DNA from: Candidatus Entotheonellaceae bacterium
Lineage (GTDB): Bacteria > Tectomicrobia > Entotheonellia > Entotheonellales > Entotheonellaceae
Direction: 5' to 3'
Assembly (NCBI GenBank): GCA_965238075.1
Contig: OZ250173.1
Span: forward strand, 1,440,001-1,504,000
Length of the DNA stretch: 64,000 nucleotides
Each line of letters opens with the position of its first letter. Position 1 is the first letter of the stretch. Positions 1-64,000 of the stretch are shown piece by piece. The position numbers and the translations under genes are program-made. The notes beneath the pieces were generated by a model, which searched no databases, had not been told where the DNA came from, and saw only the letters and a program-made list of their open reading frames with translations.

Positions 1-583
1 CCTTCCCTGGTTGGGACTTGCAGGTCTGCGCGCCGGGCGCCAGCTCGCTCAGGGTGGCCGCCTCGGGCAGCAATACCTCCAGACCGGCGTCCTTGAGGGC
101 CGTTTCGTCGATAGCGGTGCGCCAGAAGGTCTTGGTCGTCCGGTCCGGACGCACGACCCGCGCCACCCAGATGCCTTGCTGAACCCCTTGCACCACGGTA
201 TCGAGGATTTCCCTGTGGCGCAGCATCTTGGGCAGCTTGGGGAACTGCGCAAAGGCGCCCACGAGATGCTTGACCCGCCGGGAGGGCTCTCCCTCCCGCC
301 ACAAGTCGTAGGGGCCGCCCAGCAGCATCGCTTCCGAGCTGATAGCGGTTTCCTGGATGCGGGCTCGCTTGTCGGCCTTGATCGTGGTGAGCAAGGGCGC
401 GTCGTCCACCACGACCTTGAAGGCGTGGACGTCATTACTCTCATTATGCCTGAGCGTAATGAGGGTACGGGCCTTGCCACCGCCGTAGTTGACCGACAGC
501 TTCCGGTACGCCTTGTCGTTTCGGCCGGCCAAGCGCAGGGCCACGTCCTTGACCAGTTCCCGCAGATTGTAAGTGGGATACAT
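1..583 (-). pseudogene. DUF499-family AAA+ ATPase remnant, internally deleted, runs off the window start
   Basis: Manual translation from ATG 583 gives MYPTYNLRELVKDVALRLAGRNDKAYRKLSVNYGGGKARTLITLRH, a DUF499-like N-terminus with Walker A GGGKT degraded to GGGKA. It joins directly to HAFKVVVDDAPLLTTIKADKRARIQETAISSEAMLLGGPYDLWREGE, which resembles a much more C-terminal part of the family. Confidence 0.65.
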
Positions 584-635
584 GACGTCCTCTTGCAGGA
601 AGCGGTGGATGATCGGTGGCCGCTGACCTGGATTG

Positions 636-1373
636 CTACTTTGTGATCTCGGCCAGCCAGGCAATGTCGTTCAGGTCGTTCCAGGCAACGCGGTCGGCGC
701 CGATTCCGCACGCGTCGAGATTGGACAGCAGGCTGTCCTGCGTCCAGCGGGCGGACCAGAAGCCTTCCGCGGTCGCCACGAATCGGGACCCGCCGCCGCG
801 CGGTGTGACGACGTGCTGCCCCGTGTGCTCGTAGAAATCGCCCTGCGCCGTCTCGGCCTCGGGGACGTCCTTGTACAGGGTGAGGAACATGGAACCGCCG
901 GCCTTCAGTGCCCGGTAGAAACGGGAGATCACGTCGATAAAGCGCGGATTGCGGTCGAGATAGGCGTCGCTGTACAGGCTGAGGTCGTCGGATTTGTCCC
1001 GGATGTTGCCGGCAGTGAAGTACAGGCAGAGGATAACATCGTAGAATGCCTCCTCGACGGCGGCCTGCGCGGCGTCGCCCACGAAAATCCGCGCGTTGTC
1101 GGGGCGCGCGTTGCGCCACAACTCGCGGGCGGCCTCGGCCATGAGCGGCGATATTTCAAAACCGTGGTACAGGCGGGCGACTGGCGCCAACAGCACCGCA
1201 TGATAGCCATTGCCGCAGCCGATGTCGGCAATGTTGTACGGGCCCTGCCGAAGCTGCTGGCCGAGTATCCGGTCCTGCCGCTGCCGCGCCTCTCTTATCG
1301 GAGCGGGGCAGTATGACGACTCTATCGTTCGTTGCAGGGCTTCGTTTTCGGACTCAAGCGATATGGTAGGCAC
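636..1373 (-). CDS. Class I SAM-dependent methyltransferase
   Basis: Motif I IADIGCGNG, acidic residue in GFEIS, FVGDA and YDVILC; upstream GGAGG RBS. Confidence 0.85.
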   Translation of the reverse strand: MPTISLESENEALQRTIESSYCPAPIREARQRQDRILGQQLRQGPYNIADIGCGNGYHAVLLAPVARLYHGFEISPLMAEAARELWRNARPDNARIFVGDAAQAAVEEAFYDVILCLYFTAGNIRDKSDDLSLYSDAYLDRNPRFIDVISRFYRALKAGGSMFLTLYKDVPEAETAQGDFYEHTGQHVVTPRGGGSRFVATAEGFWSARWTQDSLLSNLDACGIGADRVAWNDLNDIAWLAEITK

Positions 1374-1544
1374 GTCATTCCTCCTGGATACAGGTTCGTG
1401 TGGATGCTCAGGCTACAGCCGTTCATGATTGATCAGCAACCATGTCATGTGGGCCTCATGATCCAATTTGGACAGCGGCTTCGAGTCGCCGGGCCAGGGC
1501 GTCAAAATCCTCGGGGCATTTCTGCCGGATGGCGTCGATCCGGC

Positions 1545-1666
1545 GTGCTGCCGTCGGCCAGTAGCGCCTGTGCACGACTTTGCCAAGACAGGGCCAGTCG
1601 GTCAATCAACGCCGTTGGGAGCGTCAGATGACCGGTGAAGCCGGTGTCGATGATGGCCTCAATGCC
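1545..1666 (-). pseudogene. Clan AA (retropepsin-like) aspartic protease fragment
   Basis: Manual translation GIEAIIDTGFTGHLTLPTALIDRLALSWQSRAQALLADGS has the DTG catalytic motif and the LADG flap; no start and no C-terminus. Confidence 0.7.
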
Positions 1667-1674
1667 ACCTCCCC

Positions 1675-2175
1675 GTCAACGCCGCGGCGTGTTGGCGCGA
1701 GGCTTCCATCCCGAGCAGAACCGGGTAAGTCGCCTTGCCGTGCTACGCGTCCCGCCCGACCCGTTTGCCCAGCGCGGCGCTGTCGCCTTCCACGTCCAGG
1801 CCGTCGGCGGCGATCTGGAACGCCAGTCCGATGGCCTGCCCGTAGCGTTTTAGCGCCTCCAACTGCACCGCCGAACCGCCGCCGAGCAAACCGCCGATGG
1901 TGACGGCTGCGCCGATCAGGGCAGCGGTCTTGTGGCGGTGGATATATTCGAGCACGTCGAGCGACACCTTCCGGCCTTCCGAGGCCATGTCTACAATTTG
2001 GCCCCCCACTATGCCGGAGCAGCCCGCCGCGCGCGCCAGACAGTGCGTGGCTTCCAGCAACACGGCGGGGGCAAACCGCGTCGCCAAGTCGGGTCATGAC
2101 TTCGAACGCGTAGGTCAGCAGGGCGCCGGCGGCGAGGATGGCCACTGCTTCGCCGAAAACTTTGTGGCTGCGGAG
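1675..2175 (-). pseudogene. ispA: Polyprenyl diphosphate synthase (IspA-like) fragment with frameshift and internal stop
   Basis: HKVFGEAVAILA in one frame, then GGQIVD..HRHKTAALI..GLAFQIAADGLDVEG (second DDxxD degraded), TAG at 1743-1745, then HGKATYPVLLG. Confidence 0.8.
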
Positions 2176-2179
2176 AGGA

Positions 2180-3195
2180 CCGTGATAGTGACCATCAGAC
2201 CGAGCGTTCGGCTGAGCTCGAATCCCGATGAGGCGAATACCAGGAAGCATGGTCCAGAGCGCGCGGCCTACGCTGCGAAAGGTGGCGCGCACGGCTTCAG
2301 GCGACGCCGTGCATGTTCTTGTTCAGACGCTTCATGATGTCAGACGCTTCATGATGTCCGAAAACGCCTGGACGTGGGTGACTTCGGGTTGCCCTCGGTA
2401 CCATTCGGCGAAGGCATCGACCGCGCGCAGATAATGGGGGTCGGAGACACCGCCTTCGCGCCCCGCGCTCAGCGAGTATTCCAGGGTTTCCATGCCGGTC
2501 AGGTTGTCGATGACGAAATCCGTATCGTGCCGAAACTCGTAACGCTCGCCGAAGTACTTCGGCCAATTGTCGGTGAATTCGATGCGAGGGATGCCAATGA
2601 TCAGAACGATTGTCACAAGGGCGGCGAACCAGAGTATGGGGGTGCGGCGCGCCACGGCGAAGGCGCTGAATCGGTCGAAGAAGACAGATTCTCCTTCGCG
2701 GGCGGGACGTGCCCGCAATGGCAAAACCGAAAGCAAGGCGGGTAGGAGGGCCATGGAATGGACAAAAGCGCAGAGCACGCCGAACGCCACGAGATTGCCG
2801 AGGTGAGAAACACCGGCCAGGCATTGTTGTGGAGGGATTCCGTAAGGGCGGTGTTCTTGTCCAGACCACGACGCATGCCGAAGATAAAGGCCGAAACAAT
2901 GTGGACCGAGTCCGCGATGGCCACCGTCATCACGATGATCGGCACACCGGAATTGGCGGGATTGAACACCGTGCCGACCCAGCCGGCGAATCCCACGGTG
3001 GTGTTGATGACGAACATGAGCGCCGCAACGATGGCCAGGGTGCCGAATACCGAACGTAGAAGGCCGGCGCTGGCGACAATAATGAGGAGGAGCACGACCG
3101 GCGTCAGGGTCTGCATCTCGTTCTGTGTGGTGTCGGTAAAGGCGCGGTTTATGACGGCATCGCCGGTCAGGTAGTAGGCGACGTCCGGGTGGCTC
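2180..3195 (-). pseudogene. MMPL/RND-family transporter fragment with frameshifts and internal deletions
   Basis: PIIVMTVAIADSVH, AWPVFLTS, LGNLVAFG, DIMKRLNKNMHG and FASSGFELSRTLGLMV segments lie in different frames; 17-bp tandem duplication at 2324-2357. Confidence 0.8.
2324..2357. repeat. 17-bp perfect tandem duplication CAGACGCTTCATGATGT x2
   Basis: Copies at 2324-2340 and 2341-2357; it frameshifts the MMPL remnant. Confidence 0.95.
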
Positions 3196-3325
3196 GCGCG
3201 CGCGTCATCTCCCCTGCCATCACCAGGGATTCCTTGTTCGTCAGCGCCACATTCAACCCGGACTGAACAGCGTGCAGGGTCGGCCGCAGCTCGATAGAGC
3301 CGACAACCGCCGACATCGCCAAGCG
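3195..3325 (-). pseudogene. dxr: 1-deoxy-D-xylulose-5-phosphate reductoisomerase fragment
   Basis: MSAVVGSIELRPTLHAVQSGLNVALTNKESLVMAG matches the Dxr AIVG..GL.PT..A....ALANKESLV.AG block. Confidence 0.8.
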
Positions 3326-3443
3326 AACACACCGGGATACACGGTGGCGCGGCACAATCCGTCCAAGAATGGCGCCTTACACGGCGCACCCGACAATAAA
3401 CAATCAGGGAAATCTATGCGGGGTGCGAGGCTCCATCGCCGTT

Positions 3444-4319
3444 TTACAACGGTATGGGCATGACGTCCACCGCGACCTCCATGGTGTGGTTGCCGCCGCC
3501 GAGGAAGACGCCTTTGATGGGACTGACGTCGCCGTAATCGCGGCCGATGGCGACGGTGATGTGGCGGTCGGAGGGCCACATGTTGTTGGTGGGATCCACG
3601 TCGACCCAAGCGTGGCCGGGGCAGTAGACGGAGAGCCAAGCGTGCGAGGCTTCGGCGCCGATGAGCGGGTTGGGGCCGGACGACTGGGTGACGAGGTAGC
3701 CGCTGACGTAGCGGACGGCCAGGCCGAGGACGCGCAGGCAACCGATTTGCAAATGCGCGAAGTCCTGACAGACGCCGCGGCGGTGACGCATGACGTCGCC
3801 CAGCGGCGTGTTGACCGCGGTGGCTCCGGGGTCGTAAGTGAACTCGGCGTGGATGCGTTCGGTGAGGTCCCGGACCGCTTCGAGCAAGGGCCGCCGAGGG
3901 GTGAAGGACGATTCGGCGTACGCCAGCAATTCCGGGCTGGCCGCCACGTACGGGGAATCGAACACGAATTGAACCGCCTCCAGTCCCTCGGCGCTGCGGT
4001 CGTGACGCAGGCCGTCGCGCACGTCTTCCCACGCCGCCGAGACCGCCAGCGGCGGCAGCTCGAGCGGCGTTATCTCGACGATGCTGTTGGCCGTCATGGT
4101 CAGCGCCCAGTGCGGCTCTTGCAGGGTGAAGAAGGTCACCGGATTGCCGAAATAATCCCCCGACCGGCTCACCACCGGGGCTTCGGGGAACAACAGCAAT
4201 TCGTGGAATGAGCACGTCTGATGGCGGCACTGGCGCGGGCACAGGTGCAGCTTGTTGTGGCACACCGACACCGCGCTGGAGTAGGCATACGTCGTGGTAT
4301 GTCGCACGCGGTAGCGCAT
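3444..4319 (-). CDS. Transglutaminase-like protein with bacterial transglutaminase N-terminal domain
   Basis: YRVRHTTTYAY N-terminus; catalytic triad GVCQDFAH / SHAW / DVDPTN; GRDYGDVSPIKG. Confidence 0.95.
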   Translation of the reverse strand: MRYRVRHTTTYAYSSAVSVCHNKLHLCPRQCRHQTCSFHELLLFPEAPVVSRSGDYFGNPVTFFTLQEPHWALTMTANSIVEITPLELPPLAVSAAWEDVRDGLRHDRSAEGLEAVQFVFDSPYVAASPELLAYAESSFTPRRPLLEAVRDLTERIHAEFTYDPGATAVNTPLGDVMRHRRGVCQDFAHLQIGCLRVLGLAVRYVSGYLVTQSSGPNPLIGAEASHAWLSVYCPGHAWVDVDPTNNMWPSDRHITVAIGRDYGDVSPIKGVFLGGGNHTMEVAVDVMPIPL

Positions 4320-4326
4320 GGCCGCC

Positions 4327-6888
4327 TCAGCCGCCCGTCAGGGCGAGATGCCGCGTCAGTTCGGCGTGGCTCAAATAGCGATGCGTGATGGTATCCGAGA
4401 GCCCTGAAAAGTCCGCCTGAAGCTCTGCCAACGCCGTTTCCAGATGCCCGCGCCGCCCGTTCCGACCGATCTGGCACAGCACCTCGACCTCTGCCAGACG
4501 CAGCCGCGTGAGCATGGCCATCACCCGCCGTTGGGCCGGGCTCAAGGACGGCATGGCGTGGTCGCGCGGCAGGCGTTCGACGTGGTCGGCAAGCCGCACC
4601 AACTGGTAGACCACGGCGCGCGGATTGGAGTCGTCGGTGAGCAGCAGGTCCAGCACGGGCACGCATTGCAGCGTCGTGAGGTAGCGCGAGCGGTAGGTGA
4701 TCGAGCTGTCGCCGATCTCCAGCAGCGCCTCCAGTATCGACCCCTCCCGGTCGTCCGCATCGACGAGCGTGCTGCGCAGCAGGCCAGTGGTGTGCGCGGC
4801 ACGCTCCAGCCGCCGCCCGAGGTCCAGAAAATGCCACTCCGGGCCGCGAATCATGTTTTCTTCCATGAGGCCGCTGAAAGCCGACAGCATCATGATGGTG
4901 TGATCGATCAACGCCAGAGCGTCGGGCAGGCGTTCGACGTGATTGGCAAGCGGACGCCGGTTGAAGTCCTCGTCCAGGCGCGTGATGATGCGCCACGATT
5001 CGAGGGTCATGTAATCCCGCACCGTGGCCGCCACGCGATGCAGGGTGCCGAGGATGGCACGCACGCTGTGGGCGGCTTGCGGATCGAACAGGATCGTGAA
5101 TAGCGCCGCCGCCCGCGAAGCCAGGTCGTCCGGCTGATTCCCTGGGATTGTCAGGTGGCCAAACCCCCAGGTCTGCGCAGCGCGGAACAGCACGGGGAAC
5201 GCCGTGCTGCTTTTCAGCCCGGATTCGTCGTTGAGGCGGATCAACAGACTGCGCAGCAGGCGCACCAGCCCTTCGGCGCGCTCGCTGTGGCGGCCGATCC
5301 AGAACAGATTGTCGGCCGCGCGGCTGGGGAAGTCGTAACCGCTGCGGCGCAGCGCAATGGGCTGACCGGCCGGCGGCAGCAGCGTCAGGGTGTCGGGCTG
5401 GCCCTCGCACAGCACCCAGGTATCCTTGCTGCCGCTGTCGCTCTGCATCGATATGACCGGTGGGCCGTCGTTCGCCGAAACCCGCGTCAGGCCGCCCGAC
5501 ATGACCTTGTACGTGTCCCGCGCGGCCACCGCGTATGTGCGCAGAACCGTCTGCCGCGGTTGCACCCCGACGCCGTTCCACGCCGGCAGACTGGACAGCG
5601 ACAGACGTTGCTGGGCCGCGTATTCGCAGGGCCGCGCGCGCACCATGTCGACCATCTCACGCCGCTCGTCGCGACTCAGCCGATCGCCCCGCACCATGTC
5701 CCGCCCAGCGCCGGAGCGCATCGGCATGACCACGAGTTCCTCCACATGGTCCAGCACGTATGCCAGACTGTCCGCGTCCCCGCACCACCACGTCGGCGCT
5801 GACGGCAAGGCCAGTTCCTCGTCCAGCAGACGGCGGCACAGGGCGGGGAGAAACGGCATCAGCGCGGCGCTTTCCAGCCAGCCGCTGCCCAGCGCGTTGA
5901 CGACACTGACGTTGCCGGCCCGCACCGCTTGCAACAGGCCCGCGGTGCCGAGCAGCGATGCCTGATTCAGCTCGAGCGGATCGCAGAACGTGTCGTCCAG
6001 CCGCCGCAAGATGACGTCCACCGGCTGCAGGCCGGCCAGTGTTTTGAGATAGACGCGCTCGTCGCGCACCGTCAGGTCGCCGCCCTCGACCAGGGTGTAG
6101 CCGAGGTAGCGGGCCAGGTAGGCGTGCTCGAAGTAGGTCTCGTTGTACGGCCCGGGGGTCAGCAGCACGATGCGCGGGTTGTCGCGGTGGCGTGTCGCCA
6201 CGTCGTGCAGCGTCTGCCGCAGGGCCGCAAAGTATGATGCCAGCCGCTGTACCTGGCAGTCCCGCAGCGCCTCGGGCAGGATGCTCGACAGCACTTGGCG
6301 ATTCTCCAGCGCGTAGCCGGACCCCGCCGGGCTTTGGGCGCGGTCGGCCAGCACCCACCAATGCCCGTCCGGGGTGCGCGCGAGGTCGGCGGCGTAGACG
6401 TGCAGATAACAGTCGTTGGGTACGGTCAGGCCGTGGCAGGGCCGCAGAAAGCCGGCATGCGCGAACACCAGTTCCGGTGGCAGCAGCCCTTCGGCGAGCA
6501 GGCGTTGCGGGCCGTACACGTCTGCCAGCATGGCGTTCAGCAGCCGCGCCCGCTGCGCCAGGGCGGCTTCCAGGCACGCCCACTCCGCTGGCCCGATGAC
6601 CCGCGGCAGCGGGTCCAGCTCCCACGGGCGCTCCATGCCCCGTGCGTCGTCATACACGTTGTACGTGACGCCGTTTTCGTGAATCATCCGGCGCGCCTGC
6701 TGCCAGCAGTGCGCCAGTTCCCCTTGGCCCATGGCCTCGAGCGTTTGAACCACCTTCCGCCAATGCGGACGCGGCTCGCCGTCCCCGGCAAACGTCTCGT
6801 CGTACGATCCGGTCGGCGCGCTATAGCCGGCAAACAGGCCGCTACGCACCGCCCCCGCTGCCTCGCGTGTCGTGACGTGATGAGTCAT
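4327..6888 (-). CDS. Circularly permuted type 2 ATP-grasp protein fused to an alpha-E domain
   Basis: LLTPGPYNETYFEHAYLARYLG, RRLDD.FCDPLEL, GGLTRV, SKDTWV, then alpha-E (SRAADNLFWIGRHSERAE, GRRLERA). Confidence 0.95.
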   Translation of the reverse strand: MTHHVTTREAAGAVRSGLFAGYSAPTGSYDETFAGDGEPRPHWRKVVQTLEAMGQGELAHCWQQARRMIHENGVTYNVYDDARGMERPWELDPLPRVIGPAEWACLEAALAQRARLLNAMLADVYGPQRLLAEGLLPPELVFAHAGFLRPCHGLTVPNDCYLHVYAADLARTPDGHWWVLADRAQSPAGSGYALENRQVLSSILPEALRDCQVQRLASYFAALRQTLHDVATRHRDNPRIVLLTPGPYNETYFEHAYLARYLGYTLVEGGDLTVRDERVYLKTLAGLQPVDVILRRLDDTFCDPLELNQASLLGTAGLLQAVRAGNVSVVNALGSGWLESAALMPFLPALCRRLLDEELALPSAPTWWCGDADSLAYVLDHVEELVVMPMRSGAGRDMVRGDRLSRDERREMVDMVRARPCEYAAQQRLSLSSLPAWNGVGVQPRQTVLRTYAVAARDTYKVMSGGLTRVSANDGPPVISMQSDSGSKDTWVLCEGQPDTLTLLPPAGQPIALRRSGYDFPSRAADNLFWIGRHSERAEGLVRLLRSLLIRLNDESGLKSSTAFPVLFRAAQTWGFGHLTIPGNQPDDLASRAAALFTILFDPQAAHSVRAILGTLHRVAATVRDYMTLESWRIITRLDEDFNRRPLANHVERLPDALALIDHTIMMLSAFSGLMEENMIRGPEWHFLDLGRRLERAAHTTGLLRSTLVDADDREGSILEALLEIGDSSITYRSRYLTTLQCVPVLDLLLTDDSNPRAVVYQLVRLADHVERLPRDHAMPSLSPAQRRVMAMLTRLRLAEVEVLCQIGRNGRRGHLETALAELQADFSGLSDTITHRYLSHAELTRHLALTGG

Positions 6889-6891
6889 GCT

Positions 6892-7860
6892 TCAACCCCC
6901 GCCGCGCCGCTGTCCGCTCACCGGACGCATGGCAAAGAAGGTGTTGGAAATCTCGTCGTCCACCTGGTTGAGCTTGAACTGAAAGCGGTCCAGAAACTCG
7001 TGCAGCCCGACGCCGATGATCTCCTGAATGGCGGCGTAATCCAATTCCGAGCGCAGGCGGCCCAGGCGCTGCTCGGCCTCGTCTCGAAAACTGCCCATGG
7101 GGGTGCCGGAAACGAGGTGCAGCGAGGTTTCCGCTTCCACCAGACAGTAGTGCATGGCACGCGGAAACTCGCGGTCCAGCAGCAGGAAATCCGCCACGCT
7201 GACCGGCGTGATGCGCCCGAACCGCTGGCGGTACATCTCCAGTGCGCTGGCCGACTTGAGCACCGCCGCCCATTGGATGTCGTCCACCGGCGAGCCCACG
7301 TCGCTCGCCTGCGGCAGCAGCATGAAGTATTTCACGTCGAGGATGCGCGAAGTCTTGTCGGCACGCTCGATCAGCCGCCCCAGGCGCCCGAAGTGCCAGC
7401 CCTCGCCGTGCGACATGGTGGCGTCGGTGATGCCGACGAACAGATAGCTGGCGTTCTTCACGTCAGTGAAAAAATCGTGCGGCGTGTCCTGCGCCTGCCG
7501 GGCCGCTCGGCGTACCATGAGGTAGAACTTGTTGACGTGCTCCCACATGTCCGAGGAGATGATTTCGCGCACCGAGCGGGCGTTGTCGCGCGCCGCTTGC
7601 AGGCAGGAGAGGATCGAGTTGGGATTGGCGGTGTCGTGGGTGAGAAAGGTGAAGACGTTCTCCTTGGTGGCCGTCCCGTAGCGCCGGGCGAAGTCGTGGC
7701 GGTCGTCGGTAATGTTGACCAGCGGCTGCCACTGCTCCGGGCTGTCCGGCGACAGGTCGAGCATCAGGTGGAGATTCACGTCGATGAAGCGGGCGACGTT
7801 TTCGGCGCGCTCGATGTAACGGTGCAGCCAGTAGATGGATTCGGCAGCGCGGCTCAGCAT
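6892..7860 (-). CDS. Alpha-E domain protein (DUF403)
   Basis: MLSRAAESIYWLHRYIERAENVAR, ARDNARSVRE, GRLIERADKTSRILDVKY, FPRAM. Confidence 0.95.
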   Translation of the reverse strand: MLSRAAESIYWLHRYIERAENVARFIDVNLHLMLDLSPDSPEQWQPLVNITDDRHDFARRYGTATKENVFTFLTHDTANPNSILSCLQAARDNARSVREIISSDMWEHVNKFYLMVRRAARQAQDTPHDFFTDVKNASYLFVGITDATMSHGEGWHFGRLGRLIERADKTSRILDVKYFMLLPQASDVGSPVDDIQWAAVLKSASALEMYRQRFGRITPVSVADFLLLDREFPRAMHYCLVEAETSLHLVSGTPMGSFRDEAEQRLGRLRSELDYAAIQEIIGVGLHEFLDRFQFKLNQVDDEISNTFFAMRPVSGQRRGGG

Positions 7861-7862
7861 GG

Positions 7863-9304
7863 TCAGTCCCTCGCCAGCACCCAGGTGTCCTTGCTGCCGC
7901 CGCCCTGGGACGAATTGACCACCAACGAGCCTTTTTGCAGCGCGACGCGCGTCAGGCCGCCAGGCAGCACGTAGGGACGGCCGGCGCCGTACAGAATGTA
8001 GGGCCGCAGATCGACGTGGCGGCCTTCCAGCGCGCCATCGACGATCACCGGCGCACGCGACAGCGACAGGGTGGGCTGGGCGATGTAGTTGCGCGGGTTG
8101 GCCTCGATGGCCTCGGCAAACGTCTTGCGTTCCGCGGCCGAGGCGTGCGGGCCGATCAGCATGCCGCAGCCGCCGGATTCGTTGACCGCCTTGACCACCA
8201 GCTCGTCCAAGTGCTCCAGGACGTAACGGCGCTGCTTGTCCTCCCAGCAGACGTACGTCGGCACGTTGGGCAGCACCATGTCCTCGCTCAGGTAGTAGTC
8301 GATCATCTGCGGCACGTAGGCGTACACGGCCTTGTCGTCCGCCACCCCGGTGCCGGGAGAGCGTTGGCCAGCGCCACCCGGCCGGCTTTGTACGCCTGCA
8401 TGAGGCCGGGAACGCCGAGATAGGAATCGGGCCGGAAGGTCAGCGGATCGAGAAAATCGTCGTCGATGCGCCGGTAGATGACATCCACGCGCTGGAAGCC
8501 CTTGGTCGTGCGCATCATGAGGAGGTTATCCACCACTGCCAGGTCGCGGCCCTCGACGAGTTCCACGCCCATCTTCTGCGCCAGGAAGGCGTGCTCGAAA
8601 TAGGCCGAGTTGTAAATGCCGGGCGTGAGCACCACCACCGTGGGATTGGGCACCCCCGCCGGCGCCAGGGACTGCAGCATGTCCAGCAGGCGGCTGGGAT
8701 AGTCGTCCGCCGGGCGCACCTGCGAGACCTCGAACACCTGCGGGAAGGTGCGCTTGAGCACCTGGCGGTTTTCCAGCACGTACGACACGCCGGAGGGGCA
8801 GCGCAGGTTGTCTTCGAGCACGTAAAGCTGCCCGTCGCCGTCGCGCACCAGGTCGATGCCGCTGATGTGGCACCAGATGCCCTGCGGCGGGTTGAGCCCG
8901 ACGCACGGCTGCAGAAAGTTGCGCGCCGACAGGACGAGCTCTTCCGGCACGACGCCGTCCTTGAGGATGCGCTGGGCGTGATAAATGTCGTCAATGAACA
9001 GGTTGAGCGCCTGGATGCGCTGCTTCAGGCCGTCCTCGATGGTGGCCCAGTCCGCCGCGCCGACGATGCGGGGCAGGATGTCAAACGGAAAGATGCGCTC
9101 GGTGCCGGCCTCGTCGCCGTAGACCGTGAACGTGATGCCGAGGTTGAGCAGGTCGCGCTCGGCCGCCTGCTGCCGCCGCACCAGTTCGCCTTCCGGCAGC
9201 GAGGTGACGCGCTCCAGCAGCGGCGCCGCGCCTGGACGAGCCTGCCCATCCTGACGAACCAACTCGTCGTAGAATCGTCCGGTATCGTAGGCCGCGAGCT
9301 TCAT
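7863..9304 (-). pseudogene. Circularly permuted type 2 ATP-grasp protein split by a 2-bp insertion near 8358
   Basis: ORF 8303..9304 ([37 protein letters not shown]) and ORF 7863..8345 ([22 protein letters not shown]) join into [11 protein letters not shown] when one CT is removed from AACGCTCTCCCGGC. Confidence 0.9.
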
Positions 9305-9366
9305 CCGGCGGCTCCCTGTGAACGGCTCCGTAAGGGTAGAATAAGATGGCTGCAGGACAGGAGATA

Positions 9367-9383
9367 AGCAAAAAGTGTACCAG
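9367..9383 (-). promoter_or_regulatory. Sigma-54 (-24/-12) promoter of the ATP-grasp operon
   Basis: Minus strand CTGGTACACTTTTTGCT = TGGYAC-N5-TTGCW with exact GG-N10-GC spacing, about 60 nt upstream of the ATG at 9304. Confidence 0.75.
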
Positions 9384-9491
9384 AAACATCAGAAGCGGGC
9401 CGCACGCCGTCTGCCCGACAATCCCTGGGATTGCCCGTGGAGCCAGCGGCCGGCCCCTAGCCTGCCGACGATACCCATCTGCGAAAACACG

Positions 9492-9503
9492 GACAAATTT
9501 GTC
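9492..9503. promoter_or_regulatory. Perfect palindrome GACAAATTTGTC, candidate enhancer/regulator site
   Basis: 12-bp perfect inverted repeat flanked by two AAAACACG copies, about 110 bp upstream of the sigma-54 motif. Confidence 0.4.
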
Positions 9504-9700
9504 AAAACACGTACGTTATTGCACAATCGGCGGGGGGCACGGTTAGGGTAAGGATTGATGTTCTGGCAACAAGACATGTGCTGAAGGTCTTGGCGACGGT
9601 ATCCCCTGCCGAAGGCATCCGGGGAAGCCGAGTGCCAACAAAGCCGGATTATCCTCAACCTGTGATATGATTCCTCAAACTTCAAGACCTTGGAGGCCCC

Positions 9701-10126
9701 ATGCAAAAGGCATGGAATTGGATCAAAGACAATGCGGGAGCCATAACGGCAACCATAATGGCAATCACCGTCATCCTCGGCGGATTCACCGGAATCATCC
9801 AATTTGGCATTATCAATCCCATGAACCAACGCTTTGACACCATTGACCAACGCTTTGACGCCGTTGACCGACGCTTCGACGCCGTTGACCAACGCTTCGA
9901 CGACCTCAGAGCGGAAATGAACAGCCGCTTCGACGCCCAAGACAAATACATGAACGCACGCTTTAACGCGGTAAACCAACGTTTCGATGCTCAGGATCAG
10001 CGCCTCCAGCGCCTGGAAAACGACGTCTCGGAACTTCGCAAGCTCAGCGAGCGCGTCTCCCGAAACGAAGGACAGATCGACCTCATCAGGCAGCAACTGC
10101 AAACCGCCGCCGCACCCTCGCCCTGA
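9701..10126 (+). CDS. Membrane-anchored coiled-coil protein with QRFDAVD heptad repeats
   Basis: GGAGG RBS; N-terminal hydrophobic helix; repeated xRFDxxD heptads. Confidence 0.8.
   Translation: MQKAWNWIKDNAGAITATIMAITVILGGFTGIIQFGIINPMNQRFDTIDQRFDAVDRRFDAVDQRFDDLRAEMNSRFDAQDKYMNARFNAVNQRFDAQDQRLQRLENDVSELRKLSERVSRNEGQIDLIRQQLQTAAAPSP
9827..9904 (+). repeat. 21-bp coding tandem repeat, about 3.7 copies
   Basis: CAACGCTTTGACACCATTGAC / CAACGCTTTGACGCCGTTGAC / CGACGCTTCGACGCCGTTGAC / CAACGCTTCGACGAC. Confidence 0.9.
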
Positions 10127-10143
10127 ATACAACACAAGCCCAC

Positions 10144-11283
10144 GTGACGCAGACAGATCCCGACGGTTACGACATAGGGCGCAATTCACTTTTTGTGCAA
10201 AGCCGCCAATCCCCAAGACGTCAAACCGAGGCACGACCCATCCAGAAGACGCCCTTAAACCCCGTCGGACACATCGCCGCACCGCTCCTGCATGCCTTCT
10301 ACCAGCAGGTATACCAACACGCCGGGGTGCCGGACGAGGACGCCGCGGCAGTCGCCGACGCCCGCTTGCAAAGCACCCTTCGCCAGCCCGCCGGATTCGA
10401 TGCCTTCAGCGTCGCGCGGCTGCAAAACACCGTCCGCCGCTTGCAGGCCGGCGGTATCAACCCGACACCGCAGATTCGAGTCGTCCACGAACGTGGCCCG
10501 TTCGCCCTGCTGGACGCCGACAACGGCTTGGGTCCGGTGGTCGGCATGCGGGCGATGACGCGCTGTCTGGAGGCGGCAGGGGTAGGCGGATTTGCGCTGG
10601 TGGGGGTGCGAAACTCGACGACGCTCGGCACCATGGCGACGTACGCCATGCGAGCGTTGACCGAAGGCTTCCTGGGATTCGTCGGTACCAACACAGAACT
10701 GAAGATCGGCTTGCCACCCTGGGGCGGGCTGACCCCGGCGCTTGGCAACAACCCCTTCGCGGTGGCCATCCCCCATCGTCACGGCGCGCCGGTCGTGTTG
10801 GACATGTCGCTTATCGCCACCCAGCCGCAGGACAGCGCCGCGGCGGCGGAAACGCCTACCCGCGGCCCCTTGGGCAGCGATTTCCTCGCCCGCCCGATCA
10901 TCGGCGCCCACAAGGGCTACGGCCTCGCCGTGGTATTGGAAGTTCTGTGCGGCGTGCTCACCGGCGCCGGTTTCGGGCAGGCCCACGCGCCGAATCAACT
11001 CGCCGATCCGCAGACCCGTCACGACCTCGGGCATTTGTTCGTCGTGCTCGATCCGACTGTGTTCATGCCGCGCCACGAGTTCGAAGCGCGCATCGAGCAA
11101 TTGTGTGCGGAGATCAAGCAATCCGAGCCCGCGCCCGGCGTGCCGCGCATCCTGCTGCCCGGCGAGCTGGAACACGAACGGTGCGAAGCACGGTTGCGCC
11201 ACGGCATTCCCGTGCGGGCCGACGCGCAGAAGGCTCTGCTGGCGCTCTGCGGTGAGTTGGGTATCGCGTCGCCGTTGGCGTGA
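10144..11283 (+). CDS. Ldh_2 (type 2 malate/L-lactate dehydrogenase family) oxidoreductase; true start may be downstream
   Basis: LDADNGLG, LGNNPFAVAIP, VLDMS, GAHKGYGLA, RILLPGELE. Confidence 0.85.
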   Translation: MTQTDPDGYDIGRNSLFVQSRQSPRRQTEARPIQKTPLNPVGHIAAPLLHAFYQQVYQHAGVPDEDAAAVADARLQSTLRQPAGFDAFSVARLQNTVRRLQAGGINPTPQIRVVHERGPFALLDADNGLGPVVGMRAMTRCLEAAGVGGFALVGVRNSTTLGTMATYAMRALTEGFLGFVGTNTELKIGLPPWGGLTPALGNNPFAVAIPHRHGAPVVLDMSLIATQPQDSAAAAETPTRGPLGSDFLARPIIGAHKGYGLAVVLEVLCGVLTGAGFGQAHAPNQLADPQTRHDLGHLFVVLDPTVFMPRHEFEARIEQLCAEIKQSEPAPGVPRILLPGELEHERCEARLRHGIPVRADAQKALLALCGELGIASPLA

Positions 11284-11284
11284 T

Positions 11285-11316
11285 GTAGGTCGGGTTAGCC
11301 GCAGACGTAACCCGAC
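11285..11316 (+). repeat. REP-like palindrome, family A (GTAG plus hairpin)
   Basis: GTAG-GTCGGGTTA-GCCGCAGACG-TAACCCGAC; related copies at 21086, 35813, 56954 and 57126. Confidence 0.8.
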
Positions 11317-11347
11317 GTTCCGAACAGGGATCATGATGACGGGTTCC

Positions 11348-11407
11348 GTCACCCCGGACCCCGTATCAAGTACGGGGCGGGCTTTGATCCGGGGTCCAGG
11401 TTTTTTT
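11348..11407 (+). repeat. Palindromic repeat family B followed by a T-tract (terminator-like)
   Basis: GTCACCCCGGA...CCCCGTA-TCAAG-TACGGGG...TCCGGGGTCCAG then a T run; similar to 57031-57102. Confidence 0.65.
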
Positions 11408-11519
11408 GCCGGGCCAAGTGTCCGCCTGAATTGGATCTGAGGTCGCCGGAGCCCCTAAATTCTCAAATGAAGTGCAATACCTTGTTGAGATGTGCCATAG
11501 GACGCCCCGGCACACAGCA

Positions 11520-11840
11520 TCAACCTGCGGCCTCGCGGGCGGGCTTGTAGCGCTGGACGGTGATCTCGTCTGCGCGGGCGCGCATCCGGCAGGCGTCGTG
11601 CCACGCTTGCATCCGCAGCAACAATTCCATGTTCAGGGCAAAGGCTTTTTCGATGCGCAGGGCCGTCCTTGGCGTCAGCGCCGCGTTGCCGTTGAGCAAG
11701 GCCGAAAGCGTCGCCCGGCGAACCCCCAGAATCCTGGCGGTCTTCGTTACATTCAGCCCCAGCTCTTCGAGTACCTCCCTGCGGATGAAGACGCCGGGAT
11801 GCGAAGGGGTCATGTTCACCTTGATGCCGTTGGGGCTCAT
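11520..11840 (-). CDS. higA: HigA-family antitoxin (HTH-XRE)
   Basis: PSHPGVFIRREVLEELGLNVTKTARILGVRRATLSALLNG..TALRIEKAF..LRMQAWHD; ATG overlaps the upstream TGA (TGATG). Confidence 0.9.
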   Translation of the reverse strand: MSPNGIKVNMTPSHPGVFIRREVLEELGLNVTKTARILGVRRATLSALLNGNAALTPRTALRIEKAFALNMELLLRMQAWHDACRMRARADEITVQRYKPAREAAG

Positions 11841-12131
11841 CAGTGATAGTCCTTCAGGTTCAGACGGCTGATCCGACCCTCGTTTTCTTCGAACGTGATC
11901 CGCCAATTGCCGGATACCGAAACACGCCATTCGTTGCGCTGCTCCCCCGAAAGTCGATGGCCGCGCCAACCCGGCGGCGCTTGGGCAACAAACTCATCAA
12001 GGTGCTCGGCCCAAGACCAGTACCGTCAGAATGTTGCGCACCCTGTCGACCCAATCTTGCGTCAAGAATTCAGGGTTATCATTTTCAATCAACTGGCGTA
12101 GCCCCCGGTGGCGGACAGACTGGATGATCAT
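11840..12131 (-). pseudogene. higB: HigB (RelE-fold) toxin with a +1 frameshift
   Basis: MIIQSVRHRGLRQLIENDNPEFLTQDWVDRVRNILTVLVL / extra G near 12010-12012 / AEHLDEF..PPGWRGHRLSGEQRNEWRVSVSGNWRITFEE..LKDYH*; span is 292 nt (3n+1). Confidence 0.85.
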
Positions 12132-12196
12132 GCAACCTGCTGTACGGTTGCAGCGTTCATTCCACAAGTCTTTTTTCCGGTGATTGCTGTCCCGCT

Positions 12197-12301
12197 ACGG
12201 TGACGCGGCGAGCATTGCACGGTGACCGAACCGGCAGCGATGTCGAGGGCCGTAAACAGAGTCGTCGAGCCGTGCCGTTTGTATTCGTGGCTACGACGCT
12301 G
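12197..12301 (-). mobile_element. IS630-family transposase remnant
   Basis: [34 protein letters not shown] resembles the IS630 RRTHDYKRHGTTTLFAALD...C..RHR block. Confidence 0.75.
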
Positions 12302-12303
12302 GG

Positions 12304-12465
12304 GAGCCCTCGGATCTTGACCTGCCTGGACCTGGATATCAGGTCCATCCGCTGCGAGGCGATCTGGAGGGATTTTGGAGTATTTGGGTTTCCGACAACT
12401 GGCGGATCGTTTTTCGTCTTGAAGAGGGCGATGTCTACGACGTTGACTTGGTCGACTACCACTGG
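12304..12465 (+). pseudogene. higB: Second HigB toxin, 5'-truncated, stop codon lost
   Basis: [50 protein letters not shown] followed by TGG where a stop is expected. Confidence 0.8.
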
Positions 12466-12489
12466 TCCAGCCTACGAGAGGTAAACGCC

Positions 12490-12640
12490 ATGCCGATGAT
12501 GAATCCACCGCATCCCGGTCGCAGTATTAAGGAAAACTGTTTGGCGCCACTGGGCTTGAACGTCACCGAAGCGGCGAAAGTGCTGGGTATGGCTCGTCAC
12601 ACGCTGTCGCGCGTCTTGAATAGGCACGCGGCGTTTCCTG
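12490..12640 (+). pseudogene. higA: Second HigA antitoxin, 3'-truncated
   Basis: [48 protein letters not shown], after which similarity is lost at the convergent HAD gene. Confidence 0.8.
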
Positions 12641-12643
12641 TCC

Positions 12644-13492
12644 TTACGCGATGCTTAATCCGCCCTGAGCCTGATTTGGGTCATCGAGCGCGCTGTTGGC
12701 GCGACAGCGGCCCTCAAGCACCGACGGCAGATCTGCCAGGCTTTCCAGAACCACCCCCGGCTTCTCGGCAGCCACGGCCTGTTCGGCCTCCGCCCGCGTC
12801 GATACCCCCGTCAGCACCAGCACCGACAGGCATCCGAAGGCGTTCGCTGCGGCGATATCCGTATCCAGCCGATCCCCGACCACGGCCATGTCGCCCGCCG
12901 ACACGCCCCAGGCCGCGGCGATCAGTGACAAGCCCGTCGGCCGCGGCTTGCCCATGACGAGCGGTGTGACGCCCGTGGAGGTGGTGAGCGCCGCGACCAG
13001 GGCGCCGCCGCCGGGGGTGGTCGTCGTGGGGCCGTCGGGAAACGTGGCGTCGAGGTTGGTGGCGATGAACGCGGCGCCGTTGCAGATGGCGTAATGGGCG
13101 TGGGAGAGCTTCTCGTAGGTGAGGGTCATGTCCAAGCCGGCCACGACGTGCGTGGCGCCTTCGTGGGTCGGCACCACCGCGATTCCGGCCTCCTCCATCT
13201 CGCGCCGCATGCCCGCGGTGCCGACCAGAAACACCCGCGCGTCCGGGGCGTGGCGCGACAGGTACAACGCCGCGATGTAAGCCGAGCCCCACACGTCGCC
13301 CGCCGCGCAGGCAAAGCCGAGCCGCGACAGGCGGGCCGCCAGTTCCTCGCGATGACGGCTGGCGTTGTTGGTGAGAAAGGCAACGCGTACCCCCCGCGTC
13401 CACAGCGCATTGAGCGTGTCCACCGCCCCCGGCAGCGGGTGGTCGCCCCGGTAGAGAACGCCGTCCATGTCCATGACCACGTGTTGGATCAT
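12644..13492 (-). CDS. HAD-IIA family hydrolase (NagD-like)
   Basis: [32 protein letters not shown]. Confidence 0.92.
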
Positions 13493-13593
13493 CGTTGGTC
13501 AGACCTCTCTTGGTCGGGGTGCCGCCGCGTTCGTTCAGGGTTGCCATGCAGCCATGTTGATGGGGGATGTCAGGCGTGTCAGGCCTCCCCTCC

Positions 13594-16500
13594 CTACAGC
13601 GCCGGCGGCGAGCCGACCGCCTCGGCGTCCGGCGTCGGCGCGAAGCGGCTCAGGTGCTGGGCGACTAACTCCTTAGTCTCCGCCAGGCGCCGCAGTTTGA
13701 TGTCTTCGTAGCCGCGAACCGCCTCGGGCGCGTTGGCGATCACCACGGCGAGGGCGTGATTGCCGGGGTCGAGCCGGGACAGGAGGGAGGTAATCGTCTC
13801 GTGGTACCAGGTGATGAGCCGTCGCTCTTCCCGGCGCAGCTTGGCGTAGCCGAATGGGTCGCACCAGCGACCGCGCAGGCTCTTGAGCCGCCGCAGCTGC
13901 CGCAGGGGGCGGTTGAACCACGGACCGAGCTTCAGCTTGCGCTTGAGACCCATGGACCGCAGCAGCGGTGGGTGCAGGTGATAGTAGGCGCGCCGCGGCG
14001 ACGCGAACATCGTGTCGAGCTGATCCTTCCACGCTTGCTTCAGGTGCAGGCGCGCCACCTCGTATTCGTCCTTGTAGGCCATGAGCTTGTAGAGGTGCCG
14101 GATGACCGCGTGGGTCAGTCCAACGCCGCCGGCGCAGGCCGCCGCTTCCCGTGCGGCCACGTCCAGAACGAAATCGACGTACGCCGTCGCGTAGGCGGCG
14201 TCCTGATAGTCGATCAACTCGCCGACCCGCAGCGCCAGCAGGCGCCGTGCTTCTTCATCCAGATGCGCGCAGCGTTCCAGCAGGCGCTCATAGGCATCGA
14301 CGTCAGTCGCCGTGCCTTCCCGTTGCAAGTAATCCTGCATGATCGCCCGCTCCGCAGCGACGTCGCGCGGCTGCTCGACCGCCAGCGCGCTCACGGCTTG
14401 CGGCTCGTAGACGTAGCGGCGGCCGTAGCGGAAGGCCTGCTGATTCTGCTGCACCGCCACGCCGTTCAGCGCGATGGCGGCCTCGATGCTTTCGGCCTTG
14501 AGGGGCAAGGCGCCGACCTGATAGGCCATGCCAAGCACGAACAGATTGGTCGCCATGTGGTCCCCGAACAGCCCCTCGGCGAGGGTGCCGGCGTCGGCGT
14601 ACAGATTGCGGCTGGCGTCGCTGTGCTGGTCAATGGTACGCCGCAGGGAGGCTTCGCTGGGAAACAGCAGCGCGTTGTTGCGAATCATCTCGCCGGTCGG
14701 GCTCGCCGTGGTGTTGACGACGGCGACCGTGCGCCCGGCGTGGGCGCGGTCGAGGTTGACCGGATCGACGCCGCCGAGGGCGTCCAGCACCAGGTACAGA
14801 TCCGCCGTGCCTAAGCCCACCTTGTTCGAGACCACGGCGTCGCCCTCGCTGAGGATGACGTTCGACAGCACCGCGCCGCCCTTCTGGGCGAGGCCGGTCT
14901 GGTCCAGATTGAGCAACGACTTGCCTTCCATCAGCGCCGCGTAGCACAACAGGGCGTTCATCGTGACCACACCGGTTCCCCCGACACCCGGAATGTAAAC
15001 CGCATAACGCTCCCCGATGACCGCCTTGTGCGCCGGTTCCGGCAGGGCATGCGCTTCGAGCACGGGCGCCTGCTTGGGCCGCAGGCCCGTACCGGGCTCG
15101 ACTTCCACGGTCACGAATGACGGGCAATCGCCGTCCAGGCAGGCGTAGTCCTTGTTGCACGATGACTGGTGGATGCGCGTCTTGGGTCCCAACTCGGTCT
15201 CCACCGGGTGCAGCGACATGCAGTTGCTGACTTCGCCGCAATTGCCGCAGCCCTCGCAGACTTCCTCATTGATCACCACGAACACGTTGGGTTCCGCCTG
15301 AATGCCGCGCTTGCGCTGGCGGCGTTTCTCGGCGGCGCACTGCTGGTCGTTGATCAGCACCGTGACCCCCGGCGTGGCCTCCAGCTCTTTGAGGGCGTCG
15401 AAGAACGACTCGCGGCCGCGCAGCGTGGCGATCCCGGCTAGGCGCGTACCGCGCCAACGCCGCGGCTGCTCGGAGACGATGATGATCTTTCGCACCCCCT
15501 CTGCCGCCATGCTGTGGGTAAGCTCCGGGATGCTCATGCTGCCCTGCGCGTCCTGGCCGCCCGTCATCGCCACAGCGCCATTGTAGAGGAGCTTGAACGT
15601 GATATTGACTCCGGCCGCCACACAGGCGCGTAGGGCTTGGCTGCCGGAGTGAAAATACGTGCCGTCGCCGATGTTTTGGAAGATGTGCTGGGTGTCGCTG
15701 AACGGCGCCGCGCCGACCCACGGCAGCCCCTCGCCGCCCATCTGCGTCAGGTAGCTGGTGTGACGCATATCCTGTTCGATCAGCCCGCCCATGCCGTGGC
15801 AGCCGATGCCGCCGCCGGTGATCTGGCCGTCGAGCATGCGGGTAGAGCGGCTGTGCGGGCAGCCGGAACAGTAATTCGGCTTGCGTGCCATGAAAGGATC
15901 GTACTGGCGCCCGCGGATCGCTTCCAGCACGGCCAGGCGCGCGTCGATGCCCGGCGCCTCGCCCAGACGTCGCAGGCGCGGCCCGACACGCTCGGCGATG
16001 AGGTCGGCGTCCAGTTCGCCGTGCATGGGCAGGAAGGGCTGGCCCGTCTCGGTCGTTTTGCCCAGCAGCCGCGGCGGCGACGTCATGCCGTACAGGCAGT
16101 CGCGGATCTGGCTTTCGAGGAAGCCTCTCTTTTCCTCGACGACGATGATTTCTTCCAGACCGCGCGCAAAGCGCCGGATGCTTTCGGTCGCCAGCGGATA
16201 GATCATGCCCAGATTCAGAACGCGAATGCCCAGCCGCTGCAACGTCTGGCCGTCCAGCCCCAGGTCGAGCAGCGCCTGTTGCAGGTCGGCCTGGCTCTTG
16301 CCGGCGCTGATCAGGCCGACGCGGGCGTCGCCCGGCTGCGTTTCGGCCCCATACAGGCGGTTGGCGGCTCCGTAGGCACGCACCGCGGCGTGGCGTTCGA
16401 CGAAGAGGTGGCGCTCGAGCTCGATGGTGCCGGGCGGCAGGAAGGTGGTGTCCTGGTACTTGCGGAAGGGTTCACCGTCGATGTGCACGTCCGGGATGAC

Positions 16501-17154
16501 GATGTCGGGCAAGTCGGGGTGAACATCCACCACGCTGCCGCCGTCGCACAGATTGGTGACCAGTTTCAAGGCCACCCAGCAGCCGCTGAAGCGCGACAGA
16601 GCGAAAGCGTGCAGGCCGTAGAGCAGAAATTCCTGGATGGTGGCGGGGTAGAAGATGGGGATGCCGGCGGCGAGCAGGGCGTGGTCGCTTTGGTGCGGCA
16701 GCGTGGAGCTTTTGCAATTATGGTCGTCGCCCGCCAGCACGAGCGCCGCGCTGTTGGGTCCGGTGCCGCCCATATTGGCGTGCTTGAACACGTCGCCGCT
16801 GCGGTCGACGCCGGGGCCTTTGCCGTACCAGATACCGTTCACCCCGTCGACCTGCGGGCCGGGGAATAGGTGCACGCTCTGGCTGCCCATCACCGCGGTG
16901 GCGGCCAATTCCTCGTTCACCGCCGGCTGGTGGACGATGCGATGCTCGTGGAGCAGTCGGCCCACCCGCGCCAGGGTCAGGTCGTACCCGGCGAGCGGCG
17001 AGCCCTCGTAGCCGGTGATGAAGGCGCCGGTTCGCAGCCCGGCTTTGACGTCGCGTCGTTGCTGATCAATGGCAAGCCGCACCAGTGCCTGAATCCCGGT
17101 CAGGTAAACACTGCCTTCAAGCACGGTGTATTTGTCGTCAAGTGTGACTGTCAT
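13594..17154 (-). CDS. Indolepyruvate:ferredoxin oxidoreductase family protein, fused alpha/beta
   Basis: GYEGSPLAG, NEELAAT, WYGKGPGVDR, YCSGCPH, GIGCH, GDGTYFHSG, ferredoxin VCEGCGNC..C, GVGGTG, MAYKDEYEVARL. Confidence 0.95.
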   Translation of the reverse strand: MTVTLDDKYTVLEGSVYLTGIQALVRLAIDQQRRDVKAGLRTGAFITGYEGSPLAGYDLTLARVGRLLHEHRIVHQPAVNEELAATAVMGSQSVHLFPGPQVDGVNGIWYGKGPGVDRSGDVFKHANMGGTGPNSAALVLAGDDHNCKSSTLPHQSDHALLAAGIPIFYPATIQEFLLYGLHAFALSRFSGCWVALKLVTNLCDGGSVVDVHPDLPDIVIPDVHIDGEPFRKYQDTTFLPPGTIELERHLFVERHAAVRAYGAANRLYGAETQPGDARVGLISAGKSQADLQQALLDLGLDGQTLQRLGIRVLNLGMIYPLATESIRRFARGLEEIIVVEEKRGFLESQIRDCLYGMTSPPRLLGKTTETGQPFLPMHGELDADLIAERVGPRLRRLGEAPGIDARLAVLEAIRGRQYDPFMARKPNYCSGCPHSRSTRMLDGQITGGGIGCHGMGGLIEQDMRHTSYLTQMGGEGLPWVGAAPFSDTQHIFQNIGDGTYFHSGSQALRACVAAGVNITFKLLYNGAVAMTGGQDAQGSMSIPELTHSMAAEGVRKIIIVSEQPRRWRGTRLAGIATLRGRESFFDALKELEATPGVTVLINDQQCAAEKRRQRKRGIQAEPNVFVVINEEVCEGCGNCGEVSNCMSLHPVETELGPKTRIHQSSCNKDYACLDGDCPSFVTVEVEPGTGLRPKQAPVLEAHALPEPAHKAVIGERYAVYIPGVGGTGVVTMNALLCYAALMEGKSLLNLDQTGLAQKGGAVLSNVILSEGDAVVSNKVGLGTADLYLVLDALGGVDPVNLDRAHAGRTVAVVNTTASPTGEMIRNNALLFPSEASLRRTIDQHSDASRNLYADAGTLAEGLFGDHMATNLFVLGMAYQVGALPLKAESIEAAIALNGVAVQQNQQAFRYGRRYVYEPQAVSALAVEQPRDVAAERAIMQDYLQREGTATDVDAYERLLERCAHLDEEARRLLALRVGELIDYQDAAYATAYVDFVLDVAAREAAACAGGVGLTHAVIRHLYKLMAYKDEYEVARLHLKQAWKDQLDTMFASPRRAYYHLHPPLLRSMGLKRKLKLGPWFNRPLRQLRRLKSLRGRWCDPFGYAKLRREERRLITWYHETITSLLSRLDPGNHALAVVIANAPEAVRGYEDIKLRRLAETKELVAQHLSRFAPTPDAEAVGSPPAL

Positions 17155-17335
17155 GAGCGATTCTCCCCAGCGTCAGAGCGGGTTGGCAATAACCGTTTAA
17201 GTGCATTGTTTTCCATGGATTATACTTTTGGCAGGGGCGCAGGGTCAATGCGGCCTGGGGGCTTGAACGCGGTTAAAAAGTCGGTTACGTTGGCCCGGCG
17301 CAACCATTGATTTGCCCCGAACTGAGGATCCTATT

Positions 17336-17980
17336 ATGACGCGCCGCGCTGCTGTGTGCACCCGTCGTTACCGTTTCAGAACGCCGATAACCATCGCCGT
17401 TGCGGGATTCGTTCTCTTGTCGCTGTCCCTGTCGGCCGTCATGACGCAGACGGCACCCCAAGCGGCCTTGTCAGCGGGCAGGTTTCTCGTCGCCAGCAAA
17501 CAACTCCGGGACCCCAATTTCTCGGAAACCGTCGTCCTGTTGCTCAACTATGGCGCGCGAGGCGCGCGGGGTGTGGTCATCAACTGGCCGACGGAGGTGA
17601 AACTGGCCACGATGTTTCCCGAAATCAGGGGATTGCAGCGGCGCGTGGACACCGCCTATCTCGGCGGACCGGTAGAACGCACCCGCCTGTTGATGCTCCT
17701 GCGCGCCGACAAGCCGCGCTCCGGCGCCGAACACGTCGTCGATGACATCTACGTCAGCACCAACCGCCGGGTGCTCTTTGACGCGCTCGGCAGAGCGGGC
17801 TCCGCGACATCCGTACACGTTTACGCCGGCTACGCGGGATGGGCGCCGGGGCAGCTTGACCGTGAGGTGGCGCGCGGCGACTGGCACGTCCTGCCCGCCG
17901 ACGCCGAAGCCGTGTTCAGCACAACGCCGACTGAGGTGTGGCGCGAGTTGATCGACAAGGGTGCCGTGCAGTGGCTGTAA
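17336..17980 (+). CDS. YqgE/AlgH family protein with signal-peptide-like N-terminus; start uncertain
   Basis: [45 protein letters not shown]. Confidence 0.88.
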
Positions 17981-18089
17981 CGGCCTTGAGAAGGCGGCCC
18001 GACACCGCATAAGGTCAGTGGCCCAGTTTGAAATAACCAACCCATACGCCCCCATCCCCAGGCGAGACACTGTCTGCATAAGGAACGTC

Positions 18090-21077
<2,988 letters not shown>

Positions 21078-21085
21078 TGTGGGTT

Positions 21086-21112
21086 GTCGGGTAACGCCTG
21101 CGGCCAACCTGG
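21086..21112 (-). repeat. Degenerate family A REP-like palindrome
   Basis: Reverse complement CCAGGTTGGCCGCAGGCGTTACCCGAC shares the GCCGCAGGCG loop, immediately after the glyQS stop. Confidence 0.65.
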
Positions 21113-21551
21113 GGACACAACGGTCCGCCTTTCATATGAGAATGCCGAAACCCAATGCGCTGGATTGTTTGCCAGCTAACCATTCGACATAGCTGGGGGA
21201 GGATGGTAGAGATCGATAAAATCAGATCCGCCAGGTGTGAAGTCGCGGCCATTTCAGGGTGACGCCTCGATAACGCACAACGCAGGAACAGGGCGGTAAC
21301 TGCAATGGAATGTCCCACTTCATCACGTTTTCCCGTCAGGTGAAAAGTGATACCATGCCGCGAGTTGTGGGAATTCCTCAGCCGGTGGAGCGGGGAATAA
21401 ACATCAGCGGTCCGTCGTTTCTCGCTAACACTTGCGGTGCGTGCCAGTGAGATCCACCGATACTGCAGACCCGGGGCGGGGGATTGTGGCGAGGGCTCGG
21501 GTGCCGTCGTGTGTAAACCCTATAGAAGAACGCTTAGGGAGGAAGTGTGCC

Positions 21552-21770
21552 ATGAGTTCCATCTTCTCCAGGAAGTCCCTGAGGTTTCCGGCGTTAATGG
21601 GCGTCGTGTTCATTGTGCTGGCGCTCGCAGCCGTTTCCCGGTCCGACACGGAGCAGAACACGGATGCCGGCCAGGGAACGGTAATTGCCATGCGGGCGTC
21701 GGGGGCAGCAAATCCCTGTGCGGCGGCAAACCCGTGTAACCCGTGCAACCCCTGCGCGGCCGGCAACTAA
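21552..21770 (+). CDS. Small secreted Cys-rich peptide (72 aa) with four NPC motifs
   Basis: AGGGAGG RBS; signal-like MSSIFSRKSLRFPALMGVVFIVLALAAVS; C-terminus GAANPCAAANPCNPCNPCAAGN*. Confidence 0.8.
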   Translation: MSSIFSRKSLRFPALMGVVFIVLALAAVSRSDTEQNTDAGQGTVIAMRASGAANPCAAANPCNPCNPCAAGN

Positions 21771-21793
21771 CCGATTCGGTAACCCATCCGGTA

Positions 21794-21832
21794 CCCTGGC
21801 GGTCGGGCGCTCCATGCCCTGTCCCGCCAGGG
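21794..21832 (+). terminator. GC-rich stem-loop after the NPC peptide gene (attenuator or mRNA stabiliser; no U-tract)
   Basis: CCCTGGCGG (21794-21802) pairs perfectly with CCGCCAGGG (21824-21832), with an inner GGGC/GCCC. Confidence 0.5.
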
Positions 21833-21857
21833 CGCCCAGCGTCACGGAAAGCGGACC

Positions 21858-22832
21858 ATGCAACCAGACCCCGGAAGCCCTCATACCTGCACGAAACCAG
21901 CCTGTCGGCCTCGTGCCCACCTCGCCCTGCAACCCCTGACCGCCCTCCTGGCGGCTTGGTTGCTGTTCGCTATCCCGGCAACAGCCAGCGCCGCGTTTGC
22001 CGCCCAGCCGCCGGAGGAAACACTCGAAGCCTACCTCCGAGCCATCTACGCCCGCGACTTCGCCACGGCCTACGAGTTGATTGCGCAAGCCGACCGCAAA
22101 TTGAAAACCAAGCGCGACTACGTCAAGGAAAACGGCGCCTTCTCGGGCGCCGCGCTCGACCTCACCGCCCTGCTGGCGGCGTTCATCCGCTTCGAGTACA
22201 GCGGCATCAACATCAAGGGCCAGGACGACGCCACCGTCACCTTCAGGGCCATCGTGCCGGACACCGATGACCCGGCCCTGCGCGCCCTCCTGCTCGGCTT
22301 TGACCAACAGGGCCTCAAGGCGCTTCCCGCCGGCGAGCGCGCCGCCCGAAGCCGGCGACTGCGGCAACTCGCAACCGCCAACGAATTACCCCTCATCACC
22401 GGCGACGAGGAGACCTGGACCCTGGTCCGCGAACACGGCGAATGGCGCGTCGTACTGGGCTGGACCGCGGCCCTCGAGATTCATTTCGAGGCGCAGACGA
22501 TGGCCGGTCTGCCGTGGTCGTTCGCACCGCTGCAGCCGACCCTGCGCGTCATGCCCGGCGAAACCCTGCAGACCTACTATCGCGTCAAAAATTTGGCCGA
22601 CACACCCGTTACCGGCAAGGCCCGGCACGTCTTCGTGATCCCGGAGCACGCCGACTACCTCGACATCATCTACTGCTTCTGCTACTTGCAGCAAACCCTG
22701 GCGCCCGGTGAGGAGAAACAGTTTGCCGTGGTCTTTCGGCCCCGTTACGAAACCCCGGACACCATCACCGATCTGTACGTGCGCTACGAGTTCTTCCCGC
22801 TCGACGCATTTCCCGTTGAACCTAGCAAGTGA
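21858..22832 (+). CDS. Exported protein with a C-terminal CtaG/Cox11-like copper-chaperone domain and an extra N-terminal domain
   Basis: Signal peptide ending ASA-AFA; LPWSFAPLQ..V.PGET...YRVKN..PVTGKA..YCFCYLQQTLAPGEEK...YEFF is the Cox11 pattern with the CFC motif. Confidence 0.8.
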   Translation: MQPDPGSPHTCTKPACRPRAHLALQPLTALLAAWLLFAIPATASAAFAAQPPEETLEAYLRAIYARDFATAYELIAQADRKLKTKRDYVKENGAFSGAALDLTALLAAFIRFEYSGINIKGQDDATVTFRAIVPDTDDPALRALLLGFDQQGLKALPAGERAARSRRLRQLATANELPLITGDEETWTLVREHGEWRVVLGWTAALEIHFEAQTMAGLPWSFAPLQPTLRVMPGETLQTYYRVKNLADTPVTGKARHVFVIPEHADYLDIIYCFCYLQQTLAPGEEKQFAVVFRPRYETPDTITDLYVRYEFFPLDAFPVEPSK

Positions 22833-22868
22833 CCCATCGCCTTGTCCCTGTCGCCTGAGGAGAATTCC

Positions 22869-23255
22869 ATGCTGAAACCACCCCCGCGCCTCTCTGCTCT
22901 GGCCCTTGCCTGCCTACTGCTGTGGCCGCTGGCCAGCCAAGCTCAGGACGCCGCAGCCGGCCAGGAAATCTATACGCAATACTGCGCTCTGTGCCACGGC
23001 CCGCAAGGCAAGGGCGACGGCTCCCTGTCGGCCAACCTGGACCCCAAGCCGCGCAACCACACCGACGGCGCCTACATGAACGCCCTGAGCGACGCCCACC
23101 TCCTGAAGATCATCGGCGGCGGCGGCGCGGCGGCGGGGCTGTCGCCCATCATGCCGGCCTGGGGGGCCATCCTGTCGGCGCAGCAGATCCAGGACGTGGC
23201 CGCCTTTGTGCGCACGCTCGCCGTGCCGCCCTACACGCCGCCGGCTGACGAATAG
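22869..23255 (+). CDS. Monoheme class I cytochrome c, exported
   Basis: Signal peptide ending SQA; CALCH heme motif; GKGDG, PKPRNHTD, distal Met in IMPAW. Confidence 0.92.
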   Translation: MLKPPPRLSALALACLLLWPLASQAQDAAAGQEIYTQYCALCHGPQGKGDGSLSANLDPKPRNHTDGAYMNALSDAHLLKIIGGGGAAAGLSPIMPAWGAILSAQQIQDVAAFVRTLAVPPYTPPADE

Positions 23256-23269
23256 AAGAAAGGTCGGAG

Positions 23270-24865
23270 ATGTTCGAGCCCCTCCTGCCCTTGCAGTTCC
23301 TGCGCCGCGCGGCGCGGCTCTTTCCCGACAAAACGGCTGTCATCGACGGCGAGCGCCGCTACACGTATCGCCAGTTGGAGGAGCGGGTGCACCGGCTGTC
23401 CAACGCCCTGCGCCAACGCGGTATCGGCAAGGGAGACAAGGTCGCCGTTCTGTCCCCGAACAGCCACCGCATGCTGGAAGCCTTCTTTGCCGTGCCGCAA
23501 ATCGGCGCCGTTCTGGCGCCCCTCAACTACCGCCTCACCACGCCGGATTTCGAGTACATCCTGGACCACGCCGAAACGAAAGCCCTGCTGATCGACTGGG
23601 AGTACGCCCATCAGATCGCCCCGCTGGTGGAGCGCCTGACGAGCCTGCAACACTACCTCCTGCTGCGCGGCGACGAGACGCCGAGCGCCGTCCTGCCCGC
23701 GGTGGATTACGAGGACGCCCTGGCTGACGCCGCCGCCGTCTGCCCCGAGCCGCTGCCAATCGACGAAACCGACCTCGCCACGCTGAATTACACCAGCGGC
23801 ACCACGGCGCGGCCCAAGGGCGTCATGCTGACGCACCGCGCCTGCACCATCAACGCCATCCACTTCATGATGTCCCTCTCCGTGCGCCCGACGGAGGTGT
23901 ACCTGCACACCCTGCCGATGTTCCATGCCAACGGCTGGGGCGGCATCTGGGCCGTGGCCGGACTCGGCGGCACCCAGGTCTGCCTGCGCCGGGTGGAAGC
24001 GCAACCGATCTTCGAGCTGATGCAGAGCGAAGCCGTTACGTTGGCCTGCGCGGCGCCAACCGTCCTGGTGACCCTGGCGACCTTCGACGCCAGCCGCGAT
24101 TATCGCTTGGCTGCCGGCGTGCGCATCGGCACGGGCGGCGCCGCACCCGCCGCCGCGGTGTTGCGGCGCATGGAGGACCTGGGCATCGAGGTCGTTCACC
24201 TCTACGGCCTCACCGAGACCGGCCCCTTCCTCACCTCGTGCGAGGCGCAACCCGTCTGGGACGGCCTGGACGTGCAGGCGCGCTACCGCCTGAAAGCCCG
24301 GCAAGGCATCGCGCAGCTCTTTGCCGACGTGCGCGTAATGGATGAGCAGCTATGCGAGGTGCCGATGGACGGCCAAACCATTGGCGAGATCGTGGCGCGC
24401 GGCAACAACGTCATGGAGGGCTATTACAAACAGCCCGAGGAGACCGCCAGCGTCATGCGCGGCGGCTGGTTCCACACCGGCGACCTCGCGGTGGTGCACC
24501 CGGATGGCTACATCGAGGTGGTCGACCGCCTCAAGGACGTCATCATCAGCGGCGGGGAGAACATCTCATCAGTCGAGGTGGAATCCATGCTCTACGAACA
24601 CCCGGCGGTGCTCGAAGCGGCGGTGGTGGGGGTGCCGGACAGCCGCTGGGGCGAGGTGCCCAAGGCGCTGGTGGTTCTCAGGCCGCAACGTCACGCCGAC
24701 GAGCGTGAGCTGATCACCTTCTGCCGCGACCGCATGGCCCATTTCAAGGCGCCCAAGTCGGTCGAATTCCTCGATACACTGCCCAAAACGGCCACCGGCA
24801 AGGTGCAGAAATTCGCCCTGCGCGAGGCGTATTGGCAGGCGCACGAAAGCCGCGTTCAGGGCTGA
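23270..24865 (+). CDS. Acyl-CoA synthetase / fatty-acid-CoA ligase (ANL superfamily)
   Basis: YTSGTTARPKG, YGLTET, FHTGD, DRLKDVIISGGENIS, PKTATGKVQK. Confidence 0.95.
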   Translation: MFEPLLPLQFLRRAARLFPDKTAVIDGERRYTYRQLEERVHRLSNALRQRGIGKGDKVAVLSPNSHRMLEAFFAVPQIGAVLAPLNYRLTTPDFEYILDHAETKALLIDWEYAHQIAPLVERLTSLQHYLLLRGDETPSAVLPAVDYEDALADAAAVCPEPLPIDETDLATLNYTSGTTARPKGVMLTHRACTINAIHFMMSLSVRPTEVYLHTLPMFHANGWGGIWAVAGLGGTQVCLRRVEAQPIFELMQSEAVTLACAAPTVLVTLATFDASRDYRLAAGVRIGTGGAAPAAAVLRRMEDLGIEVVHLYGLTETGPFLTSCEAQPVWDGLDVQARYRLKARQGIAQLFADVRVMDEQLCEVPMDGQTIGEIVARGNNVMEGYYKQPEETASVMRGGWFHTGDLAVVHPDGYIEVVDRLKDVIISGGENISSVEVESMLYEHPAVLEAAVVGVPDSRWGEVPKALVVLRPQRHADERELITFCRDRMAHFKAPKSVEFLDTLPKTATGKVQKFALREAYWQAHESRVQG

Positions 24866-24999
24866 TATCCCGTCCCCTGTAGCCGCTCCAGATCGCGCGG
24901 CAATCCTGCAACAGAAACGCCGTGACCCGCCTTGAAACTTGCAAGTGGGTACGATACTGTAAGCTGACCTTTCACTTGCACCAACATAGGACACAAACG

Positions 25000-25545
25000 A
25001 TGGCAGATGCACGGTACGACTTTGCGTCAGTGGACGCGATCGACGCGGAATCAATCGGCGAGCCCGGCAAGCGGACGTTCCGGGTGCGGGTTCTGGAGGG
25101 TGATCAATCGGCTGCCCTGTGGGTGGAGAAACAACTCCTGGCTACCTTGGGGGAATCCTTGCCGCGCCTGCTTGATCAACTCAACACGTCGGATCAGCAC
25201 AGCGGCGAGGAGGGCGATACCATCACGCTGTTTCCCGACGATCCCACGGTGGAATTCAAAGTGGGCCGCATGGCCCTGGGATACGCAGCGAGCGAAGACT
25301 ATGTGGTCCTCGTCGCCCACGACGTCGAGGAGGGCGAGGACGATCTGCCGCCAACTTTTTCCTGCCGCTTCACCCGCCGGCAGGCGCGGATGCTGAGCGA
25401 GGCTTGCTCCGAGGCCGTCGCCGGCGGTCGCCCCACCTGCCCACTGTGCCAGCGTCCCATGGACATCGAGGGCCACATGTGTCCCCGCTCCAACGGACAC
25501 CAGAAAGTCCACCTCCGCGAGGAGGGTGAGGACGACGCCCTGTAA
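25000..25545 (+). CDS. DUF3090-family protein
   Basis: IGEPGKRTF..LWVEKQ, EFKVGRMALGY and C-terminal GRPTCPLCQRPMDIEGHMCPRSNGH. Confidence 0.85.
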   Translation: MADARYDFASVDAIDAESIGEPGKRTFRVRVLEGDQSAALWVEKQLLATLGESLPRLLDQLNTSDQHSGEEGDTITLFPDDPTVEFKVGRMALGYAASEDYVVLVAHDVEEGEDDLPPTFSCRFTRRQARMLSEACSEAVAGGRPTCPLCQRPMDIEGHMCPRSNGHQKVHLREEGEDDAL

Positions 25546-25560
25546 GCTCCACGCTGTTCC

Positions 25561-26184
25561 CTACAGCAGGATGTGCAGATGGTTCCAGCCGGGATCGAAC
25601 ATATCCTCTTCGGACAAGCCGTCGTCTTCGTTGCCGGGCACCACGTAGGTGGCGTCAGCCTGAATCGTTCTCGGATCGATAGTCGTGAGGCCCTGTACCA
25701 GGGCGGAAAAAGTGTCCTTCAGGAAGGCGGCGTCCTCGCTCTCCACAGCCTCGGCCGGGCGGTACGGACCGTCGAGCAGAAACGCCAGCGTCACCACGAC
25801 GTAGTCCTTGCGGTTTGAGGTGCGGCGCAGGTCGTCGATCTCCTCGTCGATCTCTTCTTCCTCGGTAGCGATACTGCCCTCGATTTCGTCCCGCCACGTA
25901 TCGAACTCTTCCCTGGCAGATTCAGCCTGATCGACATACTCCCAATACCCGTAGGTCCAGAATAGCTCGGACTCCTCCAGCAGGGCCAGAAAGCGCTTGA
26001 TGAAGCGGCGTTTCTCGTCCACGTTGCTGCCGTTGCGGCGGTCGTCTTGCAGCACGTGGGCAAAGCCCGCCCGCACCGTGTCCTCGCCGAAGCACTTGAT
26101 GGCGATCTGCAGGCCGAAGAAGTAGGTATCCGACGCGCCGCCGAACCAACGGCTGATTTTCCCCATGAAGCCCTGTGTGGCCAT
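25561..26184 (-). CDS. DUF1517-like domain protein, soluble
   Basis: LQIAI.., LALLE...FWTYG, AREEFD, DYVVVTL, VVPGNEDDGLSEEDM pattern resembles the DUF1517 core; GGAGG RBS. Confidence 0.65.
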   Translation of the reverse strand: MATQGFMGKISRWFGGASDTYFFGLQIAIKCFGEDTVRAGFAHVLQDDRRNGSNVDEKRRFIKRFLALLEESELFWTYGYWEYVDQAESAREEFDTWRDEIEGSIATEEEEIDEEIDDLRRTSNRKDYVVVTLAFLLDGPYRPAEAVESEDAAFLKDTFSALVQGLTTIDPRTIQADATYVVPGNEDDGLSEEDMFDPGWNHLHILL

Positions 26185-26276
26185 TGGCGCCTCCGTATGA
26201 AATTACCCGGCCCCCTCGCCGGGGGGAGGGGATCACTGCTTTCCGGCTTCCCTCAAGATAGCGGGAATTTTCTGCT

Positions 26277-26312
26277 CCCTCTCCCCTTGTGGGAGAGGGT
26301 TGGGGTGAGGGG
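26277..26312 (-). repeat. Palindromic repeat family C (CCCCTCACCCCAACCCTCTCCC..GGGAGAGGG)
   Basis: Related copies at 40858 and 57917. Confidence 0.8.
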
Positions 26313-26339
26313 AAATCTGCAGTGAGACACGGCCCATTT

Positions 26340-27671
26340 TTACAGGCTGAAGCCCCGCCCGCGTCCAAAGGACCCGGAGCGGCGGCCCATGCGGGAACGC
26401 GAGCCCAACCCGGTGACGCGCCCGCCGCTGCTGCGCACCGTGGTGCGGCCAAAGCCCGAGGGTTTGCGCCGCCCGACGCCGCGTTGGCCCCCCACGCCTC
26501 TGCCGCTGAACATCGTGGGGCGTGGACGCGCTTGGTAGTTGGGCCGCCGGACGCCCGCCGGACGTCTAAGATCGCCTCTGGCCACGCCGCGCCCGGCAAA
26601 GCCGCCGCCGGCGTACATCGGGTAATAAAGCATCGGACGGGGTAGCAAGAAGGAATAGAGGAGAAAGAAGCCGAGGTGTGAGCTCAGGCCGCCGCCGTAG
26701 TAGTAGTGCTTCTCCCGCACCGTCTGAGTGGTGCCGTCCGGCTCGGTGCGCTCGACCGTTTCCGTCACCGGCACCAGATCGGTGAGCGGGAATATCTCCA
26801 CGCCCATTTGGGCCGCTTGGTATTCGACAAACAGGGCGTTGAGGTCGTCGCTTTCGTTGCGCTGGCCGCGATTCGGGGTGATGTACATGACCTGCTTGAC
26901 ACCGCGCTGCTGCAACTCCGCCGCCCCGGGCGCACTGGCCAGGAAGCGGTTGTCGAACTGCGTGCTCTCGTCGACGTACGGCGCCAGCCGATCGCTGTCC
27001 AGCAGCAGCAGGCCGGGAGCGCCGTCGGGAAGCGATTCGCGTTGCTTCTGCACCACCCCGGCGAAGGTCAGCAGGGCAGCCAGGGTGTCATGGCTGCGTA
27101 CGACGCCATGCGGGTGCGGCCAGTTGTCGAAGGCCAGCATGAGGTCCACGCCGCTGGCCATGCCGGCGCCGAAGGCCACCGCTTCGGGACCCGGCAAGTC
27201 GGCGATGAAGAAGGTTTCCGAGCCGTTGGTAACTTGGTTCAACAGGTCCTGTTGCAGCGTCTGGCCGCGCCGGAAGGCTTCCTGCATGCGCGGGCTCATG
27301 ATCGGGCGTATCTGCGAGCGCAGGGATTCTTCCCGCAGGGCCTGTATGAGGGTGGGCACGAAGAAGGGCTGCCAGACGGCTTGGCGCGGTTGCCAGGCGG
27401 AGATCAGCCGAGCCGGATCGGTATAGACCTGCCAATCGCCGGAGCCGGCGGCGTCGCGCTGCATGGGCTTGCCCGAAAACACCAGGCGGCGGTCCTTGGC
27501 GCCAACGTTCCAGCCGTGTTGCTGCTGCAGGGTGAGGGTGTCGCCGTTCAGTTCTTCTTCCGAACCGCAGCCGCTCATGCTGAGCAGGGTGGCGAAGGCG
27601 ACCACGCCCTTGCCAAAGGTGCGGCGATCGACCGCCTGCCACCAGTTCGTTACGTTTACGGATTGCTTCAT
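26340..27671 (-). CDS. Predicted Tat-exported lipoprotein with a Gly/Arg/Ser-rich C-terminal tail
   Basis: DRRTFGK twin-arginine motif, lipobox MSG-C, hydrophobic patch GFFLLYSFLL, tail ending RRSGSFGRGRGFSL. Confidence 0.8.
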   Translation of the reverse strand: MKQSVNVTNWWQAVDRRTFGKGVVAFATLLSMSGCGSEEELNGDTLTLQQQHGWNVGAKDRRLVFSGKPMQRDAAGSGDWQVYTDPARLISAWQPRQAVWQPFFVPTLIQALREESLRSQIRPIMSPRMQEAFRRGQTLQQDLLNQVTNGSETFFIADLPGPEAVAFGAGMASGVDLMLAFDNWPHPHGVVRSHDTLAALLTFAGVVQKQRESLPDGAPGLLLLDSDRLAPYVDESTQFDNRFLASAPGAAELQQRGVKQVMYITPNRGQRNESDDLNALFVEYQAAQMGVEIFPLTDLVPVTETVERTEPDGTTQTVREKHYYYGGGLSSHLGFFLLYSFLLPRPMLYYPMYAGGGFAGRGVARGDLRRPAGVRRPNYQARPRPTMFSGRGVGGQRGVGRRKPSGFGRTTVRSSGGRVTGLGSRSRMGRRSGSFGRGRGFSL

Positions 27672-27683
27672 TTCCCTCTCCCT

Positions 27684-28988
27684 CTAACCCTTGCCAATGA
27701 ATATCGGCGCCGTCACCGCCGTCTCATCCGTCGCCGCCGCCGACAGCCGCGCGTAAAACCCGGCACTGCGCCCGCCGATGACGTAGACCCCATAATTGCA
27801 TAAAAGGCCCGGCGATTCCGGCTCAGCGCGAAAGAAGCGCTGGCACACCCAGTTGGCCGGCAGGGCCTTGGCCACCGCCTCGCGCCACAGATCGGCGCTG
27901 ACGAACGCCCCGCAGATCGTCTCTTCGCTCTCGCAGCCGTAGGCAGATTTCAATACCCAGTCCTGCTGATTCGCCACGAGTTCTTCCGGCGCCACTTGCG
28001 TCATGCGATACGTTTCGGGAATGTAGCGCGCGATCCAACGCTGCGCCGCGGCTGAGAACCGCCGGCGCTCTTCCCACATGAAGGCCATGCTAAGCTTGTT
28101 CTGGCTCACCACCGTACCGAAAGGGTTAACAACCGTTACCTGGCCGGCGTATTCCGCCGACAGTAATAATCGCAACGGGCCGCTCAGCGGCTCGTCGTCG
28201 GGGTACGGCTCGGCATCGGACCACACGACCTGCCGCTCACCCCACCAATCCGTCTTGTAATGCCGGATCAGCAGATCGAGCGGCTCGCCGAACATGGCGA
28301 CCCCTGCCGCGCATTCGTGCAGATTGAACGGCGAGCCCAGCACCACGCGGCAACCGCGCGCCTCCAGCCACTCGCGGTAGATGGCAATCATGGAAAGGTC
28401 TTCGGTCATTTCCGTTGGGTAAAGGATGCCGATAGTGCCCGGCGCCCGCCCGCCGTGTGAGGCCACCAGCATGCGCCAGAAGGCGTCCGGGAGCGCGCGG
28501 TTGGGGTCGTGCACCGCGCCGTGGCACGGATGCAGCAGGCGGTTGAGCAGCACCGCTTCCGCCTCGCCGCTCGGCGTGTCGCTGTTCACCTCGCAGCAGC
28601 GGATGCGGCCGTCGGCGCACACGAACAGGTCGGCCCGCGCAATGCCGTGCCAACGCCCTTGGGCGGCGAACCACATGAGCTTCTGGTACGGGGTGAGGCA
28701 GAAGTAGTCGTCCAGCCAGCGGGGTTCTTCCCAGACGAGATCGACGAGTTCCTGGTACACGGCGCTCACACGTTCGGCGGCCCGGCGCAACGCCCGCGCG
28801 CGGGCCGGAGGCACCACCACGCCCTGCAGGCGGAAGCGCGGCGCCCCGTCGTACCAAGCGTCGTCCAGCACGCCGGTCTCGTAGAGCCGGGCGACGAAGT
28901 CCCCGTACTCGGGCAGCCCATCGTTGCAGCTTGCAGCGGCGGCGTTCGCAGAAGCTTCCGGCGCTGCTGTCGGCATGGTGTACGCCAT
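27684..28988 (-). CDS. Glutathionylspermidine synthase-like ATP-grasp ligase without an amidase domain
   Basis: ARADLF....CEVNSDTPSG (RxD...ExN metal/ATP ligands), QNKLSMA, WVLKSAYGCES; GAGGTAGG RBS before ATG 28988. Confidence 0.9.
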   Translation of the reverse strand: MAYTMPTAAPEASANAAAASCNDGLPEYGDFVARLYETGVLDDAWYDGAPRFRLQGVVVPPARARALRRAAERVSAVYQELVDLVWEEPRWLDDYFCLTPYQKLMWFAAQGRWHGIARADLFVCADGRIRCCEVNSDTPSGEAEAVLLNRLLHPCHGAVHDPNRALPDAFWRMLVASHGGRAPGTIGILYPTEMTEDLSMIAIYREWLEARGCRVVLGSPFNLHECAAGVAMFGEPLDLLIRHYKTDWWGERQVVWSDAEPYPDDEPLSGPLRLLLSAEYAGQVTVVNPFGTVVSQNKLSMAFMWEERRRFSAAAQRWIARYIPETYRMTQVAPEELVANQQDWVLKSAYGCESEETICGAFVSADLWREAVAKALPANWVCQRFFRAEPESPGLLCNYGVYVIGGRSAGFYARLSAAATDETAVTAPIFIGKG

Positions 28989-28990
28989 TC

Positions 28991-30157
28991 CTACCTCTGT
29001 GCCCGCAAGGGCCGGTAAAACGCGCGGATATCCTCGACCAACGCCTGCGGCTCTTCCAATGCGGCAAAATGACCGCCTGCGGTCATCGGCGACCAGCGCT
29101 GCACGTTGCACACGCGCCTCACCCATTCCTCCGGCGGCCGCATGATCTCGCCCGGGAAAGACGCCACCGCGGTGGGCACCTCGATGCATTCGCCGCGGCC
29201 AAGACGCCAAGGCTCGTGACGCATCTGGTAATACAGCCAAAACGAACTGTTAATCGTCTGCGTCACCCAATAAATCATGATGTTGGTGAGCAGGGCGTCC
29301 TTGCTGACGCGGCTCTCGATGTCGCCGTGGCAATCGGTCCAGGCGTAGAATTTCTCGGTGATCCAGGCGGCCAGACCGGCGGGCGAATCGTTCAGAGCGT
29401 ATGCCAGCGTTTGCGGCCGCGTGCCCTGGATCCACTGGTAGCCCGTCTCCTCCGCCCGCCAGGCATCGGACGCCTTGAGGAACGCCTCCTCGTCAGCCGA
29501 CAGGTTGGCGCGCTCGCTGGGATGCGGCGCCACCGGCACCATGTTGACGTGTATCCCGGCAAGATGCTGCGTGTGCGCGAAGCCGAGGCGCGCCGCAATG
29601 AAGGAGCCCCAGTCACCTCCTTGGGCACCGAAACGCGGGAAGCCAAGCACCTCCGTCATCAGGCGGGCGAACAGGTCGGCCATCTCCTGCACGTTCAATC
29701 GACGCTGGTGCGGAACGTGCGAAAAACCGTACCCCGGCAGCGACGGCGCCACCACGGTGAAGGCGTCCTGTGGGTCGCCGCCGTAGCGCGCCGGGTCGGT
29801 CAGGGGGCCGATGACGTTGACGAATTCGCAGATCGAGCCGGGCCAGCCGTGGCTGACGATCAGGGGCATCGGGTCCGGCCCCACTCCCGTCTGATGGATG
29901 TAATGCAAGAGCACGTCATCCAACCCCACCCGGTACTGCGGGAAGCTGTTCAGCAGCCGTTCCTGGGTGCGCCAGTCGTAGCCGCTCCGCCAGTAGGCAA
30001 CGAGTTCCTTGGCGTAGGCGAGGCTGGTGCCGTATTGCCACTCGCTGCCGGGCACGTCGTCCGGCCAGCGGGTCAGGGCAAGGCGTTGTTGCAGGTCGTC
30101 GAGGACGGCATCGGCAACGTCAATACGGAACGGCTCGGGAGCGGCATGCGGCGCCAT
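28991..30157 (-). CDS. Epoxide hydrolase (EHN N-terminal domain, alpha/beta hydrolase)
   Basis: PFRIDV..L.DLQQRL..TRWP, HGWPGS, PSLPGYGFS, QGGDWGS, GGHFAALE. Confidence 0.95.
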   Translation of the reverse strand: MAPHAAPEPFRIDVADAVLDDLQQRLALTRWPDDVPGSEWQYGTSLAYAKELVAYWRSGYDWRTQERLLNSFPQYRVGLDDVLLHYIHQTGVGPDPMPLIVSHGWPGSICEFVNVIGPLTDPARYGGDPQDAFTVVAPSLPGYGFSHVPHQRRLNVQEMADLFARLMTEVLGFPRFGAQGGDWGSFIAARLGFAHTQHLAGIHVNMVPVAPHPSERANLSADEEAFLKASDAWRAEETGYQWIQGTRPQTLAYALNDSPAGLAAWITEKFYAWTDCHGDIESRVSKDALLTNIMIYWVTQTINSSFWLYYQMRHEPWRLGRGECIEVPTAVASFPGEIMRPPEEWVRRVCNVQRWSPMTAGGHFAALEEPQALVEDIRAFYRPLRAQR

Positions 30158-30211
30158 GATCCCTCCTCAGGGTAGCGACGAACGGGTGGGGGGCGGGAAA
30201 CATCGGAACTG

Positions 30212-30484
30212 CTAGTCGTCTTCGAGGACCAGGGCGTCCTCGAAAGCGTCGGCGGTGATCAGCTTGCGGTCGAGCAGCAATTTATCCAGGCGGGCGACGG
30301 CGTTTCGGAAGTCCAGATAGCCATCGACGGCCAGCGAGATGCCTTTGCGGGTGGGACGATACTCGCCCTCGTCGTCCGTGTAGTAGACGCGCACGTCGAT
30401 GAGCTGGCGACCGCGAAACTCGGTTAAGGATACGCGCACAACCTCGGTGGCGTTCTTCTCAAATTGGGTGATCAGTTCGTCCAT
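30212..30484 (-). CDS. PC4/YdbC-family ssDNA-binding protein
   Basis: EVVRVSLTEFRGRQLIDVRVYY...YRPTRKGISL. Confidence 0.9.
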   Translation of the reverse strand: MDELITQFEKNATEVVRVSLTEFRGRQLIDVRVYYTDDEGEYRPTRKGISLAVDGYLDFRNAVARLDKLLLDRKLITADAFEDALVLEDD

Positions 30485-30591
30485 TCCGTGTCCCCCCTTT
30501 GTGCCCTCTCGTGCTAGCTGCAGCGCAATCTTGCGATTGTCGGGTATTCTAGGCCGCTGCCGTCGCACCCGTCAACCGCTGACGAGACCGC

Positions 30592-31782
30592 TCAGCAACA
30601 CGCCGCCAGGGCCTGATCGGCGTCGGCAATCAGGTCGTCGGTATCCTCGATGCCGGCGGCGTATCTTACCAGGCTATCGCCGATGCCCAACTTCCGGCGC
30701 TCGTCGGGCGCCAGTTCGTAGTATGACATCAGAGCGGGCTGCTCGACGAGGCTCTCGACGCCGCCGAGGCTCGGCGCGATGTACGGCAGGCGCAGGGCGT
30801 CGATGAAGGCGCTGGTCTGTTCGAGGCTGCCGTCGATCTCGAAACTGACGACGCCGCCGAAGCCGCGCATCTGGCGCTTGGCGACGGCGTGGCAGGGATG
30901 GCTTGGAAGGCCGGGATAGTACACCCGCCGCACCCGTGGATGCCGCTCCAGAAAGGTCGCCAGGGCCATGCCGTTGGCGTTGTGCTGCTGCATGCGCAGG
31001 GCGAAGGTTTTGAGGCCGCGGATCAGCAGGTAGGCGGCGTGCGGATCGCTGATGCCGCCCAGGACGCCTTGCGCCTCCCGCAGCGCGGCGATAATGGGCG
31101 CCTTGCCAACGATGACACCGGCGAGCAGGTCGTTGTGGCCGCCGAGGTATTTGGTAGCGCTGTGCATGACCAGGTCGATGCCGAAGCTCAGGGGATTCTG
31201 GTTGAACGGCGTGGCAAAGGTGCTGTCGACCAGGGTGCGCAGGCGATGCCGCTGCGCGATGGCTGCCAGTTCTTCCAGGTCGAGCACGTGGAGGTAGGGA
31301 TTGGTCGGCGCCTCGGAAAGAACCAGGCGCGTCGTGGGTTGTATCGCCGCTTCGATGGCCTGTGGCTGCGCCGCCGGCACCACCGACACGTCGATACCCA
31401 GCCGCTGCAGCACGCTGTCGCAGAACTGCCGCGTACGGCGGTAGCAATCGGCGGTGGTGATCAGGTGCTGCCCAGGGCGCAGCATGGTGAGCAGCGTGGA
31501 GGTGATGGCGCACATGCCGGAGGCCCACAGCAGGGCGTCGTCGGCGTGTTCGAGGGCGGCTATCTTGCGCTCCGCGGCCTGGATGGTGGGATTGCCGTAG
31601 CGCCCGTACTCGCCCTTGTGGAGGCGGCCTTCCTTGAAGTCGATCAACTCCTGCGTATCACGGAACACGTACGTCGAGGTCTGGTAAATCGGCACTGTTA
31701 GCGCGTCGGCCGTGCGCTGCTGCCGTTCACCGCCGTGAACCGCACGACTGCCGACGCCTTGCGGCGTTCGCTCGCGTGCCAT
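30592..31782 (-). CDS. metB: PLP-dependent trans-sulfuration enzyme, cystathionine gamma-synthase-like
   Basis: [52 protein letters not shown]. Confidence 0.85.
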
Positions 31783-31902
31783 GGCAAGCCCTCCAAAACT
31801 CTAGCGGCGTTGTCGTTCAAGCCGGACTTGCGGAGGCGATATGCGGGGTGGTTCAGAGTGCCATCAAGATCGGGGGGTTGAAAGTCTTCCGGGAGAGCCC
31901 AA

Positions 31903-31955
31903 GCTTTTTAGCAATTTTTTTAGAGTGGTTGCAATATGCCGCAAATCAATCCACT
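31903..31955 (-). ncRNA. SAM-II-like riboswitch upstream of metB
   Basis: Minus strand AGUGGAU-UGAUUU-GCGGCAUA-UUGC-AACCACU-CUAAAAAAAU-UGCUAAAAAG has the P1 stem AGUGG/CCACU and the UGAUUU, UUGC and GCUAAA hallmarks; same strand as a methionine-pathway gene. Confidence 0.75.
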
Positions 31956-32135
31956 GTCCGAAGCGAATAGTAAAGTTACACCGTAACAGAGGGCCAGCAA
32001 CTGCGTCAAGCCGTTTCTCATGCGGTGATCACCCTGCCGGGTTGCGCGGCCCAGAGGGTGCGGATACAATGCCGCCTCGTTATCCATCCATGACACACCA
32101 TTACAGCCTGCCTGCTCATAAGGAAACGGCAATCC

Positions 32136-33251
32136 ATGGGGAACAGCTTCGGTCACCTCTTCCGCATCACCACGTGGGGAGAGTCGCACGGCGGCGCAGT
32201 GGGCGTGGTCGTGGACGGCTGTCCGCCGCGCCTGGCGCTGTCGCCGGACGATATCCAGGTAGAGCTGGACCGTCGGCGGCCGGGGCAGAGCCGCATCACC
32301 ACGCAGCGTCAGGAAGGCGACGTGTGCGAGATTCTCTCTGGCGTCTTCGAGGGGCAGACGCTCGGCACCTCGATCCTCATTCTGGTGCACAACACCGACG
32401 CCAAGTCGCAGCATTACGCGCCCTTTCAGCACATCTACCGGCCCTCGCACGCCGATTACGCCTACGACGCCAAATACGGCATCCGCAACTGGCAGGGCGG
32501 CGGGCGGGCCAGCGCCCGGGAGACCATCGGGCGGGTGGCGGCCGGGGCCATCGCCAAGAAGCTGCTGCGCGAGCGCTGCGGCACCGAGATCATCGCCTAC
32601 GTCAAGCAAGTCCAGCACCTGCAAGCCGAGGTTGATCCCGGCACGGTGACGCCGGAACAGGTCGAGGCGAACATCGCCCGCTGCCCGGACGCCGCCTGCG
32701 CCGAAGCCATGATCGAACGTATCGACTGGGCGCGCCGCCAGGGGGATTCGCTCGGCGGCGTGGTGGAAGCGGTGGCGCGCGGCGTGCCCGCCGGCTGGGG
32801 CATGCCGGTGTTCGACAAGCTGGAAGCGGACCTCGCCAAGGGGCTGATGTCGCTGCCGGCCTCCAAGGGCTTTGAAATCGGCTCCGGGTTTGGCGGCATC
32901 ACGCTGACCGGCAGCGCCCACAACGACCCGTTCGAAATGCGCGACGGCCAGGTGCGCACCCGCACCAATCACTCCGGCGGCGTGCAGGGCGGTATCAGCA
33001 TCGGCGAGCCGCTGCTCATGCGCGTTGCCTTCAAGCCCACCGCCACCATTGCCAAGGCGCAGGAGACCGTGACGGACGACGGCGAGGCCGCCACGCTGGC
33101 CGCCAAGGGACGGCACGACCCGTGCGTGCTGCCGCGCGCCGTGCCCATGGTCGAGGCCATGATCGCCCTGGTGCTGGCCGACCATTACCTGCGCCAGCAG
33201 GGGCAGTGCGGCGTGCCCGGCCCGGCGGTCGAGGTGCGGCGTGGCGAATGA
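32136..33251 (+). CDS. aroC: Chorismate synthase
   Basis: [53 protein letters not shown]. Confidence 0.98.
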
Positions 33252-34512
33252 GCCGGCGTGTCGTCCTGACCGGGAAGGAATGCTGAGCCCCTATCGCGTC
33301 CTGGACCTAAGCGACGAACGCGGCATCCTGTGCGGCAAAATCCTCGCCGACCTGGGCGCCGACGTGATCCAGATCGAGCCCCCGGGCGGCAGCTCGGCGC
33401 GGCGTATCGGCCCCTTCTACCAAGATGAGCCGGGGCCCGACAGCAGCCTCTTCTGGTGGTCCTACGCGGCCAACAAACGAAGCATCACCCTCAATCTTCA
33501 CACTGCCGACGGGCAGGCCCTGCTGAAACGCCTGTTGCCGACCGCCGACTTTCTGGTGGAATCGGGTCCGCCCGGAGAACTGGCGTCCCTGGGGCTTGGC
33601 TACGCCGAGCTCGCCGAGATCAATCCCTCGCTGATCGTCGTATCCGTCACGCCGTTCGGGCAATCGGGTCCCTACGCCGGCTATCAGGCGCCCGATCTGG
33701 TCGGTATCGGCATGGCCGGATTGATGTACGTCACGGGTGACCCGGACCGGCCGCCGGTGCGTGTCGGCTTTCCGCATTTCTACCTGCATGGGGCCGCCGC
33801 CGGGGCTACCGGGGCGATGTTGGCGCACGCCCACCGCACGCTCACCGGCGCCGGTCAGTATGTTGACGTGTCGTGCCAGGAAGCCGTGGCCCGGGCGCTG
33901 GCCAACGCGCCGCAGAGCTACGTGCTGGATGGGGCGATCATCAAGCGCCAGGGCTCGTACCGGCAGACGGGTTCCACTACTTACATGCGCATCACGTGGC
34001 CGTGCCGCGACGGCTTTGTGAATTTCCTGTTTTCGGGCGGCGCCGGCGCCGGGGCCAGCGCTAACAACCTCGTGCAGTGGATGGCCGAGGAGGGCGTGGG
34101 CGACGCCTACCTGGAAAGCCTGGATTTCACAAAATGGGGCTACGGCACTATCACCCTCGAGATGATGAAGCGCATGGTGCCGGTGGTCGAGCGCTTCATG
34201 CTCAGCCATACCAAGCAGGAGCTGTTCGACGGCGCGGTAGCGCGGCGCATCCTGCTGTTTCCGGTGGCCACGCCGCGGGACATTTACGGCAACCCCCAGT
34301 TGACAGCACGGGATTATTTTCAGCAGGTGCCGCACGCCGCGTTTGAGGAGCCGCTGATCCTGCCGGGTCCGTTTGCCAACGCCAGCGCCTGCCCCTTGGG
34401 ATTCCGCTACCCGCCGCCAATGGTCGGCGAGCACAACCGCGCCGTTTACGTTGACGAACTTGGCCTGCAGCCTCAGGAATTGGTGCGGCTGTGGGAATTC
34501 AATGCCGTGTGA
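33241..34512 (+). CDS. CaiB/BaiF (family III) CoA-transferase subunit
   Basis: [44 protein letters not shown]. Confidence 0.92.
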
Positions 34513-34523
34513 CGGAGGTCTGC

Positions 34524-35756
34524 ATGCGACCCATGGAGGGCCTGAAGGTTCTGGATTTCTGCTGGGTGGCCGTCGGTCCCATGACCACGAGTTATCTGGC
34601 GGAATACGGCGCCACGGTGGTGCGCGTCGAATCCAGGCTGCGCCCCGAGGTGCTGCGCAGCGCCCCGCCCTTTGGCGGTAACGTGCGCGGTCCGAACCGC
34701 AGCGCCTATTACGCCAATTACAACGCCAACAAATTCGGCTTCGGCCTCAACATGGCGCATCCCCAAGGCGTCGAGATCGTCAAGCGCTTCGTCGCCTGGG
34801 CCGATCTGGTGAGCGAGAATTTCACCCCCGGCACGCTGGAGAAATGGGGCCTCGGCTACGACGATCTGTGCGCCATCAAGCCCGACGTCATCCTGTTCAG
34901 CACCTCCATGCTGGGCCGGGGCGGGCCGCACTCGCGGCAGCCGGGTTTCGGCCCGGTGCTGTCCTCGCTCAGCGGCATGACCGGCCTGACCGGCTGGCCG
35001 GACCGACCGCCGACCAATCCGTATGGCGCTTACACGGATTTCATCGTGCCGCGCTTCGCCATTCCTACCATCATCGCGGCCCTGGACTACCGCCGCCGCA
35101 CCGGGCGCGGCCAGCACATCGACATTTCGCAACTCGAAGCCTCCCTGCACTTCCTCGCCCCGCCTGTCGTGGAATGGGCCATGATGGGGCGCGAGACCGG
35201 ACGCTGCGGCAACCGCCATCCCAGCGCCGCGCCGCACGGCGCCTACCCTTGCCGGGGCGACGACCGCTGGTGCACCATCGCCTGCCTCTCCGAGGCGCAT
35301 TGGCAGACCCTGTGCGGGGTTATGGGACACCCTGCCTGGAGCCAGGAGGCGCGCTTCGCCACCCTGCTGGCCCGCAAGGCCCATGAAGAGGCCCTGGACG
35401 GCCTGATTGCCGAATGGACCCAAGGCTGGGCCGCCCACGACCTGATGCACACCCTGCAAGCGGCTGGGGTGCCGGCAGGCGTCGTGCAGACCAACCGTGA
35501 CGTTATCGAAGACCCACAACTGGCCCACCGCGGCCACTTCGTCTACCTGGATCACCCCGAAGTCGGCCGCCACCCCGTGCAGCGCTCCGAGTTCCACCTC
35601 TCCGCCGCCGCCCCCGAACACCGATCCCCCGCCCCGCTCCTCGGCCAGCACACCGCCCAGGTCTGCCGGGACATCCTCGGCATGTCCGACGCCGATATCG
35701 CCGCGCTGATGCAGGAAGGCGTCCTGGAAGACGACACGCCGCTGCCGGAGGCGTAA
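34524..35756 (+). CDS. CaiB/BaiF (family III) CoA-transferase subunit
   Basis: KVLDFCWVAVGP, ENFTPG, AYTD (catalytic Asp), GRGQHIDIS, APLLGQH. Confidence 0.92.
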   Translation: MRPMEGLKVLDFCWVAVGPMTTSYLAEYGATVVRVESRLRPEVLRSAPPFGGNVRGPNRSAYYANYNANKFGFGLNMAHPQGVEIVKRFVAWADLVSENFTPGTLEKWGLGYDDLCAIKPDVILFSTSMLGRGGPHSRQPGFGPVLSSLSGMTGLTGWPDRPPTNPYGAYTDFIVPRFAIPTIIAALDYRRRTGRGQHIDISQLEASLHFLAPPVVEWAMMGRETGRCGNRHPSAAPHGAYPCRGDDRWCTIACLSEAHWQTLCGVMGHPAWSQEARFATLLARKAHEEALDGLIAEWTQGWAAHDLMHTLQAAGVPAGVVQTNRDVIEDPQLAHRGHFVYLDHPEVGRHPVQRSEFHLSAAAPEHRSPAPLLGQHTAQVCRDILGMSDADIAALMQEGVLEDDTPLPEA

Positions 35757-35812
35757 GCCGGGGCAAGGCCTCCCCTGCCTGAACCGAATTATAACAAGAG
35801 CTTTGGCTTCAC

Positions 35813-35844
35813 GTAGGTTGGATTAGCCGCAGGCGTAATCCGAC
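35813..35844 (+). repeat. Family A REP-like palindrome
   Basis: GTAGGTTGGATTAGCCGCAGGCGTAATCCGAC. Confidence 0.8.
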
Positions 35845-35866
35845 ATTCCACCTTTGGGTACAGATC

Positions 35867-35980
35867 ATGCTGATCCGAGAATTCTCTGCAACCGTTGTCG
35901 GATTGGTCCGTCAGGTGCGCGCGGATTACATGCCGCCGCTCATGGTCTACGCGGCAGCGGGCATCTCGGGGTTGACAATC
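35867..35980 (+). pseudogene. N-terminal fragment of a BT1/folate-biopterin-type MFS transporter
   Basis: RQVRADYMPPLMVYAAAGISGLT resembles the first helix of that family, then similarity ends at the convergent PIN remnant. Confidence 0.4.
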
Positions 35981-36001
35981 AGCCATCTGTGCGTCCCTCG
36001 T

Positions 36002-36266
36002 TTACCAGATGGTTTGCGGATGATAAGCGCGAATCGCGGCGTCCGGGGTCACCAGGGGGCAGGCGTGCAGAACTGCAGTGGCGACCAGGGTGCGGTCCGC
36101 CGGGTCGCGGTGGTCCCAGTCGAGTTCGAAGTTCTTTATCCAAGTGGCGACATCGACCGGGAGGACCTCGACGCGGTCGACCTGCTCCAGTCTGTCGGTG
36201 AACTCCTGGACGGACAGGGGCACGGAGAGTTTACCCTTGCTGACTTTGATGCCGATTTCCCAAGGG
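36002..36266 (-). pseudogene. VapC/PIN toxin, 5'-truncated
   Basis: WEIGIKVSKGKL...HRDPADRTLVATA...LVTPD..I...TIW*; the N-terminal LDT catalytic strand is missing. Confidence 0.8.
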
Positions 36267-36317
36267 GTAAGGGGGAAAGCCCGGACTTCAAGCCATCGTG
36301 ATCCGAAAACGCTCCGG

Positions 36318-37133
36318 TCACCAAGCCAGTAGATCGCTTTCCCGGCGGTCGGTGATGAACATGTGGCCCGGTGCGTGAGTGAGGGCGATGTCGGGCTTGG
36401 TCTGCATCATGACCGCCTGGGGCGTGACGCCGCAGGCCCAGAAAACGGGCACGTCGTCGGGTTCCAGGGGCAGGGGGTCGCCGAAGTCCGGCTTCTGCAA
36501 GTCGTCGATGCCCAGGGCCGCCGGGTCGCCGACGTGGACCGGCGCGCCGTGCACGGCCGGGAAGCGGCTGGTGATTTGAACGGTGCGCACCACCTGGGAT
36601 TGCGGGATGGGGCGCATGCTGACGACCATCGGGCCTTGGAAGCATCCGGCGGGCTTGCAGGGGCGGTTGGTGATATACATGGGCACGTTACAACCCAGCT
36701 CCCAGTGCTTGAGGCGAATGCCGGCCGCCATCAGCGGATGCTCGAAGGTGAAGCTGCAGCCCAGCAGGAAGCTGACCAAGTCGTCCCGCCAGTATGCCGA
36801 CAGGGTGTCGGTCTCATCACTCAGTTCGCCGTTGCGGTACACCCGATAGCGTGGCACGTCGGTGCGCAGATCGGCGCCGGGGGCCAATTCGCGCGGCTCG
36901 CCGTCGCCCGCGTCCAGGACTTCCAGCAGCGGGCAGGGTTGCGGGTTGCGCTGGCAGAAGAGCAGGAAATCGTAGGCCAGGGCGCGGGGAACGATGGCCA
37001 CGTTGGCCTGCGTGTACCCCGGAGCCAGGCCGGCTGTGGGGGTGCGCCATTGACCGGCGCGAATGAGTTCGCGCAGCTGACGGGGCGTCCGGTCCGCCAA
37101 GTTTTGCAGGGCGGGCTGGGCGGCGACCATCAC
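36318..37133 (-). CDS. Putative hydro-lyase / D-glutamate cyclase family (DUF1445)
   Basis: [50 protein letters not shown]. Confidence 0.92.
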
Positions 37134-37327
37134 GCGGCTCCTTCGGCCTCGTGCCCGACGGCAGAGGCAGCGGTTTCCAGTCGGGCCACCAGGTCATCCG
37201 AGCGCTCCAGGGCGGCCTCGACGGAGCCGTATTCCGGCCAGAAGCGGAACAGGATTGTCAAGCCCAGGCTGACGCCCAGGCAGATCACCGCGAAGATCGT
37301 CAACGTCACGGCTGTCGTCATTCTCAT
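37130..37327 (-). CDS. Small single-TM membrane protein
   Basis: Hydrophobic helix [26 protein letters not shown]; stop overlaps the next start. Confidence 0.6.
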
Positions 37328-37349
37328 CCTTTCGTCAGGGCACCGGAGA

Positions 37350-37634
37350 TTAAGGGCCGGTGCCGCCGCTGGGTTCATCCTCTATTTCGACAAATTCAAG
37401 GGTCGGCATGGCGTCCGGCGCGGCGGTTGTGATGCCGGGCGCGGGCGCCGCCGTTGTGGGTTCGGGGGCTGCCGGGCGGGTGCGGTTCGCCGCGGCCTCG
37501 CTCAGGTCCAAGACGACGCCGGGTGGCCGGACGCGCAGGCCGACCTGCGCCTTGAAGGCCGACAAATCGCCGCCACAGCTTCGGCAGGTATCGAGGTAAT
37601 CGTGGCTGACGTAGTTGCAACCGGGGCACTTCAT
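37350..37634 (-). CDS. Small zinc-ribbon protein
   Basis: MKCPGC...CRSCGGDL (two CxxC) plus a Pro/Ala-rich tail; GGAGG RBS. Confidence 0.7.
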   Translation of the reverse strand: MKCPGCNYVSHDYLDTCRSCGGDLSAFKAQVGLRVRPPGVVLDLSEAAANRTRPAAPEPTTAAPAPGITTAAPDAMPTLEFVEIEDEPSGGTGP

Positions 37635-37718
37635 CAGCTGGCCTCCCAGAGTACTTTCGGATTAAGACGCTTTGCATCTGGAGCGTGTCTTCCTGATGCA
37701 ATCAGATACGGAAATACT

Positions 37719-39413
37719 CTAAGCGCCGCTCAGCACTACGCGCTCTTGATACTCGCCGAAGACGCCGCGCAGGGTGTCGGCAATCTCGCCCAGGGTGGCG
37801 TAGCTCTCGACCGCAGCGATCAGCGGCGGCATCAGGTTGTCTGTGCCGCGCGCGCACTGCTCCAGGGTTTGCAAGGCGGCGGCCACCTGGTGACTGTCGC
37901 GTTGCGAGCGCAGGGCCTGCAAGCGGGCGATCTGCTGTTTTTCGAGGGCGGGATCGATGTGCATGATCGGCGGGGTGGCGTCTTCGTCCATGGTGAAGGC
38001 GTTCAAACCGACGATGAGCCGCGTTTTATCCTCAATTTCCTTCTGGTACATGTAGGCGCTCTGTTGGATTTCGTGCTGCTGAAAGCCGGACTGGATGGCC
38101 TTGACCGCGCCGCCCATGGCGTTGATCTGCTGGATGTAGGCGCGTGCGCCCGCCTCAATGGCGTCCGTCAGCGCCTCGATGGCATACGAGCCGCCGACCG
38201 GGTCGATGACCTTGGCGACACCGGTTTCGTGGGCGATGATCTGCTGGGTGCGCAGGGCGATCTGCACGGCCTCCTCGGTGGGCAGGGCAAGGGCCTCGTC
38301 GCGCGAGTTGGTATGCAGGGATTGGGCGCCGCCGAGGACGGCCGCCATCGCCTGGATGGCCACCCGCACGATATTGATGTTCGGCTGCTGAGCGGTCAGG
38401 CTGCTGCCGGCCGTCTGGGCATGAAAGCGCAGCATCTGGGCGCGCGGGTTGTGCGCCCGAAAGCGATCGCGCATGATGCGGGCCCACAGCCGCCGCGCCG
38501 CCCGGAACTTGGCGATCTCCTCCAGAAAGTCGTTGTGGACGTTGAAGAAGAAGGAAAGCTGCGTACCAAAGGTATTGACGTCGAGCCCGGCTTCCAGCGC
38601 CGCCTCGACGTAGGCGATGCCGTTGGCCAGCGTAAAGGCGACTTCCTGCACTGCGGTGGAGCCCGCCTCGCGGATGTGGTAGCCGCTGATGCTGATAGTG
38701 TTCCAGCGCGGCAACGCTTCTTGCGCGTAGGCGAAAACGTCCGTGATCAGCCGCATCGAGGGGCCTGGGGGGTAGATGTAAGTGCCGCGGGCGATGTATT
38801 CCTTGAGGATGTCGTTTTGAATCGTGCCGGTGAGCTTGGCGGGTTCGACGCCCTGCTTCTTGGCCACGGCGATGTAGAGGGCCAGCAGCGTGGCGGCGGT
38901 GGCGTTGATGGTCATGGAGGTGCTGACGCGGTCGAGCGGGATGCCGTCGAGCAGCGTTTCCATGTCTTGCAGCGACGCAATAGCCACGCCTACTTTACCA
39001 ACCTCGCCGGTAGCCATCGGGTGGTCCGAGTCATAGCCGATCTGGGTGGGCAGGTCGAAGGCGACGCTCAGGCCTTTCTGGCCGCGCTCCAGCAGGAACT
39101 TGTAGCGCTGGTTGGAGGCTTCCGCAGTGCCGAACCCGGCGTATTGGCGCATGGTCCACAAGCGCCCGCGGTACATGGTCGGATGGATGCCGCGGGTGAA
39201 CGGAAACTGACCGGGAAAGTTGAGATCCTCAAGGTGGTCGTCTTCCGAACGATCCAGCGGTGTGTACAGGCGGGCAACCGGCAGCCCCGAAAGGGTCTTG
39301 AACGCCTCCTGCCGCTCCGGTGTCCGCGCCAAGGCGGGCTCGACGACCTCCGTGTCCCACTGCCGGCGCTGGACGGCAATGTCCTCCAGCCCATTGCGTT
39401 CCTCTCGGGCCAT
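37719..39413 (-). CDS. Methylmalonyl-CoA mutase family, stand-alone substrate-binding (large) subunit
   Basis: [62 protein letters not shown]; no C-terminal DxHxxG B12 domain. Confidence 0.95.
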
Positions 39414-39627
39414 CTCGAAACTCCTGATCGTGTTCGATGTACTGCTACTGATTCATGTGGGTGGGGGTTGTGCCTGACAACGCGGCGACTATACAACGCC
39501 CCGTTGGGCATATCCAGCCCGATGCCCGTTTTCCCCGCCCCAATCCTTGTGTGAAGAAGGTTGAGCCCCTTTAGGGCTTCTGTTACTTTACGCAGCGGTG
39601 CAGTGGACCAACATCTGATGAAAGAGG

Positions 39628-40311
39628 ATGCGAGCGATGCGGCTGGGCATTTTGGGCGACATTCACGGGTATCTCCCCGGCAGCGACGTGCTGGGGGTTG
39701 ATTTTGCAGTGCACCTGACGCAGACGCTGCAGGTAGACGCCTTTCTGCAGGTGGGCGACATGTGCCACTACCGGTCGTTTGCCCGCCCGGTGTACTGGAT
39801 CATCGGCAACAACGACTGGCCGGACGTGGTGCGGCAGGTGGCGAGCGGCGAGCGGCCGCTGCGGCATTTCCACAACCTCAAGCCGGGCGAGGCGGCAACC
39901 CTGACCAAGGACGCCGAGACCGTGCGCATCGCCGGGTTGAACGGCGCCTACGACGATCTGTATTACGACCTCGACCCTGCCGACCCGCGGCCCACGGAAA
40001 GCCTGGCGTATTTCGTGCGTGAAGACGTCGACAAGTGTCTGTCCCTGCGGCAGATCGACGTGTTTCTGGCGCACGGCTGCCCGGCCGGCCTGGGCTACGG
40101 GCGCGAGCCGGACTACGGCGTGCCCGCCATCCGGGAAATCCTCGACGCCGTGCAGCCGCGCGTCATGTTCTGCGGCCACGCCCACTTCTACCGCGAAGCC
40201 CGCAGCGGCGCCAGCACCGTCTACTCGCTCGAAGAATTGAAGCACGAGTACTACGTCTTCGATACTGCCACGGGCGCCCTCGAGCGCTTTCCGAGCCAGG
40301 CGGCGGCGTGA
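39628..40311 (+). CDS. Calcineurin-like metallophosphoesterase
   Basis: GDIHG, QVGD, IGNND, LAHG, CGHAH. Confidence 0.9.
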   Translation: MRAMRLGILGDIHGYLPGSDVLGVDFAVHLTQTLQVDAFLQVGDMCHYRSFARPVYWIIGNNDWPDVVRQVASGERPLRHFHNLKPGEAATLTKDAETVRIAGLNGAYDDLYYDLDPADPRPTESLAYFVREDVDKCLSLRQIDVFLAHGCPAGLGYGREPDYGVPAIREILDAVQPRVMFCGHAHFYREARSGASTVYSLEELKHEYYVFDTATGALERFPSQAAA

Positions 40312-40790
40312 TGCGGACAGCCACCGCGCGCAACCCCAGCGTCTTGATGGAGCCGATGCTGGCCGACGACCTCGACGCCGTTCTCGCCATCGAGCACAAA
40401 TCCTTCAGCATGCCCTGGACCGACACCATGTTCCTGTCCGAAATGCGGCAGGGTCCGGCTTCCCAACTGCTGGTCGTGCGCCTGGAGAAGCGGCCCACCA
40501 CGATCGTCGGCTACATTGGCTACCGCGCGGTATTGGATGAAATGCACGTCATGATCCTTGCCGTGGCGCCGGCCTGGCGTCGGCGGGGCATCGCGCAACA
40601 CATGCTGTCGGAAGCCATGGAACAGGCGCGGCAGGCCGACTGCGTCCGCGCCACCCTGGAAGTGCGGGCTTCGAACGTCGGTGCCCAGCAGCTTTACTAT
40701 CGCCTGGGATTCGCCCCGGTTGGCGTTCGTCCCAAGTATTACCAGCGCCCGAGCGAGGACGCCCTCATCCTGTGGCGCGACCCGCTGTGA
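40311..40790 (+). CDS. rimI: Ribosomal protein S18 alanine N-acetyltransferase
   Basis: IEHKSFSMPW, LAVAPAWRRRGIA, TLEVRASNVGAQQLY..LGF..GVRPKYY..EDALI. Confidence 0.9.
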   Translation: MRTATARNPSVLMEPMLADDLDAVLAIEHKSFSMPWTDTMFLSEMRQGPASQLLVVRLEKRPTTIVGYIGYRAVLDEMHVMILAVAPAWRRRGIAQHMLSEAMEQARQADCVRATLEVRASNVGAQQLYYRLGFAPVGVRPKYYQRPSEDALILWRDPL

Positions 40791-40857
40791 ACCCCTTGGC
40801 GATATTGTCGGTGATCGAATTTCTGAATCTTTGCGGTCGTGTCTCACGCTGAATTTC

Positions 40858-40895
40858 CCCCTCACCCCAACCCTCTTCCTATAGGGGAGAAGGGG
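40858..40895 (+). repeat. Palindromic repeat family C
   Basis: CCCCTCACCCCAACCCTCTTCCTATAGGGGAGAAGGGG. Confidence 0.8.
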
Positions 40896-40971
40896 CTTCC
40901 CTTGCCAGCGAGGAGGGAGAAACTGAGGCACGGCTGTATTTCTCGAATGCCCGAAAACATTATGGAGATCG

Positions 40972-41742
40972 ATGATGGCAGATGAGGCGGAAATTATCCG
41001 TTTGCAGCAGGCCGTGGAGGTCGACCCTGCGGACGCCGAGGCGCGCTTGGCGCTATTGCAATTGCTCGTCGAGGCGGAGCGTTGGAAGGAGGCCGAGGAA
41101 GTTGGCGACGTCCTGCTTCAGGAAGAATCGCCGGCCACCGCTGCGCACGCGCTCATGGGCATCGTGTACAGCAAGGACAGACGCTGGGACGCCGCCGTGG
41201 GGCAATGCCGACAGGCACTCGAAAAGCAACCGGACGATCCCCTCGCGCTGTTTAACCTCGGCACGTTGCTGGTGCAGCAGGGCGATCCGCAAGCCGCCAT
41301 CGAACACCTTGAAAAGGCCATCGAGCTGCAATCGGGCTGGGCCGAGGCGCACTACGCGCTGGGGACGGCCCTGCTTCATCGCGAGCGCTACCGCGAAGCC
41401 ATCAACGCCTTCGACGAAGCCATCGAACTGCGCCCGACGTATCCCGAGGCCGAGTTCAATCGCGGCAACGCCTATGCCATGCGCGGGCTTGAGTCCAACG
41501 GCACGATGGATTACTACGAGCTCGACTGCGCGGTGCAGGCGTACAAGAAGGCCATCCAGAAGCGGCCGGGCTACCCGGCGGCGCTCTACAATCTGGGGAT
41601 GGTCTACAAACGCATGAACTCCTCCGAGGGCCTGCGCGTGTGGGACGAATACATGGAGGCCGCGCGTCCCCTGCCCGAAGAAACGATCTGGTGGGCGCGG
41701 GCGCAGGAGTTCAAGGCCGATCTGCAGGACCGGCTGAAATAG
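40972..41742 (+). CDS. Tetratricopeptide repeat protein
   Basis: Repeated A.FNLG / AHYALG / AEFNRG / ALYNLG ... A..Y.KAI...P units. Confidence 0.9.
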   Translation: MMADEAEIIRLQQAVEVDPADAEARLALLQLLVEAERWKEAEEVGDVLLQEESPATAAHALMGIVYSKDRRWDAAVGQCRQALEKQPDDPLALFNLGTLLVQQGDPQAAIEHLEKAIELQSGWAEAHYALGTALLHRERYREAINAFDEAIELRPTYPEAEFNRGNAYAMRGLESNGTMDYYELDCAVQAYKKAIQKRPGYPAALYNLGMVYKRMNSSEGLRVWDEYMEAARPLPEETIWWARAQEFKADLQDRLK

Positions 41743-41802
41743 GTCTGCAGGGGAGGCTCACTCCTGACTATGGAACCAGGACAGGCCATTCGAGTTCAGC
41801 CT

Positions 41803-42240
41803 ATGAGGGTGTACCTTGGCAACTGCTGTTTCAATCGCCCTTTTGACGATCAAGGGCAGGCGAGGATTCGACTCGAAACAGAAGCCAAACTGCACAGCCA
41901 AGAGAATATCCGAAACGGTGCGTTGGAACTGGTATGGCCATACATTCTGGGCTTCGAAAACGGGGCAAATCCTTTCGAGGAAAGACGGGCGGCAATCGCC
42001 GGATGGAAGCAAGCCGCGATGATCGACGTTGAAGAATCTCCGGCAATTTTCCTGAAAGCGAACACACTGGTTGACATCGGATTGAAGCCGAAGGAGGCTC
42101 TGCATTTGTCGTGCGAAATAGCCGGAGGATGCAGATATTTCCTGACGACGGAGGACGAAGTCTACAGGTACGGTAAGCAGCAGGTGCGGGAGATCACGGT
42201 GTCCGATCCAACTTCTTTTGTTCGTGAGATTGACCTATGA
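41803..42240 (+). CDS. PIN-domain toxin-like protein with degenerate active site
   Basis: MRVYLGNCCFNRPFDDQGQARIRLETEA..KPKEALHL..FLTTED; the family usually has YLD, DALH and TTD. Confidence 0.8.
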   Translation: MRVYLGNCCFNRPFDDQGQARIRLETEAKLHSQENIRNGALELVWPYILGFENGANPFEERRAAIAGWKQAAMIDVEESPAIFLKANTLVDIGLKPKEALHLSCEIAGGCRYFLTTEDEVYRYGKQQVREITVSDPTSFVREIDL

Positions 42241-42446
42241 GAACCGACACTGAAATACGGGTGCACGGATTTCGAGCCCTGATCGACGGCTTGGGCGCCG
42301 TAGAAGCCGAAAGATTCATCAGTTTGATCCTGCGAGAGCCGTTCGATTACACGAAGTGGCAGAAACACCTTTGGGACGATAAAGGCGTGGCCGAGATAAG
42401 CAGTGCCGCCATGAAGTCACGAAGGACATCGGCGTCAGATATTTGA
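42237..42446 (+). CDS. Small putative antitoxin partner of the PIN protein
   Basis: ATGA overlap with the PIN stop; G.RAL...LG.VEAERFI.....FDYTKW motif. Confidence 0.75.
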   Translation: MRTDTEIRVHGFRALIDGLGAVEAERFISLILREPFDYTKWQKHLWDDKGVAEISSAAMKSRRTSASDI

Positions 42447-42517
42447 AGCGATGGACGAACTTGTTTTGACAAGCGGTAACTGTCAGAGCCCATACCCGGA
42501 GGTACGCACCCTGGCTC

Positions 42518-43036
42518 ATGGATCCGAATCCATCTGCAGGACAGCCCGACACGCGGCTGAAATTCATACGCGTCGTCGGGGGCGTGGCGGCAGCCTTGGT
42601 GATAGCCGTGGTGGTCGGCACGTACGCCGCACCGCATGCGGGCCGCCTGGCGGACATCGTTCTGAACCACACTTGGCATCGTGATTGGATGCGTTTGACC
42701 TTGCCCGCCGATGAGGCGTTCTTCGATCTCTCAACCCCGTTTTTGGCCGTGCGCAGTTATTACAGCGCGCTATACCGGGGCGACGCGTCGCGTTTGACGG
42801 AACTGACCGTGGGGCCATTCCGCGAGGAGCTGCGCTTGCGTCTGCAGCACGCCGAGGCGCCGTCCGGCGCGGACCGCCTCGTCTACCGCAGTTACCTGTT
42901 CACGGTAATGCAAGGCGGCGGACGGGCGGTGGTGACCGAGAAGTTCCACCTCTTCTGGCAGCGCGGCCTGCGCCTCCAACTTCTGCGAATGCGTACCGGC
43001 TGGTCCATTACTAGCGTAACCCTGGTGCAGCAATAA
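42518..43036 (+). CDS. Hypothetical membrane-anchored protein
   Basis: N-terminal TM helix; GGAGG upstream; fits between co-oriented genes. Confidence 0.65.
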   Translation: MDPNPSAGQPDTRLKFIRVVGGVAAALVIAVVVGTYAAPHAGRLADIVLNHTWHRDWMRLTLPADEAFFDLSTPFLAVRSYYSALYRGDASRLTELTVGPFREELRLRLQHAEAPSGADRLVYRSYLFTVMQGGGRAVVTEKFHLFWQRGLRLQLLRMRTGWSITSVTLVQQ

Positions 43037-43068
43037 CAAGCCTGCCTTGCCATGCCACGGAGCGGTGT

Positions 43069-43866
43069 ATGCCCTTCGTCGACACCCACTGCCATCTTGA
43101 TGACCCCGCCTATGCCGACCTCGCCGCCGTCTGCCGCCAGTCCGAGCAAGCCGGGGTGGCGGTGACCGTTGCAGCGGGCACCGGGCTGGCTTCCAATCGC
43201 AGCATTTTGGCCTTGCAACAGCAACGACCGGCGCGTGTATGGGCGGCTTTGGGCTTGCACCCGGAGCGCACCGATGCGTCCTGGACAGAGGTAGAAGCGG
43301 TGCTCGACCAGTTGCGGGCGCACCGCGACCGGGTGGTGGCCTTGGGCGAAGTCGGCCTGCCGCACTACGCCCTGCTGGACCGCTCCATGACGGCCGAGCA
43401 GGCACGGCGGCACGAAGCCTTTCTGCACGCCTTGGTGAAGGGCGCCGTGGCGTTGGGTCTACCGGTCGTCCTGCACGCGCCGCACGCCGCTGCCGACAAG
43501 GCTCTGGCCATCGTGCGACGCTACGAGCCGTCCGGCGCCGTGTTTCACTGGCACAAGGGCAGCCCGGGGACGACCGCGGCCATCTGCGAGGCGGGTTACT
43601 TTGTGTCCGTGACGCCGGAAGTCTGCTATCGGGAGCGCGACCGTGAGCTGGTGCGGGTGACGCCGCTTCGCAACCTGCTGCTGGAGAGCGACGGCCCCTG
43701 GCCATACGGCGGCGAGTTCGCCGGCCAACCCACGACGCCGGCCATGGTCGTACGCCTCGCCGCGGAGGTGGCGCGCCTCAAAGGCGTGTCGCTGGATGAG
43801 GTGCGGGAGGAGGTATGGCAAAACGCCCAGCGCCTCTTTGGCTGCGGCGAGCCAAGATTTGGTTAG
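43069..43866 (+). CDS. tatD: TatD-family metal-dependent nuclease
   Basis: DTHCHL, GLHPE, LGEVGL, VVLH, VFHW, LESDGP. Confidence 0.92.
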   Translation: MPFVDTHCHLDDPAYADLAAVCRQSEQAGVAVTVAAGTGLASNRSILALQQQRPARVWAALGLHPERTDASWTEVEAVLDQLRAHRDRVVALGEVGLPHYALLDRSMTAEQARRHEAFLHALVKGAVALGLPVVLHAPHAAADKALAIVRRYEPSGAVFHWHKGSPGTTAAICEAGYFVSVTPEVCYRERDRELVRVTPLRNLLLESDGPWPYGGEFAGQPTTPAMVVRLAAEVARLKGVSLDEVREEVWQNAQRLFGCGEPRFG

Positions 43867-44099
43867 GCCCTCTCACTGATTTCGGCGGGTGCCCCATCCT
43901 GTTCGTGGTGCGGACGGACGGCGGTTAGTTCTGGGCGGTAAGTTCGGAACTGCGGTATCGGATCTGAACTTGGGGCTGTGGGGCGCGCTTTTCAGTCCTG
44001 CCTTTGCCACAACTTTCGCAGCGGAAGTTTATCTCTTTCCTGTAGCGCGAAGGGAATTTACCGAGTGAAACCGCGAACGGGCCGTCCGGCTCCGTACTT

Positions 44100-44310
44100 G
44101 ACACGGAGACGGCAGCAGCGGGTTTTCGCACCTGGCTTGCAGCGACCCCGATGGTGATGGAGAACGCATCGCCGCAATCTACCAAAAAGGTGGGACGTAG
44201 AAACCTATCACAAGACGCTCAAGAGCCATGCAGCGCTTGCCAAAATATGTCCTGAACTTGACTTCAGGGTTGCCAACGAAGACAGTACAGACGCAGGGCA
44301 ATCATTCTCA
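44100..44310 (+). mobile_element. DDE transposase remnant (IS701/IS4-like), frameshifted
   Basis: LACSDPDGDGERIAAIYQK / WDVETYHKTLKSHAALAK / TVQTQGNH reconstructs the Y..RW.VE..HK.LK signature. Confidence 0.65.
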
Positions 44311-44480
44311 CGGTTCATGGCCGAAATAGCCCTCATCCAATGTTTAACAGGGGAGTGATCCGGTCCCTCGACGAACGCCAACTCTTTTGCTATGCTCTGC
44401 GCCCATCATTCCGAAATCGCGGTTTCCGCTGGACCTCCAAACAGCGTTCTGATTCCTTCAGGGATAGGAAAATCATAGAC

Positions 44481-45881
44481 ATGCGGCGCGTGATATTTTG
44501 TCAGGAGCAGATGTTTCTGGCGCAGGGATGCCTTGCGCTTTCAGACGACGATACGGTGCTTTACGTGGTGGATGACAAAGCTTTCGAAAGCCGCCTTGCC
44601 GAGGCGGGATACGACGCGCTGTGTGGTGACTTTCGCGATCCGCGCATTTATAAAAACGCCCACATCGGGCAGGACGATCAAATTCTCGTGCAGGTGCAGG
44701 ACGAGGCGTTGATGGGGGACATTGTCGACAACTTATGCCGCATTGCCAAACCCCCGTCGGTGGCCGTAGTTACGGCCAACGGCGCCTCCCCAATCCTGCC
44801 CCCCAGCGTCAAGCACATCTCGGTCGGACGCCTCCTCTGCCAAGACTCCCAGCTCAAACTGCAGCACGCCCGTGAGCACCAAAACGTGCAGCACTTGCGG
44901 GAAGCCCTGTGCGAGGCCGACGACCTGCTGATTCTCATCCAGCACGACCCGGACCCCGATGCCATCGCCAGCGCCATGGCCCTGCGCACCCTTCTCGGAC
45001 GCAACCGCAAGACCGCCGCTATTGGCTCCTTTGGCAAGGTGACGCGGCCCGAAAACGTCGCCATGGTGCAGTTGCTCAACGTCAAGATCGAGCACGTCAC
45101 CGCCAAATCGATCGGCAGGTACGACGCCATTGCCATGGTAGACGTGCAGCCGCCTTACTTCGGCGACATTGTTCTGCCGCGTGTCGATGCCGTGGTCGAT
45201 CACCATCCGTGTGTGGGTAACTACGCCACCCGCTATCGCGACGTGCGAGCGGCCTTTGGCGCCACCGCCACCATCTTCGTGCGCTACCTGCAAGCGGTCG
45301 AGGCCAAAATTACCCAGCGCTTGGCCACGGCCCTGTATTACGGCATCAAGACCGACACCCTTTTCCTCGGACGCGAGACCACCAAGGCTGATATCGAGGC
45401 GTTCGCCCACCTGTATCCGCTTGCCAATCACGCGCTCATTCGCCGCATGCAGCGTCCCAAATTGCCGCTGCGCGATGTCGATGCCTTCGCCTATGCGCTG
45501 CGCAGCCGCACGGTCATCGGCCCTGTCTTTTTCACGCACCTCGGCATTGTCGAACGCGAGGACGTTCTGCCGCAGTTTGCCGAGTTTTGCTTGCACGTGG
45601 GCGGGGTGGAGTGGTCGGTGGTGTCGGGCATTTTCGGCGGCAATCTGATCGTCTCGGTGCGCAACGTGGAAAACGTCAAAAGCGCCGGTGAATTGGTACG
45701 CCACGCCTTTGGGCACCTCGGCAGCGCCGGCGGCCACCGCTCCATGGCCAAAGCCGTCATCCCCCTGGCCAATCTAGAACAGGCATTCGGCCGCCTCAGC
45801 GACGTCGAACTCAGCCAGTTCATTCAGCAGGAGGTCTCGCAACATCTCGGTGTCGGGACCCCCACCGCCGTTTTCGCCTGA
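44481..45881 (+). CDS. DHH/DHHA1 phosphoesterase (NrnA-like) with an N-terminal TrkA-N/RCK-like domain
   Basis: HDPDPDAIAS, MVD, VDHH, GIKTDT, GGHRSMA; N-terminal YVVD...L.EAGYDALCGDFRDP. Confidence 0.88.
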   Translation: MRRVIFCQEQMFLAQGCLALSDDDTVLYVVDDKAFESRLAEAGYDALCGDFRDPRIYKNAHIGQDDQILVQVQDEALMGDIVDNLCRIAKPPSVAVVTANGASPILPPSVKHISVGRLLCQDSQLKLQHAREHQNVQHLREALCEADDLLILIQHDPDPDAIASAMALRTLLGRNRKTAAIGSFGKVTRPENVAMVQLLNVKIEHVTAKSIGRYDAIAMVDVQPPYFGDIVLPRVDAVVDHHPCVGNYATRYRDVRAAFGATATIFVRYLQAVEAKITQRLATALYYGIKTDTLFLGRETTKADIEAFAHLYPLANHALIRRMQRPKLPLRDVDAFAYALRSRTVIGPVFFTHLGIVEREDVLPQFAEFCLHVGGVEWSVVSGIFGGNLIVSVRNVENVKSAGELVRHAFGHLGSAGGHRSMAKAVIPLANLEQAFGRLSDVELSQFIQQEVSQHLGVGTPTAVFA

Positions 45882-45894
45882 AACGCCGCCCGAC

Positions 45895-46824
45895 CTACTC
45901 CGGTATTACCCGCAACAACGCCTTGACGACTGCCGCCGAGTTACCCGCCGCCAGACCGAGAAAAACCTCGATCTCGCCTTGTCCGCCGCCTGCCAAATCG
46001 GACAGGCGGCGGACGGCGATGAACGGCACGTTGTTCGCATAGGCCACGTGCGCCACGGCGGCATTTTCCATGTCCAACACACGGGCGCCAAACGTCTTGA
46101 ACGTGTACTCGCGAAACGCCGCGTTGTCGATAAAGGCGCCCCCCGACACCCCAGGGCCGCCGATGACGGCCTTGGGCGGCCGCTGCAGACAGGCGCCGTC
46201 CGCCCGGCAACGGTCGAGCACGACATCCGCAACCACAGCGCGGGCATGGGCCAGCAGCGCATCATCCACCGGAAACCAGAAGCGCGTCTCGGGCGCCTCG
46301 GCGCTGGCCCGCTGCACCGTGACCGAGCGCGGGAACATCGTGCCGAAATTGGCGAACGGGTAGTCGAAGAACGGTGGCTTGGCCCACCCGCCCTCGACCT
46401 CCCGAGCAAAGAGCACCTCAAGATACTGGCCCCAACGATCGGCGATCACCACGTCGCCGATGTGCAACGCCGGATCAACGCCGCCCGCAATGCCCGAGAA
46501 AACGATCCGGTCGATCGTGAAGTGGTCCAAGGCCAGCTGCACCGTCATCGCCGCGTTGACTACGCTGATGCCGCTCAGGAACAGCACGACGCTTTGTCCT
46601 TCCAGAGTCCCGGCGACAAATTCGACGCCGTTGATCGAATGCACCGTTTCGCTGTCCAACTCCCCCCGCAGCACCGACATCTCCGGCGCAAAGGCGGACA
46701 CCACGGCGATCCGGCGGACATCATCCTGCCTGTCGTGCGCCACCGCCGGTAGCGCCCAACCGGCTAATACCAACGCCACAATGACCAAGCCGCCGGTCAG
46801 CGCCCGTACCCTCCATTCCGTCAT
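45895..46824 (-). CDS. Exported MTA/SAH nucleosidase-like protein (PNP_UDP_1 family)
   Basis: Signal peptide ending AVA; IAVVSAFAPE, SGISVVNAA, FSGIAGG, DMENAAVAHVA, SDLAGG. Confidence 0.88.
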   Translation of the reverse strand: MTEWRVRALTGGLVIVALVLAGWALPAVAHDRQDDVRRIAVVSAFAPEMSVLRGELDSETVHSINGVEFVAGTLEGQSVVLFLSGISVVNAAMTVQLALDHFTIDRIVFSGIAGGVDPALHIGDVVIADRWGQYLEVLFAREVEGGWAKPPFFDYPFANFGTMFPRSVTVQRASAEAPETRFWFPVDDALLAHARAVVADVVLDRCRADGACLQRPPKAVIGGPGVSGGAFIDNAAFREYTFKTFGARVLDMENAAVAHVAYANNVPFIAVRRLSDLAGGGQGEIEVFLGLAAGNSAAVVKALLRVIPE

Positions 46825-46841
46825 TGTCGCCTCCTTTTGCA

Positions 46842-47696
46842 TTACCCTAGGGCCGCCAGCACGGCGGGCAGCGCCAGAACCGCTTCCTGCAGACAAGCGC
46901 GCAGGCGCGCGATATTCGCCTCGTCTTTGGCGGGGACCTCGCCGCGCGACACCTGGGCGATGAATTCCTGCCGCGGGGTCGTCATCAGCAGGGAAGCATT
47001 GATTTCCAACTGAACGGCGTGCTGCCGGTCGCCGATTGGCTTCCCATAGGTCACCACCAGATTGCCGCCCGTATACCCGCTGACGTTGTGATGCACCTCG
47101 AAGCCATGGCGCGTGAAGATGGTTGCGATGGGTTCTACCAAGGCCTCGTCGCACGTCGCGCCCCGCCGGGTTCCAATGATGATCTCGTAATCTTTCATGC
47201 GCCGCGGGCTGCCCGTGTGCCCGTCGATGAGCAGGGCGTATCCGTAGGCGGCGCGAATCTCGCCGAGCAGACGTTCGAGCGTGGCGTAATACGGGTCGTA
47301 ATAGGTCTTCAGGCGGGCTTCAAGCTGCTCCGGCGTGAGCGGCTTGGCAAAAATGGGCGCGTCGCGGATGGTATGCGTGCGAACCACGCCGCGATGCGAA
47401 CGAACTGCGTCGCCCTGCATCTCGAAATCGTTGCGGCGGCGGTTCACGTCCACAAAGATGCGCGACAGCGGCGTTGCCAGCACGGTAGCGCCCTGCTGGT
47501 GCAGGTCGGCGTAGAGGTCGCCGACGAAGGTATCGGCGAATCCGTAAACGAAGGTTTCAAACCAGGGTTCGCAGTAATCTTCGGCCGTCATGCCGGGCAG
47601 GGGTTGCGTGCCGAAGTGGGGAATGCTCACCAGGATGGGGCTGCGGGCCGGCCCGGCGGCATCGGGACATTTGACGATGGGAAACGCCTGCGTCAT
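46842..47696 (-). CDS. N-formylglutamate amidohydrolase family protein
   Basis: VSIPHFG, D..V..LY, SRIFVDVNR, YDPYY, IDGHT, YTGG, HAVQLEIN. Confidence 0.88.
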   Translation of the reverse strand: MTQAFPIVKCPDAAGPARSPILVSIPHFGTQPLPGMTAEDYCEPWFETFVYGFADTFVGDLYADLHQQGATVLATPLSRIFVDVNRRRNDFEMQGDAVRSHRGVVRTHTIRDAPIFAKPLTPEQLEARLKTYYDPYYATLERLLGEIRAAYGYALLIDGHTGSPRRMKDYEIIIGTRRGATCDEALVEPIATIFTRHGFEVHHNVSGYTGGNLVVTYGKPIGDRQHAVQLEINASLLMTTPRQEFIAQVSRGEVPAKDEANIARLRACLQEAVLALPAVLAALG

Positions 47697-49063
47697 CGGG
47701 CTTCCCGCAGGACCGGGATGGCGTGCGCGCCGTCGCGAATGAGCCCCAGGCGCGGCGGCCGGCCGAGGCGCTGTTGCCACGCCGCAACCGTTCGTTGGAT
47801 GGCTTTTTCAACCATCGGCCCCAGCGCGCTTTGGCCGCTGTAGGCGTATCCCGAGGTGAGGGGGAGTTTTTCAAGATCGCCGGCGCTGATGCCGTTTGTG
47901 CAGTAGATCAGCCCCGCCGGGCCGCCGACTTTCTCCAGCACCTTGCACCACATTTCCACTTCCCACTGATCCTTCTGCACGCTCGGGCGCTTGAACAACG
48001 CCGCGATGTAGTCGCGCGGGCACGGCAGGCTGCTCAGCAGGGCGAGTTCGTGCATGTATTCCACAGCACCGACGCCGTCGCTGCTGTTGGCCACCTGGAT
48101 GAGGGTGCCGCCGTCGACCAGGATGGGCAGGGCGCCGATGGCGGCCTTGGCGGCCTGGTAGTGATCAATGGTGGAATCAATGGTGATGAGCACCTCATAG
48201 GGCGCCGCGACCGGCACGCTGACGGCCTCGGCCAAGGATTCGGTGGCGCGCTCGAAGGCGAGCCGCCAGTCACCGGCGTACACGCCCGTCAGTTCCTTTT
48301 CCTCGTTCATGGTGACGTTGATGAGGAAATCGGCACCGACGCGCTGCGCCACCTCGGAGGCTTCGCGGTGGCAGGGATTGGCGTTGAGGCTCAGGTTGGT
48401 GGCGCCGGGGTCTTCCAGGAATTGCGGGCTATGGAATTTCTGCAGCGTTTCCAGGTTGGCCAAGCCGGGACAGATGGCCTTGCGGCCGCCCGAAAATCCG
48501 GCCATGAAGTGGGGTTTGATCTCGCCGGTGAGGATTTTGATATCGGCGTCGAGATAAAGTTTGTGAATCAGCACCTCGGTGCCGCTAGCCGTGGTGCCCA
48601 CGGTGCGCAGGGCGTCGCGGTCCGTCGCGCTGTGATCGAGAATCGGGTAGCGGGCTAGCACGTCGTCGCCGTACAGGCGGCATTTCTCGGCGTCGGTGGT
48701 GGCGCGGTGCGTGCCGGTAGCCACCAGCACGACAATGTTCTCCGGCAGCAGGCCCTGCGCTTCGAGGCTGCGGAGCACCGGGTGCAGGATGCTCGCTTTG
48801 CCGGTGTACGGAACGTCGGGCCGCGTCATGTCGGAAACAACCACGACGGCCGTGCGCTGCGCGGGTGCCTTATCGGGACGGGCAGCCTGGATGACGTCGG
48901 CCAGCGGCGCGGTACCGATGGGGGCGGCGAGTGCTTGGGCGATGGCACCGGCCGGGTCGGCCAGCGCGGCGGACGGTTGCGGCGCAGTGAGGATGTCCGT
49001 GCCTGCCGGCACTTCAAACGACACCGCCGGAACATCGATCTCCAAACGACAGGGGCCGGTCAT
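47693..49063 (-). CDS. larA: Nickel-pincer-dependent lactate racemase (LarA) family protein
   Basis: VSDMTRP, ATGTHR, KPHFMAGFSGGRKAICPG, KFHS, YQAAKA, DQW. Confidence 0.88.
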   Translation of the reverse strand: MTGPCRLEIDVPAVSFEVPAGTDILTAPQPSAALADPAGAIAQALAAPIGTAPLADVIQAARPDKAPAQRTAVVVVSDMTRPDVPYTGKASILHPVLRSLEAQGLLPENIVVLVATGTHRATTDAEKCRLYGDDVLARYPILDHSATDRDALRTVGTTASGTEVLIHKLYLDADIKILTGEIKPHFMAGFSGGRKAICPGLANLETLQKFHSPQFLEDPGATNLSLNANPCHREASEVAQRVGADFLINVTMNEEKELTGVYAGDWRLAFERATESLAEAVSVPVAAPYEVLITIDSTIDHYQAAKAAIGALPILVDGGTLIQVANSSDGVGAVEYMHELALLSSLPCPRDYIAALFKRPSVQKDQWEVEMWCKVLEKVGGPAGLIYCTNGISAGDLEKLPLTSGYAYSGQSALGPMVEKAIQRTVAAWQQRLGRPPRLGLIRDGAHAIPVLREAR

Positions 49064-49305
49064 ACCATCCCTCCTCTTGAGCCCGGAAAAACGCGCCCGC
49101 GACGGGCATTCAACGCAGCTGTCAGGGTGCTCGTTGTACCGACGGAACTCGCTTTTGTCAAGGCGACAGGCGCCGTCGGCGGCTTGACACGCCAACGCCG
49201 AGCGCCGTATGCTGCCGCACCGTTTCGCGGCACGGCCTGCTTGATTCCCACCGATGAAAGCCAACCGGACCAACACGATCAAAACCCAAGCCAGTGAGGT
49301 GCCCT

Positions 49306-50181
49306 TTGGATACGCTGACGAGCGTCATCGTTGCGAACGAACACATTTACGGCGTCGCCGCCGTCACGACGGCGCTGGTTGAGAAGGCCAGAGGCATTCA
49401 TGGCGCCTCGCCGACCGCGGCGGCGGCGCTGGGCCGGCTGCTGACGGGCGGCGCGTTGATGGGTTCGTTGCTGAAAGACGCCGCGCATCGCGTGACGCTA
49501 CAGGTGAGCAGCAAAGGGCCGGTGCGGAGCATTCTGGTTGAGGCAAATGGGGTGGGACAGGTGCGAGGCTACCTGGGGCAGCCCGCCATCAACGTGCCGT
49601 CACGCAACGGCAAGCTCGACGTCAGAGGCGCGGTGGGCAAGGGCATCCTGCACGTCATCCGGGAAACCGGCGCCTCCGAACCGTACAGCGGCACCGTGCC
49701 GTTAGCGTCCGGCGAGATCGCCGAGGATCTGGCGTCGTACTTTGTCCAGTCCGAGCAAATCCCCACCGCCGTATCCCTGGGCGTGTTCGTCACCCCCGAT
49801 CACACCGTGGCCGCCGCTGGCGGCTTCCTGGTGCAATTTCATGCCAGCATCGACGACGATCTGGTTGTTCACGTCGAGCAGGCCCTCGGCGCCGTGCCGC
49901 CCGTCACCACCCTCGTGCGCGAGGGATACGGCCCGCAAGACATCCTGCATCGCGCCGTCGGCGGCCTCGACCTTGAAGTCGTCAAACACGCCGCCCCCGC
50001 CTGGCACTGCGGCTGCTCCCAGGACCGCGTGGTTCGCGCCCTCCTCGCCTTGGGCCCGCAGCAACTCAGCCAACTCATCAGCGAACAGCCCGAAACCCAG
50101 GTGCGGTGCGAGTTTTGCGCCACCGAGTACACGTTTTCCCAGCAGGAATTGTCACAAATGATGGCGGACGCGATGGCGTGA
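49306..50181 (+). CDS. hslO: Hsp33 redox-regulated chaperone
   Basis: ALGRLLT, GEIAEDLASYF.QSEQIP, AGGFLVQ, CGCS...CEFC; TTG start after a GAGGT RBS. Confidence 0.95.
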   Translation: MDTLTSVIVANEHIYGVAAVTTALVEKARGIHGASPTAAAALGRLLTGGALMGSLLKDAAHRVTLQVSSKGPVRSILVEANGVGQVRGYLGQPAINVPSRNGKLDVRGAVGKGILHVIRETGASEPYSGTVPLASGEIAEDLASYFVQSEQIPTAVSLGVFVTPDHTVAAAGGFLVQFHASIDDDLVVHVEQALGAVPPVTTLVREGYGPQDILHRAVGGLDLEVVKHAAPAWHCGCSQDRVVRALLALGPQQLSQLISEQPETQVRCEFCATEYTFSQQELSQMMADAMA

Positions 50182-50192
50182 GAGCGGAGCGC

Positions 50193-51239
50193 TCAGGGTT
50201 CTACAGGTGCGATCATCTGCTCAGGGTCCGCGCTTGGAGCGGCAATTTGCAGGCCGGCCAGGCCACCAGCGACCCTGCCAAGGTGCGCGCGCAACTCGCT
50301 GCGGGAATTGTCGATCATCGTTAAGGCGCGAGAAAAGCGCCCATCCAGTTCCGCCTGCATGGACGCGATGCCGTCCTCAATGCTGCGCAGGCAGGCGTCG
50401 AGTTTCTGGGTGTCGACCGTCTGTGTCGACCGCAGCACGGTTTGAAAGACGAGCAGCAGGTAGGGCACGACCATACTGTAGCTGACCAGTGCGACGTTCC
50501 ACTGGAAAACATCGATCTGTACGCGGGTGCACAACTCGTAGACCGCATCGGGCACAGCGGCGATGCCGAAATTCACGGTCACGTTCGGGTCGATGTATTT
50601 TCTGACCTCCCTGGCCTTGTCCCGGACTGCGGATTCGATACGAGTCTTGATCTTCTGGCGCTCGTCCGGGTCTTCCGCAGCCAGGAATCGCTCAATGAGG
50701 TGCGTGGCCGGCCACTTGCTGTCGATGGGCAGCACGAGCCGGTTGGGCAGGCGCAGCCCGAACTCGACCGATTTGTTGCCCACCTGAAAATCCCGCACCT
50801 GCCACTCTGCCGGCAAGCGCGCGAACAGGGTTTCGAGGATGTTTTCCCCGGCGGCGCCCTTGCTTTGCGTACCGGCGATGACGGCTTCGAGCCGCTTGAT
50901 GGACTCGGCCGTCTGTTCCTCCAACCCCTGCCGGGCGTGGCTGTGCGTCTGAAGCTGGGCAACCCCCTCCTTGGCGCGCAAGAGTTGGTCGTGAATGACT
51001 GTTGTCGCGCTCATCAGCCGCGCCGTGGCGGAGTCTGTCTTGGCCATCCCGGTCCGCAGGTCGCCAATGCCCTGATCTACGCGGACCTGATTGTGCGCCA
51101 TGCCCGACACCCGCTCGTTCACCCCGCGCAGTTCGAGCTGGACGTTGTGCAGCGCCTTCAACACGACCCACAGAACTGCCAGCAGCACCACGATCACCGC
51201 GAGCAGTCCAAACCCAAGCAGCGTCCCGTTCATGGGCAC
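50193..51239 (-). CDS. rmuC: DNA recombination protein RmuC family
   Basis: N-terminal TM plus coiled coil; KGAAGE..LE, LPIDSKWP, KYIDP. Confidence 0.88.
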   Translation of the reverse strand: MPMNGTLLGFGLLAVIVVLLAVLWVVLKALHNVQLELRGVNERVSGMAHNQVRVDQGIGDLRTGMAKTDSATARLMSATTVIHDQLLRAKEGVAQLQTHSHARQGLEEQTAESIKRLEAVIAGTQSKGAAGENILETLFARLPAEWQVRDFQVGNKSVEFGLRLPNRLVLPIDSKWPATHLIERFLAAEDPDERQKIKTRIESAVRDKAREVRKYIDPNVTVNFGIAAVPDAVYELCTRVQIDVFQWNVALVSYSMVVPYLLLVFQTVLRSTQTVDTQKLDACLRSIEDGIASMQAELDGRFSRALTMIDNSRSELRAHLGRVAGGLAGLQIAAPSADPEQMIAPVEP

Positions 51240-51264
51240 GTCCTTTCGTCAGATCAACATGTCA

Positions 51265-51888
51265 TCACGTTGGCCGGATGTTCCACTGTTCGACCGCCCA
51301 TTGGCTGCCTCGCACGCGCAGGAAGCATAAGGCGCCCGTGGCAATCTTGATGCTGTGCTCACGCCTGAAACCCTCAAAATCGCCTGACAAATGCGGCGCA
51401 AAGCGGGCAATGCCGTTACTGGTCACGACGAGAGCCGTCCGGCCGCTGAAGGATTGGCGGCAGGTATCCCCAAAGGCCAGCCAGTCGTCGATGATCGCCT
51501 GTGGGTCGGCCCGCCAGCCGGGCGGCACCTTGGCGTGTTCGTTCCAGTCGCGGAGGGCCTGGTCGCCGATTCTGGCAACGACGGTGGACTCGGGCTGGTT
51601 CTCATCGGGGCCGTAGTCGATCTCGTTGAAACGTGCGTCGATGGTAATGGGCAGGTCGCATCCCAGAGCTTCCACGGCCAGCCGGGCGGTGTCGTAAGAG
51701 CGTTGCAGCGGCGCGGCAAACACTACGTCGGGCACCAATTGGTGGCGGCGCAGATAGTCGCCGATGCGCCTGGCTTGCGCCTCGCCGCTTGCCACGAGCG
51801 GCAGGTCGGTACGCCGGCCGACCCGTCTTGGGGTATCGCCGGGCGCGAAGGTGTTGCCGTGTCGGGCGATGATCAGGCGAGTGGTCAT
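51265..51888 (-). CDS. Histidine phosphatase family protein
   Basis: IARHGNTF, PLQRSYDTA, EIDYG. Confidence 0.9.
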   Translation of the reverse strand: MTTRLIIARHGNTFAPGDTPRRVGRRTDLPLVASGEAQARRIGDYLRRHQLVPDVVFAAPLQRSYDTARLAVEALGCDLPITIDARFNEIDYGPDENQPESTVVARIGDQALRDWNEHAKVPPGWRADPQAIIDDWLAFGDTCRQSFSGRTALVVTSNGIARFAPHLSGDFEGFRREHSIKIATGALCFLRVRGSQWAVEQWNIRPT

Positions 51889-51893
51889 GGAGG

Positions 51894-52709
51894 TCAGCCC
51901 GTCAGCAGCTCGCCGTGCCTGGCGATGAGTGCCTCGGCGCGGGCCACGTCCTCGGGGCTGTCCACACCGGACATGGCGGCGCGGCCTTGGTAATCAACCT
52001 GCACGACGCGAATGCCGTAGCCGTGCTCCAGAACCCGAAGCTGTTCAAGCCCTTCGAGTTGCTCATAGTACCCCGCCGACAGCGTGACGTAAGTTTCCAG
52101 CATCTTGCGGCTGTAGCCGTAAAGCCCGACGTGCCGCAGCACCGGGGACGAACCGCCCCGGCGCCGCAGCGCTTCCTCATTCCGCATGGCCGGGATGATC
52201 TGTTTGGAAAACCACCGCGCGTTGCCGTGTGGGTCCACAATCACGCAGGTGCCGCTGAACGGCGTCTCGCGCTTCTGGGCCCGCAACCGGTCCAGTTCCG
52301 GCCAGCCCAACCGCACCGCGGGCGTAACCACCTCAATTGCCGGGTCGGCCTCGAACGCCTGCAGCATAGCGGCGATGAAGTCGGGCGGCGTCAGCGGCGC
52401 ATCGCCCTGCAAATTGACGACCACGTCGTACGCCCGCGGCAGTTCCCTGAGCGCCGCCAGCGCGCGGTCCGTGCCGCTGGGACAGGACGCCGGCGTCATC
52501 ACCCACGGCGCCCCGATGTCCTCGCAATGCGCGCCGATGCGGGCGTCATCCGTCGCCACTACGAAGTCGATGTCGCCGTTGTCCCGCGCTGCGGCGCGGG
52601 CGATGCCGCACACCCGCGACAGCATCGTTCGTCCGGCGATGCGCGTCAGCGGCTTGCCCGGCAGGCGCGTTGATCCGTAGCGGGCGGGGATGATCAGAAT
52701 GGCTCGCAT
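51894..52709 (-). CDS. kdsB: 3-deoxy-manno-octulosonate cytidylyltransferase
   Basis: IPARYGSTRLPGKPL, VATDD, SGTDR, NLQGD, HVGLYGY, EGLEQLRVLE, VDSPED. Confidence 0.95.
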   Translation of the reverse strand: MRAILIIPARYGSTRLPGKPLTRIAGRTMLSRVCGIARAAARDNGDIDFVVATDDARIGAHCEDIGAPWVMTPASCPSGTDRALAALRELPRAYDVVVNLQGDAPLTPPDFIAAMLQAFEADPAIEVVTPAVRLGWPELDRLRAQKRETPFSGTCVIVDPHGNARWFSKQIIPAMRNEEALRRRGGSSPVLRHVGLYGYSRKMLETYVTLSAGYYEQLEGLEQLRVLEHGYGIRVVQVDYQGRAAMSGVDSPEDVARAEALIARHGELLTG

Positions 52710-52819
52710 GCGCGGCGTCCTTTGGCAGGTGAGAAGCGGGCGCGGCCCGTTGTCTGACGGGGCAGATATGCTACCATAACGACTTTATTCGCAGCGCGTC
52801 CCGGATCGAGAGGTAAACC

Positions 52820-54532
<1,713 letters not shown>

Positions 54533-54553
54533 TTCGTGATTGAGGAGTCCTTC

Positions 54554-56008
54554 ATGACGCAGTCACAGGTGCGTGTCCGCATCGCGCCGAGCCCGACCGG
54601 CGCGCCGCACGTGGGCACCGCCTACATCGGGTTGTTCAACTACGTGTTCGCACGCGTGCATGGCGGGCAGTGCGTCATTCGCATCGAGGACACCGATCAG
54701 GCGCGCTCCGAACGGCGCTACGAAGAAGACATCCTGCGCTTCCTGCGCTGGGTCGGCCTGGCGTGGGACGAAGGACCGGACGTCGGTGGCCCGTACGGCC
54801 CCTACCGGCAGTCGGAACGCCTGCCCGTCTACCGCGAACACGTGCAGCAGTTGCTCGACAGCGGCGCGGCGTACCGCTGCTGGTGCACGCCGGAACGCCT
54901 GGAAGCGGTGCGCCAGCAGCAGCGTCAGGACAAGGCGCCGTTGCGCTACGACGGGCATTGTCGGCAGCTCACCGAGGCTGAGGCGAAGGCCCACGGCGAC
55001 CAGCCGTCGGTGGTGCGTCTCAAGGTGCCGGCGGACGGCAGCACTGTGGTACACGATGCTTTTCGCGATCCCATTACCATCGAGCACGGGCAGGTCGACG
55101 ATCAGGTGCTGCTCAAGTCCGACGGCTATCCGACATACCACTTGGCTAACGTCGTAGATGACCACGTTATGGATATCTCGCACGTCATCCGCGCCGAGGA
55201 GTGGATTTCTTCGACCCCCAAGCACCTCATGTTGTACGACGCCTTCGGCTGGGCGCCGCCGGTGTTCATGCATATGCCGCTGCTGCGCAACGCCGACCGC
55301 AGCAAGATCAGCAAGCGCAAGAATCCGGTGTCGCTGCGCTACTACGAACGCCAGGGATACCTGCCCGAGGCGCTGCTCAACTTCCTGGCGCTGATGGGGT
55401 GGTCGATGCCCGACGAGCGCGAGGTCTTCACGCTGGACGAGATGATCGAGTCGTTTTCGTTCGACCGCATCAGCCTGGGCGGGCCCGTTTTCGATCTGCA
55501 AAAACTGGAATGGCTGAACGGCATGTACATCCGCCAACTCTCGCCCGCGGCTCTGTCGGAGCGGCTCTTGGAAAACGCGCGTGCGAAGTCCCGGCTGCTG
55601 GACGACAACGCCTACGTGGACGCTATCACGCCGCTGTTGCAGGAGCGCCTGCGCACGCTGGGGGATTTTCAGGACATGGCGGCGTTCTTCTACGACACGC
55701 CGCTGGCCTACGACAAGGCGCTATTGCTGCCCAAGGGCAGGAACCCGCGTGAGGCCGTCAAGGTACTGACGGAGGTGGCCGAGGTGCTGACGCGGCACGC
55801 CGGCCCCTGGCAGGACGAAGAATTGGAGGCCAGCGTGCGTACGTACGTCGAGGGCGCCAAATGGCCGGGCCGCGACCTGTTCATGACCCTGCGGACAGCG
55901 GTAACCGGCCGCACCGCCTCGCCGCCTCTGTTCGCCACCATGCAGGTTCTCGGCAAGGACCTCTGCCTGTCCCGGCTCGAGGACGCCGTGGCCCTGCTGC
56001 AAAAATAG
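54554..56008 (+). CDS. gltX: Glutamate-tRNA ligase
   Basis: APSPTGAPHVGT, RIEDTD, YRQSER, PTYHLANVVDD, KISKR. Confidence 0.97.
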   Translation: MTQSQVRVRIAPSPTGAPHVGTAYIGLFNYVFARVHGGQCVIRIEDTDQARSERRYEEDILRFLRWVGLAWDEGPDVGGPYGPYRQSERLPVYREHVQQLLDSGAAYRCWCTPERLEAVRQQQRQDKAPLRYDGHCRQLTEAEAKAHGDQPSVVRLKVPADGSTVVHDAFRDPITIEHGQVDDQVLLKSDGYPTYHLANVVDDHVMDISHVIRAEEWISSTPKHLMLYDAFGWAPPVFMHMPLLRNADRSKISKRKNPVSLRYYERQGYLPEALLNFLALMGWSMPDEREVFTLDEMIESFSFDRISLGGPVFDLQKLEWLNGMYIRQLSPAALSERLLENARAKSRLLDDNAYVDAITPLLQERLRTLGDFQDMAAFFYDTPLAYDKALLLPKGRNPREAVKVLTEVAEVLTRHAGPWQDEELEASVRTYVEGAKWPGRDLFMTLRTAVTGRTASPPLFATMQVLGKDLCLSRLEDAVALLQK

Positions 56009-56025
56009 GGGCCGGAAGAACAGGC

Positions 56026-56940
56026 ATGAGCACCACCTTCGGCATCACCTTTCTCGGCACCTCCGCCGCCGTTCCTACCGTGAAGCGCAACGTCTCCGCC
56101 ACCCTGGTGACGTATCGGGATTTGAAATGGCTGATCGACTGCGGCGAGGGCACGCAGCGGCAGATCACGCGGGCGGGCAACGGCTTCAAGAACCTCACGC
56201 ATGTCTTTCTGAGCCACGAGCACCTGGACCACATCCTCGGCATGGGCGGGCTGCTGGCGACCTTCAACATGCTGCAGCCGGTCAAGCGGCTGGCGGTTTA
56301 CGGCAATCCTGCGACCCTCGACCGGGTGCGCCAGATGGCGGGCTTCATCGGCCGCTCGCTGCGGTACGATCTGCAATGGCACGAGATCAGCGAAGGGCTG
56401 ATCTACACGCATCGCCAGCTCGACTGCTATGCCTTCGCAACGAAGCATCGGGTCAAGCGGTCATACGGCTTTGTGTTCCAGGAGAAGCCCCGGCGGCGCT
56501 TTCAGCCCGAAGCCGCCGAATGTCTCGGCATTCCCCCCGGCCCGGAACGGCGCCGGTTGCTCGCCGGCGAGAGCCTGCGCGGCGCCAACGGGCAGATCGT
56601 ACGGCCCGACGACGTGCTGGGGCCGGAAGAGCCCGGTAAGAAGCTCGTTTACGTCAGCGATTCGATGTATTTCGATGGGCTAACAGAGGCGGCCGCCGGC
56701 GCCCATTGCCTGATCAGCGAAGCCACCTTTTTGCAGGCGGATGCGGAATTGGCGGCTGAGGTCGGGCACATGACCGCGGTGCAGGCCGCCACCGTGGCCC
56801 GCGACGCCGGTGTGGAAGTGTTGTACCTGAACCACCTGTCGCAGCGTTACGCGCAGGCGGAGCACCTGTTCCTTGAAGAGGCGCGGCGGATTTTCCCGAA
56901 CACACATCTCGCCAATGATCTTGACAGCATTGCGGTATAA
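56026..56940 (+). CDS. rnz: Ribonuclease Z
   Basis: FLGTSAAVP, DCGEGTQRQ, SHEHLDH, GIPPGP exosite, EATF, HMTA, NHLSQRY. Confidence 0.93.
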   Translation: MSTTFGITFLGTSAAVPTVKRNVSATLVTYRDLKWLIDCGEGTQRQITRAGNGFKNLTHVFLSHEHLDHILGMGGLLATFNMLQPVKRLAVYGNPATLDRVRQMAGFIGRSLRYDLQWHEISEGLIYTHRQLDCYAFATKHRVKRSYGFVFQEKPRRRFQPEAAECLGIPPGPERRRLLAGESLRGANGQIVRPDDVLGPEEPGKKLVYVSDSMYFDGLTEAAAGAHCLISEATFLQADAELAAEVGHMTAVQAATVARDAGVEVLYLNHLSQRYAQAEHLFLEEARRIFPNTHLANDLDSIAV

Positions 56941-56953
56941 AGGGGGCAGGCCA

Positions 56954-57155
56954 GTAGGTCGGATTAGGGCATTGCCGGCTCTGAAGGCATCAGGCTATCC
57001 CATGCTGATAAGCCGTCCACTGCCCCAGAGCGTCATTCCGGGCTTGACCCGGAATCCAGTGACCCCCGAAAACCCCTGGACCCCGGCTTTCGCCGGGGTG
57101 ACACGGACACAATTTTAAGGTGAATGTCGGATCACACTTGGTTGCTCCGACCTAT
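56954..57155. repeat. Composite intergenic repeat block: family A half-sites flanking a family B double hairpin
   Basis: GTAGGTCGGATTAG (56954); CGTCATTCCGGGCTTGACCCGGAATCCAG...CTGGACCCCGGCTTTCGCCGGGGTGAC (57031-57102); GTCGGA...TCCGACCTAT (57126-57155). Confidence 0.75.
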
Positions 57156-57174
57156 AGTTTGGCAGGTGAATGCT

Positions 57175-57861
57175 CTAATCGCCTTTCCGCGAAACGCCGT
57201 TTGACGCGGGAACTAACTGCTTGATCTTCTGCCAGGCGGGGAAGTCGGATTGCACCCACAGGCTGCCGACTTGCGGCACGAAGTTGAAGGCTTTGACGCG
57301 CACCCAGTCGTCGTGCAGTTCCAGCACCGACAAGGCGCCGTTGTCCAGGCTGAGGCGGCGGTAGTCGTTGAACGGCATGTTGAGGTAATACGCCATGGTG
57401 GTGCGGATGACGTCACCATGCGATACGACGGCGATGACCCCCTGCGGATACCGGCGACGGGCCGTTTCAACCGCTTCGACGCCGCGCCGTTGCACGTTGG
57501 GTAGGGTCTCGCCGTTGGGAAAGACGGCGTTAATCGGATCGTGGAACACGGCATGCGCTGCCGGGTGGGCGCGCTGGGTGTGGAAGAAGGAGCCCTGCCA
57601 AGCGCCGTAATCCACCTCGTGCAGGCTTGGCACCTCCTCAATGGACTTGTCCAGCCGCTGCGCGATGGCCTCGGCGGTTTGGCGGGCGCGCGCCACCGGG
57701 CTGGATAGCAGGTGGGTCACCCCGAGGGGCGCCAGCACCTCGGCAGCCAGGCGGGCCTGCTCTTGCCCGCGCGTGTTCAGCGGCACCGCGCCCTGGCCAG
57801 AAATTTTGCCGCTGACGTTTTCATCCGTTTGACCGTGCCGAATCAGTATCACCAGCGCCAT
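57175..57861 (-). CDS. Histidine phosphatase family protein
   Basis: LIRHGQT, SSPVARARQTA, EVDYG.W.G, VSHGDVIR. Confidence 0.92.
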   Translation of the reverse strand: MALVILIRHGQTDENVSGKISGQGAVPLNTRGQEQARLAAEVLAPLGVTHLLSSPVARARQTAEAIAQRLDKSIEEVPSLHEVDYGAWQGSFFHTQRAHPAAHAVFHDPINAVFPNGETLPNVQRRGVEAVETARRRYPQGVIAVVSHGDVIRTTMAYYLNMPFNDYRRLSLDNGALSVLELHDDWVRVKAFNFVPQVGSLWVQSDFPAWQKIKQLVPASNGVSRKGD

Positions 57862-57916
57862 GCGCCCTTCGTCCTCCTGTCAGTGTAAGGCAGTGGCGGG
57901 CCGCGTCTCGTTTCTC

Positions 57917-57947
57917 CCCCTCACCCCAGCCCTCTCCCGTGAGGAGG
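57917..57947 (+). repeat. Palindromic repeat family C, degenerate
   Basis: CCCCTCACCCCAGCCCTCTCCCGTGAGGAGG. Confidence 0.7.
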
Positions 57948-57974
57948 TGGGCTATCAAGGAGGCCAAACCAGCG

Positions 57975-59144
57975 ATGCCGTCGCCTTTGGAAGGAATTAC
58001 CGTTCTCGACTTTACCAGTTACATTGCCGGACCGTTCTGCCCCGTCATGCTGGCGGACATGGGTGCCGACGTGATGAAGATCGAAGCCCACGGCGGTGAC
58101 CCGACGCGCGCCTTTCCCTCTTCCATGCCCAATGGCAGCCGACTGTTTGAGGGCGTGAATCGCAACAAGCGGGGGCTGCGGCTCGATCTCAAACAGGCCG
58201 CCGGCCGCGAGGTCGTGTATCGCCTGGTGCGCCAGGCGGACGTGGTTGTCGAGAATTTCCGCCCGGGCACCGCAGAGCGGCTGCAGATCGGCTACGACGA
58301 CCTGCGGCAACGGCAGCCGAAGCTCATCTACTGCGGCATTTCGGGTTATGGGTCCAACGGGCCGCTGTCCGGCAAGCCCGGTTTCGATCAGGTGCTGCAA
58401 GCGATGACCGGCATCGCCGCCGCGCAGGGGCGTTCGCTGGGGCGCCCGATGCTTGTCGGCGGCTCCGTTGTCGATTTCTTCGCCGCCATGCTCGCCACGT
58501 ACGGCGTCATGCTCGCCCTGTTCGTACGCGAGCGCACCGGCGAGGGGCAACGGGTCGATACGTCACTGCTGGCCGCGGCGCTGTCCATGCAGGCCGGCCG
58601 CTACGTGGCCAGCGAGCACGAGCCGCTCGACAACGAGCGCGACCTGGACACCGGCATTTCCGGCCTTTATGGCTGTCGCGAAGGCCACCTTTACATTTCG
58701 GCCCACGTCCAGAAATTTTGGCTTGCCCTGTGCGACGCCGTCGAGCTGCCCGATCTGGCCGCCGATCCGCGTTACGACACCATGCGCAAGCGCAGCACCC
58801 ACGCCCAGGAATTGCGGGAGCGGCTGGAGGCCGTGTTCCAAACCAAGAGCGCCGACGAATGGGCGGCGAAACTGGAGGATGCCGGCGTGCCGAGCGCCGC
58901 GGCCGGCGCCATTCACAGTATGTTTGCACACCCGCAAGTATTGGCCAATGAATTGGTCGAGCAGGTCGCCCACCCCGCATTGGGCACCCTGTCCCTCTTT
59001 GGCCTGCCGCTCAAGCTGAGCGCCACCCCCGGTTCGGTGCGCCGCGCCGCCCCGGTTTTGGGGCAGCACTCCGAAGAGATTCTCGCCGCCGCCGGTTACG
59101 ACGCGCAGGAGATCGCTGCGTTGCGCGAGTCGCGGGTCATTTGA
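57975..59144 (+). CDS. CaiB/BaiF (family III) CoA-transferase
   Basis: PLEGITVLDF..IAGP, NRNKRG, ENFRPG, SVVD, GEGQRVDTSL, APVLGQHS. Confidence 0.93.
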   Translation: MPSPLEGITVLDFTSYIAGPFCPVMLADMGADVMKIEAHGGDPTRAFPSSMPNGSRLFEGVNRNKRGLRLDLKQAAGREVVYRLVRQADVVVENFRPGTAERLQIGYDDLRQRQPKLIYCGISGYGSNGPLSGKPGFDQVLQAMTGIAAAQGRSLGRPMLVGGSVVDFFAAMLATYGVMLALFVRERTGEGQRVDTSLLAAALSMQAGRYVASEHEPLDNERDLDTGISGLYGCREGHLYISAHVQKFWLALCDAVELPDLAADPRYDTMRKRSTHAQELRERLEAVFQTKSADEWAAKLEDAGVPSAAAGAIHSMFAHPQVLANELVEQVAHPALGTLSLFGLPLKLSATPGSVRRAAPVLGQHSEEILAAAGYDAQEIAALRESRVI

Positions 59145-59285
59145 AGCGGCACCCGCGCAGCGATCTATTAAGTTGCCGAGGTAGCGAATTTGGGAAGGTC
59201 GGCCAAAAGGGACCGGGCATGACGACATGGCCGCCGAGGCGTTGGCTCGAACCTCTCCGGAGAGGCTGGAACGCTCCTTAGTGGA

Positions 59286-59765
59286 TTATTTGGCAAGACC
59301 CTGCAGCGTTTCTTGAATCTTGTCGAAATTCGGCAGGTCCCTGGGGCTTTCAAGGACTTCGGCGTATTGCACCTTGCCGGCCTTGTCGATAACGAAAGCG
59401 GCGCGTTTGGCCACGCCCGAAAAGCCCATCAGGTCTTCAAACTGGGCGCCGTAGGCTTTGCTGACGCCGCGGTTGAAATCGCTGACCAGGGTGAAGTTGA
59501 GGTTTTCTTTTTCTTTCCACTGCTTCTGGGCGAAGGGGCTGTCGACGCTGATACCCAACACTTCGGCGTCGAGTTGGCTATACGTATTGAGATTGTCCCG
59601 CACCGAGCACAGCTCGTTGGTGCACACGCCCGTAAAGGCGAACGGCACGAACAGCAGTACGACGTTCTTCTGACCGCGAAAACCGCTCAGCGCGACGTCC
59701 TGCGTCTCGGTGTCCTTAAGCGTAAAATCCGGTGCCTCTTGCCCTACCTGTACACTCACAACCAC
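59286..59765 (-). CDS. Peroxiredoxin (AhpC/TSA; AhpE-like, single Cys pair region)
   Basis: GQEAPDFTL, PFAFTGVCTNE (PxxxTxxC), GISVDS, RAAFVIDK. Confidence 0.92.
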   Translation of the reverse strand: MVVSVQVGQEAPDFTLKDTETQDVALSGFRGQKNVVLLFVPFAFTGVCTNELCSVRDNLNTYSQLDAEVLGISVDSPFAQKQWKEKENLNFTLVSDFNRGVSKAYGAQFEDLMGFSGVAKRAAFVIDKAGKVQYAEVLESPRDLPNFDKIQETLQGLAK

Positions 59766-59929
59766 GCCTCCTGTATGGATAAATTTCCCCGTATGCCTAC
59801 GGTAAAAAGGACTGTTTGGGAACGGCGCAAACTGTATCGGCTTTTGGCAGGGCCGTCAACTTGGCGCAGGGGCCTGCCGAGCCGTTGCCAAACCGGGTAC
59901 AGAGGCCGCTCACCCGGGGCTGCGTGATC

Positions 59930-60095
59930 TTCGGAACGTCAATCCCGGCAGCTTGTCCGGCGGCGGCGAGTGCTCGATCCAGCGTGGCAAGCGGTATCCG
60001 CATCCGCACCGCGAATACCGCGGCACCGGTCCGGACCCTGTACACTGTGTGCCTTTCGCCTCGTAGGCCGTGGGATCGTACGGCATCTTGGTCAG
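59930..60095 (-). pseudogene. Probable VapC/PIN toxin C-terminal remnant
   Basis: YDPTAYEA and, in another frame, RMRIPLATLDRALAAAGQAAGI resemble the VapC LTAYDA.YL.LA....PLATLD..L..AA end. Confidence 0.45.
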
Positions 60096-60191
60096 AACGT
60101 CATAACAAATGGGGAACGGATTGAATACCGCCGACCGATTCAAGCGTGGCGGAACCAGCTTCGGTAACGATGTGTCGGGGCGGACGCTGCC

Positions 60192-63038
60192 ATGACGCCG
60201 GGCGACTTCATCGCCAAATGGCGCGCCACCGAGCTCAAGGAGCGCTCTGCCGCCCAGGAGCACTTTATCGACCTGTGCCGATTGCTGGACGAGCCGACAC
60301 CCGCCGAGGCCGACCCGACCGGTGAACACTACGGCTTCGAGCGCGGCGCCCGCAAGGACACCGGTGGCGGCGGTTGGGCCGACGTGTGGAAACGGCATCA
60401 CTTCGCCTGGGAATACAAAGGCAAGCACGCCAACCTGGACGCCGCCTTCAACCAGCTGCGGCAATATGCCCTGGCCCTGGAGAACTCGCCGCTGCTCATC
60501 GTCTCCGACATGGCGCGCTTCCGCATCCGTACCAACTGGACCAACAGCGTCAGCGAGACGCACGAATTCACGCTCGACGACCTCGCCGACGGGGCCATCC
60601 GCGACAAGCTCAAGTGGGCGATGTCCGACCCCGAGCGGCTGCGGCCGGGCGAGAGCCGCCAGGCGCTCACCGAGCGCGCCGCGGTAACCTTCGCGGCGCT
60701 GGCGCAATCGCTGCGCGAACGCGGTCACGAACCGCAGGCAGTGGCGCATTTCGTCAACCGGCTCGTCTTCTGCATGTTCGCCGAGGACGTCGGCCTGCTG
60801 CCGAACAGCATGTTCACACGCATGCTGGAGCACGCCCGCCAGCGGCCCGAAGACTTTGCCGTTTTGGCGCGCGACTTGTTCGGGGCCATGGCCACCGGCG
60901 GCCGCGTCGGCTTCGAGACGGTGGCGTGGTTCAACGGCGGGCTGTTCGACAACGATACCGCCTTGCCGCCGAACAAAGCCGAGATTGAAACCACCCTCAA
61001 GGCGTCGGCGCTCGACTGGTCGGAGATTGACCCGTCCATCCTGGGCACGCTGTTCGAGCGCGGCCTCGACCCGAGCAAGCGTTCACAGCTTGGCGCCCAC
61101 TACACCGACCGCGACAAGATCATGCGCATCATCGAGCCGGTGGTGGTCCGCCCGTGGCTGGCCGAGTGGGAGACGGCGAAAATCCGCATCGCGTCCAGTC
61201 TGGACAGGCAGGCGGCCGCCCGGTCAGCGTCCGCGCAGAGTAGACACCGCCGGGAGGCCGAGCGATTGCTGGGCGAATTTCTCAAGCGGCTGCGCGCGTT
61301 CACGGTGCTCGACCCCGCCTGTGGTTCGGGCAACTTCCTGTATCTGGCCCTGCAGGCGCTCAAGGACTTGGAGCACCGGGTGCAACTGGAGGCCGAAGCG
61401 CTGGGGTTTCCCCGCGCCTTTCCCGAAACCGGCCCGGCTAACGTGAAGGGAATCGAGATCAACCCTTATGCTGCGGAACTGGCCCGCGTCTCGGTGTGGA
61501 TCGGTGAGATTCAGTGGATGCGCCGCAACGGCTTTGTTGGATCCCGGGCCCCGATCCTGAAGCCGTTGGACACCATCGAATGCCGCGACGCGGTGCTGTC
61601 GCCGGAGGGCGGGGAACCGGAGTGGCCGGCGGCGGACGTGGTGGTGGGTAACCCGCCGTTTTTGGGAACCAAACCTATGCGTGGGATTCTGGGCGACGAA
61701 TACACGGACAACTTACGGATGGTTTACAAGGGTTCGGTTCCCGCCTTCGCCGATCTGGTCTGCTACTGGTTCCACAAGGCTGGCGAATTGATAGCTGAGG
61801 GCAAGATCTCCCGGGCTGGCCTTGTGGCCACAAACTCAATCAGAGGTGGGCGCAACCGTTCCGTGCTGGACCGGATCGAAGAACGTTCGGCTATCTTCAA
61901 CGCTTGGTCGGATGAAGAATGGACGGTTGACGGCGCCGATGTACGTGTGTCGCTTGTCTGCTTCACTTCCAAGAACTCTGAACTGCCTATGTACTTGGAC
62001 GGAATTTCCGCATCTCACATCAACGCTGACCTCACTGCAGGAGATATTTCACTATCACGAGCAAGAAAACTTCCAAAGAACCAAAGCACGGCGTTCATCG
62101 GTATCGCAAAACGCGGTCCATTTGACATTGCCGGCGATCTTGCACGCGAATGGCTTTGCCTGCCCAAGAATCCGAACTCTCGTCCCAATGCCGATGTCCT
62201 GAAACCGTGGATGAACGGCATGGATTTGACACGTCGTCCGTCAGGCAAATGGATCATCGACTTCGGTCCATCCCTGAGTGAGGCTGATGCCGCACTCTAC
62301 GAAATGCCCTTCAGCTATGCCAAGGAACACGTTAGGCCAATGAGGCAGAAGGTTCGAGTCCCCAAGTTACGAAAGTTTTGGTGGCAACACGAACATATGG
62401 CCCCAAGCATGTGGAACGCGATTACGGGTCTTTCGCGGTACATCGCCACACCGACCGTTGCTAAGCACCGCGTGTTTGCATGGTTCGATACACGCATCTG
62501 CCCCGACCATCAATTGACTGTCATCGCCCGCGACGACGACACGATCTTCGGCATCCTGCACAGTCGCTTTCATGAGGCGTGGTCGCTGCGGCTCGGCACG
62601 AGGCTCGGGGTGGGCAACGACCCACGCTACACGCCCACCACAACCTTCGGGACTTTCCCCTTTCCCGAAGGGCTGTCGCCCGACATTCCCGCTTCGGCGT
62701 ACGCAGACGACCCGCGCGCCATCACCATTGCGGAAGCCGCGCGTCGGCTGGTCGACCTACGCGACCGCTGGCTTAACCCGCCGGAATGGGTGGAATGGAT
62801 CGATGAGCCGGTTCCCGGCTATCCCAAGCGCCCGGTGCCCCGCGACGAAACCGCGGCGCAAGAACTCAAGAAACGCACCCTGACCAACCTCTACAACGCC
62901 CGCCCGCAATGGCTCGCCGATGCACACGCGGCCCTCGACGCTGCCGTCGCGGCGGCCTATGGGTGGGACGCGGCCATATCCGGCGATGAAGCGTTGCAGA
63001 AATTGCTGGCGCTCAATCTGGGGAGCAAGCACGGATAA
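60192..63038 (+). CDS. Single-chain Type IIG/IIL (MmeI/YeeA-like) restriction-modification enzyme
   Basis: N-terminal nuclease-like KERS..QEHF, ADVW...WEYK; FNGGLF, GAHYT, LDPACGSGNFL (motif I), GNPPF (motif IV), C-terminal TRD and RTLTNLYN. Confidence 0.9.
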   Translation: MTPGDFIAKWRATELKERSAAQEHFIDLCRLLDEPTPAEADPTGEHYGFERGARKDTGGGGWADVWKRHHFAWEYKGKHANLDAAFNQLRQYALALENSPLLIVSDMARFRIRTNWTNSVSETHEFTLDDLADGAIRDKLKWAMSDPERLRPGESRQALTERAAVTFAALAQSLRERGHEPQAVAHFVNRLVFCMFAEDVGLLPNSMFTRMLEHARQRPEDFAVLARDLFGAMATGGRVGFETVAWFNGGLFDNDTALPPNKAEIETTLKASALDWSEIDPSILGTLFERGLDPSKRSQLGAHYTDRDKIMRIIEPVVVRPWLAEWETAKIRIASSLDRQAAARSASAQSRHRREAERLLGEFLKRLRAFTVLDPACGSGNFLYLALQALKDLEHRVQLEAEALGFPRAFPETGPANVKGIEINPYAAELARVSVWIGEIQWMRRNGFVGSRAPILKPLDTIECRDAVLSPEGGEPEWPAADVVVGNPPFLGTKPMRGILGDEYTDNLRMVYKGSVPAFADLVCYWFHKAGELIAEGKISRAGLVATNSIRGGRNRSVLDRIEERSAIFNAWSDEEWTVDGADVRVSLVCFTSKNSELPMYLDGISASHINADLTAGDISLSRARKLPKNQSTAFIGIAKRGPFDIAGDLAREWLCLPKNPNSRPNADVLKPWMNGMDLTRRPSGKWIIDFGPSLSEADAALYEMPFSYAKEHVRPMRQKVRVPKLRKFWWQHEHMAPSMWNAITGLSRYIATPTVAKHRVFAWFDTRICPDHQLTVIARDDDTIFGILHSRFHEAWSLRLGTRLGVGNDPRYTPTTTFGTFPFPEGLSPDIPASAYADDPRAITIAEAARRLVDLRDRWLNPPEWVEWIDEPVPGYPKRPVPRDETAAQELKKRTLTNLYNARPQWLADAHAALDAAVAAAYGWDAAISGDEALQKLLALNLGSKHG

Positions 63039-63277
63039 GCCGTCCGAAGAAAGCGAAGACCGTTGCGGCTTCCCCTTCACCCTCAATTGTTCATGAGGGG
63101 TAGGGCCGGAAGGATATCAGAATCAATTACCCAGGTATGTGTCTGGAAGATGCGGCTGGATTGGGGCATGGGGCAGACGTTCAGGCATCCCGCAAAGCGG
63201 CGAGATCGATCAGAGGACGGCATCAGGTTTCGAGGCAGAATCAATCCACCTTTCTCACACCAGGGAGGGACTCCATC

Positions 63278-64000
63278 ATGCAGCAGGACACACCCCAACA
63301 ACCCGCGATCGTGGAAGGCGCCGCCTCCGGCGCCGGGCCGGATGCTTCCTGGCGCTGGCCCGAGGCGCGCTGGCGGCAGGCGGTCAACCAGGTGCGAGCC
63401 GGCAAGGCGCTGCGACCCGACGTGTGGCCCGGTGGCGCACAAGTGGCTGTGGCGCTGTCGTTCGACGTCGACCAGGAGACGTTGACGCTGCGGGACGGCA
63501 AAACGTCCCCGGCGCTCCTGGCGCAGGGCGAATACGGTTCCCGCGCCGGCCTGCCGCGCATCCTGCGGCTCATGAAGCGTTACGACATTCCGGCGAGCTT
63601 CTACGTCCCCGGAGTATCGGCGCTGTTGCACCCGGACGACGTGACGAACATTGCCGCGGCGGGCCACGAAATCGGGCTGCACGGCTGGATTCACGAGCGC
63701 AACAGCCTGCTCGAAGCGGCGGACGAGCGGGACCTGACCCGGCGCGCCGCCGAGGTGCTGGAGAAACTCACCGGCACCGCGCCCGTGGGGCTGCGTACCG
63801 CGTCTTGGGATTTTAGTGACGCCACCCTCAACATCATCCGCGACATGGGCCTGCTGTATGATTCCTCGCTGATGGGCGACGACGAGCCCTACGAAATCCT
63901 GCAGGACGGCGAGCCCACCGGCGTGGTGGAGCTGCCGGTGGAGTGGATCAAGGACGACTATCCCTACTTCGGCATGGACCGCGTGACCACCATTCGCCCG
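63278..64000 (+). CDS. Polysaccharide deacetylase (CE4) family protein, runs off the window end
   Basis: Manual translation from ATG 63278 (GGAGGG RBS): WPGGAQVAVALSFDVD, GEYG, FYVPG, GHEIGLHGWIHE, LYDSSLM. Confidence 0.9.
   Translation, partial: MQQDTPQQPAIVEGAASGAGPDASWRWPEARWRQAVNQVRAGKALRPDVWPGGAQVAVALSFDVDQETLTLRDGKTSPALLAQGEYGSRAGLPRILRLMKRYDIPASFYVPGVSALLHPDDVTNIAAAGHEIGLHGWIHERNSLLEAADERDLTRRAAEVLEKLTGTAPVGLRTASWDFSDATLNIIRDMGLLYDSSLMGDDEPYEILQDGEPTGVVELPVEWIKDDYPYFGMDRVTTIRP

Follow-up and report, generated by a model that had tools for sequence, protein, structure and literature searches.

An Asn-Pro-Cys repeat peptide beside a Cox11-domain protein in an Entotheonellaceae bacterium, and the candidate periplasmic cysteine arms of its family

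The NPC peptide gene and its neighbours

The locus described here lies in a 64-kb stretch of DNA from a Candidatus Entotheonellaceae bacterium (the window, meaning the whole stretch analysed) and includes three genes in a row on the forward strand: a small gene for a peptide with Asn-Pro-Cys (NPC) units, a gene for a Cox11-like protein and one for a cytochrome c. Read from an ATG at 21552, the peptide gene encodes 72 amino acids (21552..21770, with the stop codon at 21768-21770 included) and is preceded, 9 nt 5' of the ATG, by a Shine-Dalgarno-like GGGAGG that can be read directly at 21537..21542 of the same strand. Its N terminus (aa 1-28, 21552..21635, forward strand) was heuristically called as signal-peptide-like or a membrane anchor, with positive charges at R7, K8 and R11 ahead of a hydrophobic segment spanning aa 13-28 (Kyte-Doolittle 11-mer means of up to 2.95). 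The peptide is predicted to be exported, a call backed by family members in which clear AxA sites stand directly before the repeats. All four cysteines fall within the C terminus, GAANPCAAANPCNPCNPCAAGN, in an NPC run at aa 54-68 with the arrangement NPC-AAA-NPC-NPC-NPC (21711..21755, forward strand). The codons of the four units are, in order, AAT CCC TGT, AAC CCG TGT, AAC CCG TGC and AAC CCC TGC. Within the 64 kb the pattern NPCNPC is unique to the peptide locus, where it gives two overlapping matches, a count reached in 0 of 100 shuffles; TRF reports for the run a short 9-bp x3 array with 88% matches and nothing more.

A short ORF over a 9-bp DNA repeat can be a chance frame, and a 113-aa ORF on the reverse strand (21425..21766), which is annotated in some assemblies in place of the peptide, could be the real gene instead. 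The GC3 of the peptide gene (0.77) also lies under the 0.81-0.88 of its neighbours. However, the antisense product has no family, its GC3 is lower still (0.71) and its [QH]G[LF] triplets are merely the NPC units mirrored, all of which mark it as a probably non-coding shadow. The sense frame has a ribosome-binding site, a signal-like leader and a family of 456 clusters; silent positions vary among its NPC codons, relatives keep the peptide, and the repeat number changes in frame. On these sequence features the 72-aa ORF is a genuine conserved gene, and the opposite view is extremely improbable. The preliminary description of the locus, with its strong ribosome-binding site, signal-like N terminus, four NPC units, C-terminal cysteines and varied codons, is borne out in these respects, including its suggestion that the repeats are kept at the level of the peptide.

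Database searches give the peptide no name. Pfam and NCBIfam searches with the peptide and 11 homologues returned sub-threshold noise only (TgpA_N, SCO2584_fam), and the ESM Atlas gave a best score of 0.75 and no named cluster. Nor did a promoter scan around the peptide locus find a sigma-70-like promoter, while Rfam had no match in the whole window at gathering thresholds and none in 21000-21900 at E<=1. Binding of haem by the peptide was ruled out, since the CxxCH motif is absent.

Between the peptide gene and the next gene, 87 nt downstream, lies a GC-rich hairpin (21790..21836, forward strand) with perfect 9-nt arms at 21794-21802 and 21824-21832, the only inverted repeat found in a search that took in the 474-nt upstream spacer and its surroundings. 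The 96-nt spacer folds at -40.6 kcal/mol (z = -2.15), with 7 of 200 shuffles equally stable. The hairpin has no U-tract and a terminator scan did not find a canonical terminator there; it may act as a terminator, an attenuator or a 3'-end stabiliser, and the peptide may or may not be co-expressed with the genes that follow.

The first of these genes (21858..22832, forward strand) encodes a 324-aa protein, predicted to be exported, with an N-terminal domain of about 150 aa without assignment and a C-terminal Cox11/CtaG domain. Residues 204-313 match PF04442 CtaG_Cox11 (E 8e-23, 81.6 bits against a cutoff of 25), and the copper-binding CFC motif Cys273-Phe274-Cys275 (22674..22682, forward strand) aligns with the CFCF of 1so9, the CtaG of S. 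meliloti (phmmer, E 4e-21). A protein search found 96 Cox11-like homologues, and among the 43 aligned, C273, F274 and C275 are conserved at 90% or more, with no further conserved cysteine. The AlphaFold2 model (pLDDT 88.9) has the immunoglobulin-like Cox11 fold, and its best Foldseek match is 1so9 apoCox11 (E 2.4e-8, TM 0.67 on target). Sequence, CFC motif and predicted fold thus agree that this neighbour is a true Cox11-domain protein, although it is not an orthodox CtaG: it scores 86.7 bits against NCBIfam PRK05089, short of the equivalog cutoff of 162. Its extra N-terminal domain follows a cleavable-looking signal, whereas in the orthodox form a membrane anchor abuts the Cox11 domain, and its family conserves just the two CFC cysteines, whereas orthodox CtaG has a third conserved cysteine. 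The nearest named homologue is a Cox11-like protein from a 'Candidatus Tectomicrobia' MAG at 78% identity.

The third gene (22869..23255, forward strand) encodes a 128-aa monohaem class I cytochrome c, also predicted to be exported, with the haem motif CALCH at 22983-22997 and scores of 49 bits for PF13442 (cutoff 27) and 47.3 for PF00034 (cutoff 21.3). Folding and Pfam therefore uphold the earlier reading of a hairpin, a CFC-bearing Cox11-like protein and a monohaem cytochrome c 3' of the peptide on the same strand. Also as first described, the window holds no haem-copper oxidase genes, a further departure from CtaG; Pfam searches of its 49 further ORFs matched no haem-copper oxidase, MNIO or radical-SAM family.

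The NPC-repeat family and its genomic partners

The closest relatives vary in the number of their repeats. In the protein collection there is an identical protein (P0122) together with repeat-number variants (P0001, P0123, P0002, P0124); these five sense-strand sequences, of 72-85 aa, have a common leader. In four further relatives the antisense strand was called, and its triplets imply roughly 7 and 11 NPC units, giving a range of 4 to about 11 among close relatives. Against only these 5 sense and 4 antisense sequences, the closest Cox11-like cluster by itself counts 34 members. Judged by contigs of identical length (11,968, 27,982, 40,149 and 1,723,029 bases), the genes for a Cox11-like protein, a cytochrome c and an acyl-CoA synthetase seem to accompany the peptide locus in relatives, and the pairing with Cox11 is probably kept within the window's clade. 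A Cox11-like gene was found in 0 of 125 NPC loci from other genomes, so this pairing is specific to the clade.

Judged from sequence comparison, the window peptide is the stand-alone form of a widespread unnamed family composed of a signal peptide and (NPC)n, in which the units abut or are separated by AAK, AAA or AA spacers. The window peptide, which could be aligned with 31 family members, has four such units, AAA and AA spacers and the end CAAGN; C-terminal ends of the ...NPCAA[KG]N type are common in the family. Besides the window relatives, 19 further signal-peptide plus (NPC)n peptides were found, and at least 127 genomic stretches match the NPC pattern. An NPC profile retrieved 456 representative clusters at E<=1e-3 and 114 at <=1e-10. 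Among the 1638 cysteines in repeat regions, 75% have Asn at -2 and 79% have Pro at -1, and outside the close relatives the repeat number can reach 52. An AlphaFold2 model of a 113-aa member, built with a 32-sequence alignment, has a pLDDT of 47.8, with residues 39-113 under 50, and the repeat is predicted to be disordered. Hosts include the sulfur oxidisers Thioploca, Sedimenticolaceae and Leucothrix. Aestuariispira insulae, Thalassospira aquimaris, Pelagibius marinus and Vreelandella utahensis are among the cultured carriers. The family has no Pfam or NCBIfam model, and it appears to be undescribed in the PMC and bioRxiv literature, where searches of papers and preprints found nothing relevant on it or on links to DUF6969.

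Genomic neighbours were counted in 69 other NPC loci, namely those with an ORF of at least three NPC, and were clustered with the NPC runs masked, as unmasked runs link unrelated proteins. Two haem proteins stand out. A fusion of the repeat with cytochrome P460 occurs in 25 of the 69 loci and one with a SoxA/TsdA-type cytochrome c in 12 ('Entotheonella' L006 included); in all 12 of the latter, NPC runs lie on both sides of the cytochrome domain. The best 150 protein matches include 61 longer than 140 aa, of which 18 carry PF21342, the SoxA/TsdA-type cytochrome c domain, 6 carry P460 and 1 a YHS domain. Other domains joined to the repeat are DM13, YceI, DUF6789, LysM and PDZ. Within three genes of the NPC gene, 23 of the 69 loci have an FGE-like protein and 27 have DUF6969; at least one of the two is present in 34. 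The FGE-like link recurs across phyla with two FGE subtypes, in Proteobacteria and, within three genes, in Thermoanaerobaculia (L002) and Pyrinomonadaceae (L018). The FGE-like proteins that were checked have signal-like N termini and a C-terminal Cys pair, CG[VI]C in Proteobacteria and CSxNYC in Acidobacteriota, and the nearest solved relatives are ToxD, SUMF2 and FGE. For DUF6969, the sequences inspected have no signal peptide, which would place it in another compartment. No solved structure was found for DUF6969 or for the NPC-P460 fusion.

At least one of these four partners (P460, SoxA/TsdA-type cytochrome c, FGE-like, DUF6969) is present in 51 of 69 loci and in 27 of the 36 loci with at least 5 kb on both sides. 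In the window itself, tblastn gave 0 matches to any of the four. Less frequent neighbours, counted over 78 loci, include a glutathione reductase (TIGR01424, 626.5 bits against a cutoff of 606) in 11, a YeeE/Sulf_transp sulfur transporter in 11, DUF302 in 5, gamma-glutamyltranspeptidase in 3 and GST in 3, and an AhpC/Redoxin-like ORF lies just 5' of the 'Entotheonella' NPC-cytochrome gene. The annotated neighbour clusters (19 proteins, 10 proteins, and 48 of 86 cluster representatives) contained no recurring copper chaperone, Sco, PCuAC, Cop or CusF-type gene and no recurring SoxYZ, SoxB or Dsr. An MNIO (DUF692) neighbour, which the preliminary description had proposed to look for, was not seen, nor was a DUF2063-type partner, either in the annotated clusters or in the 49 window ORFs searched with Pfam. 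Seven orphan loci lacking the usual partners had no recurrent neighbour and no copper-related one. These gene contexts link the family in other genomes to haem enzymes of the periplasm and not to a copper chaperone.

This distribution bears on two earlier proposals. NPC peptides are indeed found near cytochrome genes in other genomes, being very often fused to or beside cytochromes. The concern that the ORF is the truncated leader of a longer cytochrome gene has some basis in the 12 loci where an NPC run heads a longer cytochrome c, but stand-alone peptides occur in 36 of the 69 loci and among the close relatives too. For the window's clade a truncated leader was ruled out by its five stand-alone sense relatives and the 87 nt to the next gene.

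Possible roles of the NPC run

We favour, tentatively and with a probability of about 0.38, a reading in which the NPC run serves redox metalloproteins as a multi-thiolate arm in the periplasm, binding Cu(I) or some other soft metal. The peptide would leave the cytosol by the Sec route, and its mature part would be a short disordered tail with four Asn-Pro-Cys units, a flexible arm that could reversibly hold a thiophilic ion, Cu(I) being the best guess. Such an arm may buffer the ion or pass it to nearby periplasmic metalloproteins. In the window's clade the recipient would be the Cox11-domain protein, whose family retains just the CFC cysteines, and the adjacent cytochrome c could serve as its redox partner. 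With 4 Cys in 15 residues and predicted disorder, the peptide is metallothionein-like in composition and a candidate only for binding Cu(I) or Zn; the low pLDDT would fit a tail that becomes ordered only upon metal binding. In other bacteria the NPC modules are fused to or lie beside periplasmic redox metalloproteins (P460, SoxA/TsdA-type, Cys-pair FGE-like), as this reading would have it. Against it, the non-haem genes that recur nearby tend to belong to thiol or sulfur metabolism, the fused P460 and TsdA-type cytochrome c are haem proteins and not copper proteins, and an N-P-C so nearly invariant would suit recognition by an enzyme, or a specific turn, better than a simple thiolate cluster. 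The hairpin also parts the peptide gene from the Cox11-like gene, and the Cox11 linkage in relatives is one that we infer. The copper module first proposed for this locus thus keeps its conserved, predicted exported Cys-rich peptide and its true Cox11 neighbour, but finds no echo in the 125 other loci or in a recurring copper gene.

Known systems offer partial parallels for a metal-binding arm. Bacterial metallothioneins and copper-storage proteins such as SmtA, MymT and Csp are small and Cys-rich, with CxxC-type spacing, and are probably ordered only when metal-bound. The NPC peptide resembles them in size, cysteine content, C-N-P-C spacing and a probably metal-dependent order, but it is predicted to be exported whereas they are cytosolic except for Csp1, there is no sequence similarity, and a strict Asn-Pro before Cys is not a metallothionein feature. 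A closer parallel is found in the bufferins, Buf_EGKCG and oxazolins. The paper on these peptides (PMC12452194) describes copper-chelating metallophores with a Sec signal peptide, a periplasmic location and a Cys-bearing core (repetitive in oxazolins), as well as Buf1|Cytochrom_C|FGE-sulfatase fusions, and its authors read FGE there as a cuproenzyme. Fusions to cytochrome c and an association with FGE-sulfatase domains occur now and then in both systems, and in each of them a good part of the precursor genes has no link to a tailoring enzyme (PMC12452194). However, the bufferins and oxazolins have an MNIO and a DUF2063 partner, which are missing from the window and from the recurring NPC neighbours; EGKCG or bufferin domains take the place of the N-P-C unit, and a beta-helix that of the predicted disorder; and the NPC peptide has no Pfam or NCBIfam match.

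The same gene contexts can be read differently. The haem enzymes may use the NPC cysteines as their substrate, whether these stand in cis or on free peptides: SoxA/TsdA-type (and P460-type) cytochromes would oxidise them to disulfides or load them with sulfur in sulfane or thiosulfonate form. On this view the peptide would be a shuttle for redox equivalents or sulfur in the periplasm that delivers electrons to c-type cytochromes, and the neighbour that matters in the window would be the cytochrome c, not Cox11. SoxAX loads a cysteine on the flexible arm of SoxY, and a disordered arm with NPC runs flanking a SoxA-type domain in 12 of 12 cases would suit a swinging carrier; the frequency of this domain among the long matches, the glutathione reductase, YeeE, DUF302, GGT and GST neighbours, the AhpC/Redoxin-like ORF and the sulfur-oxidising hosts point the same way. 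Unlike SoxY, the NPC proteins have many cysteines instead of one, no SoxY fold and no sox genes nearby. SoxYZ, SoxB and Dsr are missing from the recurring clusters, the window has an ordinary class I cytochrome c and no SoxA/TsdA-type domain, P460 chemistry concerns nitrogen and not sulfur, and neither the FGE-like and DUF6969 pair nor the Cox11 neighbour is explained. We consider a sulfur carrier doubtful. The FGE-like and DUF6969 pair is instead central if NPC is the recognition motif of a periplasmic FGE-like oxidase with DUF6969 as helper, its Cys converted, for example, to formylglycine. This would make the family a new kind of ribosomal modified peptide or tail, and the enzyme acting on the window peptide would have its gene elsewhere in the genome. 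The recurrence of these partners across phyla with two FGE subtypes, the signal-like N termini and conserved Cys pair of the FGE-like proteins, their kinship with ToxD, SUMF2 and FGE, and the strictness of the N-P-C unit all favour such a substrate, and operons for modified peptides often have a hairpin right behind the short precursor gene. Like the sulfatase motif, NPC is a short Cys/Pro motif beside an FGE-fold protein with a Cys pair. However, FGE is known to act on C-x-P-x-R, in which Pro follows the Cys, whereas in NPC the Pro precedes the Cys, residue +3 is C, K or A with no fixed Arg, the copies run to tens in tandem and there is no sulfatase domain. The window has no FGE-like or DUF6969 gene, the usual partners are all missing from 5 of the 11 stand-alone-only loci that have at least 5 kb of sequence to either side, DUF6969 would sit in another compartment, and the FGE-sulfatase fold includes non-catalytic or non-FGE members (PvdO, EgtB, GldK, SUMF2). 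On balance a tailoring substrate is unlikely.

The NPC run may also be passive, a disulfide-stapled spacer, tether or multimerisation hinge, with the window peptide a detached remnant that lies beside the Cox11-like and cytochrome c genes by accident. Drift in repeat number from 4 to as many as 52, the predicted disorder, fusion to domains as unrelated as P460, TsdA-type cytochrome c, DM13, YceI, DUF6789, LysM and PDZ, the intervening hairpin and the unrelated neighbours of orphan loci would all agree with this. An inert linker would not be expected to have specific recurring neighbours, though, nor an N-P-C unit so strongly conserved across phyla, and stand-alone peptides with their own signal peptide and ribosome-binding site occur in 36 of 69 loci and have persisted in the clade of the window; we regard a passive role as quite improbable. 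Elements of the metal-arm and tailoring readings can be combined. Across several phyla, a poly-(Asn-Pro-Cys) system may consist of ribosomally made tails and free peptides serviced by the Cys-pair FGE-like oxidase and DUF6969. These tails and peptides would give haem enzymes (P460, SoxA/TsdA-type) a built-in arm that offers copper, thiol or sulfur as cofactor. The system would be a second, MNIO-independent route to periplasmic Cys-peptide metallophores, and in the window's clade a stand-alone member would have come to provide a two-Cys Cox11-domain chaperone with the thiolate or Cu(I) that it lacks. This full scheme is speculative and, taken as a whole, rather unlikely.

Meaning for the family and for the window

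The handling of copper and reactive thiols in the periplasm is an active field, in which bufferins and oxazolins are recent additions. The family to which the locus in the window leads numbers hundreds of clusters and lacks a model, and its genomic partners are clear-cut: P460, TsdA-type cytochromes, an FGE-fold protein and DUF6969. If the NPC tails bind copper or carry sulfur, the view of how these cytochromes work would change and DUF6969 would gain a role. If the tails are instead substrates of FGE-type enzymes, the known chemistry of the FGE fold would be broadened. For the window itself, the finding would give a hint of how a two-Cys Cox11-domain protein may obtain or hold its Cu(I).

The NPC peptide gene and its neighbours

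The NPC (Asn-Pro-Cys) peptide is encoded on the forward strand by a 72-aa ORF that runs from an ATG at 21552 to the end of the frame at 21770 and reads MSSIFSRKSLRFPALMGVVFIVLALAAVSRSDTEQNTDAGQGTVIAMRASGAANPCAAANPCNPCNPCAAGN. A GGGAGG lies 5' of the start codon (21537-21542), the N terminus carries three basic residues followed by a 16-residue hydrophobic core, and four NPC units at 21711-21755 hold all four cysteines of the peptide. All of the sequence features set out in the preliminary description are present, and the NPC codons vary exactly as listed there. A DNA pattern for two adjacent NPC units has no match elsewhere in the 64 kb, and two matches occurred in 0 of 100 shuffles. Within the 87-nt spacer before the Cox11-like gene is a hairpin with perfect 9+9-nt arms (21794-21802 and 21824-21832), in a region of which 96 nt fold at -40.6 kcal/mol (z = -2.15). 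The hairpin has no U-tract, no canonical terminator or promoter scored there, and Rfam gave no family match.

The Cox11-like ORF (21858-22832, forward strand; 324 aa) encodes a signal-like N terminus, a domain of about 150 aa without assignment, and a C-terminal Cox11/CtaG domain matching PF04442 (E 8e-23). Among the sources of its 96 homologues are MAGs of Tectomicrobia, Methylomirabilales, Acidobacteriota and Anaerolineales, with some homologues from the last three at 35-60% identity. Across 43 aligned homologues C273-F274-C275 is at least 90% conserved, and no further conserved cysteine is seen. AlphaFold2 gives a confident two-domain model (pLDDT 88.9, pTM 0.80) whose best PDB match is 1so9, the apo-Cox11 of S. 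meliloti (Foldseek E 2.4e-8, 43% identity), and phmmer against 1so9 (E 4e-21) aligns CFCF to CFCY. The protein falls under the NCBIfam CtaG equivalog cutoff, and for that reason it is named here for its Cox11 domain rather than as an orthodox CtaG. It is followed by a class I monohaem cytochrome c (22869-23255, forward strand), 14 nt after which an acyl-CoA synthetase gene starts. On the 5' side lies a fused glycyl-tRNA synthetase, and the remaining window genes are housekeeping genes. Haem-copper oxidase, MNIO (DUF692) and radical-SAM genes were all lacking among the 49 window ORFs scanned, and FGE-sulfatase-fold (FGE-like), DUF6969, cytochrome P460 and SoxA/TsdA-type cytochrome c (TsdA-type) sequences gave 0 tblastn matches in the window. 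The neighbours first proposed, a CFC-motif Cox11-like protein and a monohaem cytochrome c with no haem-copper oxidase gene in the window, are thus borne out.

Several other window features can be recorded here. The glycyl-tRNA synthetase (17961-21077, forward strand) joins alpha and beta chains in 1038 aa (PF02091 and PF02092); its exact sequence is absent from the protein collection searched, for which a start codon other than the annotated one may be the reason. On the reverse strand, two overlapping ORFs match opposite ends of one circularly permuted ATP-grasp profile (CP_ATPgrasp_2), 8303-9304 its first 239 positions and 7863-8345 its last ~130; the pair resembles a single gene divided by a frameshift or by sequencing error. 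The surrounding CP-ATP-grasp, Alpha-E and transglutaminase cluster (3444-9304) includes an intact 853-aa fused copy beside the split ORFs. A 1063-aa ORF without a Pfam match (36363-39551, forward strand) has a GC3 of 0.66 against 0.8-0.9 in its neighbours and may be of foreign origin or evolving fast. At 60192-63038 (forward strand) lies an MmeI-like type IIL restriction-modification enzyme with MmeI_Mtase, MmeI_hel and MmeI_TRD domains. Small ORFs of low GC3 (0.44-0.68) flank it, so the window may end in a mobile or defence islet.

The NPC peptide is a real, conserved gene. An identical 72-aa sequence (P0122) is present in the protein collection, along with close variants of 84 and 85 aa (P0001, P0123) and 77 aa (P0002, P0124), all with a common leader and 4 to 7 NPC units. 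These are few by comparison with the 34 member sequences in the closest 90% cluster of the Cox11-like protein alone, and for this reason an overlapping 113-aa antisense ORF was also used as a query. It found four more relatives (P0200-P0203) in which gene callers had taken the antisense strand; the [QH]-G-[LF] triplets of these products mirror NPC, which points to about 11 units for P0200 and about 7 for P0202. Source contigs equal in size link P0002 with the Cox11-like P0047 (11,968 bases), P0201 with the Cox11-like P0030 (27,982 bases), P0200 with the acyl-CoA synthetase P0195 (40,149 bases), and P0001 with the Cox11-like P0131 and cytochrome c P0174 (1,723,029 bases). These equal sizes suggest that relatives in the clade retain the arrangement, down to a Cox11-like identity of about 84-88%.

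A family of NPC-repeat proteins

The window peptide is one of the stand-alone forms in a large, as yet unnamed family. In the first search, 19 further peptides combined unrelated leaders with the same design, a signal peptide followed by runs such as AANPCNPCNPCAAKNPC. A profile of 32 stand-alone peptides matched 456 representative clusters at E<=1e-3, and 114 at <=1e-10, among 1.84 billion. Scanning GTDB species genomes with a DNA pattern for NPCNPCAA gave at least 127 stretches, of which 125 loci (L001-L125) were kept, 80 with full flanks. Among the matches listed, the hosts are mostly marine Alphaproteobacteria, with further hosts in Gammaproteobacteria, one betaproteobacterium, Thermoanaerobaculia, Pyrinomonadaceae, 'Entotheonella', Nitrospinota, Acidimicrobiia and Leptospirales. 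Cultured carriers include the strains of L001, L052, L056 and L060. Across 82 proteins, repeat-region cysteines (n=1638) have Asn at -2 in 75% and Pro at -1 in 79%, and units are most commonly separated by nothing (552), AAK (134), AAA (51) or AA (47). The peptides match no Pfam or NCBIfam model, and literature searches found no account of the NPC motif, of DUF6969, or of P460 together with formylglycine. An AlphaFold2 model of a 113-aa member, built with an alignment, has a pLDDT of 47.8 and stays below 50 over the whole repeat, which is therefore predicted to be disordered.

Some members are extreme and consist mostly of repeat: the P460 fusions at L022 (9779-11092) and L038 (9496-10824) each contain 44 NPC units, and at L043 (8813-10075) a protein of 420 aa contains 52. 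At L054 (9868-10944, forward strand) an overlapping frame beside the NPC cytochrome gene reads as GEEPVC repeats, probably an alternative-frame artefact of repeat DNA. Many alphaproteobacterial members, including L001, L008, L022-L024, L035, L056, L072 and L076, have a short hydrophobic motif of the V/I-Q/E-I/L-A-A-C type directly before the first NPC unit, a candidate site for recognition or processing.

Partners at other loci

Neighbours were analyzed at 78 loci of at least 2.5 kb, using crude ORF calls and BLAST clustering with repeats masked. Partner counts, which are raw locus counts that ignore shared ancestry and are drawn from the matches listed, are based on the 69 loci with an ORF of at least 3 NPC units, the other 9 being left out. 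The NPC run is N-terminal to a cytochrome P460 domain (PF16694) in 25/69 loci and flanks a TsdA-type domain (PF21342) in 12/69, 'Entotheonella' L006 included. Within three genes, an FGE-like protein is found at 23/69 loci, DUF6969 at 27/69, and one or the other at 34/69. Any of the four partners occurs at 51 of the 69 and, where each flank reaches at least 5 kb, at 27 of 36; a stand-alone peptide is present at 36/69. Other recurrent neighbours (of 78 loci) are sensor kinase (18), glutathione reductase (11), YeeE (11), c550-like cytochrome (8), DUF302 (5), GGT (3) and GST (3), and further fusions involve DM13, YceI and DUF6789. At the protein level, 61 of the best 150 profile hits exceed 140 aa. 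Of these 61, 18 carry PF21342 (16 at or over the gathering score), 2 more a CCP_MauG-type haem motif alone, 6 P460, 3 LysM, and 1 each YHS, PDZ and DUF5666; one has a sub-threshold low-complexity match alone and 29 have nothing. The NPC module has been attached repeatedly in evolution to periplasmic redox metalloproteins.

The association with FGE-like proteins is found again in both Proteobacteria and Acidobacteriota, with FGE subtypes that differ between them. In Proteobacteria these proteins have the C-terminal sequence GGSW-DDxGCG[VI]CRPAARH, and the two acidobacterial ones have CSxNYC, so that a Cys pair is kept at the Cu(I)-binding position of FGE. In DUF6969 the sequence QYYYHxH...EHGHFHTF is conserved, and no signal peptide was seen in the sequences inspected. 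At L006 ('Entotheonella' DD2) an AhpC/Redoxin-like ORF (9287-9565, forward strand) lies directly 5' of the NPC/TsdA-type fusion (9764-10801, forward strand), whose leader and pre-repeat linker (…DTMVMAKANPC) are similar to those of the window peptide (…GTVIAMRASGAANPC).

The preliminary description had named Cox11 and cytochrome c among the neighbours to look for in other genomes; cytochromes do recur, fused or adjacent, whereas the window Cox11-like protein matched 0/125 loci by tblastn. The window cytochrome c gave only weak matches, in L006 and L070 (duplicated by L087). No copper-handling family was found among the recurrent neighbour clusters annotated (48 of the 86 cluster representatives recurring in at least 2 loci, plus further representatives). 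As in the window, stand-alone peptides elsewhere can lack these partners: of 11 fully flanked loci with stand-alone peptides only, 5 have none, and their neighbours are unrelated to one another.

Possible roles of the NPC cysteines

The window gene would produce an exported-looking, predicted-disordered poly-Cys peptide, and in its clade it precedes the genes for a Cox11-domain protein and for a cytochrome c. We tentatively favour a role in which the NPC cysteines would reversibly bind Cu(I) or another soft metal (probability just under 0.4). This reading is favoured because of the Cox11 neighbour in the window's clade, the two cysteines that are all the Cox11-like family keeps, the Cys-pair FGE-fold neighbours at other loci, and a precedent: bufferins and oxazolins are copper-chelating signal-peptide Cys peptides, with Buf1|Cytochrom_C|FGE-sulfatase fusions (PMC12452194). 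They share with the NPC family the signal peptide, occasional cytochrome c fusion and an association with FGE-sulfatase domains. The copper module first proposed is partly supported, being plausible at this locus but not general to the family.

The case against metal binding is substantial. Copper genes are not recurrent in the family, the fusion partners are haem proteins rather than copper proteins, and the neighbours have a thiol/sulfur flavour; two rivals therefore stay serious, neither of them mutually exclusive with metal binding. One, that the cysteines act as a SoxY-like thiol or sulfur carrier, is unlikely, and the other, in which the peptide is a substrate of the FGE-like enzyme, slightly more so. 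Less likely are a repeat that serves as a passive linker, which is improbable, and an ORF that is not a gene, for which the chance is very small.

We rate the NPC peptides as falling within a known kind, the periplasmic Cys-rich ribosomal peptides. No prior description of the family and its partner context was found in the literature searched, and it is this family, with its P460, TsdA-type, FGE-like and DUF6969 context, that is more interesting than the local copper link.
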